Part shown: positions 1 through 64,000 of the stretch, piece by piece
Numbering within the stretch: position 1 is the first letter of the stretch
How the letters are laid out: each line of letters begins with the position of its first letter
Assembly: GCA_016931155.1 (NCBI GenBank)
Contig: JAFGFJ010000006.1
Coordinates: 314,896 to 378,895 of the forward strand
Reading direction: 5' to 3'
Origin: Candidatus Dojkabacteria bacterium
GTDB taxonomy: Bacteria; Patescibacteriota; Dojkabacteria; B142; JAFGFJ01
Length of the DNA stretch: 64,000 nucleotides
The notes under the pieces: generated by a model
What the model saw: the letters and a program-made list of their open reading frames with translations, nothing else
Told to the model about the DNA's origin: nothing
The model's database searches: none
Translations under genes and position numbers: made by a program

Positions 1-9
1 TAAGAAGAT

Positions 10-34
10 GTGAGCTTTGTGCTCACTTTTTTTT
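10..34 (+). terminator. Rho-independent terminator upstream of nusA (hairpin gtgagc-tttgt-gctcac followed by T8)
   Basis: Perfect 6-bp inverted repeat with 5-nt loop followed by tttttttt, read directly in sequence. Confidence 0.6.
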
Positions 35-87
35 GAAGGGTAGATTTGCATAATAGCAGGGTGTTTAATATTTTTTATAAAAATACA

Positions 88-1431
88 ATGGCAGTACAAT
101 CAGATTTTTTGGTGGCAATCAATCAGATTGCGGCAGAAAGAGGAATAGATGCGAATGAAGTACTTGAAGCAGTAAAGGCTGCTATACTTACCGCTTTCAG
201 GAGAGAGTATCCTATAGAAGAGGAGAATACAGATATTGAAGAGGAAAAAGAGAGTACAGAGGAAGGTCAATTGCTTAAGGTGGATATTAGTTCTGATACG
301 GGGCTTTTCCATGTTTATGCTGACAAAAAAGTAGTAATTGAGGTTGCCAATCCCGCAACACAGATAGGTCTCGAAGATGCACAGAAAATTGAGCCTAAAC
401 TGAAAGAGGGTGATCATATTGAAGTAGACATTACTCCAAAAGGAGACTTTGGAAGGGTGGCTGCTCAGGTTGCAAAGCAGGTAATTCTTCAGAACTTGAG
501 GGAGTTTGAGAAAGAAGCGGTTATGGAGGAATTTAAAGATAAGATGGGGCAACTTGATACAGGCATCATTCAGAGAATGGATGGTGATACTGTTGTTGTC
601 GAAATAAGAAGAGCAAGTGCAGTAATGGAGGCGGAAGACAGAATCCCAGGTGAATTTTACAGAAGTGGAGACAGATTAAAATTTCTTCTGAAAAAAATAA
701 AAAGAACTACTAAAGGGAAAATCCTTACTGTATCAAGATCAGATCCGGATTTTTTGAGAGCTCTTTTTGAACTTGAAGTACCAGAGTTGGTATCAGAAAG
801 TGTTGAAATAAAAGCAATTGCGAGAGAGGCAGGGTCAAGGTCAAAAGTAGCTGTCAGTTCAAATGTTGAAGGAGTTGATCCTATTGGATCGTTCGTCGGA
901 CAAAAAGGTGTGAGGATAAATGCTGTTATGAACGAATTAAAAGTCGGCAGTAACGAAGAGAAAATAGATATAATACTATGGGATCAGGATATTAAGCAGT
1001 TTATTTCAAATGCGTTTAGCCCTGCACAAGTTGTGAGTGTGAAGATTAATGATGAGAAGGCGAAATATGCGGAAGTAGTTGTTCCTGATGATCAGCTTTC
1101 ACTTGCTATAGGAAGGGAAGGGCAAAATGTTAGACTTGCTGCAAAGCTCACAGGTTGGAGACTGGATATTCAGGGCGAGACTATTAAAGTGAATCCGGAA
1201 AACGCTGGTTCTGAAGACGGGGATGCTGGAAATATTTCTGAAGTAAAAAAGAAAACTTCAGCTGTTACAAAGAAAAAGGATGAAGCTAAGGAAAAGAAGA
1301 TAAAAGAAAAGAACGGGAAAAAAGCTATAAAAAAGAAAACAAGTAGTACAAGTAAAAAAAGAAAGGCAGTTATAACGAGTCAAAAGAATAAAACGGGTAA
1401 AACAAAAAAAACAGTTAAGGCTAAGAAGTAA
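88..1431 (+). CDS. nusA: Transcription termination/antitermination factor NusA with Lys-rich C-terminal tail (ORF opens at 46; likely start ATG at 88, MAVQSDF...)
   Basis: N-terminal domain, S1 and KH-like regions recognisable (AINQIAAERGID..., GREGQNVRLAAKLTGWRLDI); ~80-aa K-rich C-terminal extension. Confidence 0.9.
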   Translation: MAVQSDFLVAINQIAAERGIDANEVLEAVKAAILTAFRREYPIEEENTDIEEEKESTEEGQLLKVDISSDTGLFHVYADKKVVIEVANPATQIGLEDAQKIEPKLKEGDHIEVDITPKGDFGRVAAQVAKQVILQNLREFEKEAVMEEFKDKMGQLDTGIIQRMDGDTVVVEIRRASAVMEAEDRIPGEFYRSGDRLKFLLKKIKRTTKGKILTVSRSDPDFLRALFELEVPELVSESVEIKAIAREAGSRSKVAVSSNVEGVDPIGSFVGQKGVRINAVMNELKVGSNEEKIDIILWDQDIKQFISNAFSPAQVVSVKINDEKAKYAEVVVPDDQLSLAIGREGQNVRLAAKLTGWRLDIQGETIKVNPENAGSEDGDAGNISEVKKKTSAVTKKKDEAKEKKIKEKNGKKAIKKKTSSTSKKRKAVITSQKNKTGKTKKTVKAKK

Positions 1432-1442
1432 AAGGAGAAAAA

Positions 1443-1820
1443 ATGCTGATGCTGAAAGAATTATCTCCAAAAAAACATATTCCTATGCGTACTTGTATTG
1501 CAACTGGTATAAAGAAACCAAAAAACGATCTTATCCGTCTGGTCAAACTATCTAATGGACAAGTTGTAATTGATTTATTGGGAAAGGAGAGAGGTAGAGG
1601 GGCAAATTTAGATCTAAATACTGAAGCATTTGATTTGGCTGTTAAGAAAAATGTAATAAGTAAGGCTCTAAAACTTGAAAGAAATTTAACTGAAACGGAA
1701 ATTGAATATTTGAGAAAAGAATTTATTTCTGCTCTTGAGTTGAAAAAATTTCGTCAGGGTAAAAGGTCAGTTACGATCAGGGTGGATAAAGGAACTCTTG
1801 CCAGGAAACTGGCTGAATAG
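1443..1820 (+). CDS. ylxR: YlxR/DUF448 family RNA-binding protein (true start possibly ATG at 1485, MRTCIATG)
   Basis: MRTCIATGIKKPKNDLIRLV motif typical of YlxR proteins encoded downstream of nusA. Confidence 0.75.
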   Translation: MLMLKELSPKKHIPMRTCIATGIKKPKNDLIRLVKLSNGQVVIDLLGKERGRGANLDLNTEAFDLAVKKNVISKALKLERNLTETEIEYLRKEFISALELKKFRQGKRSVTIRVDKGTLARKLAE

Positions 1821-1839
1821 CGAGTTATTTTTGTTTTGT

Positions 1840-2931
1840 CTATTCTGTGTTGTTTTCTATGTTTGTAAGTTGACCACAAGCAGCCTCAACGTCCTCTCCC
1901 ATTGTTACTCTAATTGTGGCAGGAATACCTGCTTCAGTAAGTATCTTTGCAAAACTATGTATTCTATTTCTACTACTTCGGCGAAAACTCCTGAAAGAAT
2001 ATTTATCTGGCAGAAAGCGAGAACAATTAGTCTGTTTATTTACAGTTTTTATATCATGATAAATGGTAATGGGATTGTAAGGGATGAGGTTTATGTGGGC
2101 AAGTCTTTGCCCTTTCAAAAGTGCAACTAGTTCCTGAGCGTGTTCTCCCCTGTCGTTTACATCGTGTATCATGATGTATTCGTAGCTTATTCTTTTGTTT
2201 CGAAGATCCATGTACCAGGTTGTTGCTTTTATGAGCTTATCAATAGGAAAAAGCCTGGCAATGGGCATAATTTTTTCTCTGAGCTTCTGATTTGGAGCGT
2301 GCAGTGAAATGGCAAACCTTCCTTTGAAACCATCTTTGACCAGTTTCTTGAATTGAGGAATATATCCACAGGTTGAAATTATTATTCTTCTTTTACTAAG
2401 TCCAAGTTTTGCAGGATCTGTAATAATGTCCAGTGACTTTTGAACTTCAGACAGATTAAGTAGTGGCTCGCCCATTCCCATAAAGACAACATTAGTAACC
2501 TTTTGAGGTTTTTTACAACTGAGGAGAAAACGATTGAAATATAATATCTGATCGATAATTTCCTGTGCTGAAAGATTTCCACCGAAGCCCATTTTCCCGG
2601 TTGCACAAAATATACAGCCTACGGGGCATCCAACCATACAGCTTACACAGACGGTATTCCTTTTGTCTTTATGTCTTATGAGTACTGTTTCAATTTTCTT
2701 TTTATCGCTTCTTTCAAATAAGAGCTTTATTGTTTTCGAATTTTTGGATTCAAGTTTTTTTATCTCCCTTAATGTCGAAAAGGTTATTTCTTGAGATAAT
2801 TTATTTTTTATGTCTTTTGGAAGAGTAGTGATTTCCTCAAAACTTCTGATAGGTTTCTGATAAAAGGCTTCCTCAATTTGCTTGAGTCGAAACCCGGGAA
2901 GATTATATTTATTTATGAATTTTCGAAACAT
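1840..2931 (-). CDS. rlmN: Radical SAM 23S rRNA (adenine2503-C2)-methyltransferase RlmN/Cfr family
   Basis: CPVGCIFCATG radical-SAM cysteine motif, MGMGEPLLN, GIPATIRVTMGEDVEAACGQL C-terminal motif. Confidence 0.85.
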   Translation of the reverse strand: MFRKFINKYNLPGFRLKQIEEAFYQKPIRSFEEITTLPKDIKNKLSQEITFSTLREIKKLESKNSKTIKLLFERSDKKKIETVLIRHKDKRNTVCVSCMVGCPVGCIFCATGKMGFGGNLSAQEIIDQILYFNRFLLSCKKPQKVTNVVFMGMGEPLLNLSEVQKSLDIITDPAKLGLSKRRIIISTCGYIPQFKKLVKDGFKGRFAISLHAPNQKLREKIMPIARLFPIDKLIKATTWYMDLRNKRISYEYIMIHDVNDRGEHAQELVALLKGQRLAHINLIPYNPITIYHDIKTVNKQTNCSRFLPDKYSFRSFRRSSRNRIHSFAKILTEAGIPATIRVTMGEDVEAACGQLTNIENNTE

Positions 2932-3154
2932 AAAGGGATTATACCCTACATTATAAAGTGCAGACAGGGTAGGAGCTGATTTATGGATTTTTTTGGGACA
3001 GAAGATGAAGGTTATTTATTTGCTTCACACTTTATTGAAAATTTCCTACCACTCTGTTACTATTACCCAGCTTTTTTGAAGTAGGATGTACAATAACCTG
3101 TGAAGAGGGTTGTTGTTTTTTTGATCAAAAATTTAAATTATATTTATAAATTTA

Positions 3155-5302
3155 ATGGCAGGTACAGATTACACATCGGTAAAAGATAAAAATCTTTACA
3201 GGAATATTGGAATTATTGCTCATATTGATGCTGGGAAAACTACTACCACTGAGCGTATTCTCTTTTTTACGGGAAAGAAGCACAAACTTGGAGAAGTTCA
3301 CGAAGGAGCTGCGGAAATGGACTTTATGGACCAGGAAAAGGAAAGAGGAATAACTATCCAGTCTGCTGCTACTACTGCTTTCTGGGAAGTTGATAATACC
3401 AGATATAGGGTAAATATTATTGATACTCCCGGGCATGTTGATTTTACAGCTGAAGTTGAGAGGTCATTGAGGGTACTTGATGGAGCGGTTGTTGTATTCG
3501 ATGGGAAGGAGGGGGTTGAACCGCAGTCAAGTAAAGTGTGGCTTCAGGCGGAAAAATATTTTGTACCAAGGCTTTGCTATATAAATAAACTTGACGCAAC
3601 TGGTGGCGATTTTTTCAAAAGCCTGGAAAGTATTCAAAATGAACTCAACAAAAATGCATTTGCGGTTCAGATTCCTGTAGGTACTGAGTCAAACTTTAAT
3701 GGGATTATAGATCTTGTTGATATGAAGGCTCATATGTATAAGGATGAGCTTGGGAAAGAGATAGAAGTATCCGATATTCCGGATGATCTTAAGATAAAGG
3801 CTGAGGAATATAGAGAAAAAATGATTGAGAAAATTGCTGATGCGGATGATGTCATTGCTGAAAAGTATCTTGGCGGGGAGGAAATATCCCGTGAAGAAAT
3901 TGTTGCGGGTATTAGAAAAGGAACTGTCTCTGGTGTGATTTTTCCGGTTTTGGCAGGATCTTCGTACAAAAATAGAGGTATTCAGCTTATGCTTGATTGT
4001 GTTTGCAGGTATCTGCCGTCTCCCCTTGAAAAGATTCAGGTAATAAAAAACGAAGAGACTGGAGAGCAGACAAAATATATTGGAGAGGTAGTTGGGAAAA
4101 ATCCAAAGACTGATGCTGATGAACACAGGAAGGCATCAAATGATGAACCTTTTTCCGGACTTGTTTTTAAAATTGCAATGGATACTCATGTGGGCTCGCT
4201 GGCCTTTATAAGAGTATATTCAGGTAAGCTTCAGGCTGGAACGTATGTGTACAATTCATCTGTCGATAAGAAAGAAAGAGTGGCTAGAATTCTTTTGATG
4301 CATGCAAATCATAGAGAGGAAGCACCTGAGATAAGTGCTGGAGATATTGCGGCTCTTGTAGGGATTAAAGAATCCTATACTGGAAATACAATTTGTGATG
4401 AAAATAATCCTGTTGTTCTCGAGAGTATCAAGTTCTCTGATCCTGTTGTCTCGCTTGCGATTGAGCCAAAAACAAAATCAGATCAGGAGAAAATGGGTAC
4501 AGCTCTTAATAAGCTTTCGCAGGAGGATCCTACTTTTAAAATTTCGACAAATGAAGAAACGGGGCAGACAATTATTTCTGGGATGGGAGAACTACATCTG
4601 GAAGTAAAAGTGGATATTATGAGAAGGGACTACAATGTGGATGTTAATACAGGTAAACCGCAAGTAGCTTACAGAGAGACCGTAGAAGGAGAAATTGAAC
4701 ATAGAGAGCTTCTCAAAAAGCAGACAGGAGGTGCGGGACAATTTGCCGATCTCACTATCATTCTTTCTCCGAATGAGCGAGGGAAGGGGTATGAATTTAT
4801 TGATAAAATCAAGGGTGGAGCGATTCCAAGAGAATTTATTCCTTCAGTTGATAAAGGAATTCAACAGGCACTTTCTACAGGGGTAATCGGAGGATTTCCG
4901 GTAGTGGATGTGAAAGTTGAGCTGGTTGATGGATCCTACCACGAGGTTGACTCAAATACCGATACATTCAAAATTGCAGCGAACAGAGGTTTCAAGGAAG
5001 CAATGAAGAAGGCTTCTCCTATTCTACTTGAACCAATTATGAAGCTTGTAGTGAATACTCCGGATGAATTTGCAGGAGACATAACAGGAGCGGTTGCTTC
5101 AAAGAGAGGACAGATTAAGAAAATGGAATCAAAAGGTAATTACCAGGAAATCGAAGCAGAGGTTCCTCTTGGTAATATGTTTGGCTGGACGGGGGACATG
5201 AGGTCTATGACTAAAGGAAAAGCGAATAGTGTGATGGAATTTTCGCATTACCAGAAAGTACCTGAAAATCTTGTGGATCAACTACTCGGAAAGAGCGAGT
5301 AG
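3155..5302 (+). CDS. fusA: Translation elongation factor G
   Basis: AHIDAGKTTTTERIL G1 motif, DTPGHVDF, full-length 715 aa with EF-G domains III-V. Confidence 0.95.
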   Translation: MAGTDYTSVKDKNLYRNIGIIAHIDAGKTTTTERILFFTGKKHKLGEVHEGAAEMDFMDQEKERGITIQSAATTAFWEVDNTRYRVNIIDTPGHVDFTAEVERSLRVLDGAVVVFDGKEGVEPQSSKVWLQAEKYFVPRLCYINKLDATGGDFFKSLESIQNELNKNAFAVQIPVGTESNFNGIIDLVDMKAHMYKDELGKEIEVSDIPDDLKIKAEEYREKMIEKIADADDVIAEKYLGGEEISREEIVAGIRKGTVSGVIFPVLAGSSYKNRGIQLMLDCVCRYLPSPLEKIQVIKNEETGEQTKYIGEVVGKNPKTDADEHRKASNDEPFSGLVFKIAMDTHVGSLAFIRVYSGKLQAGTYVYNSSVDKKERVARILLMHANHREEAPEISAGDIAALVGIKESYTGNTICDENNPVVLESIKFSDPVVSLAIEPKTKSDQEKMGTALNKLSQEDPTFKISTNEETGQTIISGMGELHLEVKVDIMRRDYNVDVNTGKPQVAYRETVEGEIEHRELLKKQTGGAGQFADLTIILSPNERGKGYEFIDKIKGGAIPREFIPSVDKGIQQALSTGVIGGFPVVDVKVELVDGSYHEVDSNTDTFKIAANRGFKEAMKKASPILLEPIMKLVVNTPDEFAGDITGAVASKRGQIKKMESKGNYQEIEAEVPLGNMFGWTGDMRSMTKGKANSVMEFSHYQKVPENLVDQLLGKSE

Positions 5303-5765
5303 ACAAATTCCGGTAGGAGTTCCATTTGTCCATTATCAACTCCAAAGTTTCTCTTTATGGCTAAGTAACTTTATTGTCTGAGAGATTTCTATGGATAAAT
5401 GATCGCATTCATGATCTATCTTTATGGCAGCTAATTCCAATTGAAGCATTGATAAATACTTTTTTTATTACCGATTTCTTTTCTTACAAAATCTACCAGC
5501 GGTCAATGAAAGGGCTAATTGAATAATTGTTTTTACTGAAAAATTCAAATCCCATATCAAGCATGCTGGTGCAATACAAAGCAGTATTAATTCTTTGACT
5601 TATAAAGTCAAAGATATGATTTTACAGTATGGAGTGAAGAATAAGGAGAAATACTGGTCTGAAAATTTCTCGTAATAACTTGATTATTAGTCCAGGATTT
5701 GATATAAATTTGGATCGAGAACACAAATTCCTCGCGTGTTCTTTTTTAACTGCCTTTGACAGCAC

Positions 5766-5794
5766 TTGCGGGTGGTTGACCCAACTAATATAAT
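5766..5794 (+). promoter_or_regulatory. Candidate sigma70-like promoter for tuf (TTGCGG-N17-TATAAT)
   Basis: -35-like ttgcgg at 5766-5771, 17-nt spacer, perfect tataat at 5789-5794, ~63 nt upstream of the tuf ATG. Confidence 0.4.
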
Positions 5795-5857
5795 GAGGAG
5801 TTTTTGATTTAAGAGTATTTAACTCCAAACGTATTATTATTTTTAAAATTACAAAAA

Positions 5858-7039
5858 ATGGCAGACACAAAGTTTGATAGAACAAAGCCACATGTCAATA
5901 TCGGTACTCTAGGTCATGTTGACCATGGAAAGACTACTTTACTTCGAGGTGTTCTTGAAGTATTCGGTGGAGAAAGAAAAGAAGAGTTCAAGGAGAAACT
6001 TGATAAATCTCCTGAGTCAAGAGCAAAGAGCGTTACTATTTCCGTTGCTCATGTTGAAGCTGAGACAGATAGCAGGCATTATGCAATTGTTGACTGTCCT
6101 GGACACAGAGATTACATCAAAAACATGATTACAGGTGCGGCTCAAATGGATGGTGCAATTATTGTTGTTTCAGCAAGTGATGGTCCAATGCCTCAGACAA
6201 AAGAGCATGTCCTTCTTGCCAAGCAAGTAGGAGTGAAGAACTTTGTCGTATTTATAAATATTTTTGACGACTCAATGGATACTGAGCTTGTAGATCTCGT
6301 TGAAGAAGAGGTAAGGGATCTTTTAACTAAGTATGACTTTGATGGAAAAGGAGTAACAGTTGTGAGAGGTTCTGCTCTGAAGGCAGAAAAAGGAGAAGCG
6401 GAAGGAATTGAAGCAATAAAGAAACTGATGGAAGCTGTGGATAAGGATATTCCAATGCCTGAGAGGCCTGTTGATCAACCACTTCTTATGTTTATTGAAG
6501 ATGTTTTCTCGATTTCAGGGAGAGGTACCGTTGCTACGGGAAGGATTGATAGGGGAAAGATTAAGGTGAACGATGTAGTTGAGCTTGTTGGACTTTCAGA
6601 GAAACCAGTTGATGTTACTGTTACTGGAGTTGAAATGTTTAATAAACAACTCGATGAGGGTATGGCAGGAGACAATGTTGGTATTTTAATGAGAGGGCTT
6701 AAGAGAGAGGACGTTGAGAGAGGACAGGTACTTGCAGCAAAGGGTTCTATTAAACCTCATACTGAATTTGAAGCTCAGGTTTATATTCTAAAGAAAGAAG
6801 AAGGTGGAAGAACTACTGCATTCTTTTCAGGATACAAGCCACAGTTTTATATGAGAACTACTGATGTGACTGGAGATGTAACATTGAAGGAAGGAACGGA
6901 AATGGTTATGCCTGGGGATGATGCTGAAATCTCTATCAAGCTTATCACACCAGTGGCGGTTGAAGAGGGAATGAGATTTGCAATTAGAGAGGGAGGAAGG
7001 ACAGTAGGAGAAGGAATTATTACTAAGGTTATTAAGTAA
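5858..7039 (+). CDS. tuf: Translation elongation factor Tu
   Basis: [18 protein letters not shown], full-length 393 aa. Confidence 0.97.
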
Positions 7040-7045
7040 GAAACT

Positions 7046-7081
7046 GAAGTTGAGCTGGAAAAAACCAGCTCAACTTTTTTA
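7046..7081 (+). terminator. Rho-independent terminator/attenuator after tuf (12-bp stem aagttgagctgg / ccagctcaactt, loop A6, then T-run)
   Basis: Perfect 12-bp inverted repeat followed by tttttt, read directly; lies inside the apparent N-terminal extension of the rpsJ ORF, which argues the true rpsJ start is downstream. Confidence 0.65.
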
Positions 7082-7100
7082 TGTTGCTCTTTTTAAATTA

Positions 7101-7400
7101 ATGCAAAGGATAAGAATAAAAATAAAAGGATATGATTATCGTGTAGTTGATAAGGCTGCTCAGCAGATTATTGAAACTGCTGTTAGAACTGGGGCAAAGA
7201 CAGCTGGTCCAATTCCTTTGCCTACGAAGTTGAGGAGATGGGCTGTTCTGCGTTCTCCTCATGTTGATTCCAAATCGAAAGAGCACTTTGAGATGAGGAT
7301 TCACAAGAGGCTTGTGGATATAATTGAGCCAACAGGCCAGACGATTGATTCTTTAACGCATTTGCAACTTGCGGCGGGGGTTGGTATTGAAATAAAGTAA
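7101..7400 (+). CDS. rpsJ: 30S ribosomal protein S10 (start reassigned from 7050 to ATG at 7101)
   Basis: [41 protein letters not shown] matches S10; 100 aa from the internal ATG. Confidence 0.9.
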
Positions 7401-7512
7401 CAAACTTTTTGAACTGACCTTGGTTAATACTGTTCTTTTCAGGATAAGTTACCAGGACTCTGAAACTTCAGGGATCTTGGGCTTCTCAAAAAGAAGCCTT
7501 TTTTAATAGAAA

Positions 7513-8082
7513 ATGAAAAAAACTTTAATTACAGAAAAAAAAGAGATGACGAGCCTATTCGATGGAGATGGGAAGTTTGTATCTGTTACTGTACTTGAGG
7601 TAGGGGATAATGTTGTTTTTGGGACAAGAATTGAAGAAAAGGATGGTTATAGTGCTTTTATTATTAAAGATGAGAAATCTGGATTGGTAAAAGAGGTGAG
7701 AGTGGAAAGTGATGAGGAAGTAAAGGATATGAAGGTGGGGGATAAATTGGAGATAGACTTTAGTGAGGGAGATACGGTTTCTGCAACGGGAGTAACAAAA
7801 GGAAAAGGTTTTCAAGGAGTAGTCAAAAGATGGGGATTTAAGGGTGGACCAAAAACTCATGGACAATCAGATAGACAAAGACATCCTGGCTCTATTGGAG
7901 GTGGGACTACGCCGGGAAGAGTTTATAAAGGGAAGAAAATGGCGGGAAGGATGGGTGCAGTTACAAGAACGATCAGAGGATTGAGGATTATAAAAATAGA
8001 TAAGGAGAACAATTTAATAGCGGTAAAAGGTGCGATACCTGGAGGTAAAGGCGGATTGGTTTTGCTTAAGTCGACCAAATAA
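7513..8082 (+). CDS. rplC: 50S ribosomal protein L3
   Basis: GKGFQGVVKRWGFKGGPKTHGQSDRQRHPGSIG signature. Confidence 0.95.
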   Translation: MKKTLITEKKEMTSLFDGDGKFVSVTVLEVGDNVVFGTRIEEKDGYSAFIIKDEKSGLVKEVRVESDEEVKDMKVGDKLEIDFSEGDTVSATGVTKGKGFQGVVKRWGFKGGPKTHGQSDRQRHPGSIGGGTTPGRVYKGKKMAGRMGAVTRTIRGLRIIKIDKENNLIAVKGAIPGGKGGLVLLKSTK

Positions 8083-8084
8083 CA

Positions 8085-8609
8085 ATGAAAGCTTTGAAAT
8101 TAGTGCCCTATTTGGTACTTGTTTCTCTCATATCAGTAGGAGTGTACTTACTGATAGGAATAACAAATCAGGAGAAATTGCAAAGTTATTCTGACTTTAT
8201 TGAAACAAGTAGTGGCAAAGTACTTGAAGGGATAAACAAACAGAGTGAACAGATAAACAGAATTGGAAATATTTCGGATATTGAAGAAGGAGTAATAACG
8301 GATAATGAGGATATTTCAAGTAAGTTTAAGACTTTACTTGAAGCAGAAAAAAAAGCCTGGCAGGAATTAAAAAAGCCTGAAGGGTCTAAGGAAACTCAGA
8401 AACAAATGGAAGAGTTTTTTAAGGGTGCAGAAGAAAGCAATAAGCAGTTTGATGAGGCAATGATGGAAATAAAAATACTGAAAAAAGAAGATGAGCTTCT
8501 AAGTACAATTAAGGGCTACAATGAGAAAGTAACAAAATTTGCAGAAACATACGAAGAGCTTATTGAAAACTTAAATAATTATATTGATGAAAGTAACTTT
8601 ATACGATAA
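8085..8609 (+). CDS. Hypothetical membrane-anchored coiled-coil protein inserted between rplC and rplD
   Basis: N-terminal hydrophobic helix (LVPYLVLVSLISVGVYLLIGI) followed by a K/E-rich predicted coiled coil; ATG 2 nt after the rplC stop and overlapping the rplD start by 26 nt. Confidence 0.55.
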   Translation: MKALKLVPYLVLVSLISVGVYLLIGITNQEKLQSYSDFIETSSGKVLEGINKQSEQINRIGNISDIEEGVITDNEDISSKFKTLLEAEKKAWQELKKPEGSKETQKQMEEFFKGAEESNKQFDEAMMEIKILKKEDELLSTIKGYNEKVTKFAETYEELIENLNNYIDESNFIR

Positions 8610-9402
8610 AACAGGAAAAAAGACTGAGAAAAAGATTGAGCTTGACTCTGCGATTTTTGGGGCAAAGGTTAATAAAAAACTATTAAGCCAGGCTGTCTAT
8701 ATATATCTTTCAAATCAAAGGACAGCCAATCCCCAGACTAAAGACAGGGGTGAAGTTAGTGGTGGAGGAAGAAAGCCATGGAAGCAGAAAGGGACGGGAA
8801 GAGCCAGACACGGTTCAACAAGAAGTCCGATCTGGAGAGGAGGAGGAGTTACTTTTGGTCCCACAAATCAAAAGAATTATAAAAAGACTATGCTTAAGAA
8901 AATGAAAAGAGCGGCAATTAGGTCAGCTTTTAGTTATCAGACTGAAGAGAAAAAAGTGTTGGTAATGGAAAAACCCGATTTCAAAGAAGGAGCACTTACA
9001 AAACAAGTCTTGAAAATTTTAAATAATTTGAGAATTGATAAGAAAGTGTTGTTTGTTCAGGGAGATATTGACCAAAACTTTGTTAAAGCAGTGAGTAATC
9101 TCAAAACTGTTTTGGTAAAACCGGTAAACGAACTTAACACTTATTCAGTATTAAATACACAATGGCTGATTTTTACAGATGAAAGTTTGGGAAAGGTTAG
9201 CGAGTTTTGGGGAGCAGAAAAAGGAAAAACTTTAAATACAGAGAAAGGGGAAGAGAAGAAGCTCAGCTCTGTTCAAAGAGATTTAGTAAAAAAGGAAACA
9301 AAAAGAGTCAAGGATGAGAGTGAGAAAAAGCCTTTGAAAAAGGTTGCAAAAAAATCGACTATAAAGAAAGTTAAAATAATAAAATCAAAAACAAAGAAAT
9401 AA
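8584..9402 (+). CDS. rplD: 50S ribosomal protein L4 with ~70-aa Lys-rich C-terminal extension
   Basis: GGGRKPWKQKGTGRARHGSTRSPIWRGGGVTFGP signature; 272 aa against ~200 typical. Confidence 0.93.
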   Translation: MMKVTLYDKTGKKTEKKIELDSAIFGAKVNKKLLSQAVYIYLSNQRTANPQTKDRGEVSGGGRKPWKQKGTGRARHGSTRSPIWRGGGVTFGPTNQKNYKKTMLKKMKRAAIRSAFSYQTEEKKVLVMEKPDFKEGALTKQVLKILNNLRIDKKVLFVQGDIDQNFVKAVSNLKTVLVKPVNELNTYSVLNTQWLIFTDESLGKVSEFWGAEKGKTLNTEKGEEKKLSSVQRDLVKKETKRVKDESEKKPLKKVAKKSTIKKVKIIKSKTKK

Positions 9403-9704
9403 TGAATAAGGTCGAGGCAAGCAAAATTATAATAAGACCAGTCGTTACGGAGAAGACGCTGGATCTTGTCGAAAAAGAAAATCAATATACTTTTGTTATT
9501 GGTAAAAGATTCAACAAGATTGAAGTTCAAAAAGCGGTTGCTCTCCTATTTAATGTGAAGGTATTAGGGGTAAGAATACTGAATGTTCTTGGAAAGAAAA
9601 CAAGATTTGGGAAAAGCAGGATTGAGGGAAAGAGACAGGGAATGAAGAAAGCTATAGTCACCTTGAAAGTAGGTGATAAGATCAGTGCATTTGAAATTAA
9701 ATAA
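9402..9704 (+). CDS. rplW: 50S ribosomal protein L23
   Basis: IIRPVVTEKT... order and size consistent with L23. Confidence 0.9.
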   Translation: MNKVEASKIIIRPVVTEKTLDLVEKENQYTFVIGKRFNKIEVQKAVALLFNVKVLGVRILNVLGKKTRFGKSRIEGKRQGMKKAIVTLKVGDKISAFEIK

Positions 9705-9731
9705 TATAATTAGACATTTGATGTTTTTATT

Positions 9732-10595
9732 ATGGCATTAAAGTTTAGAAAACCAGTGACACCAGGACAAAGGCATACAGCTCTTGTTGATACCAGCTGG
9801 TTGACAAAGAAAGAACCTGAAAAAAGCTTGACTGTTGCATTAAAATATAAAACCAGGAATTCGAGTGGGAGGCTTACGGTAAGACATAGGGGGGGGAGAG
9901 TAAAGAGGCTATACAGAATTATTGATTTCAAGAGGAGAAAAGAGGGTATGAAGGCTGAGGTCGTTGCTGTTGAATATGATCCAAACAGAAGTGCCAACAT
10001 CTTGCTTCTCAAGTATGAAGATGGAGCAAAAACCTATATACTTGCACCTGATGGTATTAAGACAGGTGATAAGTTGGAGTCGGGTGAAAATGCTCCAATC
10101 AAGGTTGGAAATGCATTGCCTTTAAAAAAGATTCCTTCGGGAAGTTATGTTCATAGTGTAGAGCTGAAAAGAGGAGAAGGTGCAGTTCTTGGAAGAGCAG
10201 CAGGAGCAGCCATTCAACTGCAAGGATTCAATAAAGGATATGCTCAACTCAAGATGCCAAGTGGAGAAATAAGGCTTGTAAGGGATGTAAATTTTGCGAC
10301 AATCGGAAATGTTGGGAATACAGAGCATAGTGGAGTGAGTTTGGGGAAGGCAGGAAGGAAAAGAAAAATGGGAATAAAGCCAACGGTCAGGGGAGTTGCA
10401 ATGAGCTGGAAGCACCCTCATGGAGGAGGGCAGGGTAAAAGTGGAAGGCACGGTCCAGGGGGACCTGCAAAAGACAGGTGGGGGAATAAAATAGGGAAAA
10501 AGACCAGGGTTAATAAGACTACGAATAAGTATATAGTGAAAAGAAAGACATCTAAAAGAGTAAAGAAAGTTAAAACATATAAAACAATAGTTTAA
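9732..10595 (+). CDS. rplB: 50S ribosomal protein L2
   Basis: MALKFRKPVTPGQRH, SWKHPHGGGQGK motifs. Confidence 0.95.
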   Translation: MALKFRKPVTPGQRHTALVDTSWLTKKEPEKSLTVALKYKTRNSSGRLTVRHRGGRVKRLYRIIDFKRRKEGMKAEVVAVEYDPNRSANILLLKYEDGAKTYILAPDGIKTGDKLESGENAPIKVGNALPLKKIPSGSYVHSVELKRGEGAVLGRAAGAAIQLQGFNKGYAQLKMPSGEIRLVRDVNFATIGNVGNTEHSGVSLGKAGRKRKMGIKPTVRGVAMSWKHPHGGGQGKSGRHGPGGPAKDRWGNKIGKKTRVNKTTNKYIVKRKTSKRVKKVKTYKTIV

Positions 10596-10606
10596 TAATA
10601 TAGATC

Positions 10607-10912
10607 ATGAGTAGATCATCGAAAAAGGGACCATATATTGACGAAAGGCTTTTAGAGAAAATTAAAAGAGCCAGAGATACTGGTGATAAGAAACCAATCA
10701 AGACATGGGCAAGATCTTCCAGTATTTCACCCGAGATGGTTGGAATTAATTTTGAGGTACACAATGGAAAAGAATTTGTTAAGGTGTTTGCAACTGAGTC
10801 AATGGTTGGGCATAAATTAGGAGAATTTTCACTAACCAGGAAGTTCACTGGTCATAGTAAGAAAGGTAAGATTGCTAAGGCAACAGGAACAGCTGGAAGA
10901 GTTGAGACATAA
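10607..10912 (+). CDS. rpsS: 30S ribosomal protein S19
   Basis: [35 protein letters not shown]. Confidence 0.95.
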
Positions 10913-10916
10913 AAAT

Positions 10917-11402
10917 ATGGAAAAAGAATTGGTGTGTGCAAAAAACAGATATGTTGGGAATGCCCCTAGAAAGGTGAGGCTGGTAGCGGGTTTGGTTCGT
11001 GGGAAAAATGCACTTGAGGCTATTGAAATGCTTAAATTTGTTAATAAAGCTGCTTCTCTCCCTGTTAAGAAGGTGTTGAATTCGGCGATTGCCAATGCAA
11101 CCTTCAATAAAGGATGGGACAAGAAACAGCTAAAGGTATCAAAAATTACTGTTGATGAAGCTCCTTCTTTCAAAAGAGGAAGAGCAGTTTCAAGAGGAAG
11201 ATATAGAAGAATCTTAAAAAGGAACAGTCACATAACTGTTGTTTTGGAGCAGATTTCTGAAGAGAAAAACACTGAAACAGAAAAAGGCGAAGTAAAGAGG
11301 TCTGAAGTAGGAAAAGTTGAGATGAACAATGATAAAGATAGAAAAATAGATAAGAGTAAAATTAAAACAACTAAATCTGTTAATAAAAAAAATGGGAAAT
11401 AA
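10917..11402 (+). CDS. rplV: 50S ribosomal protein L22 with Lys-rich C-terminal extension (start moved to ATG at 10917, immediately after the rpsS stop)
   Basis: APRKVRLVAGLVRGKNALEAIEMLKF L22 motif. Confidence 0.9.
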   Translation: MEKELVCAKNRYVGNAPRKVRLVAGLVRGKNALEAIEMLKFVNKAASLPVKKVLNSAIANATFNKGWDKKQLKVSKITVDEAPSFKRGRAVSRGRYRRILKRNSHITVVLEQISEEKNTETEKGEVKRSEVGKVEMNNDKDRKIDKSKIKTTKSVNKKNGK

Positions 11403-12042
11403 GACAAATCCGACAAGTATGAGAGTGGGAGTAAATCAAAACTGGAAGTCAGTTTGGTACTCCTCGAAGTCAGACTATGCAAAAATGATGCACGAGGACT
11501 TAATGATAAATGAGATTATTAGGAAAAAACTCAAACCGGCTGGAGTTGACGAAATAAGGATAAAAAGATCTATGAACAAGGTGTTGATTGAAATAACTGT
11601 GGCAAGGCCTGGAGTTGTTATCGGAAGAGGAGGAGCAGGTATTGAAGATCTTAAAAAGGAGTTAAAGAAGAAAATAAAGGGAGATGTCGAACCGAAAATA
11701 TTAGAAGTGAAAAAGAATGATGTTTCAGCGAACCTGATAGCAGAAAATATTGGCAATCAGCTCGAAAGAAGAATTGTTCCGAAATATGCTGCTGAAAGAG
11801 AAGTTGAAAATGCACGAAGCGCCAGTGGAGTAAAAGGCGTCAAAATTTGGATTTCGGGAAGGATTAAAGGAGCAGAGATAGCAAGAACAGAGAAGTTCCA
11901 GTGGGGGAGGATTCCTCTTCAAACACTTAGGGCAGATATTGATTACTCTTATAAATCTGTCCAGGTTCCAAATGCTGGTAAGCAGGGAATTAAAGTGTGG
12001 GTCTATAAAGGTGACAAAAACGAAATTGAATATGACGAATAA
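11392..12042 (+). CDS. rpsC: 30S ribosomal protein S3
   Basis: [25 protein letters not shown] domain [14 protein letters not shown]. Confidence 0.95.
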
Positions 12043-12464
12043 TGTTGCAGCCTAAAAAAACAAAATATAGAAAACAGTTCAGAGGAAAGAGAGGGGGTAC
12101 GGTAGTAAAAAAAGGTGCTTTTATTACTATGGGTGATTATGCACTTCAGGCTATTGAGAGATCCTGGATAACAGAAAGGCAGATTGAATCTGCTAGAAAG
12201 GCAATTGTTAGGGAAACGAAAAGAAAAGGTAAGTTGTGGCTAAAGATCTTCCCAGACAAACCTTACACAGGAAAACCGGCGGAAACCAGAATGGGAAAGG
12301 GTAAGGGGGACGTTGTTGGATATGTCTCAGTAGTTAAGCCAGGCAGGGTACTGTTTGAGCTGGGTGGGGTTACTGAAGAAACTGCAAGAGAAGCGTTTAG
12401 GGTAGCTGGTCATAAGTTACCTATTAAGACTCAGTTTGTAACCAGAATACAACAAACAAGATAA
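12042..12464 (+). CDS. rplP: 50S ribosomal protein L16
   Basis: [19 protein letters not shown] signature. Confidence 0.95.
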
Positions 12465-12465
12465 A

Positions 12466-12753
12466 ATGAAACCAAACGAACTTAGAAAATTTAGTAAAAA
12501 GGAGCTTGAGGAAAGGTTGGTTAAAAAAGCTGAAGAATTAGAGAGCAAGAAGTTTGAAGTCAGGATGAAAAAAGATAATGATTATGCAAGCTTGAAATTT
12601 TTGAAAAAAGAATTGGCAAGAATAAATACAATTATAAAGGCAGGTTCGTTTGCCATTGATGATATAAAGGATAAGGTGGAAAAGAAGACTGTGAAGAAAG
12701 AAACGAAGAAAAAAAACAGTATTGTGAGGAAGGATAAAGAACCTGATAAGTAA
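12466..12753 (+). CDS. rpmC: 50S ribosomal protein L29 with Lys-rich C-terminal extension
   Basis: MKPNELRKFSKKELEERLVKKAEEL L29 N-terminus; position between L16 and S17. Confidence 0.85.
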   Translation: MKPNELRKFSKKELEERLVKKAEELESKKFEVRMKKDNDYASLKFLKKELARINTIIKAGSFAIDDIKDKVEKKTVKKETKKKNSIVRKDKEPDK

Positions 12754-12782
12754 TCAGTAAATAAATATTTTTAATATAAGAA

Positions 12783-13094
12783 ATGGCAACAAAAGCAGAA
12801 AAAATAACAAAGAAGTTAAAAACAAAGAGAGTTGAGAAATCTCAGCAGAAGATAGCAAGAATAAAAACAGGAATAGTAGTAGGCAATAAGGCACAAAAGA
12901 CCTTGAGAGTGAGGGTTGAAAGGAAATTCTCTCACCCTTTGTATACGAAGATTGTAAAGAGGCACAAAAATTATCTTGTTCACAGTAATGAGCAGGTTGA
13001 GGTTGGTAAAATAATAAGATTCAAAGAGGTTAAGCCCATCTCAAAAGCAAAGAAATGGGTACTAATTGATGTATTAGAAAAGAAACAAATATGA
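12783..13094 (+). CDS. rpsQ: 30S ribosomal protein S17
   Basis: [32 protein letters not shown]. Confidence 0.93.
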
Positions 13095-13474
13095 TTCAAT
13101 CACTGACTAGACTAAAAGTTGCAGACAATAGTGGAGCCAAAGAAATAATGGTCATTCAAGTACAGGGCGGCAAAAAGGGTGGTGGCTATCAAAGGTTTGG
13201 TACAGTTGGAGAAATCGTGAGTGCTACTGTCAAAAAGGCACAGCCAAACAGTGGGGTGAGCAAAGGAGAGGTTGTACATGCGGTAATCATAAGGGTTGCA
13301 AAGGAAATAAAAAGAATAGATGGGTCTTATTTGAAGTTTGATGACAATGCAGCAGTTCTTATTGATAAAAAGAGTGGAGATCTTAAAGGTACAAGAATTT
13401 TTGGTCCAGTTGCAAGGGAGTTGAAAGAAAAAGGGTTTAATAAAATTGTTAGTTTAGCACCAGAAGTACTCTAA
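13091..13474 (+). CDS. rplN: 50S ribosomal protein L14
   Basis: [24 protein letters not shown]. Confidence 0.95.
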
Positions 13475-13785
13475 TGAAACTAAAAAAGGGAGATACAGTA
13501 AAGGTATTATCAGGTAAGTATCGAGGGAAAACGGGAGACATCCTGAAGATTTTTCTCGCAAAGAATACTGCGATTGTTGAGAAAGTGAATATAGTAAAAA
13601 AACATAAAAAGAAATCAGCTAATGAAAAAGAACCTGGCGGAATAATTGAAGTTGAGGCTCCGGTTCATATTTCGAACCTTATGCTTCAATGTAAAAATTG
13701 TTTGAAATTTACCAGGGTAGGATTTAGAAACGATGAAAAAGGAAAAAAAGTGAGATATTGCAAAAAATGCGATAAGACAATATAA
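13474..13785 (+). CDS. rplX: 50S ribosomal protein L24 carrying a C-terminal CxxC-x17-CxxC putative zinc ribbon
   Basis: KOW N-terminus [26 protein letters not shown]; C-terminus QCKNCLKFTRVGFRNDEKGKKVRYCKKCDKTI has four Cys where E. coli L24 has none. Confidence 0.9.
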   Translation: MKLKKGDTVKVLSGKYRGKTGDILKIFLAKNTAIVEKVNIVKKHKKKSANEKEPGGIIEVEAPVHISNLMLQCKNCLKFTRVGFRNDEKGKKVRYCKKCDKTI

Positions 13786-13791
13786 AAAATC

Positions 13792-14460
13792 ATGATAGAA
13801 CCAAGAAAGAAAAAAGAATTTAATGAAAAAATAAAAAAGGAACTAATGTCAATTCTTGGGATTGATAATGTGATGGCTGTTCCGATGCTAACAAAAATAG
13901 TGATAAATACCGGAATGGGAGAGGCAAAAGAAGATACGAAGCAGTATGAAGAGATGGCAAATGAATTGGCTGCGATTTCGGGGCAGAAACCGGTTATTAG
14001 TAAAGCAAAGAAGGCAATTTCAAATTTCAAGATTCGTGCTGGTAGTATTGTTGGATTGAGTGTTACCTTGAGAGGGAGGAGAATGTGGGAGTTTTTTGAT
14101 AAACTTGTCAGCATCACTCTTCCAAGAGTAAAGGACTTTCGGGGTCTTTCTCCGAAGTCTTTTGATGGTAGAGGGAACTATTCTCTTGGACTTAAAGAGC
14201 ATACGGTATTTATTGAAGTAGATACTAATAAAGTGACAAAACTTAGAGGTGTCCAGATAACACTTTGTACCAGTTCTGGTGATGATAAAAGAGCCTATGT
14301 CCTGCTTGAGAAACTCGGTATGCCTTTTATGAAAAATACGAAAAAACAGGAAGAGATGAAACAGGCAATAGATGCGGTTGAAGCGGGTCCTACTGTTGAC
14401 AAAGAGATCAGGGAAAGCAAGGAGGTTGAAGGTGTACAAGGAAATAATGATAATTTATAA
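13792..14460 (+). CDS. rplE: 50S ribosomal protein L5 with acidic/Lys-rich C-terminal extension
   Basis: [34 protein letters not shown] motifs. Confidence 0.93.
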
Positions 14461-14468
14461 AATTTATA

Positions 14469-14663
14469 ATGAGTACAGAAGCACAAGAAGCAAAATCAAG
14501 AAAATACAAAAGAAAAGCAAATAAGTCGGTAAAAGCATTCAATAGATGCAGGATTTGCGGGAGGAGAAGAGGATATATGAGGATGTTTGATCTTTGCAGG
14601 ATACATTTCAGGGAACTGGCTCAAAAAGGGCAATTGCCCGGAGTAACTAAAAGTACGTGGTAA
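14469..14663 (+). CDS. rpsZ: 30S ribosomal protein S14, zinc-binding type Z (CxxC...CxxH variant)
   Basis: [38 protein letters not shown]; 63 aa. Confidence 0.92.
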
Positions 14664-14687
14664 TTATTTATTATTAGCTGAGTTTAG

Positions 14688-15083
14688 ATGAACGACCCAA
14701 TAGCAGATTTACTAACAAGAATAAGGAATGCACAAATGAGGAAGTCAAAGGTGTTTGTAATGCCTTCTTCCAAGATGGTCGTTTCTATTGTCGATATTCT
14801 GAAGAAGGAGGGTTTTATTGAAGATTATAAAAATAATGAGAGTGGCGTGATTGCAGGAAAAGAGATAATAATAAATCTGAAATATAATGATGGTAAACCC
14901 TCAATTACAGGGCTTAAAAGAATATCAAAACCTGGGGTCAGAAGATATGTTGGATACAGAGATATTAGGAAAGTACTTGGTGGACTTGGTGTGTCTATTG
15001 TTTCTACTCCCAGGGGAGTAATGACAGGTGATTCTGCAAGGAAGGAAAGAGTTGGAGGAGAGATACTTTGTGAAATCTGGTAA
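14688..15083 (+). CDS. rpsH: 30S ribosomal protein S8
   Basis: DPIADLLTRIRNAQMRK, GGEILCEIW C-terminus. Confidence 0.95.
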   Translation: MNDPIADLLTRIRNAQMRKSKVFVMPSSKMVVSIVDILKKEGFIEDYKNNESGVIAGKEIIINLKYNDGKPSITGLKRISKPGVRRYVGYRDIRKVLGGLGVSIVSTPRGVMTGDSARKERVGGEILCEIW

Positions 15084-15094
15084 TCATTCAAATT

Positions 15095-15667
15095 ATGTCA
15101 AGAATAGGAAAAAACCCAATAACAATTACAGAAGGAGTGATTATTACTGTTGAGGACGGAGGAAAATTTGGTCATAAGGTTGTGAAAGTAAAAGGACCGA
15201 AAGGAGAGCTCAGTGAGGATATTAGAAAAGGGATAGATATTGAGTTGAGTGAAAGTGAGCTAAAGGTTATAAATAAAAAAGATGAGGATAAGTATAACAG
15301 GTCTTTGCATGGATTATACAGAACATTGATAAACAATATGGTAGAGGGAGTAACAGAGGGCTTCCAGAAAAAACTGGAGATTGTTGGTATTGGATATAAA
15401 GCTATACCAAAAGGTGAAGATCTCGAATTATACGTAGGTTTTAGTCATCCTATTTTGGTAAAAGCTCCAGAAGGGATTGCTCTTTCAGTTGAAGAAAATG
15501 TTAAAATCACTGTTTCAGGAATCAATAAAAGACTGGTAGGGGAAATTGCTGCAAGAATAAGAAAAGTGAAAAAACCTGAGCCATATAAAGGTAAAGGAAT
15601 TAGATATGAAGGGGAAGTGGTGAAAAGAAAGGTCGGAAAAGCAGCAGCTACAACAGAAGCAACATAA
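15095..15667 (+). CDS. rplF: 50S ribosomal protein L6
   Basis: MSRIGKNPITI..., two-domain L6 length. Confidence 0.93.
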   Translation: MSRIGKNPITITEGVIITVEDGGKFGHKVVKVKGPKGELSEDIRKGIDIELSESELKVINKKDEDKYNRSLHGLYRTLINNMVEGVTEGFQKKLEIVGIGYKAIPKGEDLELYVGFSHPILVKAPEGIALSVEENVKITVSGINKRLVGEIAARIRKVKKPEPYKGKGIRYEGEVVKRKVGKAAATTEAT

Positions 15668-15671
15668 TATT

Positions 15672-16013
15672 ATGAGCAGACAAAATTTAAGACTAAAAAG
15701 AAAAACAAGATCGAAGTATAAAATCAGAGGAACTGATTCCAGGCCAAGGCTTAGTGTCTTTAGATCAAATAAACATATTTGTGGTCAGTTAATTGATGAC
15801 GAAAATTCGAAAACCTTGGTTCAAGTTTCTGACATGAAGTTCAAAAATAAAGGTACGAAGACTGATCTTGCCTTTATCGTCGGAGAAAATATTGCGTCTG
15901 AAGCAAAGACAAAAAAGATTACAAAGATTGTTTTTGACAGGAGTGGGTATAAGTATCATGGAAGAGTTAGGGCTCTTGCTGAGGGAGCAAGAAAAGGTGG
16001 TCTTTTATTCTAA
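15672..16013 (+). CDS. rplR: 50S ribosomal protein L18
   Basis: RPRLSVFRSNKHICGQLIDD..., KIVFDRSGYKYHGRVRALAEGARKGGL. Confidence 0.93.
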   Translation: MSRQNLRLKRKTRSKYKIRGTDSRPRLSVFRSNKHICGQLIDDENSKTLVQVSDMKFKNKGTKTDLAFIVGENIASEAKTKKITKIVFDRSGYKYHGRVRALAEGARKGGLLF

Positions 16014-16028
16014 TTTATATATTTATAA

Positions 16029-16616
16029 ATGGCAGAGGAACAAAAACAAAAAGCGAAAGTAGGTACAGTAGAACAGACTTCTCCCGGAGAAGTTAAGGAA
16101 AGGCTTGAACGTATAAAGGTGAGAAGAGTTCAGAGGAAATCTGATGCAAGAGGTAACAAGAGGGGAAGAGATAAAGACAGAGATGAGCTTGATACAAGAA
16201 TCATTAATATAAGGAGGGTAACAAGAGTATATAAAGGTGGGAAAAGGATGAGGCTGAGTGCCTTTGTTGTGGTTGGAGACAGAAAAGGTAGTATTGGACT
16301 GGGTGTGGGAAAAGGTTCTGATGTTAGATCCGCTGAGGCTAAGGCGATAAACTATGCAAGAAAACACATGGTAAAAATCAGTCTTAAAGGAAATACACTA
16401 CCTCATCAGATCATTGGGAAAAGCGGAGCGGCAGAAGTTTTTATGAAGCCTGCTGCCCCTGGAACTGGAGTTATTGCAGGCAGTGCTGCCAGGGCTGTTG
16501 TGGAAGTTGCAGGTGTTAAAGATATTCTTACTAAAGTGCTTGGATCTGATAACAGTATAAATAATGCATATGCGACACTTGATGGACTTACTAAACTTAG
16601 ACTCACTCGAAGCTAA
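16029..16616 (+). CDS. rpsE: 30S ribosomal protein S5
   Basis: INIRRVTRVYKGGKRMRLSAFVVVGDRKGSIGLGVGKG signature. Confidence 0.95.
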   Translation: MAEEQKQKAKVGTVEQTSPGEVKERLERIKVRRVQRKSDARGNKRGRDKDRDELDTRIINIRRVTRVYKGGKRMRLSAFVVVGDRKGSIGLGVGKGSDVRSAEAKAINYARKHMVKISLKGNTLPHQIIGKSGAAEVFMKPAAPGTGVIAGSAARAVVEVAGVKDILTKVLGSDNSINNAYATLDGLTKLRLTRS

Positions 16617-17068
16617 TGCTTAACAATTTGATCTCGCCAAAAACAAAAAAGAAAAGCAAAATAATCGGAAGAGGTTACGGTTCCGGGGTTGGTGGTCATA
16701 CTGTTGGTAAAGGTCAGAAAGGTCAGAAGTCGAGGTCTGGGTATTCAAAACCTAGACCGGGTTTCGAGGGGGGGCAGATGCCTCTTTCAAGAAGACTTCC
16801 AAAACTTAGAGGTTTCAAGCGGGGGTATTTTAAGTCAAAGTCACACAATACTGTTCTCAATCTTTCTGATCTAGAAGGGCTTGGACTTACAAGGGTTTCT
16901 TTTGAATCCTTGAAAGAAAAGGGATTATTAGGTGGATTTTCAAAAAAACAGGAAGTAAAAATATTATCTGGGGGAAAAATAAGTAGAAAAGTGGAAATCG
17001 TTGGAATTAAAATTTCAAAAAAAGCCCAGGAAAAGGTAGAAAAGGCTGGGGGAAAAGTTACTGCTTAA
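16616..17068 (+). CDS. rplO: 50S ribosomal protein L15 (directly follows S5; no L30 gene)
   Basis: GRGYGSGVGGHTVGKGQKGQKSRSG signature. Confidence 0.93.
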   Translation: MLNNLISPKTKKKSKIIGRGYGSGVGGHTVGKGQKGQKSRSGYSKPRPGFEGGQMPLSRRLPKLRGFKRGYFKSKSHNTVLNLSDLEGLGLTRVSFESLKEKGLLGGFSKKQEVKILSGGKISRKVEIVGIKISKKAQEKVEKAGGKVTA

Positions 17069-17078
17069 TTTTTTAATA

Positions 17079-18551
17079 ATGCTGGAAACACAAAAAAAAA
17101 GCTCAGGAATGCCTGCAAGTATTTTTAGTCGCACAGTAAGAAAAGTCTCAGGAGAGACTAAGAAGAGTGGCATTTTTACTAAATTCCAAAGGACGTTTGC
17201 AAATAAAGATATAAGGAATCGTTTCCTTTTCACTATGTTGATGGTTTTGGTATTCAGATTATTGTCTGCTGTTCCACTTCCAGGAATTGACCCTGCAGTT
17301 TTTAAAGAATTTTTTCAAGGTACTCCTTTCAGTAATATCTTTACCATAGTTACTGGAGGAAGGCTTGATAATCCGTCTATTGTAGCAATTGGGCTGGCTT
17401 CTTATATTAATGCCTCAATTATGATTCAACTGTTTACAACTGTTATTCCCTCTCTTGAGGAAATGTCAAAAGAAGGGGAAAGAGGAAAGCAAAAATTGAA
17501 TCAGATAACCAGAGTATTGACTGTTCCACTGACAGTGCTGCAGTCCGTAGTGATTTATACTATTTTGAAAAACAGTGCTGGTATTTCAAATCTCGTCGCG
17601 GAGTCATCGGTTTTGGATGTAGTTACTATGATTACGACACTGACTGCCGGGACGATGCTCCTGATGTGGATATCTGAGATTATTTCAGAAAGTGGGATCG
17701 GAAATGGCTCGTCAATAATAATTTCCGCTGGTGTTCTTGCAGTTATCCCGAGTTTTATTTCACAGGATTTCCAAAGTGTTGAACTCAATTTTAAATTTCT
17801 TTTAGAAGGAAAACTTGAAGTTCTATGGAGCTCAAATATGCTTTTGATCTATGCGATAATTGTGGGGCTTGTTGTTTTACTATTAGGTATAGTTTTTATG
17901 TCGGAGGCAACAAGAAAACTATCTATCCAGTATGCAAGAAGAGTAAGGGGTGGTGTGGCGGGATTTCAAAATACTTTTCTTCCGATTAAGCTTAACCAGG
18001 CAGGGGTGATGCCTGTAATATTTGCATCATCAATACTCATTCTGCCGCAGATACTTTCTCAGTTTGTGGTCAGTTCCTTTGAATCGGGTAAGTTTTATGA
18101 TATTGCCAATGCAATAGGAAATTCCTTTCTTTCAGACTATGGATCATTTGGATACAATTTAACCTACTTCTTTGCAATTATTGGGTTTACTTTCTTTTAT
18201 ACTTTTGTTGTTCTAAACCCGAATGATACAGCGGACAACCTGAAGAAAAGTGGAGGCTTCATACCTGGGATTAGACCTGGGACTTCAACTGCCAGTTATA
18301 TTACGAAAGTTATGATCAGATTGACTATTGTCGGGGGTATTTTCCTCGGGGCAATAGCTCTTGCTCCTTCTCTTATTAATCAATTTGCGACTAATCAGTT
18401 CCTTGGAGAAGCTGCAAATTATGGGAGATCGACTCTTTTTTCCGGAATTGGGGGTACCAGTCTTTTGATTTTGGTAGGAGTAATACTTGATACAAAACGA
18501 AAGATTGAATCTATGGCAGTTACACGTAGCTACGAGCATTACAAAGACTAA
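17079..18551 (+). CDS. secY: Preprotein translocase subunit SecY
   Basis: 10-TM profile; RLLSAVPLPGID, GTMLLMWISEIISESGIGNGSSIII motifs. Confidence 0.95.
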   Translation: MLETQKKSSGMPASIFSRTVRKVSGETKKSGIFTKFQRTFANKDIRNRFLFTMLMVLVFRLLSAVPLPGIDPAVFKEFFQGTPFSNIFTIVTGGRLDNPSIVAIGLASYINASIMIQLFTTVIPSLEEMSKEGERGKQKLNQITRVLTVPLTVLQSVVIYTILKNSAGISNLVAESSVLDVVTMITTLTAGTMLLMWISEIISESGIGNGSSIIISAGVLAVIPSFISQDFQSVELNFKFLLEGKLEVLWSSNMLLIYAIIVGLVVLLLGIVFMSEATRKLSIQYARRVRGGVAGFQNTFLPIKLNQAGVMPVIFASSILILPQILSQFVVSSFESGKFYDIANAIGNSFLSDYGSFGYNLTYFFAIIGFTFFYTFVVLNPNDTADNLKKSGGFIPGIRPGTSTASYITKVMIRLTIVGGIFLGAIALAPSLINQFATNQFLGEAANYGRSTLFSGIGGTSLLILVGVILDTKRKIESMAVTRSYEHYKD

Positions 18552-18554
18552 ATA

Positions 18555-19304
18555 TTGGGAATTACTATTAAAAACAAAAAAGAGATAGATTTAATGCGGG
18601 TAGGTGGGAAAATGCTTGGGGATATTGTTGAAGAACTTGGGAGGATGGTAAAGGCGGGAATTTCATCATGGGATATTGAAAAAAAATCCCAGGCTCTTTT
18701 ACAGCATTATAAGGTTAAGCCGGCGTTTCTGAATTATCTTGGCTATCCCTGTGTCTCATGTGTTGGATTAAATGACACAGCTGTACATGGGATTCCAAGT
18801 AAAGATGAAATTTTGAATGAGGGAGATATTGTTAGTATTGATATGGGACTGATTTATCAGGGGATGTATTTGGATCATGCTGTTACTGTCCCTGTCGGAA
18901 AAATCTCCAGTGAGAGTGCGAAGCTCATTAATGTGACTAGAGATGCGATGAAAGCTGGAATAAATCAGGCAAAAGAGGGAAATACGGTTGGAGATATAAG
19001 TCATGCTATTCAGACTACTGCGGAGCTTGCAGGGTTTTCTGTAATAAGGCAAATGGTAGGACATGGAGTAGGTTACCAGGTGCACGAACCTCCTCAAATT
19101 CCCTGCTTTGGAGAAAAAGGGACTGGAGAAATGCTTGAAGAAGGTATGACTCTTGCAATTGAGGCAATGGTAAATGCAGGTGGTGCAGAAATATTGATAT
19201 TGGAGGATGGTTGGACGACAAAAACGCAGGACGGAAAGAATTCTGCAATTTTTGAACATACTATAGTAGTTGGGGAGAAAAAGTCGGAGATTTTGACCGA
19301 GTAG
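18555..19304 (+). CDS. map: Methionine aminopeptidase type I
   Basis: Pita-bread fold motifs VHGIP, VSIDMG, HGVGYQVHEPPQI, EHTIVV. Confidence 0.93.
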   Translation: MGITIKNKKEIDLMRVGGKMLGDIVEELGRMVKAGISSWDIEKKSQALLQHYKVKPAFLNYLGYPCVSCVGLNDTAVHGIPSKDEILNEGDIVSIDMGLIYQGMYLDHAVTVPVGKISSESAKLINVTRDAMKAGINQAKEGNTVGDISHAIQTTAELAGFSVIRQMVGHGVGYQVHEPPQIPCFGEKGTGEMLEEGMTLAIEAMVNAGGAEILILEDGWTTKTQDGKNSAIFEHTIVVGEKKSEILTE

Positions 19305-19443
19305 TTTTAAATTTGGTATTTATTTGATATTTTTTGCGAAAAATTAATGAATTTAGGCAAAATGGCTTTGTTTGAAGGGAGTTCTTTGATATAATTATCG
19401 TCTGCTATGGATTAATGGCTGATGGCGGCTTTGCCGTATTTTT

Positions 19444-19701
19444 GTGTTTTCAAATATGACTGGAAGTGAGACCAAGCCAGGAGAGAAATTTAAGGTAACA
19501 GGTACTGTTACAGAGACTCTTCCAGGCGCAAAATTTAGAGTAAATATTAAAATGGGTGAACTCGACCATGAGATAATCGCCTATATTTCGGGCAAGATGA
19601 GAATGCACTATATTAAACTTCAGCCAGGGGATCAGGTGGAGGTTGAAATGACACCATATGATTTACAAAAAGGAAGAATCACTTATAGAGGACAAAAATG
19701 A
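19444..19701 (+). CDS. infA: Translation initiation factor IF-1
   Basis: [67 protein letters not shown]. Confidence 0.93.
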
Positions 19702-19829
19702 AAGTAAAGGCTTCAATTAAAAAAAGATGTGAGCATTGCTATATTGTGAGAAGACGCAAGAAAAACGGTAAGCATGTTATATATATTTACTGTAAAAGGG
19801 ATGCGACCCACAAGCAGAGGCAAGGTTAA
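19698..19829 (+). CDS. rpmJ: 50S ribosomal protein L36 (43 aa, zinc ribbon CxxC...CxxxxH); not in the ORF track because it is under 60 aa; ATG overlaps the infA stop (ATGA)
   Basis: Own translation: [43 protein letters not shown]. Confidence 0.9.
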
Positions 19830-19844
19830 TTATTATTTTGTAAA

Positions 19845-20228
19845 ATGGCTAGAATTTTAGGAGTAGAATTACCTGGTGAAAAGAGAACAGAGATTGCTCT
19901 CAGGTATATTTATGGCATTGGACCATCCATATCCAGAAAGATACTTGAAGCAGTGAAGATCAGTCCTGACAAGAGGGCGAAAGATCTTTCGAATGATGAA
20001 GTGAAATCTTTGGCAAATTTTATTGAGCAAACTTTCAAAGTAGAAGGAGAGCTTAAGCAGGTAATTTTTAGAAATATTAAAAGACTGAAAGATGTAAGAA
20101 GCTATAGGGGGATAAGGCATAAACTTGGTCTTCCAGTAAGGGGACAGAGAACAAAGTCAAATGCAGTTACGAGAAAAGGAAGAAATCTTGCGGTCGGAGG
20201 GCTTAAGAGAAAACTGGAGAAAACTTAA
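19845..20228 (+). CDS. rpsM: 30S ribosomal protein S13
   Basis: MARILGVELPGEKRTEIALRYIYGIGPS. Confidence 0.95.
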   Translation: MARILGVELPGEKRTEIALRYIYGIGPSISRKILEAVKISPDKRAKDLSNDEVKSLANFIEQTFKVEGELKQVIFRNIKRLKDVRSYRGIRHKLGLPVRGQRTKSNAVTRKGRNLAVGGLKRKLEKT

Positions 20229-20259
20229 TTTGATGGATTATTTATTTACCGAATAATAT

Positions 20260-20706
20260 ATGGGTAAGAAAAAAGACAAAAAAGCAAAAAAAGAGAATAA
20301 GATGAAGGATAAGGGTAAGGAGGCAGTAGCAGTTAAGAAGAAAAAGAAAGAGAAAAAGGTGGTTACTAAAGGTAAAATATATGTAAAATCGACATACAAC
20401 AATACACTTGTCACTGTTACGGATCTTACGGGCAATGTACTTTCTACCAGTAGTGGAGGTGTAGTTGGATTTACAGGGACGAAGAAAGCGACCGCTTATG
20501 CAGCAACAAAAGCAGCTGAGGATGCGGTAATGAAAGCTCAGAAATATGGTATTAAGGAAGCTGTTGTGATGGTCAGAGGAGCAGGACTTGGAAGACAGGC
20601 AGCTGTGAAGGGACTGAGATCTGGTGGGCTTAGAATTTCTCTCTTGATGGATACTACAAGGATTCCTCATGGAGGAGTTAAGCCGGAAAAAAGACCAAGA
20701 AAATAA
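20260..20706 (+). CDS. rpsK: 30S ribosomal protein S11 with Lys-rich N-terminal extension
   Basis: KGKIYVKSTYNNTLVTVTDLTGNVLSTSSGG, RGAGLGRQAAVKGL. Confidence 0.93.
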   Translation: MGKKKDKKAKKENKMKDKGKEAVAVKKKKKEKKVVTKGKIYVKSTYNNTLVTVTDLTGNVLSTSSGGVVGFTGTKKATAYAATKAAEDAVMKAQKYGIKEAVVMVRGAGLGRQAAVKGLRSGGLRISLLMDTTRIPHGGVKPEKRPRK

Positions 20707-20725
20707 TTAATTCTTTTTACGATAA

Positions 20726-21322
20726 ATGGCAAGATATACAGGACCAAAATGGAAAATAAGCAGGCGAGAAGGGGCTAGTGTTTATGGAGATGAAAAATGG
20801 AAAAAAAGACCTACTCTTCCGGGGCAACACCCGACGAGTATGAAAAGACCGAGTAACTACGCTATTCAGCTTAGAGAAAAGCAGAAAGTTAAAAGGATGT
20901 ATGGGCTATTGGAAAAGCAGTTTAGAGGAGTATACCAGAAGGCAACTGCTGCAACTGGAAATACAGGAACCAGGCTACTGCAACTTCTTGAGATGAGGCT
21001 TGATAATGTAGTTTACAGACTTGGTTTTGCGAAAACAAGAAATCAGGCAAGGCAGATGGTAACCCATGCTCATGTAAAAGTGAATGATAAAAAAGTTAAT
21101 ATACCTTCTTATATAGTAAAAGTTGGTGATCAAATTATGATAAAAGGGGCAGAAAAGAAGGATAATTGTGTAGCACTGATAAAGTTAGAAACAAAAAATG
21201 CTAAGGTTCCTTTGTGGTTGAGCAGAGTTAGTGAAGGAGGAGAGATAAAGAGTGTTCCTACAAGAGAGATGATGGATCCAACAATCAAAGAACAGCTTAT
21301 TGTTGAGTTCTATTCGAGATAA
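20726..21322 (+). CDS. rpsD: 30S ribosomal protein S4
   Basis: MARYTGPKWKISRREG, S4 domain RLDNVVYRLGFAKTRNQARQMVTHAHVKVN. Confidence 0.95.
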   Translation: MARYTGPKWKISRREGASVYGDEKWKKRPTLPGQHPTSMKRPSNYAIQLREKQKVKRMYGLLEKQFRGVYQKATAATGNTGTRLLQLLEMRLDNVVYRLGFAKTRNQARQMVTHAHVKVNDKKVNIPSYIVKVGDQIMIKGAEKKDNCVALIKLETKNAKVPLWLSRVSEGGEIKSVPTREMMDPTIKEQLIVEFYSR

Positions 21323-21346
21323 TATTTTAAATTACTGATTGATACT

Positions 21347-22285
21347 ATGTTTCAATTAAATCAATTTAATGTAAAGAAAATAGAAGAAAGGGAGGATTAT
21401 GGTCTCTTTGAAATAGGTCCTCTTCCCAGAGGGTATGGTCATACTGTTGCAAATATATTGAGAAGGATTTTAATGTCTTCTATTGAAGGTGCTGCGATTA
21501 CTTCAGTCAAAATAGGAGGAATTAAACATGAATATTCAAGTCTTGAGGGTGTTCACGATGATATTCTCAAGGTTCTTCTTGGTCTAAAAAATGTTGTGCT
21601 TGTGAGCCATTCAGAAGATCCTCAAGTTTTGAAGTTGAACGTTAAAGGCGGAGCAAAGGCAAAAGAAGTGAAAGCAGGAGACATAGAAACGACAGGCGAA
21701 GTTGAGATAGTAAACCCGGATTACGTGATCACAACCTTATCTGGTCCGAAAGCCAAGATTGAAGCGGAAATTATTGTTGAAACGGGTATTGGGTATAAGT
21801 ATCCTGATGAGTCGAAAAGAAAAGAAATTGGAGTTCTGCCTCTGGATGCGAATTTTTCTCCTGTCAGAAGGATTAATACAAGAATAGTACAGGCTAGGGT
21901 TGGTCAGCAGACAGATCTTGATCAGGTAAATCTTGAGGTATATACTAACAGAGCCGTGAAAGCAAGTGATGTTTTATTGAAAGCAGTGCAAGCCCTTGAT
22001 GAAGTTGCAAATAGATTTGTTTCTCTCTTGGGTGGCACACCAAAAGAAATCGAGTACATACAGGATGAACCAGAGGTTGAAGAGAAGAAGGTTCAATTAC
22101 CAATTGAAGACCTTGGGCTTTCTACCAGACTAACAAATGCTCTTGTAAATTCCCACTATAAGGATCTTGTAGAGCTAGAGGGGATGGGTATGGAAGACTT
22201 TATGAGCATAAAAGGAATGGGGCAGAAGTCAGTTGAGGAGCTGTATGAGGTTATGAAAGAAAATGGATTGGAAACAAAAGAATAA
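21347..22285 (+). CDS. rpoA: DNA-directed RNA polymerase alpha subunit
   Basis: GPLPRGYGHTVANILRRILMSSIEGAA N-terminal domain; C-terminal domain LGLSTRLTNALVN. Confidence 0.93.
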   Translation: MFQLNQFNVKKIEEREDYGLFEIGPLPRGYGHTVANILRRILMSSIEGAAITSVKIGGIKHEYSSLEGVHDDILKVLLGLKNVVLVSHSEDPQVLKLNVKGGAKAKEVKAGDIETTGEVEIVNPDYVITTLSGPKAKIEAEIIVETGIGYKYPDESKRKEIGVLPLDANFSPVRRINTRIVQARVGQQTDLDQVNLEVYTNRAVKASDVLLKAVQALDEVANRFVSLLGGTPKEIEYIQDEPEVEEKKVQLPIEDLGLSTRLTNALVNSHYKDLVELEGMGMEDFMSIKGMGQKSVEELYEVMKENGLETKE

Positions 22286-22995
22286 TGAAGAAAGGAAGAA
22301 AGATAAAAAAAATAGGAACAGATAAATCTCACAGGGTTTCTCTGTTGAAGAACCTTTCTTCATCGTTGATCATGACGGAGTATATGACTACTACAAGGGC
22401 AAGAGCCAGGGCATTTGTCCCCTATTTTGAAAGAGTAATTACTCTGGCAAGACCTGCCGATATCAATGCAAAAAGAAGAGTGATATCATTAATTCAAAAT
22501 GAAAAAGCTACAGATAAGATTTTTGATGTTCTTTTGAAGAGATTTGAAGATACCAAATCTGGCTTGGTGAGTGTTTATAAAATTGGGAACAGAAAAGGAG
22601 ATAATGCAGAAGTTGTTAAGCTTGTTTTGAAGGGATATGAACCACCAAAGAAAAAGACGAGGATAAAGGAGGAAAAGAAAAAGGAACAAAGTGAAGAAAA
22701 GATGCTTCAAAAAGATGAGAAGGGTCTTAGTAAAGAAACTAAGCTGAATATGGAAACAGATGTGAAGAAATCGCAAGAAAAGACTGCCGAGAAAGTAGCC
22801 GAAGTTCGAAAAGAACTGGCGAAACCAGAAGAGCCAGCGGGGGGAAATAAAAAGACTATTAAAAAGGAAAGAAGATCAGAGAATAAATCATCCAAGCAGA
22901 ATGGATCATTTTTTACAAAACTATTTGGATTTGGGAAAAAGGATCAACAAAAGACTACTGTCAAAGGAAGAGCTAGATCAAGATCAGGGATTTAA
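22285..22995 (+). CDS. rplQ: 50S ribosomal protein L17 with ~115-aa K/E-rich C-terminal extension
   Basis: HRVSLLKNLSSSLIMTEYMTTTRARARAFVPYFERVITLA; 236 aa against ~120 typical. Confidence 0.9.
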   Translation: MKKGRKIKKIGTDKSHRVSLLKNLSSSLIMTEYMTTTRARARAFVPYFERVITLARPADINAKRRVISLIQNEKATDKIFDVLLKRFEDTKSGLVSVYKIGNRKGDNAEVVKLVLKGYEPPKKKTRIKEEKKKEQSEEKMLQKDEKGLSKETKLNMETDVKKSQEKTAEKVAEVRKELAKPEEPAGGNKKTIKKERRSENKSSKQNGSFFTKLFGFGKKDQQKTTVKGRARSRSGI

Positions 22996-23001
22996 TTCTA
23001 T

Positions 23002-23433
23002 ATGAAAACAAGAAGTATTAAAGAAAAAGAAACAGAGATTAAATGGTACATGATAGATGCTACCGGGGTAAGACTTGGGAAGGTTGCGACAAAGGTGGCG
23101 GGGTTGCTTATGGGTAAAGCTGATGTGAATAGGGTGGAGTATCTTGAACCTAAAAATAAAGTTGTCGTTGTGAATTGTGAAAAAGTTGAGGCTTTCCCGA
23201 AAAAATTAAAAACAAAGATTTATTATTCTCACTCGGGTTATCCAGGTGGTTTCAAAGAGAAAACACTAGAGGAGATGATGAAAAAAACTCCGGAAAAAGT
23301 AATTCAGCTTGCTGTAAAAAGAATGCTTCCCCAAAATAGAATGGGAAGAAAGATGTTCAGCAATTTGAATGTAGTGAAGGGAGCAGACCATAAATTTGAA
23401 GCTCAAAAACCAGTAGAAATTAAATTACAATAA
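23002..23433 (+). CDS. rplM: 50S ribosomal protein L13
   Basis: KWYMIDATGVRLGKVATKVAGLLMGK. Confidence 0.93.
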   Translation: MKTRSIKEKETEIKWYMIDATGVRLGKVATKVAGLLMGKADVNRVEYLEPKNKVVVVNCEKVEAFPKKLKTKIYYSHSGYPGGFKEKTLEEMMKKTPEKVIQLAVKRMLPQNRMGRKMFSNLNVVKGADHKFEAQKPVEIKLQ

Positions 23434-23834
23434 TGGAAGCAAAAATTCAAAAATATAATTATGCTGTAGGAAGAAGAAAAACTTCTGTTGCCACTATCAG
23501 ATTGTTTGAAGGAAAGGGACAGAGTTTTGTAAATGAGAAAAAGGCTGAAGAGAGATTCCCTCTTTTGGCTCAGCAGAAAAGACTTTTGAAGCCATTTGAA
23601 GTTACCGGAACGATGGGTAAATTTTACTTTACTGGGAAGGTAAAGGGTGGAGGAGTAACGGGACAGCTTGATGCTCTTGTGCATGCAATATCTCGAGCTA
23701 TGATAAAGAACGATGAGGTGTATAAAGTTGATCTTAAAAAGAACAGTCTTCTAACAAGAGATGATAGAATGACGGAAAGAAAGAAACCAGGACTTAGAAA
23801 GGCAAGAAAATCCCCTCAGTACTCAAAGCGTTAG
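23433..23834 (+). CDS. rpsI: 30S ribosomal protein S9
   Basis: YAVGRRKTSVATIRL..., C-terminal PQYSKR. Confidence 0.95.
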   Translation: MEAKIQKYNYAVGRRKTSVATIRLFEGKGQSFVNEKKAEERFPLLAQQKRLLKPFEVTGTMGKFYFTGKVKGGGVTGQLDALVHAISRAMIKNDEVYKVDLKKNSLLTRDDRMTERKKPGLRKARKSPQYSKR

Positions 23835-24026
23835 TTTGTCTCGGGCAATTTATAATTCTTCATATTTTATGTTTTTGGCGTCAATTTTGCGGGCATATTA
23901 TTTATCCCTTGGAAATAATAAGTTCTCGCAAATGCGTAGCTAAATTCTCTCAATATATGATTGTGTTGATTAGGCTGGCTGAATTTTATAGGATTGTTGA
24001 GTATTCAGGCTTAGATTATTGATTAT

Positions 24027-25316
24027 ATGAATCTAAATAGAACCAAATTAACATATGTAATACTTGGTTTAATTCTTCTATTTTCTTTTGTAACGAGAAT
24101 ATACAGAGTATGGATTCCTGCTGAGTACTATTTTGACGAGGTTTATCATGCTGTTACAGCAAAACTTTATGCCAGGAATGATCCTTCCGGGTATGAATGG
24201 TGGCATGATGAGCCAGAACCTGGTACTGCGGTTGAATGGCTACATCCCCCGATTGCAAAACTTACACAAGCTTTAGGAATAATTCTTATAGGTGAGAACA
24301 GTCTCGGGTGGAGAATATCTTCAGTTGTATTTGGAGTTGGCGTTGTTATGGCGACTTTTCTTGTTGCTAATAAACTTTCAAAATCAAGAAAAGTCGCCCT
24401 TTTGTCTGCAATTCTACTAAGTCTTGATGGTCTTGTTTTTGTCCAGTCACGTATAGCAATGAATGATATCCATGTTACTTTTTTTATTCTAATGAGTGTC
24501 TTTTTTTATTCAAAATGGAAAGACTCTCAAGAGAAACAGTTGAATCTTGTTTTGAGTGGTGTATTTACAGGCATAGCGATTGCTACAAAATGGAGTGGTG
24601 TGTTTCTGCTTGGGATATTTATTATTGATCAACTTCTTACATGGATGCCTCGAATGATCTCGAGAAAGAAGTTCCCATCTTTTGCTTTGCTCTCCAATTT
24701 ATTCATTAATTTTATTTTTCTGCCTGTGTTGATATATGTATTATCTTTTTCACAGTTTTTCCTTCAAGGGCATAGCTGGAAACAATTTGAAGGACTTCAC
24801 AGTCAAATATGGCATTATCAGACGAGTCTTGAAGCAACTCATCCTCGTCAATCAAGTCCAATTGAGTGGGTGTTGGATCTGAAGCCAGTCTGGATGTATG
24901 TGAATTATGATTCAGGAGATAAGGTTGGGAATATATATAATTTGGGTAATCCACTTATCTTTTTTGGAGGACTTATTGGTATTTTGGGGATAGTTTATAC
25001 AATTATTCGAACAAAAAACAGGAATTATATTTTGCTCGTTTTAGCATATTTGATCGTCTGGTTGCCATGGATGTTTTCTCCCAGAATAATGTTTTTCTAC
25101 CATTATTTACCCGCAGTACCTTTTCTGACAATAATACTTTCAATTTTCCTTATGTCTATGATAAATGCCAAGTCAAGATTGATAAAGTATTTGGCGTATC
25201 TATTCCTCTTTGCGTGTGCTATATGGTTTTTTCTTTTTTATCCATATTTAACAGGTCTTCCAGTCTCAAAAGAGTTTGTTTCAAAGGTTTACTATATCCT
25301 GCCGGGCTGGAAATAA
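24027..25316 (+). CDS. Polytopic membrane glycosyltransferase, family 39-like (PMT / ArnT-like, phospholipid-carrier-dependent)
   Basis: YFDEVYHAVTA ... HPPIAKLTQALG first-loop motifs of the PMT/ArnT superfamily; ~11 predicted TM helices. Confidence 0.7.
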   Translation: MNLNRTKLTYVILGLILLFSFVTRIYRVWIPAEYYFDEVYHAVTAKLYARNDPSGYEWWHDEPEPGTAVEWLHPPIAKLTQALGIILIGENSLGWRISSVVFGVGVVMATFLVANKLSKSRKVALLSAILLSLDGLVFVQSRIAMNDIHVTFFILMSVFFYSKWKDSQEKQLNLVLSGVFTGIAIATKWSGVFLLGIFIIDQLLTWMPRMISRKKFPSFALLSNLFINFIFLPVLIYVLSFSQFFLQGHSWKQFEGLHSQIWHYQTSLEATHPRQSSPIEWVLDLKPVWMYVNYDSGDKVGNIYNLGNPLIFFGGLIGILGIVYTIIRTKNRNYILLVLAYLIVWLPWMFSPRIMFFYHYLPAVPFLTIILSIFLMSMINAKSRLIKYLAYLFLFACAIWFFLFYPYLTGLPVSKEFVSKVYYILPGWK

Positions 25317-25399
25317 GTCTGCTGGAATTCCCTTAGTTTGCTCTTTATCCTTAGCTTCTCTATAATTTCATAGTAATTAGATCTGTTGTTCTACTGTCT

Positions 25400-26095
25400 A
25401 TGAAAAAAATTACGGTTATTATATTCGCTGGAATTGTCCTTCTAGGGCTTGCTGTTTGGTCACCATGGAACAGGCTGGATTTCTCTTGGCAAAGACTTCT
25501 GGGAATTGAAAAGCCGGAAGGTATGGCAGGGCTTACAGTCTATTCACTTGGGGGGAATATGGAGGTAAAAATAGATGGAGAGTTGAAGGGAGAAGTAAAT
25601 CTTGCCAATTCTCCTCTTGAAATACACGATGTTGTTCCTGGTGAGCATAAAATTGAGTTAATTAGAAAAGGTTCACAGGATAACATTTATGCCGAGTATT
25701 TTAAAAATTTAAATTTTGAGGGTAACATAAATTCAATACTAAGTTATGAGCTTGGACCAACAGAAGAGTATAGTTCGGGCTATGTATTTTATGCTGTATC
25801 CAAAGGGAATTATGATGCTCTTGCTAGTTTGTCTGTGGTATCAAGACCTGAGCAGGCAAAGATCTTTCTAGATGGAATAGATGTGGGAAATGCTCCTTTA
25901 AGAGATGTAAAAATTTCTCTCAATCAATTACATAGGCTCAGGTTTGAGAAGGAGGGATTTGAATCACTTGAATTTGAAATTTTACCAAAGGAACAGGCAG
26001 ATCGAGATAAGCTTAAAGATTATAGTCTGGCAGTTGAGGCTCGACTGTTTAAGCTTCCAATAAATATAGTAGAGGAAGTATCAAATGAGAAATGA
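25400..26095 (+). CDS. Secreted/anchored PEGA-domain protein (two PEGA-like repeats)
   Basis: N-terminal signal anchor; LTVYSLGGNMEVKIDGELKGEVNLANSPLE and SRPEQAKIFLDGIDVGNAPL resemble the PEGA beta-strand motif. Confidence 0.55.
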   Translation: MKKITVIIFAGIVLLGLAVWSPWNRLDFSWQRLLGIEKPEGMAGLTVYSLGGNMEVKIDGELKGEVNLANSPLEIHDVVPGEHKIELIRKGSQDNIYAEYFKNLNFEGNINSILSYELGPTEEYSSGYVFYAVSKGNYDALASLSVVSRPEQAKIFLDGIDVGNAPLRDVKISLNQLHRLRFEKEGFESLEFEILPKEQADRDKLKDYSLAVEARLFKLPINIVEEVSNEK

Positions 26096-29000
26096 AGCTA
26101 ATAAGCTAAAAAGTACGAGTAAATACCCAACCTCAATAATTGTTAAGGGTGTTGATACCATTGGTGTAGAGCTTGCAGGTTCACTTATTGAACAGGGGGG
26201 GTATGTAATTATGATAGACACCTACAATGAGGAATCTTTCGGGAAAATAAAACATCTGTTGGAAAAAGATCTGTTTACATTTGTTGATTTTTCAGCTCTT
26301 TCTCATCTGGAAGATGATTTGAGGAGATTGGATTATGTTTTTTTTCTGGGACATCAGGAGACTGACATCGAAAATGAAATTTCTACTCAAGAATTTCTCG
26401 AAGTATCAAATTACTTGAATGCGATTCTTGACCTTTCAACTAAATTTGAAGCTAAATTCTTATTAACAAATTCGATAAGAGCACATAGGAGACTGATAGG
26501 AGAGCAGGACGTTCATCTCAATTTTGATCTAGAAAAGACTAAAAAACACACGGTATATTCAGAAGTTGAAATTCAAAGATATGCAGAAAGTTTGGTGATG
26601 GAGTACTACGAGAAGGTTTCTTTGAATGTAAGAATTTTGAGAATGGGAGAAGTAATTGGTGAGGCTGTTGAGTTTAAAGAAAAGACTCCTCTTGGAAAGC
26701 TTATATTTGATGCAATATCAGGAAATGACCTAGAGATAACTGGTGATGGTCTTGATGAAGAGTATTATGTTCATTATCTTGATGCTGTTTACGGATTATT
26801 GAAGGGTGAATTTACTCCAAATACTAAGGGGAAGATTTTTTCGTTGGCAAATCAAGAGCCGGTTACTACATTATCTTTAGCGTATAAGGTTCAGGAATTA
26901 GAGCCAAAGGCTGGAGAAATAAAATTTGTAGAAAAAAAAGGTCCACTGTCACTCAAACTATACAAGCCAGCTGAAAACCTGGCAGTTATCGGCTGGAGGC
27001 CAAAAGTATCTTTTGACAGAGCCCTGTCACAGTCTATTGAACAAGCATATAACCACTTTAGTATCGAATCTTCTAGTCAGGTGGAAGATGTAAGGGATGA
27101 AAAAAAGAATGATGTGCTTTCCAAAAAACTTAAAAACTTCTTTTTTATCTCAGACAATAACGGAGAAAAGGAGGATACATATAAGCCAAAAGGAGAAGGC
27201 TATGGTGCTCTTTCGAGACTTATTGCAGAAAGAAAATCTCAGGAAATGGGAAGAAAAGGTAGCATTGTTCTGGCAAATGACAAACTAAGAGAAAAGGTCA
27301 AGGGTCAAAATCAGAAACCTGCTATTCAAAGATTGGGTACTAAAGCAAATAAGTTTTATGACAGAATTAAGGTTCAGTTTAATTTCCTTACTAGATTGAC
27401 TCTTAGTGAATTTGCTCTCTATTTGTTTCTTGTAATGATTTTGGCAGTGGTATATTTCGGAGTAGTATCTCCATTACTTAGTCTTGGTAAAGATGTGTAT
27501 TTTGGGAACAGAAATCTTGAAGAAGCAAAAAATAGATTTATTAGTAATGACATAATTGGTGCTAGGGAATCTGCCAAGAGTTCTCTCAATAACTTTGATG
27601 CTGCAGAGAAAACACTAAACAGATTTGAAGCATTTTTTAATCTTGTTTCCCAGAAAGAAGTATTCATTTCAGGGACTACTCTCCTGAGAGGAGCAAAAAT
27701 GTACTCTGAAGGTCTTGAACAATCATTCTCAGCTGTCTCTCCAGCGTACGAGTATTTCGAGAAGTTTGAAGATAATGTCTATTACAGACCGAATGACGGG
27801 AATCTTCTTGTTTCTGAGTCCAGTGCCGATTATTCAGAGTATCTTCAGAAGATGTCAGGAATGGAGATAGTAGCAGATGATGGGATCAGCAAAATAGTAT
27901 CAGCAACAGCTCTTATGTCAACTGCAAGAAAGAACTATTTACCTAAAACAGTAATAGAAAAAATAAATTCTATTGTAAATAATATTGATGAGACTGAGGC
28001 TGAGCTTCAAAGTGCAAAAAAAACGATTAGATATTTACCTGATCTACTGGGAGGAGATGGCCCAAAATCTTACATTATTATTCTCCAGGATAACTCAAGA
28101 TATAACCCTTCAGGAGGCAAAATCAATTCATATGCTTTCTTAACATTTGAAAAAGGTGGTTTAAAATCTATTAAGGTTGAAAATGCATCCAGCCTAAACC
28201 TGTCATTTGATAGGTTGAATCCAAAAACACTTGACCAGATCAATCTGATTTCGTTTCAGAATCTAAAAGTAGAGGACGTAACTCTCAGTGATTTTCAGCT
28301 CATAAATGATTTTGATCTGTTTAGCAGTGAAATTATTCCTTACCTTGAAAATTATTTTGAGAGGGATATTGATGGCGCCATATTTTTAAATATTAACAGT
28401 CTTGAAAAATTAATTGAATTGTATGGCGGAATTGAAGTCGAGCAAATTGAATTTGACGGGAAAAATCTTCTGATGAATGTTGATCTGGTTCTAAGAGACA
28501 ATAGGGAGGAAAATAGAAGAACAGAGATTATTACTCAGGTATTTGCGCTTGTGCTTCAGAAAATATTCACTTCAACAGGAGAAAAAACGCTGGAACTTGC
28601 TTCTCTTTCAAATGTTCAGCTGGAAGTAAAGGATATGATGCTTCAGTTCGAGGGTGAATATTATCAGGAGCAGATTGAAACAAATAATTGGAATGGGAGG
28701 TTTAACAACAACTCAGATTTTATTAAGATTGCAGTGGTTTCAAAGGCAAGGGAATTTTCTCAAACAAAATATCCTAACTTAAATATTGATATAAATGATA
28801 GGTTGAAGTCTGACTTAACAACTGTTAAACAAGTTACAATTGAACCTAAAAGTCTTGAAGATCTTGATTATGTGACTGTATGCCTTCCTGCTGGAGCTAC
28901 AGAATTAAATTTTGGTGAAATTAATCCTTTACTGTACAACCAGAATTTTAGTGCTGGAAATGAGTGTGTGAGTATAAAATTTGGTCAAATAAGCAGGGCT

Positions 29001-29234
29001 GTGATATCATACAAGACCCCAGCTTTTGAAAGTGTAAGGGGCAATAGTTACAATTACAACGTAAGTATCCAAAATACTCCTGGACTCAATCTGATTTATG
29101 ATTATGAGTTGGAATTTGATCCGGGTTTGTACCCTCTTGAGTATGACGATAGAGGATTCCTCCAAAGAGATAAGCTGATATATGCAGGTACTCTTGATGG
29201 AAATTTAATTTTGAATTTAAAATTCGGAAGATGA
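26085..29234 (+). CDS. 1049-aa bitopic membrane protein: N-terminal degenerate NAD-dependent epimerase/dehydratase-like (Rossmann) domain, one TM helix (~aa 440-470), large C-terminal exported domain of unknown function
   Basis: IVKGVDTIGVELAGSLIEQGGYVIMID replaces the GxxGxxG motif; YSEVE replaces the catalytic YxxxK; GDGLDEEYYVHYLDAV replaces GDGxQxRDFxYVDD; TM segment FALYLFLVMILAVVYFGVVSPLLSL. Confidence 0.5.
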   Translation: MRNEANKLKSTSKYPTSIIVKGVDTIGVELAGSLIEQGGYVIMIDTYNEESFGKIKHLLEKDLFTFVDFSALSHLEDDLRRLDYVFFLGHQETDIENEISTQEFLEVSNYLNAILDLSTKFEAKFLLTNSIRAHRRLIGEQDVHLNFDLEKTKKHTVYSEVEIQRYAESLVMEYYEKVSLNVRILRMGEVIGEAVEFKEKTPLGKLIFDAISGNDLEITGDGLDEEYYVHYLDAVYGLLKGEFTPNTKGKIFSLANQEPVTTLSLAYKVQELEPKAGEIKFVEKKGPLSLKLYKPAENLAVIGWRPKVSFDRALSQSIEQAYNHFSIESSSQVEDVRDEKKNDVLSKKLKNFFFISDNNGEKEDTYKPKGEGYGALSRLIAERKSQEMGRKGSIVLANDKLREKVKGQNQKPAIQRLGTKANKFYDRIKVQFNFLTRLTLSEFALYLFLVMILAVVYFGVVSPLLSLGKDVYFGNRNLEEAKNRFISNDIIGARESAKSSLNNFDAAEKTLNRFEAFFNLVSQKEVFISGTTLLRGAKMYSEGLEQSFSAVSPAYEYFEKFEDNVYYRPNDGNLLVSESSADYSEYLQKMSGMEIVADDGISKIVSATALMSTARKNYLPKTVIEKINSIVNNIDETEAELQSAKKTIRYLPDLLGGDGPKSYIIILQDNSRYNPSGGKINSYAFLTFEKGGLKSIKVENASSLNLSFDRLNPKTLDQINLISFQNLKVEDVTLSDFQLINDFDLFSSEIIPYLENYFERDIDGAIFLNINSLEKLIELYGGIEVEQIEFDGKNLLMNVDLVLRDNREENRRTEIITQVFALVLQKIFTSTGEKTLELASLSNVQLEVKDMMLQFEGEYYQEQIETNNWNGRFNNNSDFIKIAVVSKAREFSQTKYPNLNIDINDRLKSDLTTVKQVTIEPKSLEDLDYVTVCLPAGATELNFGEINPLLYNQNFSAGNECVSIKFGQISRAVISYKTPAFESVRGNSYNYNVSIQNTPGLNLIYDYELEFDPGLYPLEYDDRGFLQRDKLIYAGTLDGNLILNLKFGR

Positions 29235-29695
29235 AACATAAGACTGTAATAACGAAAGAAGGTTTAAAGGATTTGAAAAATGAGCTTGATACCAGGAAGG
29301 ATAAGTTGAAAGAGATTGCTGATAAAATTGATGAGGCACGTCAGCAGGGAGACCTTTCTGAGAATGCTGCTTATACTACGGCTCTTTCAGAGAAAGAAAT
29401 GAATGAGGCGAAAATTAAGGAACTGGAAGATAAAATAAGTGGCTCGATAGTAGTTGAAGCTGATCCTTTAAATCCAGAAGTTGAACTTGGCGAGAAGGTT
29501 CTGGTGCGGCGGAGTTCTGATAACAAAAGGTTAACATATGAAATTGTTGGGATTGAAGAATCCAATCCGAGTGAAGGGAAAATATCTATAGGCTCTCCTA
29601 TTGGCAAGGCTTTGGCACATAAGAAGAAGGGAGATAAAGTAAAAGTTAAACTGCCATCTGGAGAGGAGGAGTTTTTAATTGAGGAAATTGCATAA
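29231..29695 (+). CDS. greA: Transcription elongation factor GreA
   Basis: ITKEGLKDLKNELD...QQGDLSENAAYTTA coiled-coil plus FKBP-like C-terminal domain. Confidence 0.88.
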   Translation: MKHKTVITKEGLKDLKNELDTRKDKLKEIADKIDEARQQGDLSENAAYTTALSEKEMNEAKIKELEDKISGSIVVEADPLNPEVELGEKVLVRRSSDNKRLTYEIVGIEESNPSEGKISIGSPIGKALAHKKKGDKVKVKLPSGEEEFLIEEIA

Positions 29696-29715
29696 TCAGT
29701 TTTCTCCTGAAAATT

Positions 29716-30981
29716 ATGGAAAGACATTCAGTGCCCCAAAATATTATGGATGTCGAGTTCAAGCTTTTTGGAAGCCTGACCGTAAGACAGTTCGCTAACC
29801 TTGCAGGATCTATTGTCGTTGCGGTTATTTTATATTTTTTTAATATTCCCGGAATTATCAAATGGCCAGCAATCGTCGGTTTTGTTTTCTTGGGCATAAG
29901 TTTGGCACTGGTTAAGATAAATGGTCAAACATTTGGTACTTGGCTTGGCAATTTTCTGGCTTCTATGTTTAGTTCCCAGAGGAAAATATGGAAGAAAGAT
30001 CCGAAAGTTCCTGAGATACTTACAAAGACTTACCGTCCACGAGTAAGTAATGAACAGCTTGTTTCTGCGAAGAAAAAAGAGTTACCTCCTTTTCTACGTG
30101 AGGATATAATTCAATCTACAAACGTAGTAGATGAAGAGGAGGAAGAGCGGCTAAAGAAATTAGAAAAATACATTCTTGGTGGTACCTCTTCAACGATAAG
30201 TGAGCAATTAATTTCAGACGAAGAAAAAGCACAACGACCGGTAATAATTGATCCTTCAGATCAAAATCTTGCTGGCACAATGAATACGGCAAATGAGGAT
30301 AATTATTCTATAAATCAGTCGGACGAATTCGCAGTAATTGGAAAGAAGATGGCTAATCAGAGAGAGCGACCGATAAGCTCAAGACTTGTGCATAAGAACC
30401 TTGCGGAAAACATAGGAATTGCTGTAAGTGAAGATACTAAAGAGTCCGGTTTGGGCAAGGAAAAAGAAAAAAAGTCAGAAATAGGTTATCTTTCTGAGAA
30501 ACCTGTTAATGATATGAACAGAGGATTAGATGTGAAAAGGAGTTCTTCCGACGAATTGATAGAGGCTAATAAAATACTGCAGGAAAGGATACAGGAACTT
30601 ACAGAAAAAGCGAAAAAATCTCCTGATGACTCTCAGATAGCTCAAAAACTTGCAGAGATGGAAAAACGTCTGGTGGAAATTCAGTCGGGAGGTTCGTTCG
30701 CTAATGAAAAAATAGTATCTCAAAAACCAAATGTTATTAGTGGTATAGTAACTGATAAAGAAAATAAATTACTTCCTGATGTTAGGGTGTTGATTAAGGA
30801 CAGAAGGGGTTTTTTGGTTAGATCACTGATTACTGATAAGCAAGGTTACTTTGTTACGACAACTTCACTTCCTGACGGCGATTATTTAGTTGAATTTGAA
30901 AGCGATAGACATCCTTTTGACCAGTATAAAGTTAACCTGAACGGGTCTTTGAAAGATACGTATAAATTTACTGCCAGATGA
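29716..30981 (+). CDS. VirB3/PrgI-like membrane protein fused to a long linker and a C-terminal carboxypeptidase-regulatory-like beta-sandwich domain
   Basis: N-terminus VEFKLFGSLTVRQFANLAGSIVVAVILYFF plus a second TM, as in the PrgI family; C-terminus ISGIVTDKENKLLPDVRVLIKDRRGFLVRSLITDKQGYFVTTTSLPDGDYLVEFE resembles a CarbopepD_reg/Big-like fold. Confidence 0.55.
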   Translation: MERHSVPQNIMDVEFKLFGSLTVRQFANLAGSIVVAVILYFFNIPGIIKWPAIVGFVFLGISLALVKINGQTFGTWLGNFLASMFSSQRKIWKKDPKVPEILTKTYRPRVSNEQLVSAKKKELPPFLREDIIQSTNVVDEEEEERLKKLEKYILGGTSSTISEQLISDEEKAQRPVIIDPSDQNLAGTMNTANEDNYSINQSDEFAVIGKKMANQRERPISSRLVHKNLAENIGIAVSEDTKESGLGKEKEKKSEIGYLSEKPVNDMNRGLDVKRSSSDELIEANKILQERIQELTEKAKKSPDDSQIAQKLAEMEKRLVEIQSGGSFANEKIVSQKPNVISGIVTDKENKLLPDVRVLIKDRRGFLVRSLITDKQGYFVTTTSLPDGDYLVEFESDRHPFDQYKVNLNGSLKDTYKFTAR

Positions 30982-31000
30982 TTTATCTTATTAGTTAATA

Positions 31001-31684
31001 ATGGCGTTTTTAGGAAGAAAAGAAACAACAACTCAGGAACATCTTGATATTGAGGATGTCAGAGATGATCTTGTTGTGTTAAAAAATGGTAACGTTTCTC
31101 TTGTTATGGAGACGACTTCTTTGAACTTTGATCTTCTTTCGGAAGAGGAACAGGATATACGAATTCTTGCCTTTGCAGGGCTTATGAACTCATTGAATTT
31201 CCCTGTACAGATAGTTGTTAGAACAGAAAGAACAGACGTAACTGATTATGTAGATAAGCTAAAGATCTATAAGGAAAAACAGATTTCGTTGGCCTTAAAA
31301 AGACAAATAGAGATTTACATGCAATTTATTAAGAATCTTACTGTGAACACCGAGGTTCTTGATAAAAGATTCTTTGTTGTTATACCAGGAATAATATCAA
31401 GTATACAAAGAACTAGTGCTGTGAGACAGATCTTCGGTAAACCAGTAAAAATTAAAAATATCGAGGAGGTGCTTGAAAAAGCCAAATTACTTCTTTATCC
31501 AAAACGTGATCATCTGCTGAAGCAGTTTCAAAAAATGGGGATAATTGCAGAGCAACTAAAAACTGATGATTTAATACGTTTGTATTACGGTATTTATCAA
31601 CCGGATACTCCTGGAATTAAGAAATTAATTTTGAAAAAACAGGATTTTTCTACTGGGATTGTAGAAACTTTAAAAGAAGAATAA
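31001..31684 (+). CDS. Possible N-terminal fragment of a VirB4/TraE-like conjugation ATPase (separate ORF, different frame from the ATPase body)
   Basis: LDIEDVRDDLVVLKNGNVSLVMETTSLNFDLLSEEEQDIRILAFAGLMNSL resembles the conserved N-terminus of Gram-positive VirB4 homologues; ends 4 nt before the next ORF. Confidence 0.4.
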   Translation: MAFLGRKETTTQEHLDIEDVRDDLVVLKNGNVSLVMETTSLNFDLLSEEEQDIRILAFAGLMNSLNFPVQIVVRTERTDVTDYVDKLKIYKEKQISLALKRQIEIYMQFIKNLTVNTEVLDKRFFVVIPGIISSIQRTSAVRQIFGKPVKIKNIEEVLEKAKLLLYPKRDHLLKQFQKMGIIAEQLKTDDLIRLYYGIYQPDTPGIKKLILKKQDFSTGIVETLKEE

Positions 31685-31688
31685 CAAT

Positions 31689-33635
31689 ATGTGGATATTT
31701 GGAAAAAGCAAAAAAGAAAAGGAAAAAGAGAAGGAACAGACAAGTCAGTCAGAGGATCTTGAAGAGAAGGCAATTGAAAAATTCGCTGAGGGATTGATTG
31801 ATGTAAAAGATCTGATAGCTCCGTCAGCGATGGAGGTGGATTTTAACGATGTTCTTGTAGGAAATAAGTACTTTAGAACTTTCCTTGCTACTGGATTTCC
31901 AAGCCATGTCGGACCAAATTGGCTTTCTCCACTTATCAATTTTGACTTTCCTGTAGATATAAGCACGTTTTATTATCCTGTGGATAGTTCAATGATAATG
32001 CAAAGACTCAAACGAAAGATTGGAGAAATGGAGGCAACAATCAGTCTTGATCTTGAAGCAGGAAAAGTGGTTGATCCATATGTTAAGGTTGCACTTGAAG
32101 ATGCAAAGAATTTACAGGAACAAATAGCAAAAGGTACAGAGAAATTTTTTCACTTTGCTCTTTATGTAACTATTCGAGCAGGCAGTATCAGGGAGCTTGA
32201 AAAAATCTCGAAGAATCTTATTTCAACAATGTCTTCTATTAGTGTGATTCTAAAGGTGGCTACTTTGCAGCAGGAACAAGGTTTTCAGAGTGTTGTACCT
32301 GTAGGAATAGACAAGATCTATATGACCAGAAATATGGATACGACCTCTTTGGCGACCACATTCCCATTCGTTAGCTCAGAGCTTACTATGGATACTGGTA
32401 TTTTGTACGGAATAAATAAACACAATAGAAGTCTTGTGATTTTTGACAGGTTTGAACTTGAAAATGCTAATGCAGTTGTTTTTGCAACTTCCGGGGCGGG
32501 AAAAAGTTATATGGTAAAGCTTGAGGCTATGAGAAGTCTTATGTTCGGGACTGAAATACTGATAATTGATCCCGAAAGAGAATATGAGAAGCTAACGAAA
32601 ACAATTGGAGGAGAATACGTATCGTTTTCGCAAGATGGCGCGCAAAAATTGAATCCATTTGAGCTTTCAGGAATTTATGACAAAGATGAAGACGAGCTAA
32701 GAATGAAAATTCTATCACTTCACGGCCTTATGAGGATTATGATGGGTGGAGATTTTTCTCCGGAAGAATCTGCAATACTTGATAGGGCACTTATTTTGAC
32801 GTATAAAGAAAAAGGCATTACGGTTGATCCTGTCACACACAAAAAAGAACCACCTCTTCTTGAGGATTTATATAAGATTCTCCAGGCAATGGCAGAGCCT
32901 CAAGCTCATAATCTTGCGACAAGACTTGAGAGGTTTGTAAGAGGAAGTGCAGCTGGTATTTTTGACAGAAAATCAAATATTGAGATTAAGAATACATTTA
33001 CTGTTTTTAGTATTCGAGAGTTGAGTGATGACCTAAGGCCTATAGCAATGTATATGATGCTTGATTTTATTTGGACAAGAGTGAAAAGACTTCGAAAGAA
33101 AAGACTTCTAATAGTGGATGAGGCATGGTGGATGATGCAGTATCCAGATGCAGCAAAATTTATCCACTCAATGGCAAAAAGAGCCAGAAAGTACGGTCTT
33201 GGGCTTACTACAATTACTCAAGATGTTGAGGACTTTTTGAGTACGGATTACGGGAAAGCTGTTGTTACAAATTCATCAATACAAATATTAATGAAGCAAA
33301 GTCCTGTAGCTATAGATAAGATTCAGAAGATATTCTATTTGTCTCAAGGTGAGAAGAACTATCTACTTTCAGCAGGTATTGGGGAAGGTCTATTCTTTGC
33401 CGGATCAAATCATGTGGCAATTCAGGTAATTGCGAGTGAAAATGAGCATAATCTAATAACTACATCTTATAAAGATATGGAGAAAGAGGAGAAGAAAAAA
33501 GCGGCATTGGCAGAAGAAGCTGTAAAAAATGCCGGAATTGGTATTGCAGATATTCCTGAAAATACAAACCAGCAAGTTTCCCCTACTGATAATATTAATT
33601 CCTATACTGGTAATACTTCTTCCAATGCGGTATAA
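31689..33635 (+). CDS. VirB4/TrbE/PrgJ-like type IV secretion ATPase (AAA_10 domain)
   Basis: Walker A FATSGAGKSY, Walker B LLIVDEAWWMM; upstream region IAPSAMEVDFNDVLVGNKYFRTFLATGFPSHVGPNWLSPLI matches the VirB4 family motif. Confidence 0.7.
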   Translation: MWIFGKSKKEKEKEKEQTSQSEDLEEKAIEKFAEGLIDVKDLIAPSAMEVDFNDVLVGNKYFRTFLATGFPSHVGPNWLSPLINFDFPVDISTFYYPVDSSMIMQRLKRKIGEMEATISLDLEAGKVVDPYVKVALEDAKNLQEQIAKGTEKFFHFALYVTIRAGSIRELEKISKNLISTMSSISVILKVATLQQEQGFQSVVPVGIDKIYMTRNMDTTSLATTFPFVSSELTMDTGILYGINKHNRSLVIFDRFELENANAVVFATSGAGKSYMVKLEAMRSLMFGTEILIIDPEREYEKLTKTIGGEYVSFSQDGAQKLNPFELSGIYDKDEDELRMKILSLHGLMRIMMGGDFSPEESAILDRALILTYKEKGITVDPVTHKKEPPLLEDLYKILQAMAEPQAHNLATRLERFVRGSAAGIFDRKSNIEIKNTFTVFSIRELSDDLRPIAMYMMLDFIWTRVKRLRKKRLLIVDEAWWMMQYPDAAKFIHSMAKRARKYGLGLTTITQDVEDFLSTDYGKAVVTNSSIQILMKQSPVAIDKIQKIFYLSQGEKNYLLSAGIGEGLFFAGSNHVAIQVIASENEHNLITTSYKDMEKEEKKKAALAEEAVKNAGIGIADIPENTNQQVSPTDNINSYTGNTSSNAV

Positions 33636-33643
33636 ATAAAAAG

Positions 33644-34204
33644 ATGTTTCCACTAGATATTTTTACAAAACAATTCAACCTGAGTGGGCTAGTACTTATA
33701 GCCTCTGTTGCTATTTTTTCTTTGGCAGTAATTATTCTTTTGGTGAATGTTGTTATATTAAACAGGAAGCTAAAAAAAGCTACTACACCGACGTATGGTT
33801 TTGCAGGAAAGCCAATATATCCCATTATTGCAACATTGCTAATATCTGTATCTATACCTCTAGCTGTATATTCTTTATCTCAGGAGACTACTTTTGAACA
33901 AAAAGCAGAAGAAAATGTGATTCTACAGAGTAGTCATTATGTGGTATCAAGAGATGGGGAGAATTTACGGCTTGAGTTTAATGTTGTTCCATATGTAGAT
34001 GGGGTAGCTTGGGGAGAAAAGTCGTTTGATATTTTCTGGTCATTTAAGGGAAAAACATCCAAAACTAGCTATGAGTTTAATAAATCTGCGATTAATCCCA
34101 GTAAAATGACAATTACTTTGCCAAAAGGTGAGTATGATCTTACTATTCTTGTTACTTATGAGAATAGATCTCAGAGGTTAGAACAAAAGCTTGTTCTAAA
34201 ATAA
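33644..34204 (+). CDS. Small two-TM membrane protein with beta-rich C-terminal domain, cotranscribed with the VirB4-like gene
   Basis: Two hydrophobic helices (LVLIASVAIFSLAVIILLVNVVIL; IYPIIATLLISVSIPLAVYSL); starts 9 nt after the VirB4-like stop. Confidence 0.45.
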   Translation: MFPLDIFTKQFNLSGLVLIASVAIFSLAVIILLVNVVILNRKLKKATTPTYGFAGKPIYPIIATLLISVSIPLAVYSLSQETTFEQKAEENVILQSSHYVVSRDGENLRLEFNVVPYVDGVAWGEKSFDIFWSFKGKTSKTSYEFNKSAINPSKMTITLPKGEYDLTILVTYENRSQRLEQKLVLK

Positions 34205-34223
34205 TTCTTGTTTGTGCGTGCTA

Positions 34224-34229
34224 TAATTA
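34224..34229 (+). promoter_or_regulatory. -10 box (TATAAT, with upstream TGn-like tgtgcgtgc) for rnpB
   Basis: gctataatta immediately 5' of the P1 helix of the RNase P RNA. Confidence 0.5.
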
Positions 34230-34234
34230 TTTCG

Positions 34235-34627
34235 GTCTAGTCAGAACGGTCGCTAAGCGTGAGCTTAGAGGAAAGTCCGAACTCCTCTTGGCACAATAGT
34301 CAGGACAAGGTACCTTGGAGACAAGGCAGGGAGTGATCTCTGGGATTAGAGCAACAGAAAGTAAGGAGCCTGCGAATTGCAGGCGATCTTGAAAGGGTGC
34401 CTCCGGGTTTTTCTGGGGGGCGTACATGAAATTTCATGTATGACGTGTAAGAGACCACCGGTCACGATAGTAATATCGAGATGCTGGTAATCCCTATCGG
34501 GAGCAAGATCAAAGTGTAGATCGCAAAGTGTTTGTTCTTTTGATTAATCAGAACAAATACTGCTAGAGAAATGACCGTCATTCTGGTGTTGCCAGAAAGA
34601 ACAGAATTCGGCTTATTGACTAGACCA
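34235..34627 (+). ncRNA. rnpB: RNase P RNA, bacterial type A-like
   Basis: Universal motifs read in sequence: AGAGGAAAGUCCGAACUCC (P4 5' strand), GUAAGAGACCACC, ACAGAAUUCGGCUUAUUGACUAGACC (P4 3' strand plus P1); the 5' GGUCUAGUCAG pairs with the 3' UUGACUAGACC to form P1; no ORF of significance. Confidence 0.88.
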
Positions 34628-34734
34628 TTTTTTCAACCACTTCAGGAGTATTTCCATTTGGGTGCATAATACTTCCTGTATAGAAACCATTATTTCTTGA
34701 AAATTTCAATTTACAGTGGGAACACATAGATACA

Positions 34735-35433
34735 TTATCTTCTTGATGTTCCTTTTACCCTTAAGAAGAAGTATAGCAGTGTACTGAGAGATTGGACGGT
34801 GGCAGCAACATAAGTAAATGCGGCAGCGTTCAGGACTTCTTTTGCTTTTTCTATTTCAACGCCATCAAGTAGAGAAAACTCTCTAATGAATTTTAACGCT
34901 CTTTTACTTGCGTCAAGTTCTACGGGGAGTGTCAAAAATGAAAATACAGTAGCTGAAGAAAATAATGTAATTCCTAACCAGGAAATCTGTCCTAGACTCA
35001 AAATGATACCAATTATTAAAAGAGCGTAACCCGTATTTGTAGTAATTCCAACTATTGGTGCAACAAACGATCTGATGCGAATGGCGAGAGTTCCCTCAAT
35101 ATGTTGTGAAAGGTGTCCGGTTTCATGTGCTGCTATTGCAACAGAAGCAATGGACGGAGTTCTACTTACTTCAGAGGAGAGAAGAATCGTTGAAGTAATT
35201 GGATTATAATGATTATTTAAATCATTGTTACCTTCCTCAAAAATAACCTGATAGTTCTTGGCCTTACTTATTGTATATACTGTGTCTACTCCGTTTATTC
35301 CTCTTGCATTCAAAGAATTAGAATACTTTCTGTATGTAGACGAAACTATATGAGAAGACAGAAGTCCTACAAGTAGTGCTGGAAATGAAAAAATTATGTA
35401 TAGTGGATCAAAGTTCATAAGTAATTTTAACAT
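34735..35433 (-). CDS. Membrane zinc metallopeptidase, YugP/putative neutral zinc metallopeptidase family
   Basis: HETGHLSQH zinc-binding motif, two terminal TM regions, family-typical length ~230 aa. Confidence 0.7.
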   Translation of the reverse strand: MLKLLMNFDPLYIIFSFPALLVGLLSSHIVSSTYRKYSNSLNARGINGVDTVYTISKAKNYQVIFEEGNNDLNNHYNPITSTILLSSEVSRTPSIASVAIAAHETGHLSQHIEGTLAIRIRSFVAPIVGITTNTGYALLIIGIILSLGQISWLGITLFSSATVFSFLTLPVELDASKRALKFIREFSLLDGVEIEKAKEVLNAAAFTYVAATVQSLSTLLYFFLRVKGTSRR

Positions 35434-36162
35434 ATTTTACAAAAGTGTTATTGTACAAACTTTTTTGTCCGGTACTCATGAAGTAATAATAGAGATTAGG
35501 CAGACATGCTAGAAGATAAAAGGCAGGAAGGTATGTATGCCCCAATGTATACCAAATTTGATCAGATAATGATTGATATTGCAGTGTTTTGAATGGTACT
35601 AATATATGGACAAAAAATAGAGCAATGAATTGTAAGGCAATAAATAATATTATAATAATAGAAAGGCAAATTTTCAGTCAATAGTATCTTGGTAGTGATT
35701 ATGTGTTGTTGAAAATTTTCTTACTGTAACATAAAAATATTATATGATATTTAAAAACATTTAATTACGTTAATTAACCAATATTATAAGAAATACTGGT
35801 TAGAATTTGCTTTACAAGTAACAATATAATAACAATAGCTTACCAGTTGTTGGCTTATGTGCTATACGGTACTCTAAATAATCGGTACATTTGTATAATT
35901 GGACACTGTGGACAAGCAAGAATCGATAATTATGTCACACAAAATAGGCTCTAGTAAAGTTAGGGTCGGGATCTACTAAAACTGGTATTTAGTAAATATT
36001 CAATTTAGAGAAATAAAAATAGTAAGAATAAAAAAATTGTACAATAAGTCGGATAAGGCTACAATGGTGACTGATCCGCAAAATCAGGAATGTGTAACAA
36101 TAGGGTAACATAAGGGTGACTTATGAGTATAATAAATTGGGGAAAAATAAATAATGTGGTAT

Positions 36163-39141
36163 TTAGAAGGTTTTATGTTCTTTAGCATTGATTAGTCCGC
36201 ACTTCTTATATTTTAGACCGCTACCGCAAGGGCAAGGGTCATTTCTTCCGATTTTTAGTTTTGTGGTAGTATCCTGTTGTTTACCTCTCTGTAAATATTT
36301 CCCTTCTTTTTTTTGTTTGATTTTTAAATCATTAGGCTGTTGTTTTGTTTGCATTTCTCTATCTTCTATAAGTATATTCTCTATTTGTGAAATATTTGTG
36401 GATACGCTCTCCTGTGTTTTCTGTAATATCCTTTTAATCTTCAAAATTATTCTTGCAAAATTGGAGTCAACATTACCAATAAATTGTTCAAATAATAGGA
36501 ACCCTTCATTTTTGTATTCGACAAGTGGTTCTCTTTGAGCATATCCTCTAAGACCTATTCCTTGCCTGAGGTCTGTCATGCTATCGAGGTGTTCTGTCCA
36601 GCCGTGATCCATACTTTCAAGATAATAGTTTTTTACAATAAGGGGATAGTCTTTACCATATTCCTCAACTTTAACTCTCAACATTCTTCCAACCAAATCT
36701 TTAAGGTAGCTAGTTATCTCATTTAACTTTTTTCCTTCTATTTCCATTTCCAGGTACTCTCCAGCTTTTGTTGCATCAGTTAATTTCTTCTTTGTTGGAA
36801 TTTTAGTGACAAGCTCATCTTCGAATAAGTCCAGGAAATCCGCTATCACTTGTTTTCTGTCCAAATCATCACTTCTTTCAGGGATAAAGTGTTTATTAAC
36901 AATAAAGTCGACTTCTTCCTCCAATAACCTTTGTAATCTTTCGGTGAGCTTCATTGTTTTCTCCTTCGTCTTCAGTATTTCTTCTTTCTTGTACAATGCT
37001 GCAAGATGATCCGTTTCTTCCAAAATCGTTCTTCTCTTTTTGTAATAGATTTCTCTTTGCTTATTTACTACGTCATCATACTGAACAAGCTGCTTTCTTA
37101 CATCAAAATTTGTACCCTCCATCCGCTTTTGTGCGTTTTCAATTGCGCCACTTATCATTCCAGATTCAATGGGCATATCTTCAGGAATATTTGTCATTTC
37201 CATTAATTTTTGTACAATTGGACCGCCCTGTATTCTCATGATTTCATCGTCAAGTGCGACGTAAAACCTGGATACTCCAGGTTCGCCCTGTCGTCCTGAT
37301 CTTCCTCTGAGCTGATTGTCGATCCTTCTAGCTTCATGCCTTTCTGATCCAATTATCTGTAGTCCTCCTGTTTTAACGACCTCTTCAAACTCCTTATCTG
37401 TAGCATTGAATCCACCGAGTTTGATATCCGTTCCCCTACCAGCCATATTTGTTGCAACTGTTACTGCAGATTTCTTTCCTGCATTTGCGACTATGTTTGC
37501 TTCTCTTTCATGGTATTTTGCATTTAGTACTTCGTGATCTACTCCTTTTTTATCAAGGAGCCTTGACAGATATTCCGACTTTTCAATTGAAGTGGTTCCG
37601 ATAAGCACTGGTTGTCCGTCCTTGTTTTTTTCCGTTACTTCTTCTGCTATTGCATTGAATTTTGCTTCCTGGTTTTTGTAGACTCTGTCAGGCAGATCTT
37701 TTCTTATTATCGGCTTGTTTGTAGGTATGGAAAGTGAGTCTAGAGAATATATCTTAAAAAATTCTTCGGCCTCTGTCATGACTGTCCCTGATCCTCCTGA
37801 TAGCACTTTGTATAATCTAAAAAGATTTTGGAATGTAATCGTTGCGAGTGTCTTTGACTCTCTTTTTATCTCCACTCCTTCTTTTGCTTCTATGGCTTGA
37901 TGAAGACCTTCTGAATATCTCCTGCCGGCTAGAACTCTTCCGGTAAATTCGTCAACTATCATGACTTCACCATCTCTAACCAGGTAATGATCATCCAATT
38001 TGTATAAGGTTTCAGCCTTCAGGGCATTCTCAAGATGGTGTGCCAATCTATAATCTTCCCATATGTTTTTTACTCCAAGCAATTTTTCTGCTTTTTCAAT
38101 CCCTTCATCAGTTAAAACAGATGAGTGTGCTTTTTCATCCAAAACATAGTGTCGCTCGGGTTCTAGATTCTTTACAAGTTTTGCAAATTTGATATAAAGT
38201 TCGTTTGATTGTTCAGCTGGGGCAGAAATTATCAGGGGAGTTCGTGCTTCGTCTACAAGAATAGAGTCGGCCTCGTCAACAATGCAAAAGTACAGTTCTC
38301 CCTGAACAATGTCTTCAGTAGTTCGTACCATATTGTCTCTGAGATAATCAAAGCCAAACTCATTATTTGTTCCATAAATCACATCACACTTATATGCTTC
38401 CTGTTTTGATACCTCAAGGAGATTTAGACCATCTGAGTCTCCAGGGTTCATTACCTTTATTTTTTTTCTTTGCTTATACGCTTCTTCATTTTTGAATTCC
38501 TTTATCTGCTCATCAGTAATATATTTGTAGGATTTCTCAGGTGTAATTACTCCTACGCTAAATCCCAACTCAGAGAGAATGTGACCTGCGTATTCACCAT
38601 CTCTTTTTGCAAGATAATCGTTTACAGTGACAACATGTGATCCTCTTCCGGTAAGACTGTATAAGGCTGCAGGCATCTGAAAAACGAGAGTTTTTCCTTC
38701 TCCGGTTTTCAGCTCTACTAACTTAAAACCTTGTGCAAGAATCGCACTGGCCAGAAGCTGAACATCAAACTGTCTAATAAATTTTTTTCCTTTACGCATT
38801 TTTCTTTTGGACACCTCTCTAATCATTGCGTAAACTTCAGGAAGAAATTCAAGCAATTTATCTTGTATGGCTTTTTCGTATTGAGGCATATCTTTTCCTT
38901 TTTCCGGAGTTTTTATTGACATTTTGTCTTCTGAAGGCACTTTTTCTACTAAAGTGTTCAATTCATTTCTTATTGTATCAAGCCTTTTTTGGAAGGATTT
39001 GATGTCTTTTTTTTCGAAATCTGGTTCAAGAGAATTAATTTTCTCGACAATGGGCCACGCAGCTTTTATCTGCTTTTCATTAGAGTCGAAAAATTTTGAA
39101 AAAATATTCAGGAACATTTGTGGAATTAAATCAAACATCAT
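36163..39141 (-). CDS. secA: Preprotein translocase ATPase SecA (with C-terminal zinc finger)
   Basis: DEAD-like motor motifs (GEGKTL, IVDEADSILVDEARTPLIIS, GTNNEFGFDYLRDN), C-terminal CPCGSGLKYKKCG. Confidence 0.95.
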   Translation of the reverse strand: MMFDLIPQMFLNIFSKFFDSNEKQIKAAWPIVEKINSLEPDFEKKDIKSFQKRLDTIRNELNTLVEKVPSEDKMSIKTPEKGKDMPQYEKAIQDKLLEFLPEVYAMIREVSKRKMRKGKKFIRQFDVQLLASAILAQGFKLVELKTGEGKTLVFQMPAALYSLTGRGSHVVTVNDYLAKRDGEYAGHILSELGFSVGVITPEKSYKYITDEQIKEFKNEEAYKQRKKIKVMNPGDSDGLNLLEVSKQEAYKCDVIYGTNNEFGFDYLRDNMVRTTEDIVQGELYFCIVDEADSILVDEARTPLIISAPAEQSNELYIKFAKLVKNLEPERHYVLDEKAHSSVLTDEGIEKAEKLLGVKNIWEDYRLAHHLENALKAETLYKLDDHYLVRDGEVMIVDEFTGRVLAGRRYSEGLHQAIEAKEGVEIKRESKTLATITFQNLFRLYKVLSGGSGTVMTEAEEFFKIYSLDSLSIPTNKPIIRKDLPDRVYKNQEAKFNAIAEEVTEKNKDGQPVLIGTTSIEKSEYLSRLLDKKGVDHEVLNAKYHEREANIVANAGKKSAVTVATNMAGRGTDIKLGGFNATDKEFEEVVKTGGLQIIGSERHEARRIDNQLRGRSGRQGEPGVSRFYVALDDEIMRIQGGPIVQKLMEMTNIPEDMPIESGMISGAIENAQKRMEGTNFDVRKQLVQYDDVVNKQREIYYKKRRTILEETDHLAALYKKEEILKTKEKTMKLTERLQRLLEEEVDFIVNKHFIPERSDDLDRKQVIADFLDLFEDELVTKIPTKKKLTDATKAGEYLEMEIEGKKLNEITSYLKDLVGRMLRVKVEEYGKDYPLIVKNYYLESMDHGWTEHLDSMTDLRQGIGLRGYAQREPLVEYKNEGFLLFEQFIGNVDSNFARIILKIKRILQKTQESVSTNISQIENILIEDREMQTKQQPNDLKIKQKKEGKYLQRGKQQDTTTKLKIGRNDPCPCGSGLKYKKCGLINAKEHKTF

Positions 39142-39274
39142 GATAGCACAAAAAGCAAATTCCGCGGGAAATTTATTTAAGTTAATAGCAGTATAAATCT
39201 TGTTAATTTAAGATCAGTTTTGGATTTTCTACAAATTTAAGGATTGTCATGAAAAAGTGGAGAGGTGACTCTGT

Positions 39275-40033
39275 CTAGAGTTCCAAAGCAATTACCACAA
39301 TTCTGTTGTCACTTCCCCCGGGTACTCCTGATTGAAGTGAACAGGATATTATCTTGATAAAGTTTCGTTTTGATGTTTCGTAAATATTTACGTCGTTCGG
39401 ATTTTTTATTGTGACACTCCGAACTGAGTATCTTATTGGCTTTCCTGATGGATCATTTACCTGAATTAGATCACCCTTTTCTAGAAGATTTATATTCCAG
39501 CAACTTCTTGGGTCATCTTGTTGAAAGTATCTTCTGTGGCATAGTACTATTGTTTCACCGTTTCCAGGAGTACTGGAAGATGGATACATCCAAAATCCTT
39601 GATCCATTAGAGAATCACCATCGCTTCCCCCGAACACATTTGCTCTCACATTTATTTTTGGAATGATTAACTCTCCAATTACTCCTGTTGTAACTTTGGT
39701 ATCGAATGCAAACTTTTGTTGCTCAGGCGAGAGAATATCATCTCTTGTATATATTTTCTCTTTATTCAATTGACTGTCTTGAGCAGTGGAAGTATCTTCT
39801 GTACTGCTTTTTTGTTTCTCTTCTTCCACCTTCTTAACCTCTGACATTGAAGGAACTAAAAAATTATATCCGTACTTCTGCCTACCATTTTCTCCTTTTA
39901 AAAATACTGAAATAAGGCTTATATGTGTTGTTCTTGCCTTTGTGTATAGAAAAAGTCCGCTAACAATAAGAAAGCTTAGTATAAACAAAATAAAAATCAC
40001 CTTTGTTGTTGAATCTTTTTCCTCGTTTTCCAT
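39275..40033 (-). CDS. Sortase-family transpeptidase (membrane-anchored)
   Basis: N-terminal TM; beta6/beta7 region GFWMYPSSSTPGNGETIVLCHRR matches the sortase pattern (h-YP-x-PG-x-GN-x-h-h-x-HR), downstream IKIISCSLQSG matches the TLxTC catalytic Cys, followed by a conserved Arg. Confidence 0.65.
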   Translation of the reverse strand: MENEEKDSTTKVIFILFILSFLIVSGLFLYTKARTTHISLISVFLKGENGRQKYGYNFLVPSMSEVKKVEEEKQKSSTEDTSTAQDSQLNKEKIYTRDDILSPEQQKFAFDTKVTTGVIGELIIPKINVRANVFGGSDGDSLMDQGFWMYPSSSTPGNGETIVLCHRRYFQQDDPRSCWNINLLEKGDLIQVNDPSGKPIRYSVRSVTIKNPNDVNIYETSKRNFIKIISCSLQSGVPGGSDNRIVVIALEL

Positions 40034-40105
40034 TCCGAATTATATCACAGGAAACTATTGTAGTTATATATTTAATATTGTTCAAAACGCTAATACGATG
40101 ATATA

Positions 40106-41092
40106 ATGCATTATTCCAATATAAAAACAATGAGGAAGGAATTTGATGAGAAAAAAGTGAGGCTGGCTCTGATGGTTTGGGGATTTATGGTTATCCTTAT
40201 TGGGCTTATTATTGGAATTGTGACGGTTGGACCACAGCTTACTCCGCTTGAGGCACAAGGACAGATTTGCACGACTGGTGCAGATTGTCCTCCTTGTGAA
40301 TATCCACAGGTAGCTTTCTGCGACCATAGCGGATCTTCCAATCCTTGTCGTTCAGGAGAGGGTATATGTACATGTAGAGGCGTACCTCAAAGTGACCCAA
40401 CTTGTGGAGGTGCTGTTTGTATCTCAATTTCTCCGAGTGAGGCATGTGATCCTGGTGGGTGTCCTTCGGGTTACACTGACTGCGGGATAAGTGGTCACAG
40501 AACTGATAATTCTTCAGAATGTCAAGCTTTTGGCAGTTGTACTACTAGATGTGCTTCGTGTAATAACCCAACTACATTTGTTAGATATTGCAGACCGGAA
40601 GTTTCACCTGTTGAACCATCACCGTCACCGTCACCGTCACCATCACCGTCGCCCTCCTACCCAGACTATGAAATAGTAAAGGATGTTATTGACTCAGATA
40701 GTTTTTACGAAATAGGGGAGACTGTGAACTTTAGTGTTACAATCAGAAATACAGGGGATGTAACATTTGAAAAGGTAAAATTTAGGGATGTGTACAATCC
40801 TGCACGATTGGATTATCTATCTAGTCGTGGTAATAAAAATGGTGGCACAGACGTAGAGTTAAATTTCAATATTATTGAAAGTACTGGAATTATAACTCAT
40901 TCAAACCTTGCGGTAGAGTTGGGAAATTTGAATCCTGGGGATTACTATCGAATATTTTTTAGCTTTAGAGCTTTGGTAAGTGTTCCGAGAACATGCAACG
41001 AAGCCTTTGTTAATCCTGATGATTTGGGTGAGAAAAGGGACGATGCTTGTGTCTCGATTAATACTGTGTTTATTCCCGTACCTGATTTATAA
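40106..41092 (+). CDS. Secreted/anchored cysteine-rich protein with (SP)7 linker and C-terminal DUF11-like (conserved repeat) beta-domain
   Basis: Signal anchor, then ~25 Cys in ~110 aa (CPPCEYPQVAFCDH...CTTRCASC), PSPSPSPSPSPSPS, then a TIRNTGDVTFEKVKFRDVYNP DUF11-like motif. Confidence 0.6.
   Translation: MHYSNIKTMRKEFDEKKVRLALMVWGFMVILIGLIIGIVTVGPQLTPLEAQGQICTTGADCPPCEYPQVAFCDHSGSSNPCRSGEGICTCRGVPQSDPTCGGAVCISISPSEACDPGGCPSGYTDCGISGHRTDNSSECQAFGSCTTRCASCNNPTTFVRYCRPEVSPVEPSPSPSPSPSPSPSYPDYEIVKDVIDSDSFYEIGETVNFSVTIRNTGDVTFEKVKFRDVYNPARLDYLSSRGNKNGGTDVELNFNIIESTGIITHSNLAVELGNLNPGDYYRIFFSFRALVSVPRTCNEAFVNPDDLGEKRDDACVSINTVFIPVPDL
40616..40657 (+). repeat. Tandem 6-nt repeat (ccatca/ccgtca)x7 encoding (Pro-Ser)7 linker
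   Basis: Direct read: cca tca ccg tca ccg tca ccg tca cca tca ccg tcg ccc tcc. Confidence 0.9.
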
Positions 41093-41096
41093 TGTT

Positions 41097-41678
41097 CTAG
41101 CTCAATTCAAATCTGGAGATCTCTTTGTATACAGGACCTTGATTTGTTAGTGTGCTTTGAAGAATTGATATTGAATTTGCTGTAAAGGAAGTCTTTTTCT
41201 TTTCTACTCCTTCTAATATGCAGTGAATCTTCTTTTTGAAGTTTCTATTCACAGTTGGTTTTGCTCTTGCTATTGTCATATGATTAATTAAGGTTGCCCT
41301 ATCTTTTTTTCTCCCGGTATCTTCAAGTTTCAGCTCTTTAATAAATGAATGAACGGTATGGACGAGCAGATCAAGCTCTTTGTTTTTATTGACCAAACAG
41401 GAGAGCACAGTTGGTCTGGTTTCTCCTTTGAAGCCAAAATAAATTTTATTGAACTCTATACTTGCTTTCTTTAGTTTCCTCTTATATAGATTAAAGTACT
41501 CGATTATTCTATCAAGACTTTCTTTGGAAACATTATTCCCAAGAAACTTTATTGTTATATGAAGATGCTCCGGTTTTACAAATGTCAAATTTCTCTTTTC
41601 TTTATAAAAGAGTCTGGTAATGTCTCTAATTTTTTCTTTGATTTCCTGTGGCGGAAGAATTGTGATAAATAATCTCAT
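41097..41678 (-). CDS. thpR: RNA 2',3'-cyclic phosphodiesterase / 2'-5' RNA ligase family (2H phosphoesterase)
   Basis: Two H-x-T-x motifs (HITIKFLG and HMTIARAK) at the expected spacing. Confidence 0.75.
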   Translation of the reverse strand: MRLFITILPPQEIKEKIRDITRLFYKEKRNLTFVKPEHLHITIKFLGNNVSKESLDRIIEYFNLYKRKLKKASIEFNKIYFGFKGETRPTVLSCLVNKNKELDLLVHTVHSFIKELKLEDTGRKKDRATLINHMTIARAKPTVNRNFKKKIHCILEGVEKKKTSFTANSISILQSTLTNQGPVYKEISRFELS

Positions 41679-41682
41679 ATTT

Positions 41683-42507
41683 CTAACTTGATAGTCCTTG
41701 CAGGATAACTAGACTTAATAGCAATACAACGAGATATTCCAGTAACACCTCTTTTTTCAAAGAACCTTCGAGTTTGTGATGAAGAATTGCACTCGTAATA
41801 TAGAAAACCAGTAGGGTGTATGAGGAAGTCGCAAGAATCGAAAAGTTCGTATACGAGCTTAACGCAACTACTGTTTCAATAATTACTAAAGTGGTAATTA
41901 GATTGAAAATAATAGTTAAATAATTGAACTGATTTCTTCTTATCGTGACAATAGTATTGATCATGAATGCTGTCATTCCAATAAGAACGTAAGAAAGAAA
42001 AGGATCAAAACCAAAGTAATTTATAGTTTCAAGAATTGTGTTTGTAAGCTGGAAAAAAGTGATAAATTTGATAATGTCATATATGTAATGAGTTCTTTCT
42101 TCCAATTTGAATTTGTCTTCATAATATGCCCTGATATTAATGAACATTAATGTAAATATGAAAAAGCAAATAAAGAAGAAGAAATACTTGGGAAGTGTCA
42201 GGTGGTAGTAATATATTATTCCCAAGCAAGACATATATAGAGCAGTAGGCAGTAATAAGTGATGTGTAAATTGACTGAATTTAGAATAGGTATCAACCTG
42301 TGGTATTTCCATTTGAGCCAGGATTTTTTTTGAGTATATTTGGCTTGTCAGTACCTCGAAAACAAATACCAGATAAAGGATTATGCTTGCGATGAAGAAT
42401 AATTTTTGTTCCAGATTTATCATGAGCTCAACAAGAAATATGAGACCGATTGAGATGAAAAAACCGTAAAAGATTCCTCTTCTATTGTTTATTAAAAAGT
42501 TCTTCAT
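41683..42507 (-). CDS. Hypothetical polytopic membrane protein (~8 TM)
   Basis: Hydropathy only; no recognisable motif. Confidence 0.4.
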   Translation of the reverse strand: MKNFLINNRRGIFYGFFISIGLIFLVELMINLEQKLFFIASIILYLVFVFEVLTSQIYSKKILAQMEIPQVDTYSKFSQFTHHLLLPTALYMSCLGIIYYYHLTLPKYFFFFICFFIFTLMFINIRAYYEDKFKLEERTHYIYDIIKFITFFQLTNTILETINYFGFDPFLSYVLIGMTAFMINTIVTIRRNQFNYLTIIFNLITTLVIIETVVALSSYTNFSILATSSYTLLVFYITSAILHHKLEGSLKKEVLLEYLVVLLLSLVILQGLSS

Positions 42508-43952
42508 TTTGTTAACCCTTCAATTATCGTCCCACCTGCTCCTCCAATAAGTACCATCAAAAGCAGAACAATGAAATTTGAAATATGCAAATGATGCTTC
42601 CCTCTTTCTTTATAGCCCAGGGGAAGATTTGTCCTGGCAAGGAGTAGGGCATCAAAAACAAAGAGTGAGACTATAATGAGAAGTGCAGTAATACTTACAA
42701 CATTTTTTACGCTTGGAAACTCTCGAGCAATAATACTTATCAGTTTATTTGTTGCGATTTCTTTTGAGGAAAGAGTTTCCATTGTACTCAATACATTTCC
42801 TGTTTCAATGGTTGAAGATGTGATGTTTCCAGCTTTGTCAATCGCAGTAATTGCTAGCGTGTTAGAAGATTCAGTAATGGGTCTTGCTATGTCTACTTCC
42901 CAGTAATCAGAATAAGGTATGCGAACAAAATTTTTCTCTTCTTCGTTACTGTATAGATATACTTTTTCGGTGTCATCGGAAATAAGTATTCTGAGACGAT
43001 AATTATCAATATTTTCTGTTGACAATATTTCTAACAAATCTGTGTTTATTACTGGTGCTTGAGTGTCTACAACTACGCTAACTATACTTGATTTTTCGCT
43101 GGAAACCCCATGCTCGTCTATGGAATATGAAGATATCAAATGATTCCCCTGTTCAAAAGGTTTGTCTGATGGTGGCTTGTATATAAAGATACCCCCTTGT
43201 GCATCAATATCAGCAATGTTTTTTTCATTGTCAATTATTTTTACTTTTGTTTCCTTTTTTGCTCGACCTCTTATCGTGAAAAATTGATCGTTTGTCCAGG
43301 TACCATTCTCAGGCTCTTCAATTAAGGGGGTATTTTGAATGTCATTTGTTGGAAGTGCTTCTTTCACCTGATGTTTTGAATCACTTGTTATTGGAAGCGC
43401 ATTATAGGAGTTAACTTGAGAGCCGAAATGAACGACAACTACTACATTATTGGGGTTTCCCTGGAAGTTACCCTGAACAATGGAAATACCTATCTCTCTG
43501 AACTCTGGTTTCAGCATATTATCTCTATGACTGGGACTATTCATCCATGCCTGTACTACAGCTTCGTTATCATTAAAACCTTCTGCAAGGTTCTCTCCTG
43601 CATAAATATATTCATAATTCTGATCCTTGAAAAAATCCCAAGGCGATTTCTTATCGGGACAATAGTGAGACCAGCAGTCAGAAGCAAGCATTGCTTTAGC
43701 TTTTTCTGACGCAGAATTAGTCAGTTTGCTGCTAACTACTAATTTCGAAAGTCCTCTGCTGGTTCTTTCTTTATTATGAAGGCTGACAAGTATGGAAGTA
43801 TCGATCGCTGCGTAAGCTTTAGATATCGGTAAGCTTCCCACAGTAATATTAAAAATGAAGAGGATTAGAGTAAAAATGGCTAGACTTCCTTTTCTCAGAA
43901 GAAGTGGATAGTAATTATTTGTTTTAGTAGGAATGAATAAGTTTTTGATCAC
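42504..43952 (-). CDS. CAP/SCP (cysteine-rich secretory protein, YkwD-like) domain protein with N- and C-terminal TM anchors
   Basis: LHNKERTSRGLSKL..., YAGENLAEG..., AWMNSPSHRDNML CAP signature motifs. Confidence 0.7.
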   Translation of the reverse strand: MIKNLFIPTKTNNYYPLLLRKGSLAIFTLILFIFNITVGSLPISKAYAAIDTSILVSLHNKERTSRGLSKLVVSSKLTNSASEKAKAMLASDCWSHYCPDKKSPWDFFKDQNYEYIYAGENLAEGFNDNEAVVQAWMNSPSHRDNMLKPEFREIGISIVQGNFQGNPNNVVVVVHFGSQVNSYNALPITSDSKHQVKEALPTNDIQNTPLIEEPENGTWTNDQFFTIRGRAKKETKVKIIDNEKNIADIDAQGGIFIYKPPSDKPFEQGNHLISSYSIDEHGVSSEKSSIVSVVVDTQAPVINTDLLEILSTENIDNYRLRILISDDTEKVYLYSNEEEKNFVRIPYSDYWEVDIARPITESSNTLAITAIDKAGNITSSTIETGNVLSTMETLSSKEIATNKLISIIAREFPSVKNVVSITALLIIVSLFVFDALLLARTNLPLGYKERGKHHLHISNFIVLLLMVLIGGAGGTIIEGLTK

Positions 43953-44018
43953 GTTATACTGAAAAAGTTGCTACAATATAGTATAAGTGTTCAGATATAA
44001 TCTCAAGTTTCGTAATAT

Positions 44019-45572
44019 ATGATTGTTAGAACAAGATTTGCTCCAAGTCCGACAGGATACGCTCATTTGGGCTTTGTGAGTAGAGTCCTTATTAATTATG
44101 CAATGGCCAGAAAACATGGCGGGAAGTTTGTATGGAGAAATGAGGACACTGATAGAGAAAGGTTTGTTGAAGGATCTCTAGAGTTTAATATGAGATGGAT
44201 GAGGGAGTTTGGACTTGATTGGGATGAGGGACCGGATATAGGTGGATCTTATGCGCCTTACAACCAAAGTGAAAGATTAGATATCTATAAGAATGCGGCG
44301 GAAAAACTTATTGAGAAAGGTTACGCTTACAGATGTTTTTGTTCAAAAGAAAGACTTTCAGAAATGAGAGAAGAACAGGAAAAAAAGAAGGAGAGAAAAC
44401 ACTACGATGGCCTTTGCAGAAATATATCTGCCAGTGAGATAGAAAGTAATTTAAAAAAGAGTATTGCATACACGGTAAGGGTAAAAATGCCAAGAGATAG
44501 AAAAATAGAATTTGACGATATCATTACACGCACTCATATTACTTGGAATTCAAATGAAGTTGATGATTATATTCTTTTAAAATCTGATGGTTATCCAACT
44601 TATCACCTTGCTGCAGTTGTTGATGATGCTGCAATGGAAATTTCACACGTTTTTAGAGGTTCAGAGTGGATTGCTACAACTCCAGTGCATCAAATAATTT
44701 ATGAAGGTCTTGGTATTACAGAAAAGGAGAGGCCGGGTATTGGTCATTTTACTGTTATTTTGGATCCTTCAACTCCTGGGAAAAAGTTTAGCAAGAGGAG
44801 TAGCTCTTTTAAGGCAAATGGACTTGTGATACAAGGTTATTTAAAACCTGCAATACTTAATTATCTAATGCTTCTTGGATGGGCACCAAAAGATGACAGA
44901 GAGCTTTTTACACTAAAGGAGTTTGTGGAAGCATTTGATCTTTCAGGGATGCAGAAAGCAAATCCAACCTGGGATCAAAATAAAATGGATTGGTTCAATG
45001 GTATTTATATTCGTGCACTTTCCCCAGATAATTTGATAAAGGAATTCACAAACTGGATTACTAATTACCTTTTTAAGGAGCCGGCTGAGGATGTTAAAGA
45101 GAATCTTACCAGTGCTGATCTTGACGTGAAGAGAGTTAATGAATTGTTAGATCTTGCAAGAGTAATTAAAGACTCAGACAGAGATGCTTTAAAATGCCAG
45201 CTTTTACTTACTCAGGAAAGATCTATAAATTTCTGGCATACACTAAGTCAAATAGAATTTTTCTATAGAAGACCTGAAAAAATCGATTGGCAAATTAAGC
45301 AGTTAAATAAAATAAAGGAAAACTTGGAGGAGATCAAATTAGATCTAATTAGTATGTATAGTTCTATGGATGATAATTCTTCAAAGTGGATGCACGCAAA
45401 ATGGGAGAAAGATATCCGTAGACTAGGGGATAAGTATAGGAAAAAACATGGTGATATTTTTATGCTGCTTAGAGTGTCTATTACAGGTGGACCATTTTCT
45501 CCTCCGCTTTTTGAATCTTCGCAGATACTGGGAAAAGAAGAGTGTCTAATAAGACTTAAAAATAATAAATGA
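44019..45572 (+). CDS. gltX: Glutamyl-tRNA synthetase
   Basis: RFAPSPTGYAHLG (HIGH region), KFSKRSS (KMSKS), class I catalytic domain, long C-terminal anticodon-binding region. Confidence 0.88.
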   Translation: MIVRTRFAPSPTGYAHLGFVSRVLINYAMARKHGGKFVWRNEDTDRERFVEGSLEFNMRWMREFGLDWDEGPDIGGSYAPYNQSERLDIYKNAAEKLIEKGYAYRCFCSKERLSEMREEQEKKKERKHYDGLCRNISASEIESNLKKSIAYTVRVKMPRDRKIEFDDIITRTHITWNSNEVDDYILLKSDGYPTYHLAAVVDDAAMEISHVFRGSEWIATTPVHQIIYEGLGITEKERPGIGHFTVILDPSTPGKKFSKRSSSFKANGLVIQGYLKPAILNYLMLLGWAPKDDRELFTLKEFVEAFDLSGMQKANPTWDQNKMDWFNGIYIRALSPDNLIKEFTNWITNYLFKEPAEDVKENLTSADLDVKRVNELLDLARVIKDSDRDALKCQLLLTQERSINFWHTLSQIEFFYRRPEKIDWQIKQLNKIKENLEEIKLDLISMYSSMDDNSSKWMHAKWEKDIRRLGDKYRKKHGDIFMLLRVSITGGPFSPPLFESSQILGKEECLIRLKNNK

Positions 45573-47299
45573 TATCTTTGAAAATCTTCAAGATTTTTCT
45601 TTTTACAAATTTCTTTTTATTGTTTTCCTTTTTCTTAGGTGGACATAGTACATCTGCTGCATCTTTTTCCCAGGAATTCTCAAGTATTTACACAATAAAT
45701 AGTGATCTTTCTGCGAATGTGACCTTTAGGGAAGTATTTGTAAACATTTCTTCGACTGAAGTTCTTGATCGTTACAAGGTAAATATTCCTTTTGCAGATG
45801 CAACTGATATAAGTGTTAAGGTAAATGGATCGGGGACAATTTCTGGTCATAAGGTGACAGGTGGAAGAACTGAAGTAAGTGTGGATTTTGATCCTGTTAT
45901 TAAAGATCAGACAGCAGTTATTCTTACTTCTTTTAAGACATATCAAGTTGCCAAAGACTTTGGAGGGATAACTGCTTTACTTATCCCTTCAGTGGATTCA
46001 GGGGTAAAGATTAGTAATCAGGCAGTAAATGTTTCAAAGTCACTGGGAGAGTTGAGTTGTGCTTCTACTGACTTTACAAAGGGGAAGGAAACGAAGCAAA
46101 ATATTTACAATTTCAACTCTTCTTCTAATATATACATGACTTTTGGGAATAGTGTGAAATACAATTTCAGCTTAAAACAGTCCTTAATTAACAATACCAG
46201 CAAAGAGGTTACAACAAAATTCCTGCTTCCATATGAAGATTCAAGGCAGTCATTATATTTTTACTTTTCCAATTATGATGCGGTTCTGGTCTCTGATGGG
46301 AGTAACAATAAGGAGATATTTGTGTCATTAAAACCTACGGAAAATAAAAGTATTGGAATAAATGGACTGCTAAGTTCGAAAAATACGGATCGGGAGATCG
46401 TTGAAAGCAAGGTAAAAGATATTTACAAAAAGGTAATAAGTGAGCATTCTCCATCTTCCGACTCCAGATTTGAAAGAAAGTCGATTGGAGAATTGAAAGA
46501 ACAGAAGTCACTTAGTGAGATTCAGTATGCAGATCTATTGGTTTCTCTTCTAAAGGAGAAGAATATTGATGCAAAAATAATTATTGGCAGAAACAATGGT
46601 GCTCGAATGTTTGGTCGCAGTGAGGACATTGATGCTTGGGTTTCCTACTTTGATGAATCATCAAAGAACTGGCAAGGTCTTGATCCATATTTTGCTGATT
46701 CGAACAATCTTGGAGACGAACCCTTTTTTAATCCAGACAGGATAGCATATTTTGTTTTAGATGGTTCTAAAGCCGAGGAATCTTATGGGTATTACTTCCT
46801 TGAAGGACAAGGGTTCTATGTTGAGCTTTCGAAATATGATGGGGACGAATTTTTGATCGACAAGTCTTTTGATTACACTGTTACTATTGATCCTATTGAC
46901 AAGGTGTCACTTGATGTTCATTTTCCTGTTTCCATAAAACTGGCAAATCGTTCTTCAAGGGCAATTAGAATAAAAGATGCTCATTATAAGGGCAAAAAAC
47001 TGGAAATAAGAGCCAGAGATAAGAATTTATGGGTTCTTCCCGGGCATTCGGCAAGATATCAAATTGAAGGGCTTATGGTAAAAGGTCTTTTTGGAGAAAA
47101 AAAACAAACATTTGAACTTTCTTTAAGTATTGAGTCAGCGGGGGGAGAAATACAGAATCAGGAAAAAAGTATCGAAATAACTGCACTTCCGACTGTTAGG
47201 ACTTTCCTTCCGTTGATGGTTGCCCTGACTGTACTTTCAGTGAGTTTTTTCTTGTTTCTCATGTTTAAGAAACATATAAAATTGACACATAAGCGATGA
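45569..47299 (+). CDS. Secreted protein with C-terminal TM anchor and a probable catalytically inactive transglutaminase-like domain
   Basis: Signal peptide; IQYADLLVSLLKEKNIDAKIIIGRNNG...DAWVSYFDESSKNWQGLDPYF follows the transglutaminase-like core pattern (C..A.L..LLRA.GIPAR.V.G...HAWVEVY...W..FDPT) but Cys is replaced by Tyr and His by Asp; C-terminal ALPTVRT, TM helix, KKHIKLTHKR. Confidence 0.45.
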   Translation: MISLKIFKIFLFTNFFLLFSFFLGGHSTSAASFSQEFSSIYTINSDLSANVTFREVFVNISSTEVLDRYKVNIPFADATDISVKVNGSGTISGHKVTGGRTEVSVDFDPVIKDQTAVILTSFKTYQVAKDFGGITALLIPSVDSGVKISNQAVNVSKSLGELSCASTDFTKGKETKQNIYNFNSSSNIYMTFGNSVKYNFSLKQSLINNTSKEVTTKFLLPYEDSRQSLYFYFSNYDAVLVSDGSNNKEIFVSLKPTENKSIGINGLLSSKNTDREIVESKVKDIYKKVISEHSPSSDSRFERKSIGELKEQKSLSEIQYADLLVSLLKEKNIDAKIIIGRNNGARMFGRSEDIDAWVSYFDESSKNWQGLDPYFADSNNLGDEPFFNPDRIAYFVLDGSKAEESYGYYFLEGQGFYVELSKYDGDEFLIDKSFDYTVTIDPIDKVSLDVHFPVSIKLANRSSRAIRIKDAHYKGKKLEIRARDKNLWVLPGHSARYQIEGLMVKGLFGEKKQTFELSLSIESAGGEIQNQEKSIEITALPTVRTFLPLMVALTVLSVSFFLFLMFKKHIKLTHKR

Positions 47300-47344
47300 C
47301 CTAGCATAATTACTTAATAAAAATGTGTCAGTAAGTCTGCCCAA

Positions 47345-49432
47345 ATGAAGATAAAAGACAAATATACAATTTTTCTAGAAAACTATGACCTCAAGCAGGA
47401 GGAAGCTTTTGGTCAGAGAGCTAAAGATTTTTATGATCTCGTACATTTAAACGTGAGTGTTCCTTCTACTTTTTTTGTAAATTCCTCTGCTTTTGATGAT
47501 TTTATACATGGGAATAATCTCAGTGAATATATTATCGAACGTCTCTTAGGTGTGAATATTGATAATTCAAGGGATTTGGAGAAAACATCCAAAGAGATAA
47601 AAGAAGCAATTATGAGTGGGAGTATTTCTAAGGAATTGGAAGAGGAATTGTCTACTTGTTATTCCAGGCTTTCCGGTTTTAGTGATTCACTTGTTTCTAT
47701 GACATATTCTCCGATTAATCCGGATCTTGATTATTCATCATTTAGTGAAAAATCTTTTGTTCATCTAAATATTAGAGGTAAGGATGAGCTTATCGATACA
47801 GTAAAGCTTATCTGGACCTCTTTATTCGAACCAAAGGCTATTTTTTACAGGGAAGCAAAGAGATATTCTGGTGCTCTCACGGTAGCTGTAGTTGTTCAAA
47901 AACTAATCTTTGCCGAGTCTTCTGGGGTTTTATTTACAGTCGATCCAATAACAAATGATTCTACTAAGGCTCAGATTGAGGCGATACTTGGAGTGATTGA
48001 TCCTCTTGTTGACTCAGAGCTTAATCCTGATGTTTATATTTATGACAAAGTGCTAGGTACAATTACTGAAAAAAACACTGTCAATCAGGATTGGATGTTG
48101 GTACGCAAAGGAAGAGTAAAGGGTAATGAAAGTCCTCATGCAAAAGTTAACATATCTCCTGTTTATAAAAAGTTGCAGAAAATTGACGATACCTATTTGG
48201 ACTACCTTGGTAAGCTTGCAGTCACTCTTGATAAATACAACGAATCTCCGCTCGAAGTTGAATGGGTACTTGAATCAGGAAGGATAAGTGTTACAAGAAT
48301 AAGACCAGTGACTACATTGACGATCAATGAAACCGATTGGAAATTTGCTCCTACTGTAACAGCTCTAAAAAGTAAGTTGGAGTCCAGGGAAAAAACAGTA
48401 AATAACCAGTCAGGTTCGCTTTCATTGCAGGAATTTCAAGTCAAAAATAGATCGGATTATGAGGAACAGATGACTGAAATTTCTGAGATGATTCCTGGTA
48501 AAGGAGATCTAGTACCAATTTCTCCAGACATTGGAGTGCCTAAGCTATCACCTCCTTCAATGATTCAGGAAAAGAAGAAAGCAATAATGGGGGAAGATGT
48601 TAAATCTACTGAAGAGCTAGTTGTGCAGGAAGAAATTCTGGTTAATCGGGCTTTTCCAGTCTCTGATGACTTATCAACAGTTACAAAAATCTTTTACGAA
48701 GTTGAAAACAAACAGGGAGTGGAAAAAATTTCTAACTTACCATTAGATGGCGTTGTAGCCCAATTTAATAAAAGTCTTCTGGATAAAGAAATGGGTAGTG
48801 TTTTACTTGAGGCAGCATCAAGGGCAGGGGAGAAACCAGTTCTGTTTTCTCTGTTTTCCAATGGGAGTGTAAATGATATAGAGCTAAAAAAACAGATTGT
48901 GACTTTGAAACAAGTCAGGAATAAAAGCAACAAGAAGAATGTTTGGGTCACAATACCTGCTTTTCATGATAAGCAGGAAATAATAGAAGTTAAGAAATTG
49001 ATTTCAACAATTGGATTGAAGAGATCTTCTACGTTTAAAATTTTCTTGTCAATTAATAGCCCAGCTGCAGCTATGCAGATATTGGAATTTATTGATATAG
49101 GTATCGATGGGATTCTGATAAACTTTTCGAAGTTTGCTGCTCTTAGTCTTGATAAAAAGGTAGGTGATGTCCAATCAAGTGATCTTTTAAAAAACGAAGC
49201 AATTGAAAAAATACTTAGGGGATTGGTAATGGATATAAATAGATCCAAGATTGATTCAATAATTGTGTTTGATCATTTAGAGATTGATGAAAAAATCCTA
49301 ACTAAATTAGTAGAGATTGGGACAATAGGATTTTCTACTGAATTAACAACGATACCTGGACTTAAGAAACACCTCCAGTCTATTGAGGCAGAAAAGATAT
49401 TGAGGCATAAGGGAGGGAAAGCTCACAAGTGA
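47345..49432 (+). CDS. PEP synthase / pyruvate phosphate dikinase-like protein lacking a recognisable phosphohistidine swivel domain
   Basis: N-terminal PPDK_N-like ATP-grasp region (GALTVAVVVQKLIFAESSGVLFTVDPITND); C-terminal PEP-utilizer TIM-barrel-like motif (GIDGILINFSKFAALSL); no GGxTSHAAI motif found. Confidence 0.5.
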   Translation: MKIKDKYTIFLENYDLKQEEAFGQRAKDFYDLVHLNVSVPSTFFVNSSAFDDFIHGNNLSEYIIERLLGVNIDNSRDLEKTSKEIKEAIMSGSISKELEEELSTCYSRLSGFSDSLVSMTYSPINPDLDYSSFSEKSFVHLNIRGKDELIDTVKLIWTSLFEPKAIFYREAKRYSGALTVAVVVQKLIFAESSGVLFTVDPITNDSTKAQIEAILGVIDPLVDSELNPDVYIYDKVLGTITEKNTVNQDWMLVRKGRVKGNESPHAKVNISPVYKKLQKIDDTYLDYLGKLAVTLDKYNESPLEVEWVLESGRISVTRIRPVTTLTINETDWKFAPTVTALKSKLESREKTVNNQSGSLSLQEFQVKNRSDYEEQMTEISEMIPGKGDLVPISPDIGVPKLSPPSMIQEKKKAIMGEDVKSTEELVVQEEILVNRAFPVSDDLSTVTKIFYEVENKQGVEKISNLPLDGVVAQFNKSLLDKEMGSVLLEAASRAGEKPVLFSLFSNGSVNDIELKKQIVTLKQVRNKSNKKNVWVTIPAFHDKQEIIEVKKLISTIGLKRSSTFKIFLSINSPAAAMQILEFIDIGIDGILINFSKFAALSLDKKVGDVQSSDLLKNEAIEKILRGLVMDINRSKIDSIIVFDHLEIDEKILTKLVEIGTIGFSTELTTIPGLKKHLQSIEAEKILRHKGGKAHK

Positions 49433-49668
49433 TGTGTTCCAACTTGAAACAGAAACTCAATATAACTGCGTTTTGATGTTGATATGTCGTTTGCTTCTCT
49501 GCTGAGTGAATCGTTTACTTTTTTAAACATATTAATTGGCGGGATTTTTTTGTTTAGAAATACTTATGATAAACAAAGAGATAATAATAAATAAGCTAGG
49601 AATTGTCTGTAGTTAATATTTATTATTTTTTTGTATATTTGATACAACGATAATTACTGGAAAACATT

Positions 49669-50397
49669 ATGAATAAAAAAGTACTAATTTTTCTTGTGAC
49701 TTTGGTTTTATCTTTTACTTTGAGTGGCTGTGCTAAAAACTCGTCTAGTGACTCAATTGCTGATCATACATCAAAAAATGGCAGTGTAATTTTTATTTAT
49801 GGTGCAAGGGTCTTTACCTCTCCGCTTAAGGATAGTGACCTCATTAACGCAAATATTTCGATCACAACGAATATGATTTTTGATTTAAGTAAACAGGTAA
49901 AGGGGTTTACTATTTCTGAGATAAGTATAACTTCACCAGAACTAATAGGAATTGTTAAAAAGTTTAAACCAAAACACATACTGCGTAGTGATAATTGTGT
50001 AAACTGGTATTTGGGGGCTTGCGATGAAATACCTGATCCTGCTGAAATAGCAAGCGAGGGAGACAGCTTTGATTTTTTGGTGGTAGAGCATGAAGCAGCA
50101 TATCTGGATGAAATTTCAAAAGAAGGCTATTTCAATGTTATTTATAATGTTGTTGTAACTGAAATTGCACAGGTTTCATCAAGGAAAATTGAGGCAGATA
50201 CTGGGCATTTTGAGAACTCCAAAGTTCTGCAATATGCTGGTCTAAATGAAAAACAGTTGAGTTTTGATTTGACATATCAGGTGAAAATAGAATTTGAAGA
50301 TGGAGAAGAATTTTCTAACCAGTACAGATACATTGTTAATGCATTAGACTTAATTGAGAAGGGGTACACAACCGAGAACACAGAAGATAAGCTGTGA
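49669..50397 (+). CDS. Hypothetical lipoprotein (lipobox LSGC)
   Basis: MNKKVLIFLVTLVLSFTLSGCAKNSSS signal peptide II pattern. Confidence 0.55.
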   Translation: MNKKVLIFLVTLVLSFTLSGCAKNSSSDSIADHTSKNGSVIFIYGARVFTSPLKDSDLINANISITTNMIFDLSKQVKGFTISEISITSPELIGIVKKFKPKHILRSDNCVNWYLGACDEIPDPAEIASEGDSFDFLVVEHEAAYLDEISKEGYFNVIYNVVVTEIAQVSSRKIEADTGHFENSKVLQYAGLNEKQLSFDLTYQVKIEFEDGEEFSNQYRYIVNALDLIEKGYTTENTEDKL

Positions 50398-50491
50398 TTG
50401 GTGATCTATCGTCAAGCTAGATAAAGAAAAATTGACTTCAAGCCATAATGGACTTAGACTGTTGGATAACTAATTTATTAAACTGTCCATT

Positions 50492-51661
50492 ATGGAAAAG
50501 AATTTTTTAAGGCTTTTATCAAAAGCCTTTGCAGTGCTTCTTTCAGTTTTGTGCGGTAGTTCATTCCTCCTGATCAATACTCAAGCAGTAATGGCAAAAA
50601 AACCTAATCCACCGAAAGTGGATATTTTTCTTGATACAGACACTGGGGTAGGAGATGCGGTGGCAGTAGCCTGGGCACTAAAGGATAGTAAGACAAATGT
50701 GCTCGGTATAACCACAGTTGCAGGAAACACTACTGTGGAAAATGCTACAAAGAATGTGCTTACTCTGCTTGATGTCATGGGGAGGACAGATATTAGCGTA
50801 ACTATGGGGGCATCTGAACCTTTAGTTAAACCACATTACAATGTTGGGGATGTAATACACGGTTTAGATGGGCTTTGGTTTCAACAACAGCCACATGATT
50901 TGAGTGCAATCCCGACAGATGCACCCTTAGCACTGGCGACTGCAGCAAGTGAAAATCCAGGAATGACAATAGTTGCACTAGGTCCGTTGACTAACATTGC
51001 TCAAGCTGTTCAAAGATATCCGGATGATATGAGAGGAGTAAAAATTATCACATTAGAGCTGACTGGAAGTGAAACCAGCAGTGCTCACTCGGATCCATAC
51101 CCTGGTGGATTTAATGTGTGGAATGATCCTGATGCCTTGAAAGTATTACTTGAAGCAGATGGACTGGACTTGGATATCTATCTAGCTGGTACTGGAGTAT
51201 TGGATAGTGTAACTGTTGATAGTGCGACTTTCCCTCAGAGATTGATTGATAAGGGAGGTACATTAGGACAGTTTATGGCAGCATTCTTAATACCTAATTT
51301 TCAAATCGCAACTATGGGTGCCGGGGGTCCAGTTGTTATGGATGACCCAGCTTTGACTATCCTGGCAGTAAGACCTGAGTATCTAAAGTCATACGTAGAA
51401 GGTTACGCAAAAGTATCAACAAATGAAGATTTCACAAGCGGTCAAATATTTTTTGGTTATAACGTCAACACCAAGGCATTCCTACTTTCTACGCCGGAAG
51501 AACAATCAATACTTGCAGATAGAATGTTTTCTGATCCCAATTTTAACCTGCAGTATGAAATTGGGCTTATTTTGATGAGGCATCCTGATAATATTAAAGT
51601 GATAACCGAGATTAATGGTAAGAAAATAAAGAAACTAATTGATAAAGACTTTGTAAAGTAG
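50492..51661 (+). CDS. Secreted inosine-uridine-preferring nucleoside hydrolase family protein
   Basis: N-terminal signal peptide then DTDTGVGDAVAVAWAL (DxDxxxDD IUNH aspartate cluster). Confidence 0.75.
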   Translation: MEKNFLRLLSKAFAVLLSVLCGSSFLLINTQAVMAKKPNPPKVDIFLDTDTGVGDAVAVAWALKDSKTNVLGITTVAGNTTVENATKNVLTLLDVMGRTDISVTMGASEPLVKPHYNVGDVIHGLDGLWFQQQPHDLSAIPTDAPLALATAASENPGMTIVALGPLTNIAQAVQRYPDDMRGVKIITLELTGSETSSAHSDPYPGGFNVWNDPDALKVLLEADGLDLDIYLAGTGVLDSVTVDSATFPQRLIDKGGTLGQFMAAFLIPNFQIATMGAGGPVVMDDPALTILAVRPEYLKSYVEGYAKVSTNEDFTSGQIFFGYNVNTKAFLLSTPEEQSILADRMFSDPNFNLQYEIGLILMRHPDNIKVITEINGKKIKKLIDKDFVK

Positions 51662-51684
51662 AAAGCCAGTAATCTGTAATTAGC

Positions 51685-51714
51685 AAAGGGGGGATAAAAA
51701 TCCCCCCTTTTTTT
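51685..51714. terminator. Bidirectional Rho-independent terminator between convergent genes (AAA-GGGGGGAT-aaaa-ATCCCCCC-TTTTTTT)
   Basis: Perfect 8-bp GC-rich stem flanked by an A-run 5' and a T-run 3'. Confidence 0.75.
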
Positions 51715-51777
51715 GACCAATATGGAATCAAATGCTCTGATCCCTTTATTAAGTCTTTTGTCTGCTTAATTCAGATT

Positions 51778-52977
51778 CTAAAGACTCTGTTTTCTCATAG
51801 GGGGTTTGTCTGGAGTATACTTAGACCCCGGGCTGAAAAATTCATTCAGACTATCCTTGGTTTCGTATTCTTCTTCCAGTTTACCTTTGTAGTAATGTCT
51901 AAGTTTCACTGTAGCTTTGTATTTCCGGTAGGAACCGGTCAAATTCCAGGTAAAATTCCTTGACACGAATCTAATTAACTTATTTAACCAAGCAGGATTG
52001 GAGTCTCTTATTGCTGTGAGTTCCAACATTGGAACTACCCTCAGGGTTTCAGTATCATGGACATCAAATTCGTAACGATGATCACCTTCTTCACAGATAT
52101 TATAATATACATTGGCACGATTTCTGTGGGACTCTTTGTCATAATGGTCTTCTCCTCTTTCAAGAGTCCATTTATCAGGGTTGTGAAAAACGATTTTGCC
52201 ATCTTTGGCAAGCAGAATATTCGTTTTTACTGCAGAATTATTGTAGTTATTTTTGCTGATATTATAACCTGCAAGTCCCTGATAGGGTCCTGCAGCAAAC
52301 GAAAACCAGTGCCAGTGATTCCATATATCCAACATAGCATTAGTGAATCCATGATCACTATAGCCGTTGCCATTGAGTTCAATTTTTAAATCGCCCTTAC
52401 GTATATAACCGGTTATCTTTGAGAATGGTTGTGTGACCAGCCAGGCGATGAATTTGTCATCGACATTCGAACAGGTAATACCTGTTCCCTCACGGAAAGC
52501 AGGTACTAAGGCTCTTAATTCAAGGTATACTTCTATATCCAGTTTGGGTAAATACATGGTAGCCTTAAGGTGTCGAGTGTCGCCATTAATAGCCTCAAGT
52601 GTGTTTGGCCCCATTTTTACATTTAAACGATCTTTGCTGTAAGAAAAATCCTTTCCTGAATAATGAAATTCGTTAACTACCTCAATGCCTGGAAAATGTA
52701 TTTCTACAGACAAGTATGGTTCAGCTTTCTTGGATTTATATGTCAGAACGTTGTTATAGGTATAGTTAATCAGCATCCATCCCTCTTTAGTACGGGCATC
52801 AATATAATGCCATTCGAACCATCCTGGCTCTTCTCCAATAGGCGTCCTTACTGCTGCCTCCCAGTCTTCATGGAAATGCTTCAAATTTATCTTGTCACAA
52901 CCAAGTTTGCGATAAATATCTTTGTTTTTGGGATAGCCCAGAAATACTTTTGCATCTTCTTTTGTGTTCTTTTTCAT
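51778..52977 (-). CDS. Hypothetical protein, possibly AttH/CrtC-like lipocalin-fold family
   Basis: Weak resemblance only (EPGWFEWHYIDARTKEGWMLINYTY, W/Y-rich beta segments); assignment tentative. Confidence 0.3.
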   Translation of the reverse strand: MKKNTKEDAKVFLGYPKNKDIYRKLGCDKINLKHFHEDWEAAVRTPIGEEPGWFEWHYIDARTKEGWMLINYTYNNVLTYKSKKAEPYLSVEIHFPGIEVVNEFHYSGKDFSYSKDRLNVKMGPNTLEAINGDTRHLKATMYLPKLDIEVYLELRALVPAFREGTGITCSNVDDKFIAWLVTQPFSKITGYIRKGDLKIELNGNGYSDHGFTNAMLDIWNHWHWFSFAAGPYQGLAGYNISKNNYNNSAVKTNILLAKDGKIVFHNPDKWTLERGEDHYDKESHRNRANVYYNICEEGDHRYEFDVHDTETLRVVPMLELTAIRDSNPAWLNKLIRFVSRNFTWNLTGSYRKYKATVKLRHYYKGKLEEEYETKDSLNEFFSPGSKYTPDKPPMRKQSL

Positions 52978-53246
52978 TATAATTATATTTTAAATAAACA
53001 TAAAATTTGGGATCACTTAGTTGTGTATCCCCTTAATATATTATTCTAGTACATATATATTCTTTTTACTTTAATTCCCTCTTCCCATAAGTTCCATGCT
53101 GTGTATAGCCTTTCTGTGACTGTCATGCTACTTGTCTGCTTAAAATGTAATCTAGGATTGACATTCTAGCAGTTTTGTCGCATTTCTAATGATTATTTAG
53201 CGGAGAGTAAAGAATATATGGTGTTGCTGTTTTTATTGTTTTGGGA

Positions 53247-53873
53247 TTACTTGAACTTAATAACTACACAATATGATTTAGATAAATCTTCAAGGAAATA
53301 TGCAACCTTGAATACCAAAATACCATCAATATGTATATTTTCTATTCTGGAATAACCCAGATTTTCTAACTCCAGAGAAGTTATAGTCGCTGGTATACGG
53401 GCAACTATATTTGTAGTCAAATATTTGCGGGTCAGATTGAACATCTTTCTTAGACTGGGTTTTGTGTCATCTACGCTATTGACATGACTTGATCTGTCCA
53501 TTTTTCTTGTACTCCAACCGGGATCAAGAAATACTATATCAGCTTGAAGTTTTTTTAGAAGACTATGATCTAAGACATCTCCTTGGATAAAGTTTACTTT
53601 ATCGCTCACTCCATATATCTTTGAATTACTGGTAGCCATTTTTATTCTTTTCTCATCTAACTCAATACCTATGACATTGTCCATATATTTCCCAAGTTGT
53701 ATGCACAAAGCCCCGATACAACTGCATAATTCAATTGCTCTTGTAAATTTCCCCATAGAGCTTGCCTGTTTTGCGATATGTTGAGCGACATATTCAGGAC
53801 AGCTAATAAGAGCTGACTCCTTGTCGGAGCGAACCTCTTTCGTGAACCTTTGCGTCTTTTTTAATGTGATCAA
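53247..53873 (-). CDS. Class I SAM-dependent methyltransferase (RsmD / cap-guanine-N2 MTase-like)
   Basis: Motif I region IELCSCIGALCIQLG, acidic motif II GIELD, motif IV IVFLDPGWS (DPPW-like). Confidence 0.55.
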   Translation of the reverse strand: MITLKKTQRFTKEVRSDKESALISCPEYVAQHIAKQASSMGKFTRAIELCSCIGALCIQLGKYMDNVIGIELDEKRIKMATSNSKIYGVSDKVNFIQGDVLDHSLLKKLQADIVFLDPGWSTRKMDRSSHVNSVDDTKPSLRKMFNLTRKYLTTNIVARIPATITSLELENLGYSRIENIHIDGILVFKVAYFLEDLSKSYCVVIKFK

Positions 53874-54019
53874 ACGTTGTTATTGAAAAACAGGACGGCT
53901 AATAGGGTTAGAGCCGTTCTCGAAACAGTTTATGCCAAATGGAGTAGTAGAGGCAATTAATGTGTCCTTTTTTTGGATGGTATCAGGATGAGACGGTATC
54001 TTAACTTAATTTTTGAAGG

Positions 54020-54094
54020 TTGGAGCGGGCAACGGGAATCGAACCCGTATCATCAGTTTGGAAAACTGACATAATAACCTTTATACGATGCCCG
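54020..54094 (-). tRNA. tRNA-Gly (anticodon UCC) with encoded CCA
   Basis: Reverse complement folds as a cloverleaf: acceptor GCGGGCA/UGCCCGC, T-arm ACGGG-UUCGAUU-CCCGU, anticodon stem UCAGU/ACUGA with loop UUUCCAA, discriminator U then CCA. Confidence 0.75.
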
Positions 54095-54240
54095 CACAAA
54101 ACACGCAATTGTAGCAGATCAGTCTCCTTTTTGTGAAGCAATGGACCAGGAATTGTGTTAATGGTCGGGTACGGCTGAAACTTTATCGTGTCCTGTTTTC
54201 TGCTAGTTTTCATCTATTGCAATATTGGGATTACTTAGTA

Positions 54241-54320
54241 TGAGTAGCTATCTCCGAAGCACTTCAAGTCTCTGTGCATGAGTAGCTCTTCCCGCAGCAC
54301 TTCAAATTCCTGTCGTAAGT
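54241..54320. repeat. Imperfect tandem duplication (~38 nt x2, ~80% identity) spanning the stop codon and 3' end of the 424-aa ORF
   Basis: tgagtagctatctccgaagcacttcaagtctctgtgca followed by tgagtagctcttcccgcagcacttcaaattcctgtcgt. Confidence 0.7.
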
Positions 54321-55538
54321 AGACGGGTCACCGTTCTTTACGTATTTTAAGACCTTTCCGCAGATGTCACATCTCACCGGGTCGGGTCTGTCAGGGGTTG
54401 GTTGAGGTTCAAACCCCGGATTCAATATCGAGTTTACTCTTCCGAATGTGCTGAACTTTTCCGATATACCGCAGGCGCTCATCACATAACCTTCTTGTCT
54501 CATAAGTCTGGCTTGAGCATATCTATCCATTTTTTGAAAATCTGAGAAACCTCCATCTTGATCGTAATTAATCCCTGTTTCTAGCTTCATTACATCATGT
54601 ATATATTTTCTAAATCCGAACTGCAGGACTGCCATTGTTTCATTGATGAAGGAAAGTTCTTTAGAAATATTTTCCCCTTTATTCAATTTTGCGGCCGTCG
54701 CCGTAATCAATGTTCTAAATTCCTCCCTGACTCTTTCCCAAACAAACGTCTTTGCATAAGCCTCAATTAATCTAATTTTCATTTCTTCGAGACCTTTTGT
54801 TCTTTGTTCTATAAAATCGGTTATGATTCTGAGTTTGTTGTCATCAAAGAAGCCTGATGATGCCATTATGCTTAAATCTGAAAGATTATTGCTGTCTGTA
54901 TTAATTGCCAATTCATTCAGTAGTTCCTCATAATCAAGAGTCGAAGTTGCGGGTAGCCATTTTTGTATAACTTTCTCGGTACCATTTTCATTTATAAATA
55001 AAAAGATGGTGTCGTTCCCCAGATAACCTCTTTTTTTTGCTTCTTCGGTAAGTGGCGGGCTTGGGCTGAATTCTACAAAATTTCTTTTATCTCCCATCTG
55101 TCTTGCTCTTCTGAGTTTTTCATAATTGCTCAGATTTATTGTGTTTCTTAAGATTTCAAATTCAGGAATTTGCCCGCTCGCATTATTTATTGCTTCTCTA
55201 TAGATTTCGTCAAGTGTTCTGTTTCCTGTTGCGAGCTTCCACGGTAAATTGCTCTTATCCCAAGGGAGGCTGTATTCATATATTGCAGTAGTTTCTGCGA
55301 TGGGATGCTCAACGATCTGGGTGTATATGTCGGTAAGGCTTTCTGTCAATGCAATGTTCAACAATGCCTCCCTTTCCTCTCCTCCAGCAGATTGGATAGC
55401 TTTTAGAGCCTGAAGTACATAGTTTATTGAGTTTGAGTATCTGTTTGAATACTGCGCCCTGATAGAATCCATACTTAAATCTGCTTTATTGATCGCAAAT
55501 CTCGACGGTTGTATTTCCTGTATGGCTGTTTCGCTCAT
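54264..55538 (-). CDS. Hypothetical protein with C-terminal Cys cluster (CDICGK...CCGKSYSC)
   Basis: Long ORF with coding-like composition; no recognisable family. Confidence 0.4.
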   Translation of the reverse strand: MSETAIQEIQPSRFAINKADLSMDSIRAQYSNRYSNSINYVLQALKAIQSAGGEEREALLNIALTESLTDIYTQIVEHPIAETTAIYEYSLPWDKSNLPWKLATGNRTLDEIYREAINNASGQIPEFEILRNTINLSNYEKLRRARQMGDKRNFVEFSPSPPLTEEAKKRGYLGNDTIFLFINENGTEKVIQKWLPATSTLDYEELLNELAINTDSNNLSDLSIMASSGFFDDNKLRIITDFIEQRTKGLEEMKIRLIEAYAKTFVWERVREEFRTLITATAAKLNKGENISKELSFINETMAVLQFGFRKYIHDVMKLETGINYDQDGGFSDFQKMDRYAQARLMRQEGYVMSACGISEKFSTFGRVNSILNPGFEPQPTPDRPDPVRCDICGKVLKYVKNGDPSTYDRNLKCCGKSYSCTET

Positions 55539-56149
55539 TTCATTTCAGAAACGAGCAGTGTTGAAGAATTAATTTTCATGGCTTTCTGCTCGGAAAGATA
55601 AAATAATCTTGGCTGGTTTTCTGGCTTTTCCAGTGATGGAATTACAGTTGCGGCACAGCAGCGGTATTTCACCGCTTTTCCCATTTAATCCCGAAAAGAG
55701 AACCTGAAATATACTAGAGTAAAAATTATAATTTTGCAAGAAGTGTAGGTCTGATGTATTTGATGTACAACTTCAAGACCTATGTAGCAACTGAGACTCT
55801 ACGGGCTGTACAGGTTCATGAACATATGCAACAGCCATAGTAGAATACGTTGATGTTTCAAATTATTAATGATTCAAACAAAACGGTTGTTGTATAACGA
55901 GTTTAATCTTTAATATGTTTCATCACACGATAGAGAAGGCGAGTAAAATCAGCTTATTTTTTTCATTAACTGTAGAGACTCTTACAGAGAGCCAAGGATA
56001 AACTAGATGCTTGTTATGTATTATATGTAAGACAAGCAAACTCTCAATGAAGGAAGTAGTAGAGACCACGGCTAAGTTTTGCTCATCATTATTGTTGATC
56101 TTTTGCCAAATGAATTGTACTCTGTATTAGTCAGATTCCTGCCCTAATT

Positions 56150-56605
56150 ATGCAAATAGTATATGCCTCAACATCAGGGAATGTTGAAGTTGTGGTTGAA
56201 AAAGTAAGTGAGGTCTTAACAGAGAAGGGTATAGTTAATCGACTGCACAGATCAGAGCAGACCTCGATTGATCTAATAAGAAATAACAGTCTTTTTGTTC
56301 TTGCTACTTCTACATGGGAACACGGTGAGATAAACCCGTTCTTCAATAAGCTTCTTGCAAAAATAAAAAAAGAGGATTTAAGTAGAAAAAATGCGGCTTT
56401 TATTGGGCTGGGTGATATGCGATATGAGCCAATACTTTTTAATCAGGGTATTAAAATTCTTAAAGATGTCTGGATGGATAAAGGAGGAGGAATTCTCCAT
56501 GAACTTCTCTTGATAAATGGAGAGCCTTACGGAATTCTGGATTCGAGGGTGAGTAAATGGGCACTTGGTTTAGCTGAAGATATTAGGAAAAATGACAAAC
56601 AATAG
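56150..56605 (+). CDS. Flavodoxin
   Basis: MQIVYASTSGNVE FMN phosphate-binding loop, ~150 aa short-chain flavodoxin size. Confidence 0.75.
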   Translation: MQIVYASTSGNVEVVVEKVSEVLTEKGIVNRLHRSEQTSIDLIRNNSLFVLATSTWEHGEINPFFNKLLAKIKKEDLSRKNAAFIGLGDMRYEPILFNQGIKILKDVWMDKGGGILHELLLINGEPYGILDSRVSKWALGLAEDIRKNDKQ

Positions 56606-58334
56606 ATTAGTCATAAAAATATGCGGTAGCTCGGGACAGGGAATAAACTCTGTTGGGGAACTTACTGCAAAGGCTATCAAGAAGCTTGGTTACAAGCTCT
56701 TTGGCTACAGAGAGTACCCATCACTGATTAGAGGTGGGTTTGCAAGTTATCAGATAGATTTTTCGGATAATACTTTGAGATCATCTTCAAAAAAAAGCGA
56801 CGTGCTCATAAGTCTTGGACGTATTGCTACACATAAGTATTTGAAAGATTTAAATTCTTCAGGAATACTTATTCATTCTCTCAAAGGGATGAAATTCGAG
56901 CAGGATGAGGAGAAATTTATAAAAGAAAACAGAATAAAAGTAATTTTTCTTGATGCTTTTGATATGGCAGATAAGCTTGGAGGAAAAACAATAATTGCAA
57001 ACATCATTCTTTTCGGTTTAATGTGGAAAGTATTTGCGTTTCCAATTGAAGTTGTTGACGAAACTGTCAGGGAGGTTTTCGCTGGTAATCCAAAGTACAT
57101 CGAGCTTGATCTAAAAGCATTTGAGGCGGGATACAATTTCGATCTTTCCGGTGTAGAACAAATAAAAGTGCCATTTAAAAAAAATGAGAAGTGGAAGAAT
57201 TCCATGATTATAACCGGGAATGCGGCGGTAGCACTAGGTTCTATTTCAGCAGGAGTAAGAGCATATTATAGCTACCCAATGACACCTTCTTCATCTATTC
57301 TTTCATACCATGCGGACTTTTATAAAGATACAGGGGTTTTGGTTAAGCAAGCTGAAGATGAAATCACGGCAATTCAGATGGCTATAGGTAGTATGTTTAT
57401 GGGAACGCGGGCTCTTGTCGCCACTTCAGGAGGTGGTTTTGATCTCATGACGGAAACGATTTCTTTGTCTGGAATGACTGAAACTCCACTTGTATGTGTT
57501 ATAGGGCAACGACCAGGTCCAGCAACTGGTCTTCCTACCTGGACAGCAGATGGTGATCTAAATCTTGCAATTTATGCAGGGCATGGAGAATTTCCAAGAT
57601 GTGTTATTGCGGCAAGTGATCTGGAATCAGTTTATACGCTTACTCAAAGAGCTTTTGATATCGCTGAAAAATATCAGATACCTGTTCTGATGCTAACAGA
57701 TAAACAAATTGCTGAGGCTCTTTTCAATATTGACTCTTTTCCAAAAGACTCTGAAGTAAAGAGGTATCTGGTTGAGGGTGATGAATTGAAAAGATTAATT
57801 TCTTCTGACAGGTATAAGTTTGTGAATAATGGAATATCGAGCAGGTGGCTACCTGGATCATCGGAAGCAACTTTTGTAGCAAATGGTGATGAGCATATGG
57901 AAGATGGAAGTGTAAACGAAGAAGCAGTAAATGCAAAACAAATGATGGAAAAGAGAATGAAAAAGCTGGAAACTCTATATCAAGAACTACCCAGTCCGAT
58001 GCTTTATGGAGAGGAAACTGCTGATATTGTTTTTGTAGGATGGGGAAGTGCTAAGGCTGCAATTTTGGATGCTATGGATCAGTTGAAAAAGGCGAAGTCA
58101 AGTCAAAGTATATCCTACCTCCATTTTGACTATATTTATCCATTAAAAACAGAGGAAATTATGGATTTGTCAGAAAAAGCAAGGAAGGTTGTGCTTGTAG
58201 AAAATAATTATTCTGGACAATTGGGCAATTTAATTGTACAAAAAACTGGTTATAGATTTAATGAGCTACTTCTGAAGTACGATGGAAGACCGTTTTTTGT
58301 GGAGGATATATTAAATTATTTAAAGAAGCTATGA
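56592..58334 (+). CDS. 2-oxoacid:ferredoxin oxidoreductase, fused gamma-alpha subunit (pyruvate/2-oxoglutarate synthase family)
   Basis: N-terminal gamma-like domain (IKICGSSGQGINSVGELTAKA), alpha domain GNAAVALGSISAGVRAYYSYPMTPSS. Confidence 0.85.
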   Translation: MTNNRLVIKICGSSGQGINSVGELTAKAIKKLGYKLFGYREYPSLIRGGFASYQIDFSDNTLRSSSKKSDVLISLGRIATHKYLKDLNSSGILIHSLKGMKFEQDEEKFIKENRIKVIFLDAFDMADKLGGKTIIANIILFGLMWKVFAFPIEVVDETVREVFAGNPKYIELDLKAFEAGYNFDLSGVEQIKVPFKKNEKWKNSMIITGNAAVALGSISAGVRAYYSYPMTPSSSILSYHADFYKDTGVLVKQAEDEITAIQMAIGSMFMGTRALVATSGGGFDLMTETISLSGMTETPLVCVIGQRPGPATGLPTWTADGDLNLAIYAGHGEFPRCVIAASDLESVYTLTQRAFDIAEKYQIPVLMLTDKQIAEALFNIDSFPKDSEVKRYLVEGDELKRLISSDRYKFVNNGISSRWLPGSSEATFVANGDEHMEDGSVNEEAVNAKQMMEKRMKKLETLYQELPSPMLYGEETADIVFVGWGSAKAAILDAMDQLKKAKSSQSISYLHFDYIYPLKTEEIMDLSEKARKVVLVENNYSGQLGNLIVQKTGYRFNELLLKYDGRPFFVEDILNYLKKL

Positions 58335-59212
58335 ATTGCAGTAAATGTATACAAATGTTTGATTATTATTCTGATAATATTTTTACCTGGTGCACCAACT
58401 GTGGTAACTACGGAATTTTTTCAGCAGTAAAGAGGGCACTTGTTGCGGAAGAAATCGATCCGAAGGATGCTCTTCTCTGTTTTGATATTGGTTGTAATGG
58501 AAATGGATCGGACAAAATAAGTGGGTACAGATTCCACGGACTTCATGGGAGAGTTCTACCGTTTGCTGCTGGTGCAAGTCTTGCAAATAGAAAAATTAAA
58601 GTCATTGCCTTCGGTGGAGATGGCGGTACTTTGAGTGAAGGTATTAATCATCTTGTACATTCTGTAAGATCAAATTATGATTTCACCTTTATTCTCCATA
58701 ACAACGAAAACTACGGATTAACAACTGGACAAGCGTCTCTGACAACGAGAAAGGGTAAACCAATGAATGCTGCTCCCGATGGGGTAGTAGTGGAACCAAT
58801 GAATGTTATGGAATTTATTTTAGGGCTAAAACCGTCCTTTGCAGCAAGAGCTTTCTCTGGAGATGTGAAGCATATGACCGAAATAATAAGAGCTGGAATT
58901 AAACACCGCGGGTTTTCTTTTATTGAGATTCTTCAAAATTGTACGACGTATAATGCAGAGACACCTCATGAATGGTATCAAGAGAGGGTTTATGATATTT
59001 CGAAATTAAAAGGATATAACAAAGCTGATTTGGAATCTGCGAAGGAAGTTTCGAAGGATCTGGAGGAAAATATTGCGACTGGTGTATTGTACGAAGATGA
59101 AGATAGTGTAGACTTTTATTCAAGGCTTGCTAACAGGAAAGGAACACAAACAGAGCTGGTTGATGAGGTGAAAAACTATGAAATAGGCAATTTTCTGTCG
59201 CGATTTAATTAG
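58331..59212 (+). CDS. 2-oxoacid:ferredoxin oxidoreductase beta subunit (TPP-binding)
   Basis: CTNCGNYGIF N-terminal Cys motif, GGDGG TPP-binding loop; 4-nt overlap with the alpha gene. Confidence 0.85.
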   Translation: MNCSKCIQMFDYYSDNIFTWCTNCGNYGIFSAVKRALVAEEIDPKDALLCFDIGCNGNGSDKISGYRFHGLHGRVLPFAAGASLANRKIKVIAFGGDGGTLSEGINHLVHSVRSNYDFTFILHNNENYGLTTGQASLTTRKGKPMNAAPDGVVVEPMNVMEFILGLKPSFAARAFSGDVKHMTEIIRAGIKHRGFSFIEILQNCTTYNAETPHEWYQERVYDISKLKGYNKADLESAKEVSKDLEENIATGVLYEDEDSVDFYSRLANRKGTQTELVDEVKNYEIGNFLSRFN

Positions 59213-59397
59213 GCAATTGTTTATTAAGCTAGTAGGAGACACGACCTTCTTCACACTGTTTTTCGACCATTGAGATTCTTTTGCATGGTCAGTTTATTGT
59301 TTAGGGAAGTACTTATCCAATTAAGCTTATCTATTCATTGAAGATTATCTGTTCATAAATATTTATCTACTCATGAAAGCTTGTTTACCACGAAAGC

Positions 59398-61515
59398 TTA
59401 TTTGCGCACAAAGATTTTAATATCGACTGCAACACATCTTTCCTTTGTTATCATTGCTGGATTGATATCGATAGATTCAATTTCGGGATAAAGAAGAACA
59501 AGCTTTTGAACGGACTCAATTGTATCTATTAGCTTTTCGTAAGCTAAAGCTTGAAGCCCTCGTGTTCCCTTTACTACAGTTGAGATTTTTGTTTTATCTA
59601 TCATTTCCATTATTTGATTTCTGGACATCGGAACAAGTCCGGTTGATGTATCCTTATATACTTCTGTGTAAATACCTCCCTTGCCGAACAATACAATATG
59701 TCCAAATCCTTTACCATTATTATAAACAAGAGAATCGCCATCTCTGTTTGTGCCAATTATCAATTCTTCATCTGCCCTGATCTGTTCTTGAACCAGTATT
59801 ATAGGTGATTTATTGTTTGTAGCATTATAAATGTTCTTCTTGAGTTGAATGTAAGCTGATTGAAGCTCGTTTTCATTTGAAATGTTTAAAAATAGTGCTT
59901 TAAAGTCCGTTTTATGGCTGATATCTTCGGTTGAGGCTTTCAGCACAAGAGGATATCGAGTCTTATTTGCAAAAAGAATAGCTTCGTCAATATTTTTAAC
60001 AACTGCTTCTTTAGGTAAATCAAAATTCACCTCAGATGCAAGTTTTCTTACTAGATTCTCCGGTAGTGGTGTGGATTTATCTGAAAGATACTTCAAGATC
60101 TCGTTACTATATTTTGACTCACCTTTAAAAATACTGTCGCTGCTCGCAACTTTTAGTCTTGAAGAAATCAGTGAATAATCAGTCAGTTTTTTGAGAGCAT
60201 ATATTGCATTCTCCGGTGAGTCGAAAGAAGCGATCTTATTATTATAAAGTCTTTCCAAGCCCGCCTCAATATATCGTCCACCAATAAAGACTGGAATAAC
60301 TGGTTTCTCTCCAGTTAGGGAGAAATTTATCAACAGTTTAGCAGTTTCCTCTATTTGAGTGACAATTTGTGGTGAGAGAAGACAGATAATTGAGTCAATA
60401 TTTTGATCTTTAATGGCAATATTCAAGGCAGTATTGTATCTATCTGCCTGTGCATCTCCGATTATGTCTATTGGATTGTTGACACTAGCTGCAGCTGGAA
60501 GTGATTTTTTTAGTAATTTCCTTGACTTTTCTGTCGGTTCTGCAAGTTTTAACCCTGCCTTTACAATCTCATCTGTCATAATTATCCCCGGACCGCCAGC
60601 GTTTGTAATGATTGCTACTTTATCACCTTTAGTTTTCTTTGAGTACGAGAGTATCATAAGTGTGTTGAACATCTTTTCTATTCCATCAACCTGTATTATG
60701 CCGTACTGCTGGAGAGCAGTTCTTGTAATGATTGATGATCCTGCAAGTGAGCCGGTGTGTGATGAAATGGCTTTTTGTGCTTCCTGTGTTTCTCCTGGGT
60801 GAAGTACTACAACAGGCTTAAGGGAATTTTTTCTAATAAGCTCAAGGAGATCTCTTCCGTTCTCAAACTCTTCAATGTACATTCCGATGACTTTTATTCT
60901 ATCGTCTTTTAGCCAGTGTTCTAAAAAATCCAGCTCATTCAGGTCGGATTTGTTTCCTAGTGAAACAAAGTGCGAAAACCCGAGATTTTTTTTCATTGCA
61001 AGGTCAAGAAGGGCAGTGTTGAATGCCCCTGATTGTGAAACAAATGCAATATTCCCTTCCTCGATGTCTTGTGCTGCAAAGGTAGCATCAAGCTTATTCC
61101 TGGTTACAGCTATGCCCAAACAATTTGGACCCAGTATTCTAAGCCCATTTTTGCTGGCATAAGCAACTATCTTTTCTTCCAGTTTTTTCCCCTCTTTTCC
61201 AGTTTCACTGAATCCTGCTGAAATAATAATTGCGTATTTAACTTTTTTTTCAGCACAATCTTTTATTACGTCGAAAACGAATTGGGAAGGAATTACGATC
61301 ACAGCTACTTCAACAGCATCTGAGATACAGCCTACTTTTGGATAGCATTTGTTTCCAAAAATTTCCTTGTAATTTGGATTTACTGGATATACCCTGCCCT
61401 CATATCCTTCAGAGATTATATTGTTGTATATAATTGTTCCCAGTTTTGTTGTGTTATCAGAGACACCGATCACTGCGATAGATTTTGGATTAAATAGGCT
61501 GTCCAGATTTGTCAT
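59398..61515 (-). CDS. Acetyl-CoA synthetase (ADP-forming), fused alpha/beta (CoA-binding + ATP-grasp)
   Basis: MTNLDSLFNPKSIAVIGVSDNTTKLGT CoA-binding Rossmann start; ~700 aa architecture typical of fused ACD. Confidence 0.85.
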   Translation of the reverse strand: MTNLDSLFNPKSIAVIGVSDNTTKLGTIIYNNIISEGYEGRVYPVNPNYKEIFGNKCYPKVGCISDAVEVAVIVIPSQFVFDVIKDCAEKKVKYAIIISAGFSETGKEGKKLEEKIVAYASKNGLRILGPNCLGIAVTRNKLDATFAAQDIEEGNIAFVSQSGAFNTALLDLAMKKNLGFSHFVSLGNKSDLNELDFLEHWLKDDRIKVIGMYIEEFENGRDLLELIRKNSLKPVVVLHPGETQEAQKAISSHTGSLAGSSIITRTALQQYGIIQVDGIEKMFNTLMILSYSKKTKGDKVAIITNAGGPGIIMTDEIVKAGLKLAEPTEKSRKLLKKSLPAAASVNNPIDIIGDAQADRYNTALNIAIKDQNIDSIICLLSPQIVTQIEETAKLLINFSLTGEKPVIPVFIGGRYIEAGLERLYNNKIASFDSPENAIYALKKLTDYSLISSRLKVASSDSIFKGESKYSNEILKYLSDKSTPLPENLVRKLASEVNFDLPKEAVVKNIDEAILFANKTRYPLVLKASTEDISHKTDFKALFLNISNENELQSAYIQLKKNIYNATNNKSPIILVQEQIRADEELIIGTNRDGDSLVYNNGKGFGHIVLFGKGGIYTEVYKDTSTGLVPMSRNQIMEMIDKTKISTVVKGTRGLQALAYEKLIDTIESVQKLVLLYPEIESIDINPAMITKERCVAVDIKIFVRK

Positions 61516-61760
61516 GTCAAAGTAATGGTTTATTAATGGAAACAGTTTAGCAGAATTCTATCAGTTTGAAACATTGTCTTGCTTTTCAGTTGTTGTCTTT
61601 AGAGGCTTGTAGTTGATATCTTATACTTTAGAAAAACCAGGCAGAAAAGAAAATTATGTATCCAAGCGAGCAATATCTTCATTTATAAATAATAAGTAAA
61701 AGTCGATTTATAAGGATACTACTTTGCTTCATGAGAATAATGGGGGTTAAGCTGGAACAT

Positions 61761-62942
61761 CTATTTTCCAATTTCAAAGTAATCCCTTTTCTCAAGTTTT
61801 TCAGGCATACATCTTTGATCAGATTTTTTTGAAGGAAGGTTGTGATCGTATTCGTAGCCTTTGCCATATCCCATGTCTTTCATAAGTTTTGTGGGTGCAT
61901 TTCTAATATGCATTGGGACAGGAAGATTCCCATATTTCAGAACGTCCTGTTTTGCTTTTTCAGCTGCTATATAAGAAATATTGTTCTTTGGAGATTTAGC
62001 CAGGTATTCTGCGAGTTGTACGAGTGCAGTATTGCATTCTGGAATACCAAGCTTTTGGCAGGTGTCGAATACAACGTTTGCAAGTAGTAGTGCATTTGGA
62101 TTTGCATTTCCTATGTCTTCGCTTGCAAATCTCAAGAGTCTTCTTGCAATGTATAGGGGATCTTCTCCTGCTTCGAGCATTCTAACTATCCAGTAGACTC
62201 CGGCTGTTGCATTACTGCTCCTCAAACTTTTATGTATTGCTGAGATTATATTGAAATGCTCATCTCCTTTTTTGTCGTAACGGAGAAATCTTTGAATAGA
62301 TTTTTCAATAACCTCTTTATTAATCTCTTTTTCTTTTGTAAGATTGGCAGAAATTTCAAGGCTGTTTAGGGCAAATCTCATATCTCCATTGCTCAGATCT
62401 GCGAGATAAGCCAATGTTGTTTTTTTCATTTTCCTCTTTAAAGTTTTTAGTCCTCTTTCCAGAGCAATAATAATGTTTTCAGGAGAGTGGCTATTGAATA
62501 CGAAAACTCTTGTTCTTGAGAGCAGAGGAGAGATGACTGTGAAGCTTGGGTTTTCAGTTGTTGCTCCTATCAGAATTATCTCTCCAGATTCAACAAAGGG
62601 AAGAAGTGCGTCCTGCTGTGCCTTGTTCCATCTATGAATTTCGTCGACGAAGAGAATAGTAAGTCTGCGGTAGTCTTTATTTGCCTTGGCAGTAGTAATG
62701 ACTTTTTTTAGGGTATCTTTCCCATCAATTACAGCTGAAATTCTAATGAAATCAGAGAAGACGGTTTTAGAAATAATTTCAGCAAGTGTGGTTTTTCCGC
62801 TTGCAGGTGGACCCCAGAAAATCATGCTTGGAATTTTTCCTGAGTCTATTAGTATACGTAAGGAACCGTCTTCTCCTGTGAGATGTTCCTGCCCAATAAA
62901 CTCTTCAAGTGTCTTTGGTCTGAGTTGTGATGCTAGTGGCAT
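61761..62942 (-). CDS. rarA: Replication-associated recombination protein A (AAA+ ATPase, MgsA/RarA)
   Basis: GPPASGKTTLAEII Walker A, ILFVDEIHRWNKAQQD Walker B/sensor, MgsA C-terminal helical region. Confidence 0.88.
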   Translation of the reverse strand: MPLASQLRPKTLEEFIGQEHLTGEDGSLRILIDSGKIPSMIFWGPPASGKTTLAEIISKTVFSDFIRISAVIDGKDTLKKVITTAKANKDYRRLTILFVDEIHRWNKAQQDALLPFVESGEIILIGATTENPSFTVISPLLSRTRVFVFNSHSPENIIIALERGLKTLKRKMKKTTLAYLADLSNGDMRFALNSLEISANLTKEKEINKEVIEKSIQRFLRYDKKGDEHFNIISAIHKSLRSSNATAGVYWIVRMLEAGEDPLYIARRLLRFASEDIGNANPNALLLANVVFDTCQKLGIPECNTALVQLAEYLAKSPKNNISYIAAEKAKQDVLKYGNLPVPMHIRNAPTKLMKDMGYGKGYEYDHNLPSKKSDQRCMPEKLEKRDYFEIGK

Positions 62943-63198
62943 ATTGGCTTCGGTATAGTTACGGGTTATCTGATTCTATTTATAAATAAGCCAAAAGTCA
63001 ACACAAGCGTGTGGGAAAACAATGATATTTGCAGGTGTAGTTTTGGAGACTTCTCGCAAATGTGCGTATTGTGTGATAAAAAATCCTTTCCAAATATTTT
63101 TTACTAGAAATATTAGTATTAGATACTATCAGACAAATCATATTCAAGCCCTATTGCCTATATATTAGTTATAGAGTATAATTTTTGGGCAAACATTT

Positions 63199-64000
63199 AT
63201 GATGCAAATGCCAGATATACAAGAAAATATAGAAAATGAACAAGCTGGATTATTTGATCCAAGTTTTGCATACGAGGATCTGAGACTGCTGGAATATTTT
63301 TCTACGCCTCAACAGGTACTTTCGGATGAGGAAGCAGATAAATATATTGACTTAATAAATACAGTTTTTCAACCCGACTTGGAAGTCAATCGTTCTCACG
63401 CCTTAGGATATAAAGTAATGCTTGGTATGGTGGGTGTCGGGGGTGATTTTGCAGCGGGTCTTGAAGAAATCTCTGCTGAGGAAGATAGACTGCAATATGT
63501 GATAATGATGTCTCGCAGGGATAAGTATGTAAATTATGTAAGTCCATTATACACAAAAGGATATAGTGCTTTAGCGACAAATGATCCTTCTCGAATAAAA
63601 GATTACTCAAAATGGAATTTTAACAACCAGCAGGAAGCGTATGAATATTTTAGTAAGTACATTGAATATGCTAACAGTAATGTTGATTTCATCAAATTTC
63701 TTGGATATATTCTTTATTTTTTGGAACGGAGGGAATCTATTGAGACAGGAATTGATGACAATTCAACTGAGGGGCTAATTCAAATTACATCTGAGAATGA
63801 CTATCTGCATAAAAGTGCGAGGATAGGAATATTTAATTTCTTTATATTTAATCAGATGTATCCACTTGATGATGACAAGAGAAAAACGGTTTTAGAGAGT
63901 CTTGGAATACCTGCGGAGAAGGTTCCAATATTAAACTTGATGGATGATGACCTTGTCAAGACCCTTTGGGAAGAAGATGCGAAAAGCATTGAGTGGGCAC
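63199..64000 (+). CDS. Hypothetical protein, 5' part (ORF runs off the window end; not in the ORF track)
   Basis: Own translation from ATG 63199: MMQMPDIQENIENEQAGLFDPSF... open to position 64000. Confidence 0.4.
   Translation, partial: MMQMPDIQENIENEQAGLFDPSFAYEDLRLLEYFSTPQQVLSDEEADKYIDLINTVFQPDLEVNRSHALGYKVMLGMVGVGGDFAAGLEEISAEEDRLQYVIMMSRRDKYVNYVSPLYTKGYSALATNDPSRIKDYSKWNFNNQQEAYEYFSKYIEYANSNVDFIKFLGYILYFLERRESIETGIDDNSTEGLIQITSENDYLHKSARIGIFNFFIFNQMYPLDDDKRKTVLESLGIPAEKVPILNLMDDDLVKTLWEEDAKSIEWA

Follow-up and report, generated by a model that had tools for sequence, protein, structure and literature searches.

Several genes whose products are not ribosomal lie within the ribosomal protein operons of bacteria. 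The spc operon contains secY, adk, map and infA, the alpha operon contains rpoA, and secE adjoins the rplK operon; embedding of this type gives high expression linked to ribosome synthesis. The S10 operon itself is regulated in E. coli by a leader through which uL4 mediates both transcription attenuation and translational repression. Here we describe an open reading frame (ORF) found between rplC and rplD, the genes for uL3 and uL4, in a 64,000-nucleotide stretch of DNA from a Candidatus Dojkabacteria bacterium (hereafter the window; Table 1). Like secY, adk, map, infA and rpoA, the ORF is co-directional with its neighbours, tightly packed among them, without a promoter or terminator of its own and fixed in position, and like secY it is predicted to encode a membrane protein. 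Those genes, however, are near-universal, have known functions and belong to the spc and alpha operons, whereas the ORF is confined to one subclade and to the uL3-uL4 junction of the S10 operon. With such accessory genes it shares the strand and minimal spacing of its neighbours and a position held across diverged genomes. Our literature searches found no description of the ORF or of any rplC-rplD insertion.

For the predicted protein, the closest described systems are two families of membrane-anchored helical bundles. Sensor domains of the 4HB_MCP type, such as the ligand-binding domains of Tar and Tsr and the sensor of the kinase Adeh_2942 (PDB 4k0d), share with it an up-down four-helix bundle that is continuous with an N-terminal transmembrane helix; bundles of the sensor type form dimers. 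In contrast to these sensors, the ORF product lacks a second transmembrane helix and any HAMP, kinase or MCP signalling module; its identity to them is 6-7% and it has no 4HB_MCP Pfam match even at E ≤ 1, so that the likeness, as judged from a predicted model, is one of shape only. Members of the LemA family (PF04011), ~180-200 aa long, combine a membrane anchor at the N-terminus with a domain that is a bundle of helices, and by this general description they are similar in size and overall architecture to the ORF protein; the LemA Pfam profile gave no match to the ORF at E ≤ 1.

Table 1. Features of the rpsJ-rplD region, in window coordinates
Feature	Position	Strand	Details
rpsJ (uS10)	7101..7400	+	99 aa; Pfam Ribosomal_S10, 9.5e-35
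Candidate structured leader/attenuator	7416..7504	+	Between rpsJ and rplC; from terminator scan, folds and covariance model
rplC (uL3)	7513..8082	+	189 aa; Pfam Ribosomal_L3 PF00297, 1.5e-20; TIGR03625, 1.7e-57
Focal ORF	8085..8609	+	174 aa; ATG start, TAA stop; NCBI: hypothetical protein JW796_03070
Single N-terminal transmembrane helix (predicted)	8100..8165 (codons 6-27)	+	From hydropathy, conservation and AlphaFold2
Acidic, cysteine-free four-helix bundle (predicted)	8166..8594 (codons 28-170)	+	Helices 7-58, 68-94, 102-130, 135-170
rplD (uL4)	8587..9402	+	271 aa; Pfam Ribosomal_L4 PF00573, 4.6e-62 (residues 17-206); TIGR03953, 6.9e-63

The rplC-rplD junction

A sequence-only reading of the window had placed the ORF exactly between rplC and rplD inside the S10 operon, beginning 2 nt after rplC and overlapping rplD by 26 nt. 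The position is borne out, and letters 8080-8085 confirm the spacing: the rplC stop codon TAA occupies 8080-8082 and is followed by CA and then by the ATG of the ORF at 8085. The 26-nt overlap presumed a TTG start for rplD at 8584. The L4 N-termini of all relatives read MKV.(L/R/K)YD, which matches the ATG at 8587 in the window; with rplD starting at this ATG, the overlap is therefore 23 nt (8587-8609). The ORF is in a different frame from both rplC and rplD, and in all family members it has its own ATG and stop codon. As a control we used 80 loci from unrelated phyla, gathered by a uL4 scan via the universal KPWKQKGT motif. In 79 of these 80, L3 and L4 are separated by no more than 204 nt, and the adjacency is therefore normally tight, as had been assumed.

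Two details of the flanking genes deserve mention. We take the true start of rpsJ to be the ATG at 7101 and not the TTG at 7050 given by the ORF finder; S10 of the relatives is also 99 aa long, in line with this start, and a 13-bp terminator-like hairpin after the tuf stop codon (7046-7077) overlaps the TTG-extended version of the ORF. The uL4 of the window carries a Lys-rich C-terminal extension of ~65 aa, and long Lys-rich tails are present in all three complete uL4 proteins from the ORF-bearing clade (261-271 aa).

A conserved protein-coding gene

The ORF is a real protein-coding gene and belongs to a small, previously unnamed family. Its frame has a codon score of +0.35 bit/codon and the other frames score -0.96 and -1.12; the neighbouring ribosomal genes score 0.34-0.47 bit/codon and show the same order of position-specific GC content (GC1 > GC3 > GC2). 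Seven diverged sequences, 25-38% identical, maintain the reading frame and a length of 173-177 aa, and their alignment contains 12 invariant columns and one or two single-residue gaps. In the closest pair, pN is 0.23 and pS is 0.68 (dN/dS ~0.15); this estimate is for that pair only, synonymous sites being saturated in the remaining pairs. The scoring of coding potential and the test for purifying selection that the sequence-only reading had proposed thus both favour a genuine gene, native in its codon score and intact in the closest relatives. Its dN is about four times that of uL4, and the ORF is 38% identical where uL4 is 64-76% identical. We stress that the family is tiny, with seven sequences that are all metagenomic, and that the conservation statistics are therefore thin.

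Distribution and inheritance

HMMER, run exhaustively over 1.84 billion representatives, found only four true homologues (173-177 aa). Two further members are P0127 and the copy at locus L082. In all, several billion proteins yielded 7 distinct sequences, and a word-indexed protein search with the ORF alone matched nothing besides the ORF itself. A metagenome scan with a five-sequence alignment added one locus (L092), whose 80-residue fragment is identical to P0122. Two other matches, P0126 (1199 aa, E 8.6e-4, five stretches) and one at L037 (E 0.003), were taken as matches of coiled-coil composition and set aside. Every member lies directly after rplC (in the window, at L082, L085, L086, L087, L088 and L092, and on the P0127 contig), and rplD is the next gene on every contig long enough to show it. 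The source samples include one of farmland soil (L082), one of marine sediment (L087) and SRR13394437. The homology search thus yielded a family found exclusively at the rplC-rplD junction and without sequence homology to any known family.

The uL4 proteins of the ORF-bearing genomes are ~41-76% identical; those of the more distant carriers are ~41-47% identical over the full length and 53-59% over the first 175 residues. In a tree built from concatenated uL4, uL23, uL2, uS19 and uS3, which we used in place of a poorly resolved single-gene uL4 tree that misplaced L085, the window, L082 and L085 form a clade in every one of 200 bootstraps. Four Dojkabacteria-like relatives (L084, L089, L090 and L091) lack the ORF, and in these rplC and rplD abut. 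These comparisons show that a single subclade of Candidatus Dojkabacteria (WS6, Candidate Phyla Radiation) accounts for the whole family, and that the gene entered the rplC-rplD junction a single time and was passed on vertically there from then on. The suggestion of a lineage-specific gene is upheld at 100% bootstrap, and a look at the junction in the closest relatives finds the ORF there and intact.

Predicted structure of the protein

The N-terminal transmembrane anchor proposed by the sequence-only reading is upheld by prediction. The protein has a single hydrophobic segment, at residues ~6-27, over which the 19-residue Kyte-Doolittle mean reaches 2.45; a conserved tail, M-K-x-x-K, lies ahead of the helix, and G19 is invariant. 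In an AlphaFold2 model (pLDDT 87) built on six sequences only, the first helix (residues 7-58) runs unbroken from the transmembrane segment into the bundle, and helix 4 is followed almost at once by the C-terminus at residue 174. High AlphaFold2 confidence is common for idealised helical proteins. We thus predict a single-pass membrane protein in which a helix of ~22 residues is continuous with an antiparallel four-helix bundle of ~145 residues. Of the K/E-rich coiled coil previously proposed, the composition stands (E 14.9%, K 12.1%), and the predicted fold is an antiparallel four-helix bundle rather than an extended coil.

The window protein has a pI of 4.7 and a net charge of -10, and the soluble part is acidic in all members (net charge -6 to -20, pI 4.2-4.9) and contains no Cys. 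Nine residues of the bundle are invariant: Y35, S42, Q53, I57, N58, N119, L132, Y145 and N146. In the model, Q53, N58, N119, Y145 and N146 appear to cluster as conserved polar residues in the half away from the membrane, and we tentatively regard this cluster as a candidate binding site. The N-terminal tail has a charge of +2 (+1 in P0125), and the flank on the C-terminal side of the helix has a net charge of -2 to +1; if the count is limited to Lys and Arg no more than 15 residues from the helix, most members show a tie or a slight C-side excess. With low confidence, we propose an N-in/C-out topology that would place the bundle on the outer face of the cytoplasmic membrane.

No Pfam or NCBIfam signature, ribosomal or other, was found in the ORF at threshold (best E 0.014-0.018). 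A ribosomal-protein match was found neither in Pfam and NCBIfam at E ≤ 1 nor among PDB sequences, which confirms the earlier remark that the ORF has no such signature, and its acidic, non-basic composition and separate frame set it apart from ribosomal proteins and from extensions of uL3 or uL4. We attribute to helical, K/E-rich composition the weak matches to Pfam Taxilin and TT21, to NCBIfam ZorA_4 (14 bits against a cut-off of 500) and to PDB sequences of designed bundles and Rop, all far below cut-offs. Among PADLOC defence profiles the best was PDC-M32A (E 4.5e-4, 17 bits, 63 residues), the others being coiled-coil matches of the JetC type; these too were rejected. Foldseek returned no PDB match at E ≤ 0.001. 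The model came closest to periplasmic bundles from the sensor regions of chemoreceptors and kinases, and natural bundles scored no better than de novo designed ones. Given a generic four-helix fold, we conclude that fold similarity says little about function or location.

Probable co-expression and a candidate leader ahead of rplC

At seven loci the distance from the ORF to rplC is -4 to +16 nt and that to rplD is -23 to +3 nt. Our scan found no promoter-like or convincing terminator-like site within 8083-8609. No gene of this operon is preceded by a Shine-Dalgarno sequence, and all of them, the ORF included, share an A/U-rich start context. As it lacks its own promoter, terminator and spacer, the ORF is probably transcribed on the S10-operon mRNA and translationally coupled to uL3 and uL4; the gene geometry, with its tight gaps and overlap with rplD, is what the proposed co-translation with ribosomal proteins would call for.

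The spacer between rpsJ and rplC contains a candidate structured leader, which we modelled as a hand-specified structure combined with a covariance model. The motif AAUAC...A-GUU and a variable hairpin lie inside an outer helix (~7420-7456); a second hairpin is next, and the 3' end (7479-7504) is an intrinsic-terminator-like hairpin, GGGCUUCU/AGAAGCCU, with U6. Independent folds of the rpsJ-rplC spacers of relatives gave the same architecture in 5-7 of them, and a terminator stem with a T-run is present in 7 of 7. The AAUAC...A-GUU motif occurs at 5 of 92 loci, only in the rpsJ-rplC spacer, with one occurrence in the window where 0.16 would be expected. A covariance model from three sequences gives matches at the corresponding position in L085 (E 2e-08) and L090 (E 0.12). 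In the leader alignment 99% of cells are paired, compared with 40-57% when the partners are slid; compensatory changes are seen in three pairs, and 14 of 500 shuffles reach the covariation score, in an alignment of six rows (one probably spurious) that was fitted to the model. RNAalifold found no structure in a plain MAFFT alignment of the rplC leaders, because the variable hairpins were misaligned. The leader has no match in Rfam, and the window contains no rRNA.

We regard 7416-7504 as a candidate ribosomal-protein attenuator that may control rplC, the ORF, rplD and the genes after them. It has in common with the E. coli S10 leader a structured 5' element, with a terminator hairpin at its end, in front of genes of the S10 operon; the ribosomal proteins downstream, and here also the ORF, would accordingly depend on read-through. 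The E. coli leader, however, lies upstream of rpsJ and not between rpsJ and rplC, and it shares no sequence or Rfam similarity with the rplC leader. Since the ORF lies downstream of this conserved leader and terminator and within the S10 operon, its output would be tied to ribosome synthesis. We know of no ribosomal-protein autoregulation described in this phylum; the rplC leader would be a new case, and the S10 operon may here carry a previously undescribed attenuator RNA.

Proposed role and alternative explanations

We hypothesize that the ORF is a vertically kept gene, co-expressed with its neighbours, whose product is an outward-facing, non-ribosomal envelope protein, and we assign this whole account a probability of about 0.45. 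Made on the S10-operon mRNA and coupled to uL3 and uL4, the protein would be abundant and its level coupled to growth rate. Its acidic bundle would lie on the outer membrane face, as do the periplasmic bundles of chemoreceptors and sensor kinases, and the protein may act as an abundant envelope or partner-binding protein with the polar cluster as its candidate binding site. The operon placement would then supply an expression level, as for secY in spc, rather than signal ribosome binding. In support of an outside-facing, non-ribosomal protein we count the acidic soluble part, the absence of Cys, the N-tail charge of +2 and the fast evolution; that the protein is not a ribosome component we hold with low confidence.

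Two alternatives concern the nature of the gene itself. That the frame between rplC and rplD is open by chance, or is what remains of a decaying gene, might be suspected from the absence of a known domain and from the K/E-rich, low-complexity-like sequence; conservation refutes this, the length and frame being held nearly indel-free at 25-38% identity, with 12 invariant columns, pN far under pS, a native codon score and a confident AlphaFold2 prediction, and its probability is negligible. The sequence-only reading had called the gene foreign, and on such a view it would be a recently acquired or mobile cassette that landed in the operon by horizontal transfer. Its overall GC content of 0.32 is indeed below that of rplC (0.39) and rplD (0.35), and it has no homologues outside a narrow group. 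The deficit, however, sits at codon position 2 (0.24) and reflects amino-acid composition, while the gene's GC3 of 0.29 falls within the range of the neighbouring genes (0.28-0.35) and its codon score is like theirs. Flanking repeats are limited to short chance ones, no integrase or transposase was found at the locus, and no donor lineage appears among the 1.84 billion representatives. The same junction is occupied in genomes whose uL4 proteins are only ~41-47% identical and which form one clade; the insertion is therefore old and vertical, and a foreign or mobile origin is largely refuted and highly improbable.

The remaining alternatives concern where the protein acts. With the opposite topology (N-out/C-in), it could be a cytoplasm-facing ribosome tether or 50S assembly factor, whose acidic bundle binds a basic ribosomal element such as the Lys-rich uL4 tail and keeps 50S subunits or assembly intermediates at the membrane; encoded between uL3 and uL4, it would be produced in constant proportion to them. 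The gene does lie exactly between those of two early-assembly 50S proteins, tightly coupled in every member; the Lys and Arg counts on either side of the helix are compatible with C-in, the acidic bundle could bind the long uL4 tails of the clade, and N-terminally anchored cytoplasmic helical proteins exist, EzrA being one. The conserved M-K-x-x-K tail, however, is the wrong kind of segment for pushing across a membrane, and L089 has a uL4 of 262 aa with such a tail although its rplC and rplD abut. The protein is also acidic and fast-evolving, unlike typical ribosome-bound factors, and Pfam, NCBIfam and PDB comparisons tied it to no ribosome-associated family, either in sequence or through a specific fold. 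We consider this alternative unlikely. Less probable still is a version in which the protein is a new, lineage-specific ribosome-associated membrane factor made in fixed proportion to uL3 and uL4, whose cytoplasmic acidic bundle would dock large subunits or the Lys-rich uL4 tail, or whose co-translational insertion would tether the S10-operon polysome. An accessory subunit of the export or insertion machinery (SecYEG/YidC) would be sited like secY in spc and secE near the rplK operon, and a small single-pass membrane protein within a ribosomal protein operon would fit; the window itself contains a putative secY, a 490-aa ORF at 17079-18551 assigned by its position after the uL15-position ORF only. 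Against such a subunit, nothing in Pfam or NCBIfam relates the protein to SecE, SecG, YajC or another Sec/YidC-associated family, one would expect a translocon subunit in more than one small subclade, and four related Dojkabacteria manage without the ORF; we judge it improbable, slightly more so than the ribosome-associated factor.

Implications

The uL3-uL4 junction is among the most stable bacterial gene adjacencies, and here a non-ribosomal gene has been kept inside it despite uL4 identity down to ~41-59%. Its retention through such deep divergence suggests that the cell benefits from making a membrane protein in step with its ribosomes. The envelopes and host interactions of uncultured Candidate Phyla Radiation bacteria are almost unknown, and the gene marks a membrane protein that is probably very abundant; possible uses are as an antigen or tag for cell sorting and as a candidate host-contact protein or, if the protein faces the cytoplasm, as a ribosome-membrane link. 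Were the ribosome-associated reading true, it would point to a membrane-localised step of ribosome production or a resident ribosome receptor in ultra-small bacteria. Presence of the ORF at rplC-rplD also provides a clean synapomorphy for a Dojkabacteria subclade. Given a tiny family and a generic fold, the immediate impact is modest.

A second occupied junction

At locus L083 the rplC-rplD slot holds two ORFs (105 aa and 153 aa), unrelated to each other, on the same strand and tightly packed like the focal ORF. L083 falls outside the ORF-bearing clade, grouping with it receiving 1% bootstrap. One hhalign comparison of the L083 ORFs with the family gave a probability of 5.9% (E 0.0064), and hmmsearch gave E 0.24 among 5657 ORFs. 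Both L083 ORFs have N-terminal hydrophobic helices; the second also has an acidic helical tail, and its motif E-N-S-S-N-K-I-I-E-L-I-N resembles the S-S-x-x-I-S-x-K-I-N of the family.

A conserved gene in the rplC-rplD junction

The open reading frame (ORF) between rplC (uL3) and rplD (uL4) in this metagenome-assembled genome of Candidatus Dojkabacteria (WS6, Candidate Phyla Radiation) is identical to the NCBI entry 'hypothetical protein JW796_03070 [Candidatus Dojkabacteria bacterium]', which lies on a 559,650-bp contig. We put above 0.9 the probability that the gene is lineage-specific, that it encodes an acidic four-helix-bundle protein with a membrane anchor, and that it occupies a fixed place between rplC and rplD, together with which it is expressed. 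The gene order is fusA, tuf, rpsJ, rplC, ORF, rplD, rplW, rplB, rpsS, rplV, rpsC, rplP and onward. As the sequence-only reading had stated, the ORF starts 2 nt past rplC; the 26-nt overlap with rplD that it also reported, however, comes from an upstream TTG, and because the N-termini of the relatives place the rplD start at an ATG, the overlap is 23 nt.

Features of the window and of related loci (L-handles denote loci or contigs of other genomes)
Feature	Position	Strand	Remark
Window, hairpin between tuf and rpsJ	7046-7077	+	13-bp stem and T-run
Window, rpsJ start	ATG 7101		99 aa, as in relatives
Window, leader (candidate)	7416-7504	+	folds, terminator scan
Window, terminator-like part of leader	7479-7504		U6 tail; just 5' of rplC
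Window, rplC	7513-8082	+	189 aa
Window, ORF	8085-8609	+	174 aa
Window, rplD start	ATG 8587	+	matches MKV...YD N-termini of all relatives
Window, uL4 C-terminal extension	9205-9399	+	~65 residues, Lys-rich
Window, RNase P class A RNA	34233-34631	+	bacterial
Window, tRNA	54024-54095	-	
Window, ORF downstream of riboswitch	54264-55538	-	424 aa
Window, cobalamin riboswitch	55594-55722	-	60 bits
Leader in L085	3228-3341		
Leader in L087	2079-2176		
Leader in L092	300-391		
Leader in L090	2283-2375		
Leader in L083	1480-1571		variant form
Leader in L084	2265-2376		variant form
L083, first slot ORF	2245-2562	+	105 aa
L083, second slot ORF	2543-3004	+	153 aa
L072, uL3	2701-3480	+	259 aa in total
L072, ORF between rplC and rplD	3657-3893	-	78 aa
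L091, expected rplV (uL22) site	5187-5645		no gene called

With a codon-usage log-odds score derived from 21 further genes in the window, we obtained +0.35 bit/codon for the ORF in frame, against -0.96 and -1.12 in the other two frames, a value within the 0.34-0.47 of rplC, rplD and rplW. Its GC3 (0.29) lies inside the neighbours' range (0.28-0.35); its overall GC is lower (0.32), owing to a deficit at codon position 2 that reflects amino-acid composition. A word-indexed protein search returned no match except the ORF protein itself. When 1.84 billion cluster representatives were scanned exhaustively with HMMER, four true homologues of 173-177 aa emerged (database proteins P0122 to P0125), with E-values between 7e-32 and 1e-6. 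A profile search added a further member, P0127, and the contig of the closest relative, L082, carries a sixth homologous copy. Identity to the query is 25-38% for the seven family sequences, their alignment gaps amount to one or two single residues, and 12 columns are invariant (M1, K2, G19, Y35, S42, Q53, I57, N58, N119, L132, Y145 and N146). For L082 and L088, the only pair with unsaturated synonymous sites, pN is 0.23 and pS 0.68 (dN/dS ~0.15), indicating purifying selection; the corresponding value for uL4 is 0.06.

Distribution and origin

In every member with readable context (the window, L082, L085, L086, the P0127 contig, L087, L088 and L092) the ORF lies directly 3' of rplC, and it lies directly 5' of rplD wherever the contig reaches that far. 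The spacers range from -4 to +16 nt on the rplC side and from -23 to +3 nt on the rplD side, the 4-nt ATGA overlap being the most frequent junction form. The exhaustive search found no copy outside this junction. In four other Dojkabacteria-like relatives (L084, L089, L090, L091), rplC and rplD abut without the ORF. The junction, which the sequence-only reading counted among the most conserved bacterial gene adjacencies, is normally tight: the L3-L4 distance is at most 204 nt in 79 of 80 unrelated control loci, and the remaining one, L072, is a Parcubacteria contig that is arranged differently. The three long-contig carriers formed one clade in 200 of 200 bootstraps of a neighbour-joining tree built on concatenated uL4, uL23, uL2, uS19 and uS3 (865 columns), a result that points to a single ancient insertion followed by vertical inheritance. 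Within the carrier clade, uL4 is as little as about 41-47% identical when compared over its full length, and 53-59% over the first 175 residues.

The same tree places L083, a Dojkabacteria-like relative (GCA_015657915.1), outside the carrier clade. Its rplC-rplD slot holds two mutually unrelated small ORFs, each with an N-terminal hydrophobic helix, and the second has a short motif in common with the ORF family; by sequence, any relation to the family would be very remote at most. Insertion at this junction may have happened repeatedly, or the L083 insert may have changed too far to be recognised. In L072, 685 nt separate L3 from L4, uL3 has a K/E-rich C-terminal extension, and the opposite-strand ORF in the gap has a lipoprotein-type signal peptide (…LLISC SS…).

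Probable co-expression with uL3 and uL4

A sequence scan of 8083-8609 found no promoter-like site or convincing terminator. The ORF starts ATGAAA, as do rplC and rplD. Given this common start context, spacers that are minimal or negative and the lack of internal signals, the only economical reading of the geometry is that the ORF is co-transcribed and translationally coupled with uL3 and uL4. No Shine-Dalgarno-like GGAGG was present at the approximately 20 translation-gene starts inspected in 5830-17100; all of them, the ORF's included, have an A/U-rich context, which suggests that initiation in the source organism is independent of Shine-Dalgarno pairing.

The 112-nt rpsJ-rplC spacer is occupied by a predicted structured RNA, whose outer helix encloses a variable hairpin and a conserved internal loop (AAUAC ... 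A-GUU); a second hairpin and then an intrinsic-terminator-like hairpin follow. Independent folds of seven relatives' spacers gave the same layout, the terminator stems of L083 and L084 having another sequence and the same form. The loop motif is absent elsewhere in 92 loci and the window; the RNA has no Rfam match. With a covariance model derived from three sequences, L085 (E 2e-08) and L090 (E 0.12) are retrieved at the corresponding site; 99% of pair cells hold standard pairs, against 40-57% with partners slid, and three pairs show compensatory change among only six rows. The element resembles a leader or attenuator of the ribosomal-protein type, one not described before, and is a candidate for gating rplC, the ORF, rplD and later genes; since L090 has it without the ORF, it is not specific to the insertion.

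Predicted structure

The product has a single predicted hydrophobic segment (residues ~6-27), is rich in E (15%) and K (12%), and matches no Pfam or NCBIfam family (best E-values 0.014-0.018, far below cut-offs), so that the lack of a ribosomal-protein signature noted earlier stands, and so does the membrane anchor as a prediction. The K/E richness stands too, but in place of the proposed coiled coil AlphaFold2 (6-sequence alignment; mean pLDDT 87.4, pTM 0.77) predicts helices at 7-58, 68-94, 102-130 and 135-170 that form an antiparallel four-helix bundle, helix 1 of which is an unbroken continuation of the transmembrane helix. Structural matches at 2.5-2.8 Å include the sensor domain of kinase Adeh_2942 (4k0d, score 13.9) and the ligand-binding domains of Tsr (2d4u, 13.6) and Tar (1lih, 13.2). 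Sequence identity to these is only 6-7%, designed bundles score nearly as high, and Foldseek gave no match at E <= 0.001; the predicted fold therefore stands as an assignment, but is generic and alone says nothing on homology. The product resembles the periplasmic module of four-helix-bundle receptors in predicted shape, but differs in sequence and domain architecture and falls outside their family. In every member the soluble part is acidic (net -6 to -20, pI 4.2-4.9) and free of cysteine. Judged by the helix boundaries, the bundle's membrane-distal half should contain the invariant polar residues Q53, N58, N119, Y145 and N146.

Possible function

We tentatively propose, at somewhat less than even odds, that the protein is inserted N-in/C-out, that the bundle would be displayed on the membrane's outer face, and that the product may be an abundant envelope or partner-binding protein whose operon placement would provide its expression level, as for secY. 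The topology is suggested by the conserved M-K-x-x-K tail, by the contrast between its charge (+2; +1 in P0125) and that of the C-side flank (net -2 to +1), and by a long hydrophobic helix that has no signal-peptidase motif and passes directly into the bundle. The dN of the ORF is about 4 times that of uL4, and such fast evolution, with the acidity, would suit a protein that is exposed and does not bind RNA. The main alternative, in our view unlikely, is a large-subunit tether or assembly factor that faces the cytoplasm: the Lys+Arg count round the helix ties or leans its way in several members and the carrier clade's uL4 proteins have Lys-rich tails, but such a tail is also present in L089, which lacks the ORF. 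An accessory role at the translocon seems less probable still.

The remaining alternatives concern the gene itself. Recent horizontal transfer, in keeping with the 'foreign' origin first proposed, is very improbable, as composition is native, inheritance follows the clade, the ORF borders in the window have no repeats or mobility genes, and no donor lineage appears among the 1.84 billion representatives; that the ORF is spurious is scarcely credible beside its codon score and selection. Like secY, adk, map and infA, it is an accessory gene embedded in a ribosomal-protein gene cluster. Literature searches found no published description of it, and the family, its insertion site and its narrow distribution are new. 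For specialists, it is notable that an almost invariant adjacency has been broken and the break conserved; the tiny family, uncultured carriers and generic fold limit its wider interest.

Other observations

The strong terminator-like hairpin that follows the tuf stop (7039) places the rpsJ start at the ATG, not at TTG 7050 as in the mechanically derived ORF list. It also suggests that tuf belongs to a transcription unit distinct from the S10 operon, or that read-through joins the two. The window's uL3 is short, as in L092 (190 aa; 203-206 aa in other Dojkabacteria relatives), and its match to the bacterial L3 model is split over two stretches. The uL4 extension follows the Pfam domain (residues 17-206); the protein scores 177.6 bits against NCBIfam '50S_L4_sunset' (L4, sunset domain variant), below the cut-off of 385, and is similarly long in L082, L085 and L089. 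Several uL4 homologues from Dojkabacteria-like genomes (P0007, P0021, P0032, P0121; 283-301 aa) carry a precomputed Pfam PF03118 annotation (RNA polymerase alpha C-terminal domain) besides Ribosomal_L4, a fusion that would be out of the ordinary in a ribosomal protein. The 458-nt rpsS-rpsC gap in L091 may reflect a missed call or a frameshift. Elsewhere in the window are an RNase P RNA, one tRNA and a cobalamin riboswitch upstream of a 424-aa ORF; a B12 riboswitch in so reduced a genome may merit attention.

Follow-up and report, generated by a model that had tools for sequence, protein, structure and literature searches.

In bacterial ribosomal proteins, metal-binding isoforms with cysteines (C+) have been distinguished from cysteine-free isoforms (C-), a concept that reportedly goes back to Makarova et al. 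in 2001. One of the proteins in which both forms occur is uL24, which binds domain I of the 23S rRNA near the peptide tunnel exit and plays an early role in assembly of the 50S subunit. In Thermus, zinc has been described as coordinated by uL24 as well as by uS14, bS18, bL28, bL31, bL32, bL33 and bL36 (Nucleic Acids Res. 2023; PMC10450194). In this work, the C+ form of uL24 is defined by the pattern (CXXC)-(CXXC), with the site displayed on PDB entry 4Y4Y, and the frequencies of C+ and C- isoforms of nine proteins are given for 2021 bacteria, a sample of cultured bacteria of known growth temperature in which the CPR (Patescibacteria) are unmentioned (PMC10450194). The frequency of C+ forms climbs with optimal growth temperature, uL24 being invariantly C+ at 80 °C and above, and non-thermophilic outliers are documented (PMC10450194). 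The uL24 of T. thermophilus (PDB 4Y4Y, 1VY4 and 4V8A), whose sequence is identical to that of PDB chain 10px_1Y and is found in 267 entries, carries the motif CPAC-x19-CAKC.

A uL24 of the same type is encoded in a 64-kb stretch of DNA of Candidatus Dojkabacteria (CPR), referred to below as the window. Going by its sequence, the gene is the standard rplX of this organism, encoding the housekeeping uL24 in its metal-binding (C+) isoform, with an ORF of 103 codons plus stop at 13474-13785 (+). The product matches the NCBIfam model TIGR01079 (rplX_bact) at 121.7 bits against a cut-off of 53.7, with residues 1-103 placed on profile positions 2-104, as well as the Pfam model ribosomal_L24 (PF17136; 94.1 bits, 6e-27), and it is identical to an NCBI entry, from a contig of 559,650 bp, named 50S ribosomal protein L24 [Candidatus Dojkabacteria bacterium]. 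The ATG start codon shares one base with the TAA stop codon of uL14, the next gene upstream (TAATG), and rplX lies between rplN (uL14, 13091-13474, +; TIGR01067, 151.7 bits) and rplE (uL5, 13792-14460, +; NF000585, 249 bits), which is the canonical spc-operon order uL14-uL24-uL5 with all three genes on the + strand. Both profiles and the operon slot thus bear out the preliminary description of this ORF as an L24 homologue of 103 aa. The N-terminal beta-barrel domain contains a KOW motif at residues 5-36 (13486-13581, +; Pfam KOW PF00467, E 2.6e-9, 36.9 bits), in which the predicted model has strands at residues 8-11, 20-27 and 32-35.

The protein contains exactly four cysteines, C73, C76, C96 and C99 (codons 13690-13692, 13699-13701, 13759-13761 and 13768-13770), arranged as CKNC-x19-CKKC. 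The first pair, C73-K-N-C76 (13690-13701, +), lies in the turn between the strand at residues 69-72 and a strand ending at residue 86, and the second pair, C96-K-K-C99 (13759-13770, +), occupies the end of the strand at residues 92-96 and the next turn, as read from the sequence and from DSSP of the model. These positions would be compatible with a zinc-ribbon fold, in which two CxxC turns sit on the tips of beta-hairpins. The preliminary description had reported this C-terminal quartet and quoted its peptide, QCKNCLKFTRVGFRNDEKGKKVRYCKKCDKTI, correctly, with the spacer miscounted as 17 residues instead of 19. The arrangement C73xxC76-x19-C96xxC99 conforms to the published C+ pattern (CXXC)-(CXXC), and in a multiple alignment the four cysteine columns of the window uL24 are those of the T. 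thermophilus zinc ligands.

The two proteins share their family, a two-domain fold and the cysteine columns at 47% identity. They differ in the first pair, which is CPAC-G in T. thermophilus and CKNC-L in the window uL24; in their ends, since the window uL24 has neither the N-terminal extension of four residues nor the short acidic C-terminal one found in the Thermus protein; and in their sources, a low-G+C CPR genome as opposed to a thermophile of the Deinococcus-Thermus group. The combination of CKNC with a following Leu departs from the commoner form CPxCG, CKNC being found in 4 of 59 C+ homologues, while the second pair, CKKC, is the most frequent form (44 of 59). The C- proteins of E. coli and B. 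subtilis have the same length, fold (TM 0.88-0.90) and operon position as the window uL24, and in E. coli the four ligand columns hold N, T, F and N. The E. coli protein has no cysteines, and the cysteine-free C-terminal segment earlier cited from it for comparison agrees with the E. coli uL24 chains of the PDB. The eukaryotic and archaeal treble-clef zinc finger eL24 (L24e) resembles the window uL24 only in being called 'L24' and, for some members, in binding zinc; literature on this 'L24' zinc finger was therefore set aside as a precedent, since eL24 is an unrelated family. A candidate treble-clef domain, zf_Tbcl_2, was rejected in the window uL24 because its Pfam match is insignificant (E 0.067, 13.3 bits versus a 27-bit cut-off), and the zinc-ribbon models of Pfam gave no match to this protein in the Pfam scan.

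The AlphaFold2 model of the window uL24, built on a 65-sequence alignment, has a mean pLDDT of 91, rising to 94-95 over residues 71-100. In a Foldseek search against the PDB, the top TM-score (query) belongs to T. thermophilus uL24 (4v8a_AY; 0.92, rmsd 1.4 Å, 103 columns), and the best 50 matches are all ribosome or ribosomal-subunit entries, uL24 chains by label, with query TM-scores of 0.73-0.92, or 0.79-0.92 when a T. gondii mitoribosomal entry is set aside. Cysteine-free uL24 chains match the model almost as well (TM 0.85-0.91), and the metal is therefore not needed to specify the fold; such a near-equal fold match is usual for pairs of C+ and C- forms. The four sulfurs of the window uL24 would be expected to cluster in space by comparison with the Thermus homologue.

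Taken together with the distribution described below, the cysteine quartet almost certainly forms a zinc site, and we consider it very probable that an otherwise ordinary uL24 here carries a structural Zn(Cys)4 site of the Thermus type, which would stabilise its C-terminal beta subdomain. The choice of zinc as the metal would follow by homology, from the Thermus protein and the published survey. As in T. thermophilus, the thiolates of C73, C76, C96 and C99, situated on two turns, would coordinate one structural Zn2+, which would cross-brace a small C-terminal beta subdomain with little hydrophobic core and presumably stabilise it; the metal would have no catalytic role, and uL24 would otherwise work as usual. 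A protein of this kind represents an already known class, that of Thermus, with a solved structural example, and the impact on annotation is small, as the gene is already annotated as L24 and the isoform class has been described.

Among the best 120 database homologues of the window uL24, 59 are C+ with four cysteines, and the cysteines are distributed in an all-or-none fashion, with exactly four in 57 of the 59 C+ homologues and none in 60 of the 61 others. Such a distribution would be predicted for a metal site with four ligands, and the same all-or-none pattern is seen in other ribosomal protein families with C+ and C- forms. In 58 of the 59, the two pairs are separated by 18 or 19 residues. 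In a sample of GTDB species loci, which was limited by its search pattern and includes few CPR genomes, 27 of 80 loci are C+, and these include Paceibacteria, Saccharibacteria, Sungbacteria, Zixibacteria, Acidimicrobiia, Syntrophaceae and Clostridia. A query with residues 1-70 only, which is unbiased for the cysteine region, was used to collect the 150 best matches from 1.84 billion cluster representatives; only intact uL24 sequences were kept, since truncations and frameshifts affect many of the representatives, and 21 of these 72 (29%) are C+. The opinion put forward earlier, that zinc-binding variants of L24 are not common knowledge, is thus contradicted by the Thermus protein, by the published survey (PMC10450194), and by the C+ state of about half of the nearest homologues and about 29% of the sample unbiased for the cysteine region. 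The common impression that zinc forms are limited to L31, L32, L33, L36, S14 and S18 is corrected accordingly.

Conservation of the cysteines in relatives, which the preliminary description had proposed as a check, holds for the closest of them and breaks down within the class. All of the closest relatives in the database (P0002-P0008), at 54-93% identity, are C+, while the uL24 of another Dojkabacteria genome (locus L026) is cysteine-free (C-), although it is the highest-identity match among the 80 GTDB loci, with 58% identity over the best tblastn segment and 53% over the whole protein; the uL14 of that locus is 70% identical to the window uL14. The C+ state is therefore not fixed and still switches within the Dojkabacteria class. 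In one database protein of 176 aa (P0121), uL24 seems to have been duplicated in tandem or fused, giving two units that each comprise a KOW and a C-terminal part. The cysteine quartet is complete in the second unit, and the first unit has just the initial CxxC pair. As this protein is encoded on an 897-bp contig, it may be an assembly artefact.

The only mildly new point in these data is that C+ uL24 appears to be very common in CPR bacteria. All 118 best matches to a CPR uL24 profile are C+, with Sungbacteria, Moranbacteria and Nealsonbacteria among the named ones, although this profile of eight sequences is biased toward C+ because seven of its eight query rows are C+. On zinc or cysteine in the ribosomal proteins of the CPR, a literature search yielded nothing specific. 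C+ uL24 might even be near-universal across the CPR (Patescibacteria), with sporadic losses such as that of L026, a tentative proposition to which we give slightly less than an even chance. CPR bacteria are uncultured, have small genomes and commonly come from non-thermal habitats. If C+ uL24 were near-universal in them, the published practice of taking metal-binding ribosomal proteins as a proxy for growth temperature would meet a systematic and very large exception in the CPR, and the retention of an ancestral zinc site would be supported. In any case, the CPR join the lineages with C+ uL24, which is relevant where growth temperature is to be inferred from C+ counts in uncultured organisms, as the CPR signal may reflect ancestry instead of heat.

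The C+ state of the window uL24 is most likely an inherited ancestral one that would have been lost repeatedly elsewhere, including in at least one Dojkabacteria genome. The least improbable of the alternatives is that C+ uL24 marks thermophily, as an adaptation to high growth temperature and not a retained ancestral feature. The rise of C+ frequency with growth temperature and the invariance of C+ uL24 at 80 °C and above agree with this idea, whereas the same survey has non-thermophilic outliers (PMC10450194). Within the window, uS4 is C- and the G+C content is 36.7%, both of which speak against heat, and C+ uL24 is also common in lineages not known to be thermophilic, being found in metagenome-assembled genomes of Acidimicrobiia and Clostridiales and in many CPR bacteria; as far as titles can be judged, these records, whose isolate names refer to fen, soil or gut, offer no hint of hot sources. 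Thermophily is therefore an unlikely explanation, and the ancestral reading is retained here.

The identity of the metal has also been considered, as four cysteines could bind iron, either in a rubredoxin-like Fe(Cys)4 site or in an Fe-S cluster, instead of zinc. Rubredoxin too has its ligands on paired CxxC turns. Ribosomal proteins can contain iron-sulfur sites, the uS4 of Thermus holding an Fe4S4 cluster by means of a cysteine motif, but that motif, CXXC-CXXXXC, differs from the one in uL24, to which zinc and not iron has been assigned (PMC10450194). Nothing within the window points to iron, and an iron site is considered very improbable next to the proposed zinc site. Slightly less probable still is that the window uL24 forms the zinc-replete half of a pair of C+ and C- paralogues under Zur control, with a cysteine-free uL24 encoded elsewhere in the genome. 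Such pairs are the classic biology of C+ and C- forms, as known for bL31, bL33, bL36, uS14 and bS18 (cited in PMC10450194), but in contrast to families that have a paralogue pair or a zinc-starvation switch, neither is evident for uL24 within the 64-kb window. The single uL24 locus of the window sits in the canonical operon slot, and tblastn searches with the window, E. coli and C- Dojkabacteria (L026) uL24 sequences found no second copy there. Lastly, the notion that the cysteines are fortuitous and non-functional, or form disulfides instead of binding metal, is scarcely credible, as the strict co-occurrence of all four or none effectively refutes both, the reducing cytoplasm of bacteria makes stable disulfides unlikely, and, at the 0.84% cysteine frequency of the long ORFs of the window, about 4e-6 matches to CxxC-x15-25-CxxC are expected per 103-aa protein, so that the motif is not due to chance.

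Several other ribosomal proteins of the window belong to families with metal-binding forms. The uS14 (14469-14663, +) is of the short, type-Z (zinc) form (NF005974, 78.4 bits), in which the fourth ligand is a histidine (CRIC...CRIH), as opposed to CxxC...CxxC in L026 and Thermus; it would be scored as C- if the (CXXC)-(CXXC) rule of the survey were applied strictly, yet it probably binds zinc. The bL36 (19698-19829, +) has 43 aa versus 37, with an insertion of about six residues between ligands 2 and 3, and keeps the ligands C, C, C and H. The uS4 (20726-21322, +), when aligned to Thermus uS4, is without the N-terminal cysteine cluster and is cysteine-free (C-), so that C+ uL24 and bL36 occur alongside a C- uS4 in one genome.

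Several ribosomal proteins encoded at 8584-16616 (+) seem unusually long, with tails rich in Lys and Glu. The long ones include uL4 (272 aa), uL22 (176 aa, start uncertain), uL29 (95 aa), uS17 (103 aa) and uL5 (222 aa), and uS5, at 195 aa, is extended by about 50 residues at its N-terminus. In addition, uL30 is absent between uS5 (16029-16616, +) and uL15 (16616-17068, +), which directly adjoin, and adk is absent between secY (17079-18551, +) and map (18555-19304, +). CPR genomes that lack uL30 have been described.

Further along the window, a cobalamin riboswitch (55594-55722, -; Rfam RF00174, 60 bits) is located upstream of a same-strand ORF of 424 aa (54264-55538, -). No Pfam model matches this ORF at 1e-5, and by eye it shows no obvious long hydrophobic stretches, while its end is cysteine-rich (RCDICGK...KCCGKSYSC); with the riboswitch upstream, it is a putative B12-regulated gene of this CPR genome, so far uncharacterised. 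A tRNA-Gly with anticodon TCC (54021-54095, -) is the sole tRNA gene found in the 64-kb window, and the RNA of bacterial class A RNase P is encoded at 34233-34631 (+), with a full-length match of 134 bits (E 6e-41).

What the first reader, a model, noticed from the sequence alone, without database searches (positions are those of the whole stretch)
24027..29234. Envelope glycosylation cluster: GT39-like mannosyltransferase, PEGA protein and a 1049-aa membrane protein with a dead epimerase domain
A PMT/ArnT-type polytopic glycosyltransferase is followed by a PEGA-repeat secreted protein (PEGA domains are typical of S-layer-associated proteins). Next comes a giant bitopic protein whose cytoplasmic N-terminal half has the fold signature of an NAD-dependent sugar epimerase/dehydratase. 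All three catalytic or cofactor motifs are degenerate: the glycine-rich loop is VDTIGVELAG, and YxxxK is replaced by YSEVE. Its ~580-aa external domain has no recognisable family. Tight spacing and overlap suggest co-transcription (25400 follows 25316; 26085 overlaps 26095). This looks like a surface-layer glycosylation or assembly system with a pseudo-enzyme scaffold.
Basis: partly seen in the sequence, partly recalled or inferred. Interest (0 to 1): 0.6.

Follow-up and report, generated by a model that had tools for sequence, protein, structure and literature searches.

The report
Membrane protein: dead epimerase plus LCP-like domain
In this candidate-phylum (Dojkabacteria) genome, a 1049-residue membrane protein joins an inactive sugar-nucleotide enzyme domain inside the cell to an outside domain folded like the LCP enzymes that attach sugar polymers to the cell wall. 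It always travels with a small PEGA surface protein, but the neighbouring mannosyltransferase is not a conserved partner.

Summary
The three ORFs and their domain calls are real: PMT/GT39-like, 2x PEGA, and a 1049-aa bitopic protein with an N-terminal extended-SDR fold. The organism is a Candidatus Dojkabacteria (CPR) bacterium.

The SDR domain is closest to UDP-xylose synthase. It lacks the middle glycine of GxxGxxG, the catalytic Lys and the UXS Glu/Arg, and this holds across 116 homologues. It is nevertheless the most conserved part of the protein. Distant CPR relatives with the same fusion keep canonical motifs.

- **The ectodomain is not family-less.** It is Pfam DUF4012. A confident AF2 model shows a helical stalk, an LCP (LytR-CpsA-Psr)-like alpha/beta domain and a beta-sandwich.
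- **The cluster is not conserved.** PEGA, SDR/DUF4012 and greA are syntenic in 63/64 and 59/64 loci. The PMT is present in only 2/64, and the window holds no other glycan-pathway genes.

Best reading: a Dojkabacteria-wide envelope module whose LCP-like ectodomain handles a lipid-linked surface glycopolymer, with a pseudo-SDR as cytoplasmic scaffold or regulator. The anatomy is solid and the mechanism is inferred. Most LCP pyrophosphate-binding arginines are missing, so a non-catalytic role is a serious rival.

Verdict: new variant of a known kind; moderate interest.

The parts
24027..25316 (+). GT39/PMT-like polytopic glycosyltransferase (429 aa). It is an adjacent gene, not part of the conserved module.
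   Evidence: Pfam PMT E 9e-25, PMT_4TMC 1e-17, PMT_2 6e-12. The loop-1 'DE' motif is present as F-D37-E38-V-Y-H. At least 9 hydrophobic segments. NCBIfam Pmt equivalog scores 96.9 bits against a cut-off of 800. Present next to the module in only 2/64 loci.
25400..26095 (+). N-terminally anchored or secreted protein with two PEGA beta-sandwich domains (231 aa). It is the conserved partner gene.
   Evidence: Pfam PEGA E 2e-14, two stretches. One N-terminal hydrophobic segment at aa 4-22. A homologue lies directly upstream of the big gene in 63/64 loci, with 26-71% identity. It overlaps the next gene by 11 nt.
26085..27089 (+). Cytoplasmic extended-SDR (UDP-xylose-synthase-like) pseudo-enzyme domain, aa 1-335 of the 1049-aa protein.
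   Evidence: phmmer to human UXS1 4gll, E 3.7e-9. AF2 pLDDT 84.7. Foldseek 4gll E 1.3e-19, prob 1.0. Motif table across 116 homologues. It is the most conserved part of the protein.
27210..27284 (+). Conserved cytoplasmic juxtamembrane motif (aa 376-400, LSRLIAERKSQEMGRKGSIVLANDK) within an otherwise variable, charged linker.
   Evidence: Column conservation is 0.62 here against 0.23-0.34 in the flanking linker. L379, E382, R383 and A397 are nearly invariant.
27411..27479 (+). Single transmembrane helix (about aa 443-465), oriented N-in/C-out.
   Evidence: Kyte-Doolittle peak of 2.72 at aa 443-461. K+R 11 against D+E 3 in the 46 residues before it.
27525..28049 (+). Extracellular helical-bundle stalk (aa 481-655).
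28056..28703 (+). DUF4012 = LCP (LytR-CpsA-Psr)-like alpha/beta domain (aa 658-873). Conserved D669-N670-x-R672, G677-G678, D763, N769, R/K812.
28716..29231 (+). C-terminal beta-sandwich domain (aa 878-1049). It holds the protein's only two cysteines, C933 and C961, both invariant.
29231..29695 (+). greA (transcript cleavage factor). It overlaps the big gene by 4 nt and is syntenic, but is probably not functionally part of the envelope module.
   Evidence: Pfam GreA_GreB_N and GreA_GreB. Downstream in 59/64 loci; the misses are loci where the contig ends before or just after the gene.

Best explanation
Proposed system. This is a Dojkabacteria-wide two-gene envelope module embedded among housekeeping genes, between rpsI and greA.
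- Gene 1 encodes a membrane-anchored protein with two PEGA domains.
- Gene 2 encodes a bitopic (N-in/C-out) protein. Its extracellular part is a helical stalk, an LCP-like alpha/beta domain (Pfam DUF4012) and a disulfide-bearing beta-sandwich.

Proposed ectodomain function (inferred). The LCP-like domain binds a polyprenyl-phosphate-linked surface glycopolymer. It then transfers or processes that polymer at the cell wall, the job CpsA/TagTUV do in Gram-positives. The PEGA protein would act as an extracellular partner.

Proposed cytoplasmic function (inferred). The cytoplasmic domain descends from an active UDP-xylose-synthase-like SDR that is still intact in other CPR lineages. In Dojkabacteria it has lost its catalytic residues and survives as a strongly conserved non-catalytic module. 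Dimerisation, recruitment or regulation are the likely roles.

The PMT gene. It is a lineage-specific insertion at a variable site upstream of the module.

Status of each step. Shown: gene structure, domain folds, motif loss, conservation and synteny. Inferred: substrate, catalysis, the PEGA interaction and the role of the pseudo-SDR.
For: Anatomy and folds
- ORFs and Pfam calls.
- The SDR fold is closest to UXS1.
- The AF2 ectodomain model is confident: pLDDT 89.3, pTM 0.85.
- A collinear profile-profile alignment gives P 2.4e-4 and exceeds all 20 block shuffles, a reversed profile and an unrelated-family control.
- That alignment matches D669 to the LCP GxDxR Asp, D763/N769 to the VDYFVxVN motif, and R/K812 to a conserved LCP Arg.

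Topology
- Positive-inside bias before the TM, and an invariant Cys pair outside.

Pseudo-enzyme
- Motif losses are family-wide, yet the domain has 54% mean column identity against 31-33% for the ectodomain.
- Fusion relatives in WWE3, Daviesbacteria and other Patescibacteria keep GGAGF[IL]GSHL and GPRM. One of them (P0210) also has a clear YxxxK. They match Pfam Epimerase at 1e-32.

Pathway context elsewhere
- Those intact relatives sit next to Wzx, small two-TM Wzz-like, Wzy_C and PEGA genes.
- In Bifidobacterium longum, the DUF4012 gene lies between the priming transferase and wzz in the EPS locus (PMC5412050).
- DUF4012 is listed among families shared by CPR and Gram-positives (PMC6744442).

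Synteny
- PEGA in 63/64 loci, greA in 59/64, PMT in 2/64.
Against: - Most of the arginines and aspartates that bind the pyrophosphate and Mg2+ in LCP enzymes have no conserved counterpart. This covers the GRxD Arg/Asp, PRD, RxR and RxxRQ positions.
- HMMER finds no LCP match in Pfam or the PDB.
- The profile-profile signal is modest: 44% probability, and one block shuffle reached a score of 28.5 against 31.9.
- No Wzx/Wzy, priming transferase or other glycopolymer gene was found in the ORFs scanned in this window.
- At least one Dojkabacteria locus also carries a canonical LCP fragment (L064). The DUF4012 protein is therefore not simply that lineage's LCP.
- No model coordinates were available, so I could not check whether the conserved residues line a pocket.
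- No experimental data exist for any DUF4012 protein in the searchable literature.
Confidence: 0.45

Rival explanations
1. Non-catalytic envelope scaffold. The DUF4012 ectodomain keeps the LCP fold but has lost transferase chemistry. Together with the PEGA protein it acts as a structural spacer, wall-binding element or surface-layer anchor. Both ends of the protein would then be pseudo-enzymes.
For: - Most LCP pyrophosphate-binding Arg/Asp positions are not conserved.
- The ectodomain is the fast-evolving part, at 31-33% column identity.
- A long helical stalk and a terminal beta-sandwich resemble a surface-exposed strut.
- PEGA domains are associated with surface-layer-type proteins (Pfam family description; established knowledge, not tested here).
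- A canonical LCP is present in at least one Dojkabacteria locus.
Against: - A small set of polar residues in the LCP-like domain is invariant or nearly so across 116-206 sequences: D669, N670, G677, G678, R/K812. That pattern fits an active or ligand-binding site better than a pure strut.
- The wider DUF4012 family has its own near-invariant E-x-R...GG motif.
Confidence: 0.3
2. PMT, the PEGA protein and the big protein together form a surface-layer protein O-glycosylation and assembly system. PMT mannosylates the PEGA/S-layer protein and the pseudo-enzyme acts as scaffold.
For: - The PMT has the DE motif and full GT39 architecture.
- The three genes are co-oriented with short spacing.
- No convincing terminator lies between them.
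Against: - The PMT is adjacent in only 2 of 64 loci. In other genomes the same slot is empty or holds a different gene, for example a 1693-aa beta-helix protein in L006.
- No polyprenol-phosphate-mannose synthase or S-layer gene was found in the ORFs scanned in the window.
- The PMT scores far below the Pmt equivalog threshold.
Confidence: 0.1
3. The SDR domain is not dead. It still binds NAD(H) or a UDP-sugar and works as a cytoplasmic sensor or atypical enzyme that controls the ectodomain, in the way NmrA/HSCARG-type atypical SDRs act.
For: - The beta2 Asp45 is invariant, and it normally binds the adenine ribose.
- Tyr158 and the Ser are retained, as are the first and last Gly of the loop.
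- A new, strictly conserved motif, Y-[TS]-E-x-x-[ILV]-Q-[RK]-Y-A-E, replaces YxxxK.
- The domain is the most conserved part of the protein.
Against: - The middle Gly is replaced by D/N/S/T, variably. An Asp there should clash with the dinucleotide pyrophosphate (inference from Rossmann-fold knowledge).
- The catalytic Lys, the UXS Glu and Arg, and the Arg of the GxGxQxR nucleotide-sugar motif are all lost.
- The loop at aa 140-152 is predicted disordered.
Confidence: 0.15
4. The module is an accessory of the CPR type IV secretion/pilus machinery encoded just downstream (PrgI/VirB3, TraC-like, VirB4).
For: T4SS genes follow greA in 26-31 of 64 loci, and all are co-oriented. CPR T4SS loci are often in highly expressed regions (bioRxiv 10.1101/2025.01.22.634366).
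Against: - In roughly half of the loci the T4SS genes are elsewhere, while PEGA, SDR/DUF4012 and greA stay together.
- Intact-SDR relatives sit near Wzx/Wzz/Wzy genes, not T4SS genes.
- The T4SS survey paper mentions neither DUF4012 nor PEGA.
Confidence: 0.05

Closest known systems
LCP (LytR-CpsA-Psr) phosphotransferases, e.g. S. pneumoniae Cps2A and B. subtilis TagT/U/V
   Same: - Motifs are collinear: a beta1 strand ending in a conserved Asp, VDxxxxxN...L...GG, and a basic residue at the start of the late helix.
- DUF4012 genes in other taxa occupy the 'cpsA slot' next to wzz/wzx/wzy and priming-transferase genes.
   Different: - No HMMER-level similarity.
- Most pyrophosphate-binding arginines and the PRD motif are missing.
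- It adds a 175-aa helical stalk, a C-terminal beta-sandwich and a 440-aa cytoplasmic region that LCP proteins lack.
- No activity has been shown.
UDP-xylose synthase / UDP-glucuronate decarboxylase (UXS1, ArnA-type extended SDRs)
   Same: - Whole-domain homology (phmmer E 4e-9; Foldseek E 1e-19).
- Both the Rossmann and the substrate subdomains are present.
- Tyr, Ser and the beta2 Asp are retained.
   Different: - The second Gly of GxxGxxG, the catalytic Lys, the UXS Glu and Arg, and the UDP-binding Arg are all lost.
- There is a 2-residue insertion in the Tyr-Lys helix.
- It is tethered to the membrane and fused to an extracellular domain.
Ordinary DUF4012 proteins (PF13196; 600-700 aa, TM + ectodomain) of Actinobacteria, Firmicutes, Chloroflexi and CPR, e.g. 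BL105A_0406 in the B. longum EPS locus
   Same: The ectodomain family is the same. The profile search finds 6302 cluster representatives, and all 45 sampled match PF13196.
   Different: - They lack the cytoplasmic SDR domain.
- Their motif is Q-N-N-x-E-L-R-x-T-G-G, whereas the Dojkabacteria clade has Q-D-N-x-R-x-x-P-x-G-G.
Atypical, non-catalytic SDRs (NmrA, HSCARG/NMRAL1)
   Same: An SDR fold is retained with an altered glycine motif and an incomplete catalytic set, and it is used for regulation or binding (established knowledge).
   Different: Those proteins are soluble, and most still bind NAD(P). Here binding is untested and the domain is membrane-tethered.

Membership tests
Extended SDR / NAD-dependent epimerase-dehydratase (PF01370), UXS clade | Rossmann fold plus C-terminal substrate-binding subdomain, homologous over the full length | tested here: met
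   phmmer to 4gll, E 3.7e-9 over aa 18-328. AF2 + Foldseek E 1.3e-19, TM 0.69/0.76. Pfam score of 22.5 bits is just above the cut-off.
Extended SDR / NAD-dependent epimerase-dehydratase (PF01370), UXS clade | TGxxGxxG dinucleotide-binding glycine motif | tested here: not met
   The window has K-G-V-D-T-I-G. Family-wide the middle Gly is D44/N33/S23/T12 of 116; the first and last Gly are kept.
Extended SDR / NAD-dependent epimerase-dehydratase (PF01370), UXS clade | Catalytic Ser/Thr-Tyr-Lys triad (YxxxK) | tested here: not met
   Tyr is kept in 116/116 and Ser in 99/116. Lys is replaced by Gln in 113/116 (gapped) or Glu (ungapped).
Extended SDR / NAD-dependent epimerase-dehydratase (PF01370), UXS clade | UXS-specific catalytic Glu (STSE) and Arg (GPR) | tested here: not met
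   Glu is replaced by Lys/Arg in 112/116. Arg is replaced by Gly in 96/116 (Ala in the window).
LCP (LytR-CpsA-Psr, PF03816) | LCP alpha/beta fold in an extracytoplasmic, membrane-anchored domain | tested here: met
   [not shown]
LCP (LytR-CpsA-Psr, PF03816) | Sequence match to the family model | tested here: not met
   No PF03816 hit at E<=10 for the window, or at E<=1 for 45 DUF4012 proteins. No LCP chain found by hmmsearch against the PDB. Only hhalign gives a signal: P 2.4e-4, prob 44%.
LCP (LytR-CpsA-Psr, PF03816) | Conserved Arg/Asp set that binds the polyprenyl pyrophosphate and Mg2+ (GxDxR, GRxD, PRD, RxR, RxxRQ) | tested here: not met
   Only D669 (D86/N14%), the neighbouring R672 (60%) and R/K812 (92%) have counterparts. 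The other positions are variable or deleted. This depends on a remote alignment.
LCP (LytR-CpsA-Psr, PF03816) | Glycopolymer-phosphate transfer to peptidoglycan | not testable with these tools
   Needs biochemistry.
DUF4012 (PF13196) | Match above the Pfam gathering score | tested here: met
   35.2-36.5 bits against a cut-off of 28, aa 658-795. NCBI names the identical protein 'DUF4012 domain-containing protein'.
GT39 protein O-mannosyltransferase (PMT) | PMT + PMT_4TMC domains, loop-1 Asp-Glu motif, polytopic membrane protein | tested here: met
   Pfam E 9e-25 and 1e-17. D37-E38. At least 9 hydrophobic segments.
GT39 protein O-mannosyltransferase (PMT) | Orthology to characterised bacterial Pmt (NCBIfam equivalog NF058602) | tested here: not met
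   96.9 bits against a cut-off of 800.
S-layer glycosylation / assembly gene cluster | Co-conserved S-layer protein, glycan synthesis, flippase and transferase genes | tested here: not met
   PMT is adjacent in only 2/64 loci. No such genes were found in the window ORFs scanned.

The most novel reading that the evidence does not exclude
The protein is an inside-out coupling device specific to CPR bacteria. The membrane-tethered pseudo-SDR still senses a cytoplasmic nucleotide (NAD(H) or a UDP-sugar). Through oligomerisation across the single TM helix, it gates an extracellular LCP-like ligase, which works with the PEGA protein to attach a surface glycopolymer. DUF4012 would then be a second, unrecognised branch of the LCP superfamily with its own catalytic motif.
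Probability: 0.12. Interest if true: 0.75.

Novelty: new variant of a known kind. Interest (0 to 1): 0.5.

Why it matters
CPR/Patescibacteria make up a large part of bacterial diversity, and almost nothing is known about how they build their envelope.

DUF4012 is a large family: 6302 cluster representatives in the profile search. It has been flagged as shared by CPR and Gram-positives, and it sits in EPS loci, but it has no assigned fold or function in the searchable literature. Placing it in the LCP fold gives a concrete biochemical hypothesis that can be tested: polyprenyl-phosphate-glycan handling at the wall.

The SDR fusion series runs from intact in WWE3 and Microgenomates to degenerate but hyper-conserved in Dojkabacteria. 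It is a clean natural example of an enzyme domain being repurposed as a pseudo-enzyme on a transmembrane protein.

The work also corrects a tempting over-reading. The PMT neighbour is incidental.

Tried and rejected
1. **Sequence-only route to a function for the ectodomain.** Pfam at E<=10, NCBIfam, and phmmer/hmmsearch against the PDB gave only DUF4012 and chance coiled-coil hits.
2. **First AF2 submission.** I rebuilt it and it worked.
3. **hhalign with four PDB-derived LCP fragments.** This was too shallow: probability 8%, with only the VDxxxxxN..GG motif aligned. Adding TagU orthologues raised it to P 2.4e-4. The TagU search returned only close orthologues (>=69% identity), so the LCP profile remains narrow.
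4. **pNZ4000 'LCP family protein' as a seed.** It proved to be a degenerate LCP. I used it only to pull PDB LCP sequences.
5. **Promoter/terminator scan.** No informative signal for operon boundaries.
6. **afdb50 fold search.** Not available on the machine.
7. **T4SS link.** I checked the CPR T4SS preprint for DUF4012, PEGA and GreA. None is mentioned.
8. **Three-gene operon-system reading.** Considered and rejected on synteny.

Full report
**1. What is in the sequence**

The window is low-GC (about 36%) and gene-dense.
- 24027-25316, 429 aa.
- 25400-26095, 231 aa.
- 26085-29234, 1049 aa.

An 83-nt gap separates the first two genes, and the second and third overlap by 11 nt. Upstream lies the end of the ribosomal-protein/rpoA block (L17, L13, S9). 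Downstream of greA lie PrgI/VirB3-like, TraC-like and VirB4-like T4SS genes.

The 1049-aa protein is 100% identical to an NCBI protein from a Candidatus Dojkabacteria (CPR/WS6) MAG, annotated 'DUF4012 domain-containing protein'.

**2. Domain calls**

- **ORF1.** It matches PMT (E 9e-25), PMT_4TMC (1e-17) and PMT_2. It carries the loop-1 Asp-Glu motif (F-D37-E38-V-Y-H) and has at least 9 hydrophobic segments. It is a GT39-type GT-C enzyme, but it scores far below the NCBIfam Pmt equivalog threshold (96.9 against 800 bits).
- **ORF2.** It has one N-terminal hydrophobic segment and two PEGA stretches (E 2e-14).
- **ORF3.** It has a weak Pfam Epimerase match (22.5 bits, aa 26-239) and a DUF4012 match (aa 658-795, 35.2 bits against a cut-off of 28).
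- **ORF3 topology.** There is a single TM helix at aa 443-461, with K+R 11 against D+E 3 just before it. The protein's only two cysteines, C933 and C961, are invariant and lie after the TM. This fits an N-in/C-out topology with an extracellular disulfide.

**3. The N-terminal domain is a genuine but degenerate extended SDR**

phmmer against PDB sequences finds human UDP-xylose synthase (4gll, E 3.7e-9) aligned over aa 18-328. An AF2 model of aa 1-340 (pLDDT 84.7) hits the same enzyme first by Foldseek (E 1.3e-19, prob 1.0). Other nucleotide-sugar epimerases, dehydratases and decarboxylases follow.

I aligned 116 full-length homologues to the UXS1 fragment:

| Position | State in the family |
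|---|---|
| Glycine loop | G-x-[D/N/S/T]-x-L-G: middle Gly lost, outer two kept |
| beta2 Asp | 116/116 kept |
| Catalytic Thr/Ser position | Ser in 99/116 |
| Tyr | 116/116 kept |
| UXS Glu | Lys/Arg |
| UXS Arg | Gly (Ala in the window) |

This domain is also the most conserved part of the protein. Per-25-residue column conservation is 0.45-0.74, against 0.22-0.52 in the ectodomain. Mean column identity is 54% for the domain, against 31-33% for the ectodomain. The replacement motif Y-[TS]-E-x-x-[ILV]-Q-[RK]-Y-A-E is itself almost invariant. The domain is being maintained, not decaying.

**4. The fusion is older than the degeneration**

A profile of the ectodomain searched against 1.84 billion cluster representatives finds 6302 proteins at E<=1e-3. 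Many are 600-700-aa 'TM + ectodomain' DUF4012 proteins. About a hundred are 950-1090-aa fusions whose N-terminus matches the SDR profile.

The most distant fusions are P0210, P0216, P0221, P0229, P0194 and P0224:
- They retain canonical GGAGF[IL]GSHL and GPR[MS] motifs, and P0210 also has a clear YxxxK.
- Members of that sampled set match Pfam Epimerase at up to 1e-32 and GDP_Man_Dehyd at 5e-26.
- Where named, they come from WWE3, Daviesbacteria and unclassified Patescibacteria.

I infer that an active UXS-like enzyme was fused to a DUF4012 protein early in CPR evolution. The catalytic residues were then lost in the clade that includes Dojkabacteria.

**5. The ectodomain fold**

I built a 36-sequence alignment of aa 481-1049. 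AF2 gave a confident model with pLDDT 89.3, pTM 0.85 and no segment below 50. It has three parts:
- A helical bundle, aa about 481-655.
- An alpha/beta domain covering the DUF4012 region, aa about 658-873.
- A beta-sandwich, aa about 878-1049.

The alpha/beta domain matches three LCP (LytR-CpsA-Psr) structures:

Each has 16% identity, the highest among the listed hits. Foldseek agrees independently. About 15 LCP entries appear in its top 50, with E from 8.5e-4 to 3e-2 over 213-259 columns. They include Cps2A with bound octaprenyl pyrophosphate, TagT/U/V, MsrR, LytR, gbs0355 and EF0465.

**6. Is DUF4012 a member of the LCP family?**

HMMER sees no relationship.

I recovered LCP sequences from PDB alignments and from a TagU search. 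I then ran hhalign against a 206-sequence DUF4012 central-domain alignment. The result was one collinear alignment of 192 columns spanning the whole LCP domain, with P 2.4e-4 and probability 44%. Its score of 31.9 exceeds 20/20 block shuffles (maximum 28.5), the reversed profile (16.9) and an unrelated SDR profile (15.9). This is a real but modest signal.

The residue map gives these correspondences:

| DUF4012 residue | Conservation | LCP counterpart |
|---|---|---|
| D669 | D 86% / N 14% | Asp of GxDxR |
| R672 | 60% | one position from that motif's Arg |
| D763 / N769 | - | VDYFVxVN |
| R/K812 | 92% | a conserved Arg |

The GRxD Arg/Asp, the PRD motif, the RxR pair and the RxxRQ arginines bind the pyrophosphate and Mg2+ in LCP enzymes (established knowledge from the Cps2A/TagT structures). 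These have no conserved counterpart in DUF4012.

Verdict: the fold is LCP-like and remote homology is probable, but the protein is not a member of PF03816. Catalytic equivalence is unproven.

**7. Which genes belong together**

I examined 64 loci. Seven came from exact-protein look-ups, one of which (L001) is the window's own contig. The other 57 came from a scan of one genome per GTDB species. By record title, most of these loci are labelled Dojkabacteria or 'uncultured Candidatus Saccharibacteria' MAGs. One is labelled Doudnabacteria and several are unclassified. I assign them to Dojkabacteria by inference from homology and shared synteny.

tblastn with the window's proteins gave:

| Gene | Loci where found |
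|---|---|
| PEGA homologue directly upstream | 63/64 (the exception starts mid-gene) |
| greA downstream | 59/64 (the misses are loci where the contig ends before or just after the gene) |
| S9 upstream | 29/64 |
| T4SS genes downstream | 26-31/64 |
| PMT within +-6 kb | 2/64 (the window's own contig and its 66%-identical relative) |

In a 53%-identical relative, the S9-PEGA slot instead holds a 1693-aa beta-helix protein. The conserved unit is therefore PEGA + SDR/DUF4012 (+ greA). The PMT is a lineage-specific occupant of a variable site.

No Wzx, Wzy, priming transferase, polyprenol-phosphate-mannose synthase or S-layer gene was found among the window ORFs scanned with Pfam (22285-35433 and the ORFs of at least 150 aa from 36163 to 62942). 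The region upstream of 22285 was not scanned apart from the ribosomal and SecY genes listed.

**8. Context in relatives and in the literature**

- The intact-SDR fusion of a Daviesbacteria genome lies just downstream of a Wzx-type flippase and a 182-aa two-TM Wzz-like protein.
- Another intact-SDR fusion (P0221) is divergently adjacent to a 208-aa Wzz-like gene. Two Wzy_C genes and a PEGA+SH3 protein lie nearby; that protein resembles the window's PEGA protein at E 7e-10.
- In Bifidobacterium longum 105-A, the DUF4012 gene lies between the priming glycosyltransferase and wzz in the EPS locus (PMC5412050).
- Meheust et al. list the DUF4012 family among those shared by CPR and Gram-positive-type bacteria (PMC6744442).
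- This is the genomic position that cpsA (an LCP) holds in streptococcal capsule loci (established knowledge).

**9. Most likely mechanism**

*Shown.* A bitopic protein with a conserved, catalytically crippled UXS-like domain inside and an LCP-fold domain outside. It is always paired with a PEGA protein.

*Inferred.*
- The LCP-like domain binds a polyprenyl-phosphate-linked glycopolymer, using the D669/N670/R672/R812 cluster, and transfers or processes it at the wall.
- The helical stalk and beta-sandwich position the domain.
- The PEGA protein is an extracellular partner.
- The pseudo-SDR provides oligomerisation, recruitment or regulation. Extended SDRs are obligate dimers or tetramers (established knowledge).

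I put about 0.45 on this overall. The main rival, at about 0.3, is that the ectodomain too has lost catalysis and the pair is structural. Two observations count against simple functional equivalence to LCP enzymes. The LCP arginines are missing, and a canonical LCP fragment is present in one Dojkabacteria locus (L064).

**10. Novelty and score**

The protein is already in databases under automatic names. DUF4012 is a known but uncharacterised Pfam family with only three text hits.

To my knowledge from the searchable literature, four things are new:
- The LCP-like fold assignment.
- The CPR-wide SDR-DUF4012 fusion series, with an intact-to-degenerate transition.
- The finding that the pseudo-enzyme is the most constrained part of the protein.
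- The strict PEGA/greA synteny.

This is a new variant of a known kind, of moderate interest (0.5). It is useful for CPR envelope biology and for annotating a large DUF, but it is not paradigm-changing without biochemistry.

Noticed in passing
window 29716-33635 (+): CPR-type T4SS genes lie directly after greA: a PrgI/VirB3-like protein (421 aa) with an unusual C-terminal CarboxypepD_reg/SdrD_B-like beta-sandwich, a 227-aa TraC-like protein, and a VirB4-like ATPase (648 aa). They are co-located with the module in about 28 of 64 loci.
   Followed up: partly
window 23835-24026, and L006:626-5707: The slot between rpsI (S9) and the PEGA gene is variable. It holds the PMT here and in L005, a 1693-aa beta-helix/CarboxypepD_reg protein in L006, and nothing in most other loci.
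   Followed up: partly
L059:6001-8391 and L060 (MAGs ELA588 and ELA406): These loci carry 797-aa variants of the big protein. They align only to about residue 762-779 of the window protein and so lack the C-terminal beta-sandwich. greA still follows them.
   Followed up: no
L053 (WS6 OLB20) and L056: The homologous gene is split. The longest ORFs are 369 aa and 555 aa, although tblastn similarity continues across the full length. This could be a frameshift, a pseudogene or an assembly error.
   Followed up: no
L064:3468-3821: A canonical LCP-family fragment (tblastn with TagU, E 2.7e-7) lies about 1 kb upstream of the PEGA gene in one Dojkabacteria contig. These genomes can therefore carry both a true LCP and the DUF4012 protein.
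   Followed up: no
window 39275-41092: A sortase (252 aa, minus strand) is divergently paired with a DUF11/DUF7507 repeat surface protein (328 aa). This suggests Gram-positive-style covalent wall anchoring in this organism.
   Followed up: no
window 42504-43952 (-) and 45569-47299 (+): Two likely secreted or membrane proteins: a CAP (cysteine-rich secretory protein) + Big_13 protein (482 aa), and a weak transglutaminase-core protein (576 aa). Several neighbouring ORFs have no Pfam match (33644-34204, 49669-50397, 51778-52977, 54264-55538).
   Followed up: no
L066:6404-6952 and L067:6303-6929: Very small (182-208 aa) two-TM Wzz/PCP-like proteins lie next to the intact-SDR DUF4012 fusions in other CPR lineages. 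In Dojkabacteria the neighbouring position is taken by the PEGA protein instead.
   Followed up: partly
window 29231-29234, and 59/64 loci: greA is translationally coupled to the envelope gene by a 4-nt overlap here, and it is syntenic in every locus where the downstream sequence is available. I found no functional reason for this link.
   Followed up: partly

Follow-up and report, generated by a model that had tools for sequence, protein, structure and literature searches.

Which machine is encoded by a small group of VirB3-like and VirB4-like genes in the core chromosome of a Dojkabacteria bacterium, and what might a small folded domain at the end of its VirB3 subunit contribute? VirB3 is, to our knowledge, the least understood conserved subunit of type IV secretion systems (T4SS), and we know of no T4SS other than that of Patescibacteria that is essential for the growth of its owner. 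The original prediction for the 64-kb stretch of DNA analysed here (64,000 nt; the window) had described a T4SS-like core of the CPR type lacking a relaxase and VirD4, and that reading holds. Overall, we consider the four genes designated A to D to be the cytoplasmic-membrane core of a Patescibacteria-type T4SS fixed in the Dojkabacteria chromosome, with a probability of about 0.75 for this explanation as a whole.

Organization and conservation of the locus

The predicted ORFs at 29716-30981, 31689-33635 and 33644-34204 are all present on the + strand and intact, but a 227-aa ORF at 31001-31684 had been overlooked. The ORF list therefore contains four intact co-directional genes rather than three, and these are accompanied by conserved neighbors:

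25400-26095, + strand: exported PEGA-domain protein, 231 aa (Pfam PEGA); conserved neighbor, module membership uncertain
26085-29234, + strand: DUF4012 protein, 1049 aa (Pfam); conserved neighbor, module membership uncertain
29231-29695: greA, between the DUF4012 gene and gene A
29716-30981, + strand: gene A, 421 aa; PrgI/VirB3-like membrane anchor, C-terminal tail of 330 aa (ORF list, Pfam, AlphaFold2 [AF2])
31001-31684, + strand: gene B, 227 aa; TrsD-like, homologous to the VirB4 N-terminal domain (ORF list, NCBIfam)
31689-33635, + strand: gene C, 648 aa; VirB4-family ATPase (NCBIfam, Pfam, PDB match)
33644-34204, + strand: gene D, 186 aa; two-TM protein with an Ig-like ectodomain, specific to the Dojkabacteria lineage

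The A-B, B-C and C-D gaps measure only 19, 4 and 8 nt. Because the DNA is AT-rich, a scan for promoters and terminators told little, with 49 promoter-like sites versus 36.5 expected and no terminators between the genes. Synteny comparison revealed a fixed order in Dojkabacteria, namely the PEGA protein, the DUF4012 protein, GreA, A, B, C and D. The order and chromosomal position of A to D are kept among relatives down to ~25 to 30% identity, with the same order and site recurring across Dojkabacteria at 25 to 63% identity, and the locus is vertically inherited in this group. Among 35 non-redundant loci with enough flanking (downstream) sequence, 27 have PrgI-TrsD-VirB4, with the A gene directly upstream of trsD-virB4 as in the window, and 19 of those 27 also have D. 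The PrgI gene is orphaned in the other eight, and one locus (L033) has A and D together with VirB4 absent. The PEGA protein gene lies upstream of the module in 24/35 loci and the DUF4012 gene in 25/35. In one locus (L007), the DUF4012 gene is directly upstream of the PrgI gene though all other flanks differ. The 1049-aa protein itself consists of an N-terminal Rossmann/epimerase-like domain, a single TM segment (aa 434-469) and the C-terminal DUF4012 domain. The module had been placed directly downstream of the PEGA/giant-protein cluster, but greA intervenes, and this whole order extends to relatives.

The surroundings are those of a core chromosome (ribosomal operon, rpoA, greA, RNase P RNA, and secA), and GC content is uniform across the window. 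No integrase genes were found in the 64 kb, nor were any flanking or att-like repeats, as the repeat scan yielded only imperfect, chance-level repeats. In agreement with the earlier statement that no VirB6-, VirB8-, VirD4- or relaxase-like genes are visible in the window, a Pfam screen of its ORFs recognized no relaxase, coupling protein/VirD4, VirB6, VirB8, VirB1 or T4SS pilin. PF04610, PF18895 and PF04956 had no match in the window, which also has no pilin-like small ORF with 2 to 3 TM segments. An 89-aa ORF with two hydrophobic segments (5622-5891, - strand) looks spurious. Pilins do occur near the homologous core of one related locus (L042).

Genes B and C as a probable two-part VirB4

Gene C reached 392.1 bits against NCBIfam conju_CD1110 (NF045971; cut-off 325; profile positions 178-734 of 752), aligned with positions 279-893 of VirB4_plasma, and matched the TraC and VirB4_CagE models as well. 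In Pfam, P-loop_TraG scored 91.6 bits and AAA_10 was also matched, while the best solved structure was a VirB4 domain (PDB 4ag5, E 8.6e-47). Its nucleotide-binding motifs are:

32481-32510, + strand: Walker A, FATSGAGKSY (aa 265-274 of C)
33105-33137, + strand: Walker B, LLIVDEAWWMM (aa 473-483 of C)

The profiles, the structural match and the motifs all confirm the initial assignment of the 648-aa protein to the VirB4 family, which had cited FATSGAGKSY and DEAWWMM. That assignment had named a HerA/FtsK grouping as its counter-case, in which C would be a translocase with no tie to type IV secretion. A weak match to DUF87 (HerA central domain) of only 36 bits points that way, but the VirB4 models score far above HerA, with CD1110 over its curated cut-off, and the adjacent genes are PrgI-like and TrsD-like. 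We therefore regard a HerA/FtsK identity as ruled out by the Pfam, NCBIfam and PDB scores. From synteny in Dojkabacteria MAGs together with PMC12102498, we infer that gene C belongs to the Patescibacteria VirB4 / monoderm MPF-FATA lineage.

Gene C has no counterpart for the ~177 positions that open the full-length VirB4 profile. Its polypeptide does not include the N-terminal (membrane-/VirB3-binding) domain, and gene B matches those N-terminal positions instead. Gene B aligned with VirB4_plasma positions 103-233 (E 2.5e-6) and with NCBIfam TrsD (NF041427; E 4.6e-6), the latter at 26.6 bits and thus far below the cut-off of 200. All 26 of its 26 positional homologues match both the TrsD and VirB4_plasma models (best E 6e-10 and 5e-12), and relatives of B carry precomputed PF26593 TraC-like matches. 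Sequence and profile searches of the PDB with B (TrsD) gave no significant solved-structure match. Judged by its profile matches, B is the putative counterpart of the N-terminal domain missing from the 648-aa C protein, such that B and C together tile full-length VirB4 profiles. In an hhalign comparison, TrsD showed no resemblance to the local VirB4 family, so B is not a duplicate of part of C. The division between B and C is also natural rather than the product of a frameshift, because a NUDIX gene lies between them in a related locus (L002).

A PrgI/VirB3 domain with a C-terminal beta-sandwich

Gene A has three parts:

29731-29985, + strand: PrgI/VirB3 domain, aa 6-90 of A (Pfam, hydropathy, alignment, AF2)
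29986-30732, + strand: E/K/S-rich variable linker, aa 91-339 of A (alignment, composition, AF2)
30733-30978, + strand: C-terminal transthyretin-like (CarboxypepD_reg-type) beta-sandwich, aa 340-421 of A (AF2, Foldseek)

Residues 6-90 matched Pfam PrgI (PF12666) with 41.2 bits against a gathering score of 27, which supports the PrgI/VirB3 assignment that had been made for the N-terminus. The conserved N-terminal motif of this domain is HSVPQNIMDVEFKLFG. Hydropathy delineates a TM hairpin (aa 29-48 and 50-68; nt 29800-29919) followed by an amphipathic helix (aa 73-85), and the AF2 model has helices at 23-41, 46-65 and 73-85 (pLDDT 92 to 97). Both approaches yield the two-TM hairpin and subsequent interfacial helix expected of PrgI/VirB3. 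The linker has a conserved acidic helix at aa 131-154, followed by two hairpins, a small one (aa 196-210) and a helical one (aa 278-324). At 421 aa, including its 330-aa tail, A exceeds the usual size of small VirB3 proteins, which are 10 to 15 kDa with short cytoplasmic termini.

The original prediction of a carboxypeptidase-regulatory-like beta-sandwich at the C-terminus agrees with three approaches. Residues 341-398 matched CarboxypepD_reg (PF13620) with 30.9 bits, slightly below the cut-off of 32.3, which homologues of A exceed (36.2 and 34.1 bits). Residues 340-421 were modelled by AF2 as a beta-sandwich with pLDDT 96 to 98. Foldseek matched this seven-strand prealbumin-like fold with a probability of 1.00 to 3mn8 (1.9e-5), 3e8v (target-normalised TM-score 0.77), 5aq0 and others; CnaB2 and the cytosolic HIU hydrolases 2h0e and 3qva are also among its matches. 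No sequence similarity was found between the sandwich and the neighboring PEGA protein. The fusion had been called unusual, but it is in fact the majority architecture: of the 150 representatives closest to A among clusters at 50% identity, 139 are ≥250 aa and 122 carry the sandwich at their very C-terminal end, and the same two domains recur in at least 146 clusters of homologues at 90% identity. Taxon labels of the fusion-bearing relatives include Dojkabacteria/WS6, 'Patescibacteria group' and one Nomurabacteria. The claim that the architecture had not been described seems correct for the literature searchable here, in which we found no paper discussing a VirB3-sandwich fusion; PMC12102498 has no mention of 'carboxypeptidase'. 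Thus, VirB3 with a C-terminal sandwich seems to be a common but undescribed variant of one subunit in a known system, and nothing else about this core is unusual.

Orientation of the gene A tail

The C-terminal domain of A had been assumed to be extracytoplasmic, which the topology analysis does not support. A has only two hydrophobic segments, both TM helices, and none of 94 homologues has a later hydrophobic segment after the hairpin. In these homologues the 40 aa after TM2 average 6.8 K+R versus 2.7 D+E, and 13 K+R fall within residues 67-130 of the window protein, a stretch of 64 aa that starts at the end of TM2. The N- and C-termini of VirB3 are both cytoplasmic (PMC12857230). Because A has an even number of TM helices with no hydrophobic segment beyond them, a positive flank after TM2, and the N-in/C-in topology established for VirB3, its tail and sandwich are probably cytoplasmic. 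The alternative is that linker and sandwich are displayed outside as an Ig-like wall- or host-binding module on the T4SS membrane core. CarboxypepD_reg, CnaB and PEGA-like sandwiches are indeed typical of surface or mostly extracytoplasmic proteins, the Foldseek matches include CnaB2, SdrD and pilins, genes for surface proteins lie nearby (PEGA and DUF4012 proteins, a sortase, and a DUF11 protein), and the Saccharibacterial T4SS operon includes exported prealbumin-like (SEML1_0004) and PEGA proteins. However, the strongly positive flank disfavors translocation, natural VirB3-VirB4 fusions exist (PMC12102498), the sandwich is almost free of cysteine, and the same transthyretin-like fold is found in cytosolic enzymes. 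On balance, we consider an external tail unlikely.

Comparison with known type IV secretion systems

The core had been described as VirB3/VirB4-only, whereas with the TrsD-like gene B it is a PrgI-TrsD-VirB4 core plus a lineage-specific fourth gene. Nor is it poorly understood, as had been stated, if that is taken to mean undescribed, since the system is already described (PMC12102498; PMC10633639) and its homologues are essential in S. epibionticum. PrgI, TrsD and VirB4 are the commonest mutually adjacent T4SS components in Patescibacteria, where T4SS are chromosomal and relaxases rare (Quinonero-Coronel et al. 2025, PMC12102498). The window likewise has PrgI, TrsD-like and VirB4 genes clustered in the same order on the chromosome with no relaxase nearby, and a PEGA protein encoded alongside. 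In S. epibionticum, a cultured Saccharibacterium, epibiotic growth requires SEML1_0008-0010 (VirB4, a TrsD-like protein and a PrgI of 300 aa; Wang 2023, PMC10633639), and the PEGA protein SEML1_0005 lies within the same essential operon. The S. epibionticum PrgI is also long, since a tail follows its PrgI domain (residues 5-90), but that tail is helical whereas the tail of A ends in a transthyretin-like sandwich. Unlike the S. epibionticum locus, which is at dnaA/dnaN, the window core follows the rpoA/ribosomal cluster and greA, has no adjacent VirB6, NTF2/VirB8-like protein, lysozyme/peptidase or PF18895 pilin array, and carries the extra conserved gene D after virB4.

In the monoderm MPF-FATA systems of Firmicutes (TrsC-TrsD-TrsE of pGO1/pSK41 and PrgI-PrgJ of pCF10), a VirB3-like two-TM protein similarly adjoins VirB4, and the pGO1 type also has its own TrsD that resembles the N-terminal part of VirB4. 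However, these are conjugation systems carried on plasmids, they include a relaxase, a coupling protein, VirB6/VirB8-like proteins and hydrolases, and their VirB3 proteins are small with short tails (PrgI is about 117 aa) compared to the 421 aa of A. The likely docking model for A is TrwM(VirB3)-TrwK(VirB4) of R388 (Mace et al. 2022), in which, according to the account in PMC12857230, the VirB3 hairpin and interfacial helix bind the VirB4 N-terminal domain 1:1 and both VirB3 termini are cytoplasmic. As presented there, R388 differs in being a diderm system with full VirB1-11, a single VirB4 polypeptide that includes the N-terminal domain, and a VirB3 without a tail domain. The VirB3-VirB4 fusions (e.g. 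Campylobacter plasmids, cited in PMC12102498) indicate that a large cytoplasmic domain on the VirB3 C-terminus is possible, although the fused part is the ATPase, whereas in A it is a linker and non-enzymatic beta-sandwich with VirB4 encoded separately.

Proposed function and its alternatives

In the proposed mechanism, which follows R388 and pCF10, the hairpin and conserved N-terminal motif of A would dock the TrsD/VirB4 ATPase assembly at the membrane, and VirB4 would hydrolyze ATP to power assembly or transport via an envelope channel. The other channel parts (VirB6-like proteins and VirB2-like pilins) may be encoded elsewhere or be too diverged for recognition. As there is no relaxase or coupling protein nearby, the machine is presumably not conjugative. 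If S. epibionticum is a guide, it might support life in dependence on a host by building pili and/or transferring macromolecules where the cell meets that host. The cytoplasmic tail of A (330 aa) would be tethered beside the ATPase, where its most plausible role is to provide a partner or cargo with a docking or regulatory module. A more specific version makes the tail the substrate or partner receptor of a coupling-protein-less T4SS, holding cargo (perhaps an effector or nucleic acid from the host) at the entrance to the TrsD/VirB4 motor, with gene D, PEGA and the 1049-aa DUF4012 protein replacing a recognizable VirB6, VirB8 and pilin; we view this version as quite doubtful.

Two further explanations draw on the absence of a nearby relaxase or coupling protein. 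One holds that the module imports host DNA or RNA in the manner of Ced or ComB, for a nucleotide-auxotrophic parasite. T4SS have been proposed as a candidate nucleotide-acquisition route in Patescibacteria (PMC11665869), and a cultured relative was reported with host-interface tubular structures and RNA feeding (bioRxiv 10.64898/2026.06.21.733656). Gene C does match CedB weakly (E 2.6e-12), but the 46 bits compare to a cut-off of 700, so the match reflects only generic VirB4 similarity; CedD similarly scored 31 versus 600, no CedA-like or ComB-like partners were seen, and the direction of transport is not readable from sequence. Import is a functional sub-hypothesis compatible with the anatomy of the T4SS core, and we hold it only as a tentative, minority possibility. 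The other explanation, for which the partial T4SS gene set also speaks, is that the module is a decaying, non-functional remnant of an integrated conjugative element. This is very improbable given the four intact ORFs with conserved motifs, their constant order and site across Dojkabacteria, the uniform GC content, the lack of integrase genes or flanking repeats, and the essentiality of the S. epibionticum homologues.

A Patescibacteria-type T4SS core leaves the classification of the system unchanged, as these T4SS are already in the literature (2023-2025). However, VirB3 in these bacteria has a long, conserved tail, and the well-folded sandwich that terminates it in a large subfamily, probably located beside the ATPase, provides a handle on how a coupling-protein-less T4SS recognizes its partners, and the fixed four-gene locus with its conserved neighbors constitutes a compact candidate set for the Dojkabacteria T4SS.

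Gene D

The 186-aa product of gene D is a small protein with two TM helices, as first proposed, and its features are:

aa 14-44 of D: TM1
aa 45-57 of D, nt 33776-33814: conserved basic loop, motif (K)P(K)YGF(L)GKP
aa 58-79 of D: TM2
aa 92-185 of D, nt 33917-34198: predicted outward-facing 7-strand Ig/FN3-like domain

The NTF2-like periplasmic domain of a VirB8/PrgL protein was not found in D, as its ectodomain is an Ig/FN3-like sandwich that is predicted to face outward. A profile of D had no significant match among PDB sequences. Since a word-seeded homologue search with D alone recovered no sequence but D itself, and a profile built from 20 positional homologues found 9 clusters, D is fast-evolving and lineage-restricted. 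A strict coupling in which the A sandwich binds the conserved cytoplasmic loop of D was rejected because each occurs without the other: D accompanies a sandwich-less A in four loci (L010, L013, L018, and L035), while a sandwich-bearing A is found without D in five (L007, L008, L012, L020, and L042).

A four-gene module at a conserved chromosomal site

Inspection of the locus revealed four co-directional genes, whereas the original prediction had counted three, having overlooked gene B. The module and its neighbors are arranged as follows:

25400-26095, PEGA gene, upstream neighbor of gene A
26085-29234, gene for a 1049-aa epimerase-like/DUF4012 single-TM protein, upstream neighbor of gene A
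29231-29695, greA, upstream border of the four-gene module
29716-30981, + strand, gene A, 421-aa ORF (PrgI/VirB3-like with a long tail)
31001-31684, + strand, gene B, 227-aa ORF (TrsD-like)
31689-33635, + strand, gene C, 648-aa ORF (VirB4 ATPase)
33644-34204, + strand, gene D, 186-aa ORF (two-TM protein with an Ig-like domain)
34233-34631, + strand, rnpB, bacterial class A RNase P RNA gene (134 bits)

The gaps between A and B, B and C, and C and D are 19, 4, and 8 nt, respectively, and rnpB starts 28 nt past gene D. Short minus-strand ORFs at 34227-34458 overlap the RNase P RNA gene and are thus not genes, while the other minus-strand ORFs of the module region are short and overlap genes A-D. 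The window, with a uniform GC content of 35-39%, belongs to the core chromosome of a low-GC bacterium, and its housekeeping content includes nusA, fusA, tuf, a ribosomal protein operon, rpoA, rplQ, greA, rnpB, and secA. Genes for a PMT-type glycosyltransferase, the PEGA protein, the 1049-aa epimerase-like/DUF4012 protein, a Zn peptidase, and a sortase are also present.

We compared the module with a non-redundant set of 42 loci, drawn from metagenomes and GTDB species genomes and labelled for the most part as Dojkabacteria/WS6; 35 of them had enough downstream sequence to be judged. The PrgI-TrsD-VirB4 order was present in 27 of these 35, with a D homologue following directly in 19 of the 27, while PEGA, a ~1000-aa DUF4012 protein, and GreA were encoded upstream in 24-25 of the 35. 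The operon-like packing of genes A-D is conserved. Because relatives with 25-63% protein identity have the module at the same chromosomal site, and because the 64-kb window contains neither an integrase, relaxase, or coupling protein gene nor flanking repeats, the locus is fixed in the chromosome and vertically inherited rather than mobile. At a candidate division WS6 OLB20 locus (L015, 6370-12026), the DUF4012, PrgI-fusion, and TrsD genes each occupy two ORFs, which points to frameshifts in the assembly or to local decay of the genes.

Genes B and C constitute a split VirB4

Gene C matched the NCBIfam VirB4-like CD1110 model at 392 bits (cut-off 325) over positions 178-734 of 752, with additional matches to TraC, VirB4_CagE, and P-loop_TraG. 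The HerA central domain scored just 36 bits, so the ATPase belongs to the VirB4 family, as had been proposed, and not to HerA/FtsK. Among solved structures, it matched the VirB4 C-terminal domain 4ag5 best (E 8.6e-47). Both Walker motifs are intact, A as FATSGAGKSY (aa 265-274) and B as LLIVDEAWWMM (aa 473-483). Gene B matched the TrsD/TraD model (E 4.6e-6) and did not resemble the local VirB4 family. Matches to the TrsD/TraD and VirB4 models were repeated in all 26 of its 26 positional homologues (best E 6e-10 and 5e-12). Since genes B and C align to complementary positions of one full-length VirB4 model (103-233 and 279-893, respectively), B supplies the N-terminal domain missing from C. A frameshift does not account for this split, which is natural: in one Dojkabacteria MAG (L002), trsD and virB4 are separated by a NUDIX-like gene (12462-12995).

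A large subfamily of VirB3 proteins ends in a beta-sandwich

The PrgI/VirB3 assignment of protein A was confirmed by Pfam (PF12666, residues 6-90, 41.2 bits, gathering score 27), while its CarboxypepD_reg domain is supported by fold, the Pfam match (residues 341-398) reaching 30.9 bits, slightly under the 32.3 cut-off. An AlphaFold2 model built on a 94-sequence alignment (mean pLDDT 73.9) predicted the PrgI domain confidently, with helices at 23-41, 46-65, and 73-85, followed by an E/K/S-rich, largely disordered linker. Within this linker, order was predicted for residues 131-154 (a conserved acidic helix), 196-210 (a small hairpin), and 278-324 (a helical hairpin, pLDDT 84-90). The modelled beta-sandwich occupies residues 340-421 (pLDDT 96-98). 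In Foldseek searches the sandwich resembled transthyretin-like domains, both extracellular (carboxypeptidase D, CnaB2, SdrD) and cytosolic (the HIU hydrolases 2h0e and 3qva).

A homologue search with protein A returned at least 146 clusters at 90% identity, and almost all of them combine PF12666 with PF13620. An exhaustive search with residues 1-95 recovered 1,596 representative clusters, 761 of them at E <= 1e-10. Among the best 150 of the 1,596, the PrgI domain was N-terminal in all, the median length was 366 aa, 139 were at least 250 aa long, and 122 carried the same sandwich no more than a few residues from the C-terminus. The sandwich-ended VirB3 proteins thus form a large conserved subfamily. 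The other long proteins among these 150 have tails without a Pfam domain, as in the Saccharibacterial protein, and long tails seem to be the norm among the closest sampled relatives. The architecture had been considered undescribed and, in agreement, our literature search found no paper mentioning it, including the survey of PMC12102498.

Eight loci contain orphan PrgI-sandwich paralogues apart from any VirB4. Copies without nearby TrsD or VirB4 genes were seen in some Dojkabacteria-like genomes, at the loci L030, L032, L033, L036, L037, L038, L040, L041, and L045; they neighbor ThrRS/CofD/CYTH genes in L036 and those of a CCA-adding enzyme and PNPase in L040, and in L033 the copy and a D homologue are arranged back-to-back. 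A MAG labelled Nomurabacteria (L042) carries two PF18895 T4SS pilin genes (61-794, - strand) ~7 kb upstream of a core of PrgI-sandwich, TrsD, and VirB4 (797 aa), and therefore sandwich-tailed VirB3 and VirB2-like pilins coexist in another class.

Predicted topology of proteins A and D

The sandwich of protein A had been predicted to be extracytoplasmic. In protein A, a loop of ~4-8 residues connects the only two TM helices, and a later hydrophobic segment is absent in all 94 homologues. The 40 residues past TM2 contain on average 6.8 K+R versus 2.7 D+E among these homologues, and in the window protein 13 K+R fall within residues 67-130 (64 residues from the end of TM2), while the N-tail is neutral. 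Both VirB3 termini are cytoplasmic (PMC12857230), and in natural VirB3-VirB4 fusions the VirB3 C-terminus runs on into the cytoplasmic ATPase (PMC12102498). Given the two TM helices, the lack of a later hydrophobic segment, the positive TM2 flank, and the N-in/C-in topology of VirB3, we consider the linker and sandwich to be cytoplasmic with a probability of roughly 75-80%, and the extracytoplasmic placement is probably wrong. The original prediction was largely real but incomplete, one gene having been missed, with the families correct and the topology probably not.

The real candidate for the extracellular Ig-like part of the module is instead protein D. A basic loop with the near-invariant motif (K)P(K)YGF(L)GKP links its TM1 to TM2, which is followed by a seven-strand Ig/FN3-like domain that should face outward; the flank of this domain is acidic. 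Fold searches with D returned generic Ig/FN3 matches only and no VirB8-type NTF2 fold. Protein D is confined to the lineage and fast-evolving, and the identical protein in NCBI is annotated as a hypothetical protein of Candidatus Dojkabacteria bacterium.

Relationship to known Patescibacteria T4SS

A 2025 survey of 3,035 Patescibacteria genomes placed their VirB4 in a monophyletic clade within MPF-FATA, commonly partnered by TrsD, PrgI/VirB3, VirB6, and VirB2-like pilins; these T4SS are chromosomal and relaxases are rare (PMC12102498). The cultured Saccharibacterium S. epibionticum has the same order as genes A, B, and C, namely SEML1_0010 (PrgI family, 300 aa), 0009 (TrsD-like, 293 aa), and 0008 (VirB4, 612 aa), all three of which are essential to epibiotic growth (PMC10633639). 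The essential operon also includes the PEGA protein SEML1_0005 and the prealbumin-like SEML1_0004 (PMC10633639). A 2025 review describes these as the first T4SSs essential to their owner (PMC12857230), while their function has been called "completely unknown" (PMC11665869). Pilus-like tubes and RNA feeding were reported for another cultured relative (bioRxiv 10.64898/2026.06.21.733656). Thus, the module is a CPR-type core as suggested, but it is not the poorly understood VirB3/VirB4-only core envisaged, since it includes a TrsD-like gene and the PrgI-TrsD-VirB4 system itself is already described. New here are the subfamily of VirB3 proteins with a long tail ending in a sandwich, the fourth gene specific to Dojkabacteria, and the conserved neighbors.

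By analogy with R388 and pCF10, the hairpin and conserved N-terminal motif of protein A would dock TrsD/VirB4 at the membrane, and ATP hydrolysis by VirB4 would power assembly or transport via an envelope conduit; no other conduit parts were recognizable in the window. As in S. epibionticum, the machine probably serves host-dependent growth rather than conjugation. Speculatively, the tethered sandwich might have a docking or regulatory role next to the motor.

Conserved neighbors and other features of the window

The PEGA and DUF4012 proteins may contribute to the machine as accessory envelope components, or their placement may only stem from an inherited gene order. In one homologous locus (L007), greA is absent and all other flanks differ, while the DUF4012 gene still immediately precedes the PrgI gene. 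At 41683-43952 (- strand), the window encodes a CAP-domain protein of 482 aa that is anchored in the membrane and, at 41683-42507, a polytopic DUF5656 protein of 274 aa with ~6-7 TM helices, the latter a candidate VirB6-like protein. This pair directly follows gene D in several relatives (L002 15737-18047, L029, L031, and L034) and lies 8 kb downstream on the opposite strand in the window.

The fusA-tuf gap is unusually long (~555 nt, 5303-5857) and has no Rfam match; its sole ORF (5622-5891, - strand) looks spurious. A cobalamin riboswitch (60 bits, 55594-55722, - strand) lies upstream of a 424-aa ORF (54264-55538, - strand) that has no significant Pfam match and could be an uncharacterized transporter or enzyme linked to B12 in a reduced genome. 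Just beyond secA, divergent genes for a sortase and a DUF11/DUF7507 surface protein (39275-41092) belong to a surface-protein-rich neighborhood.
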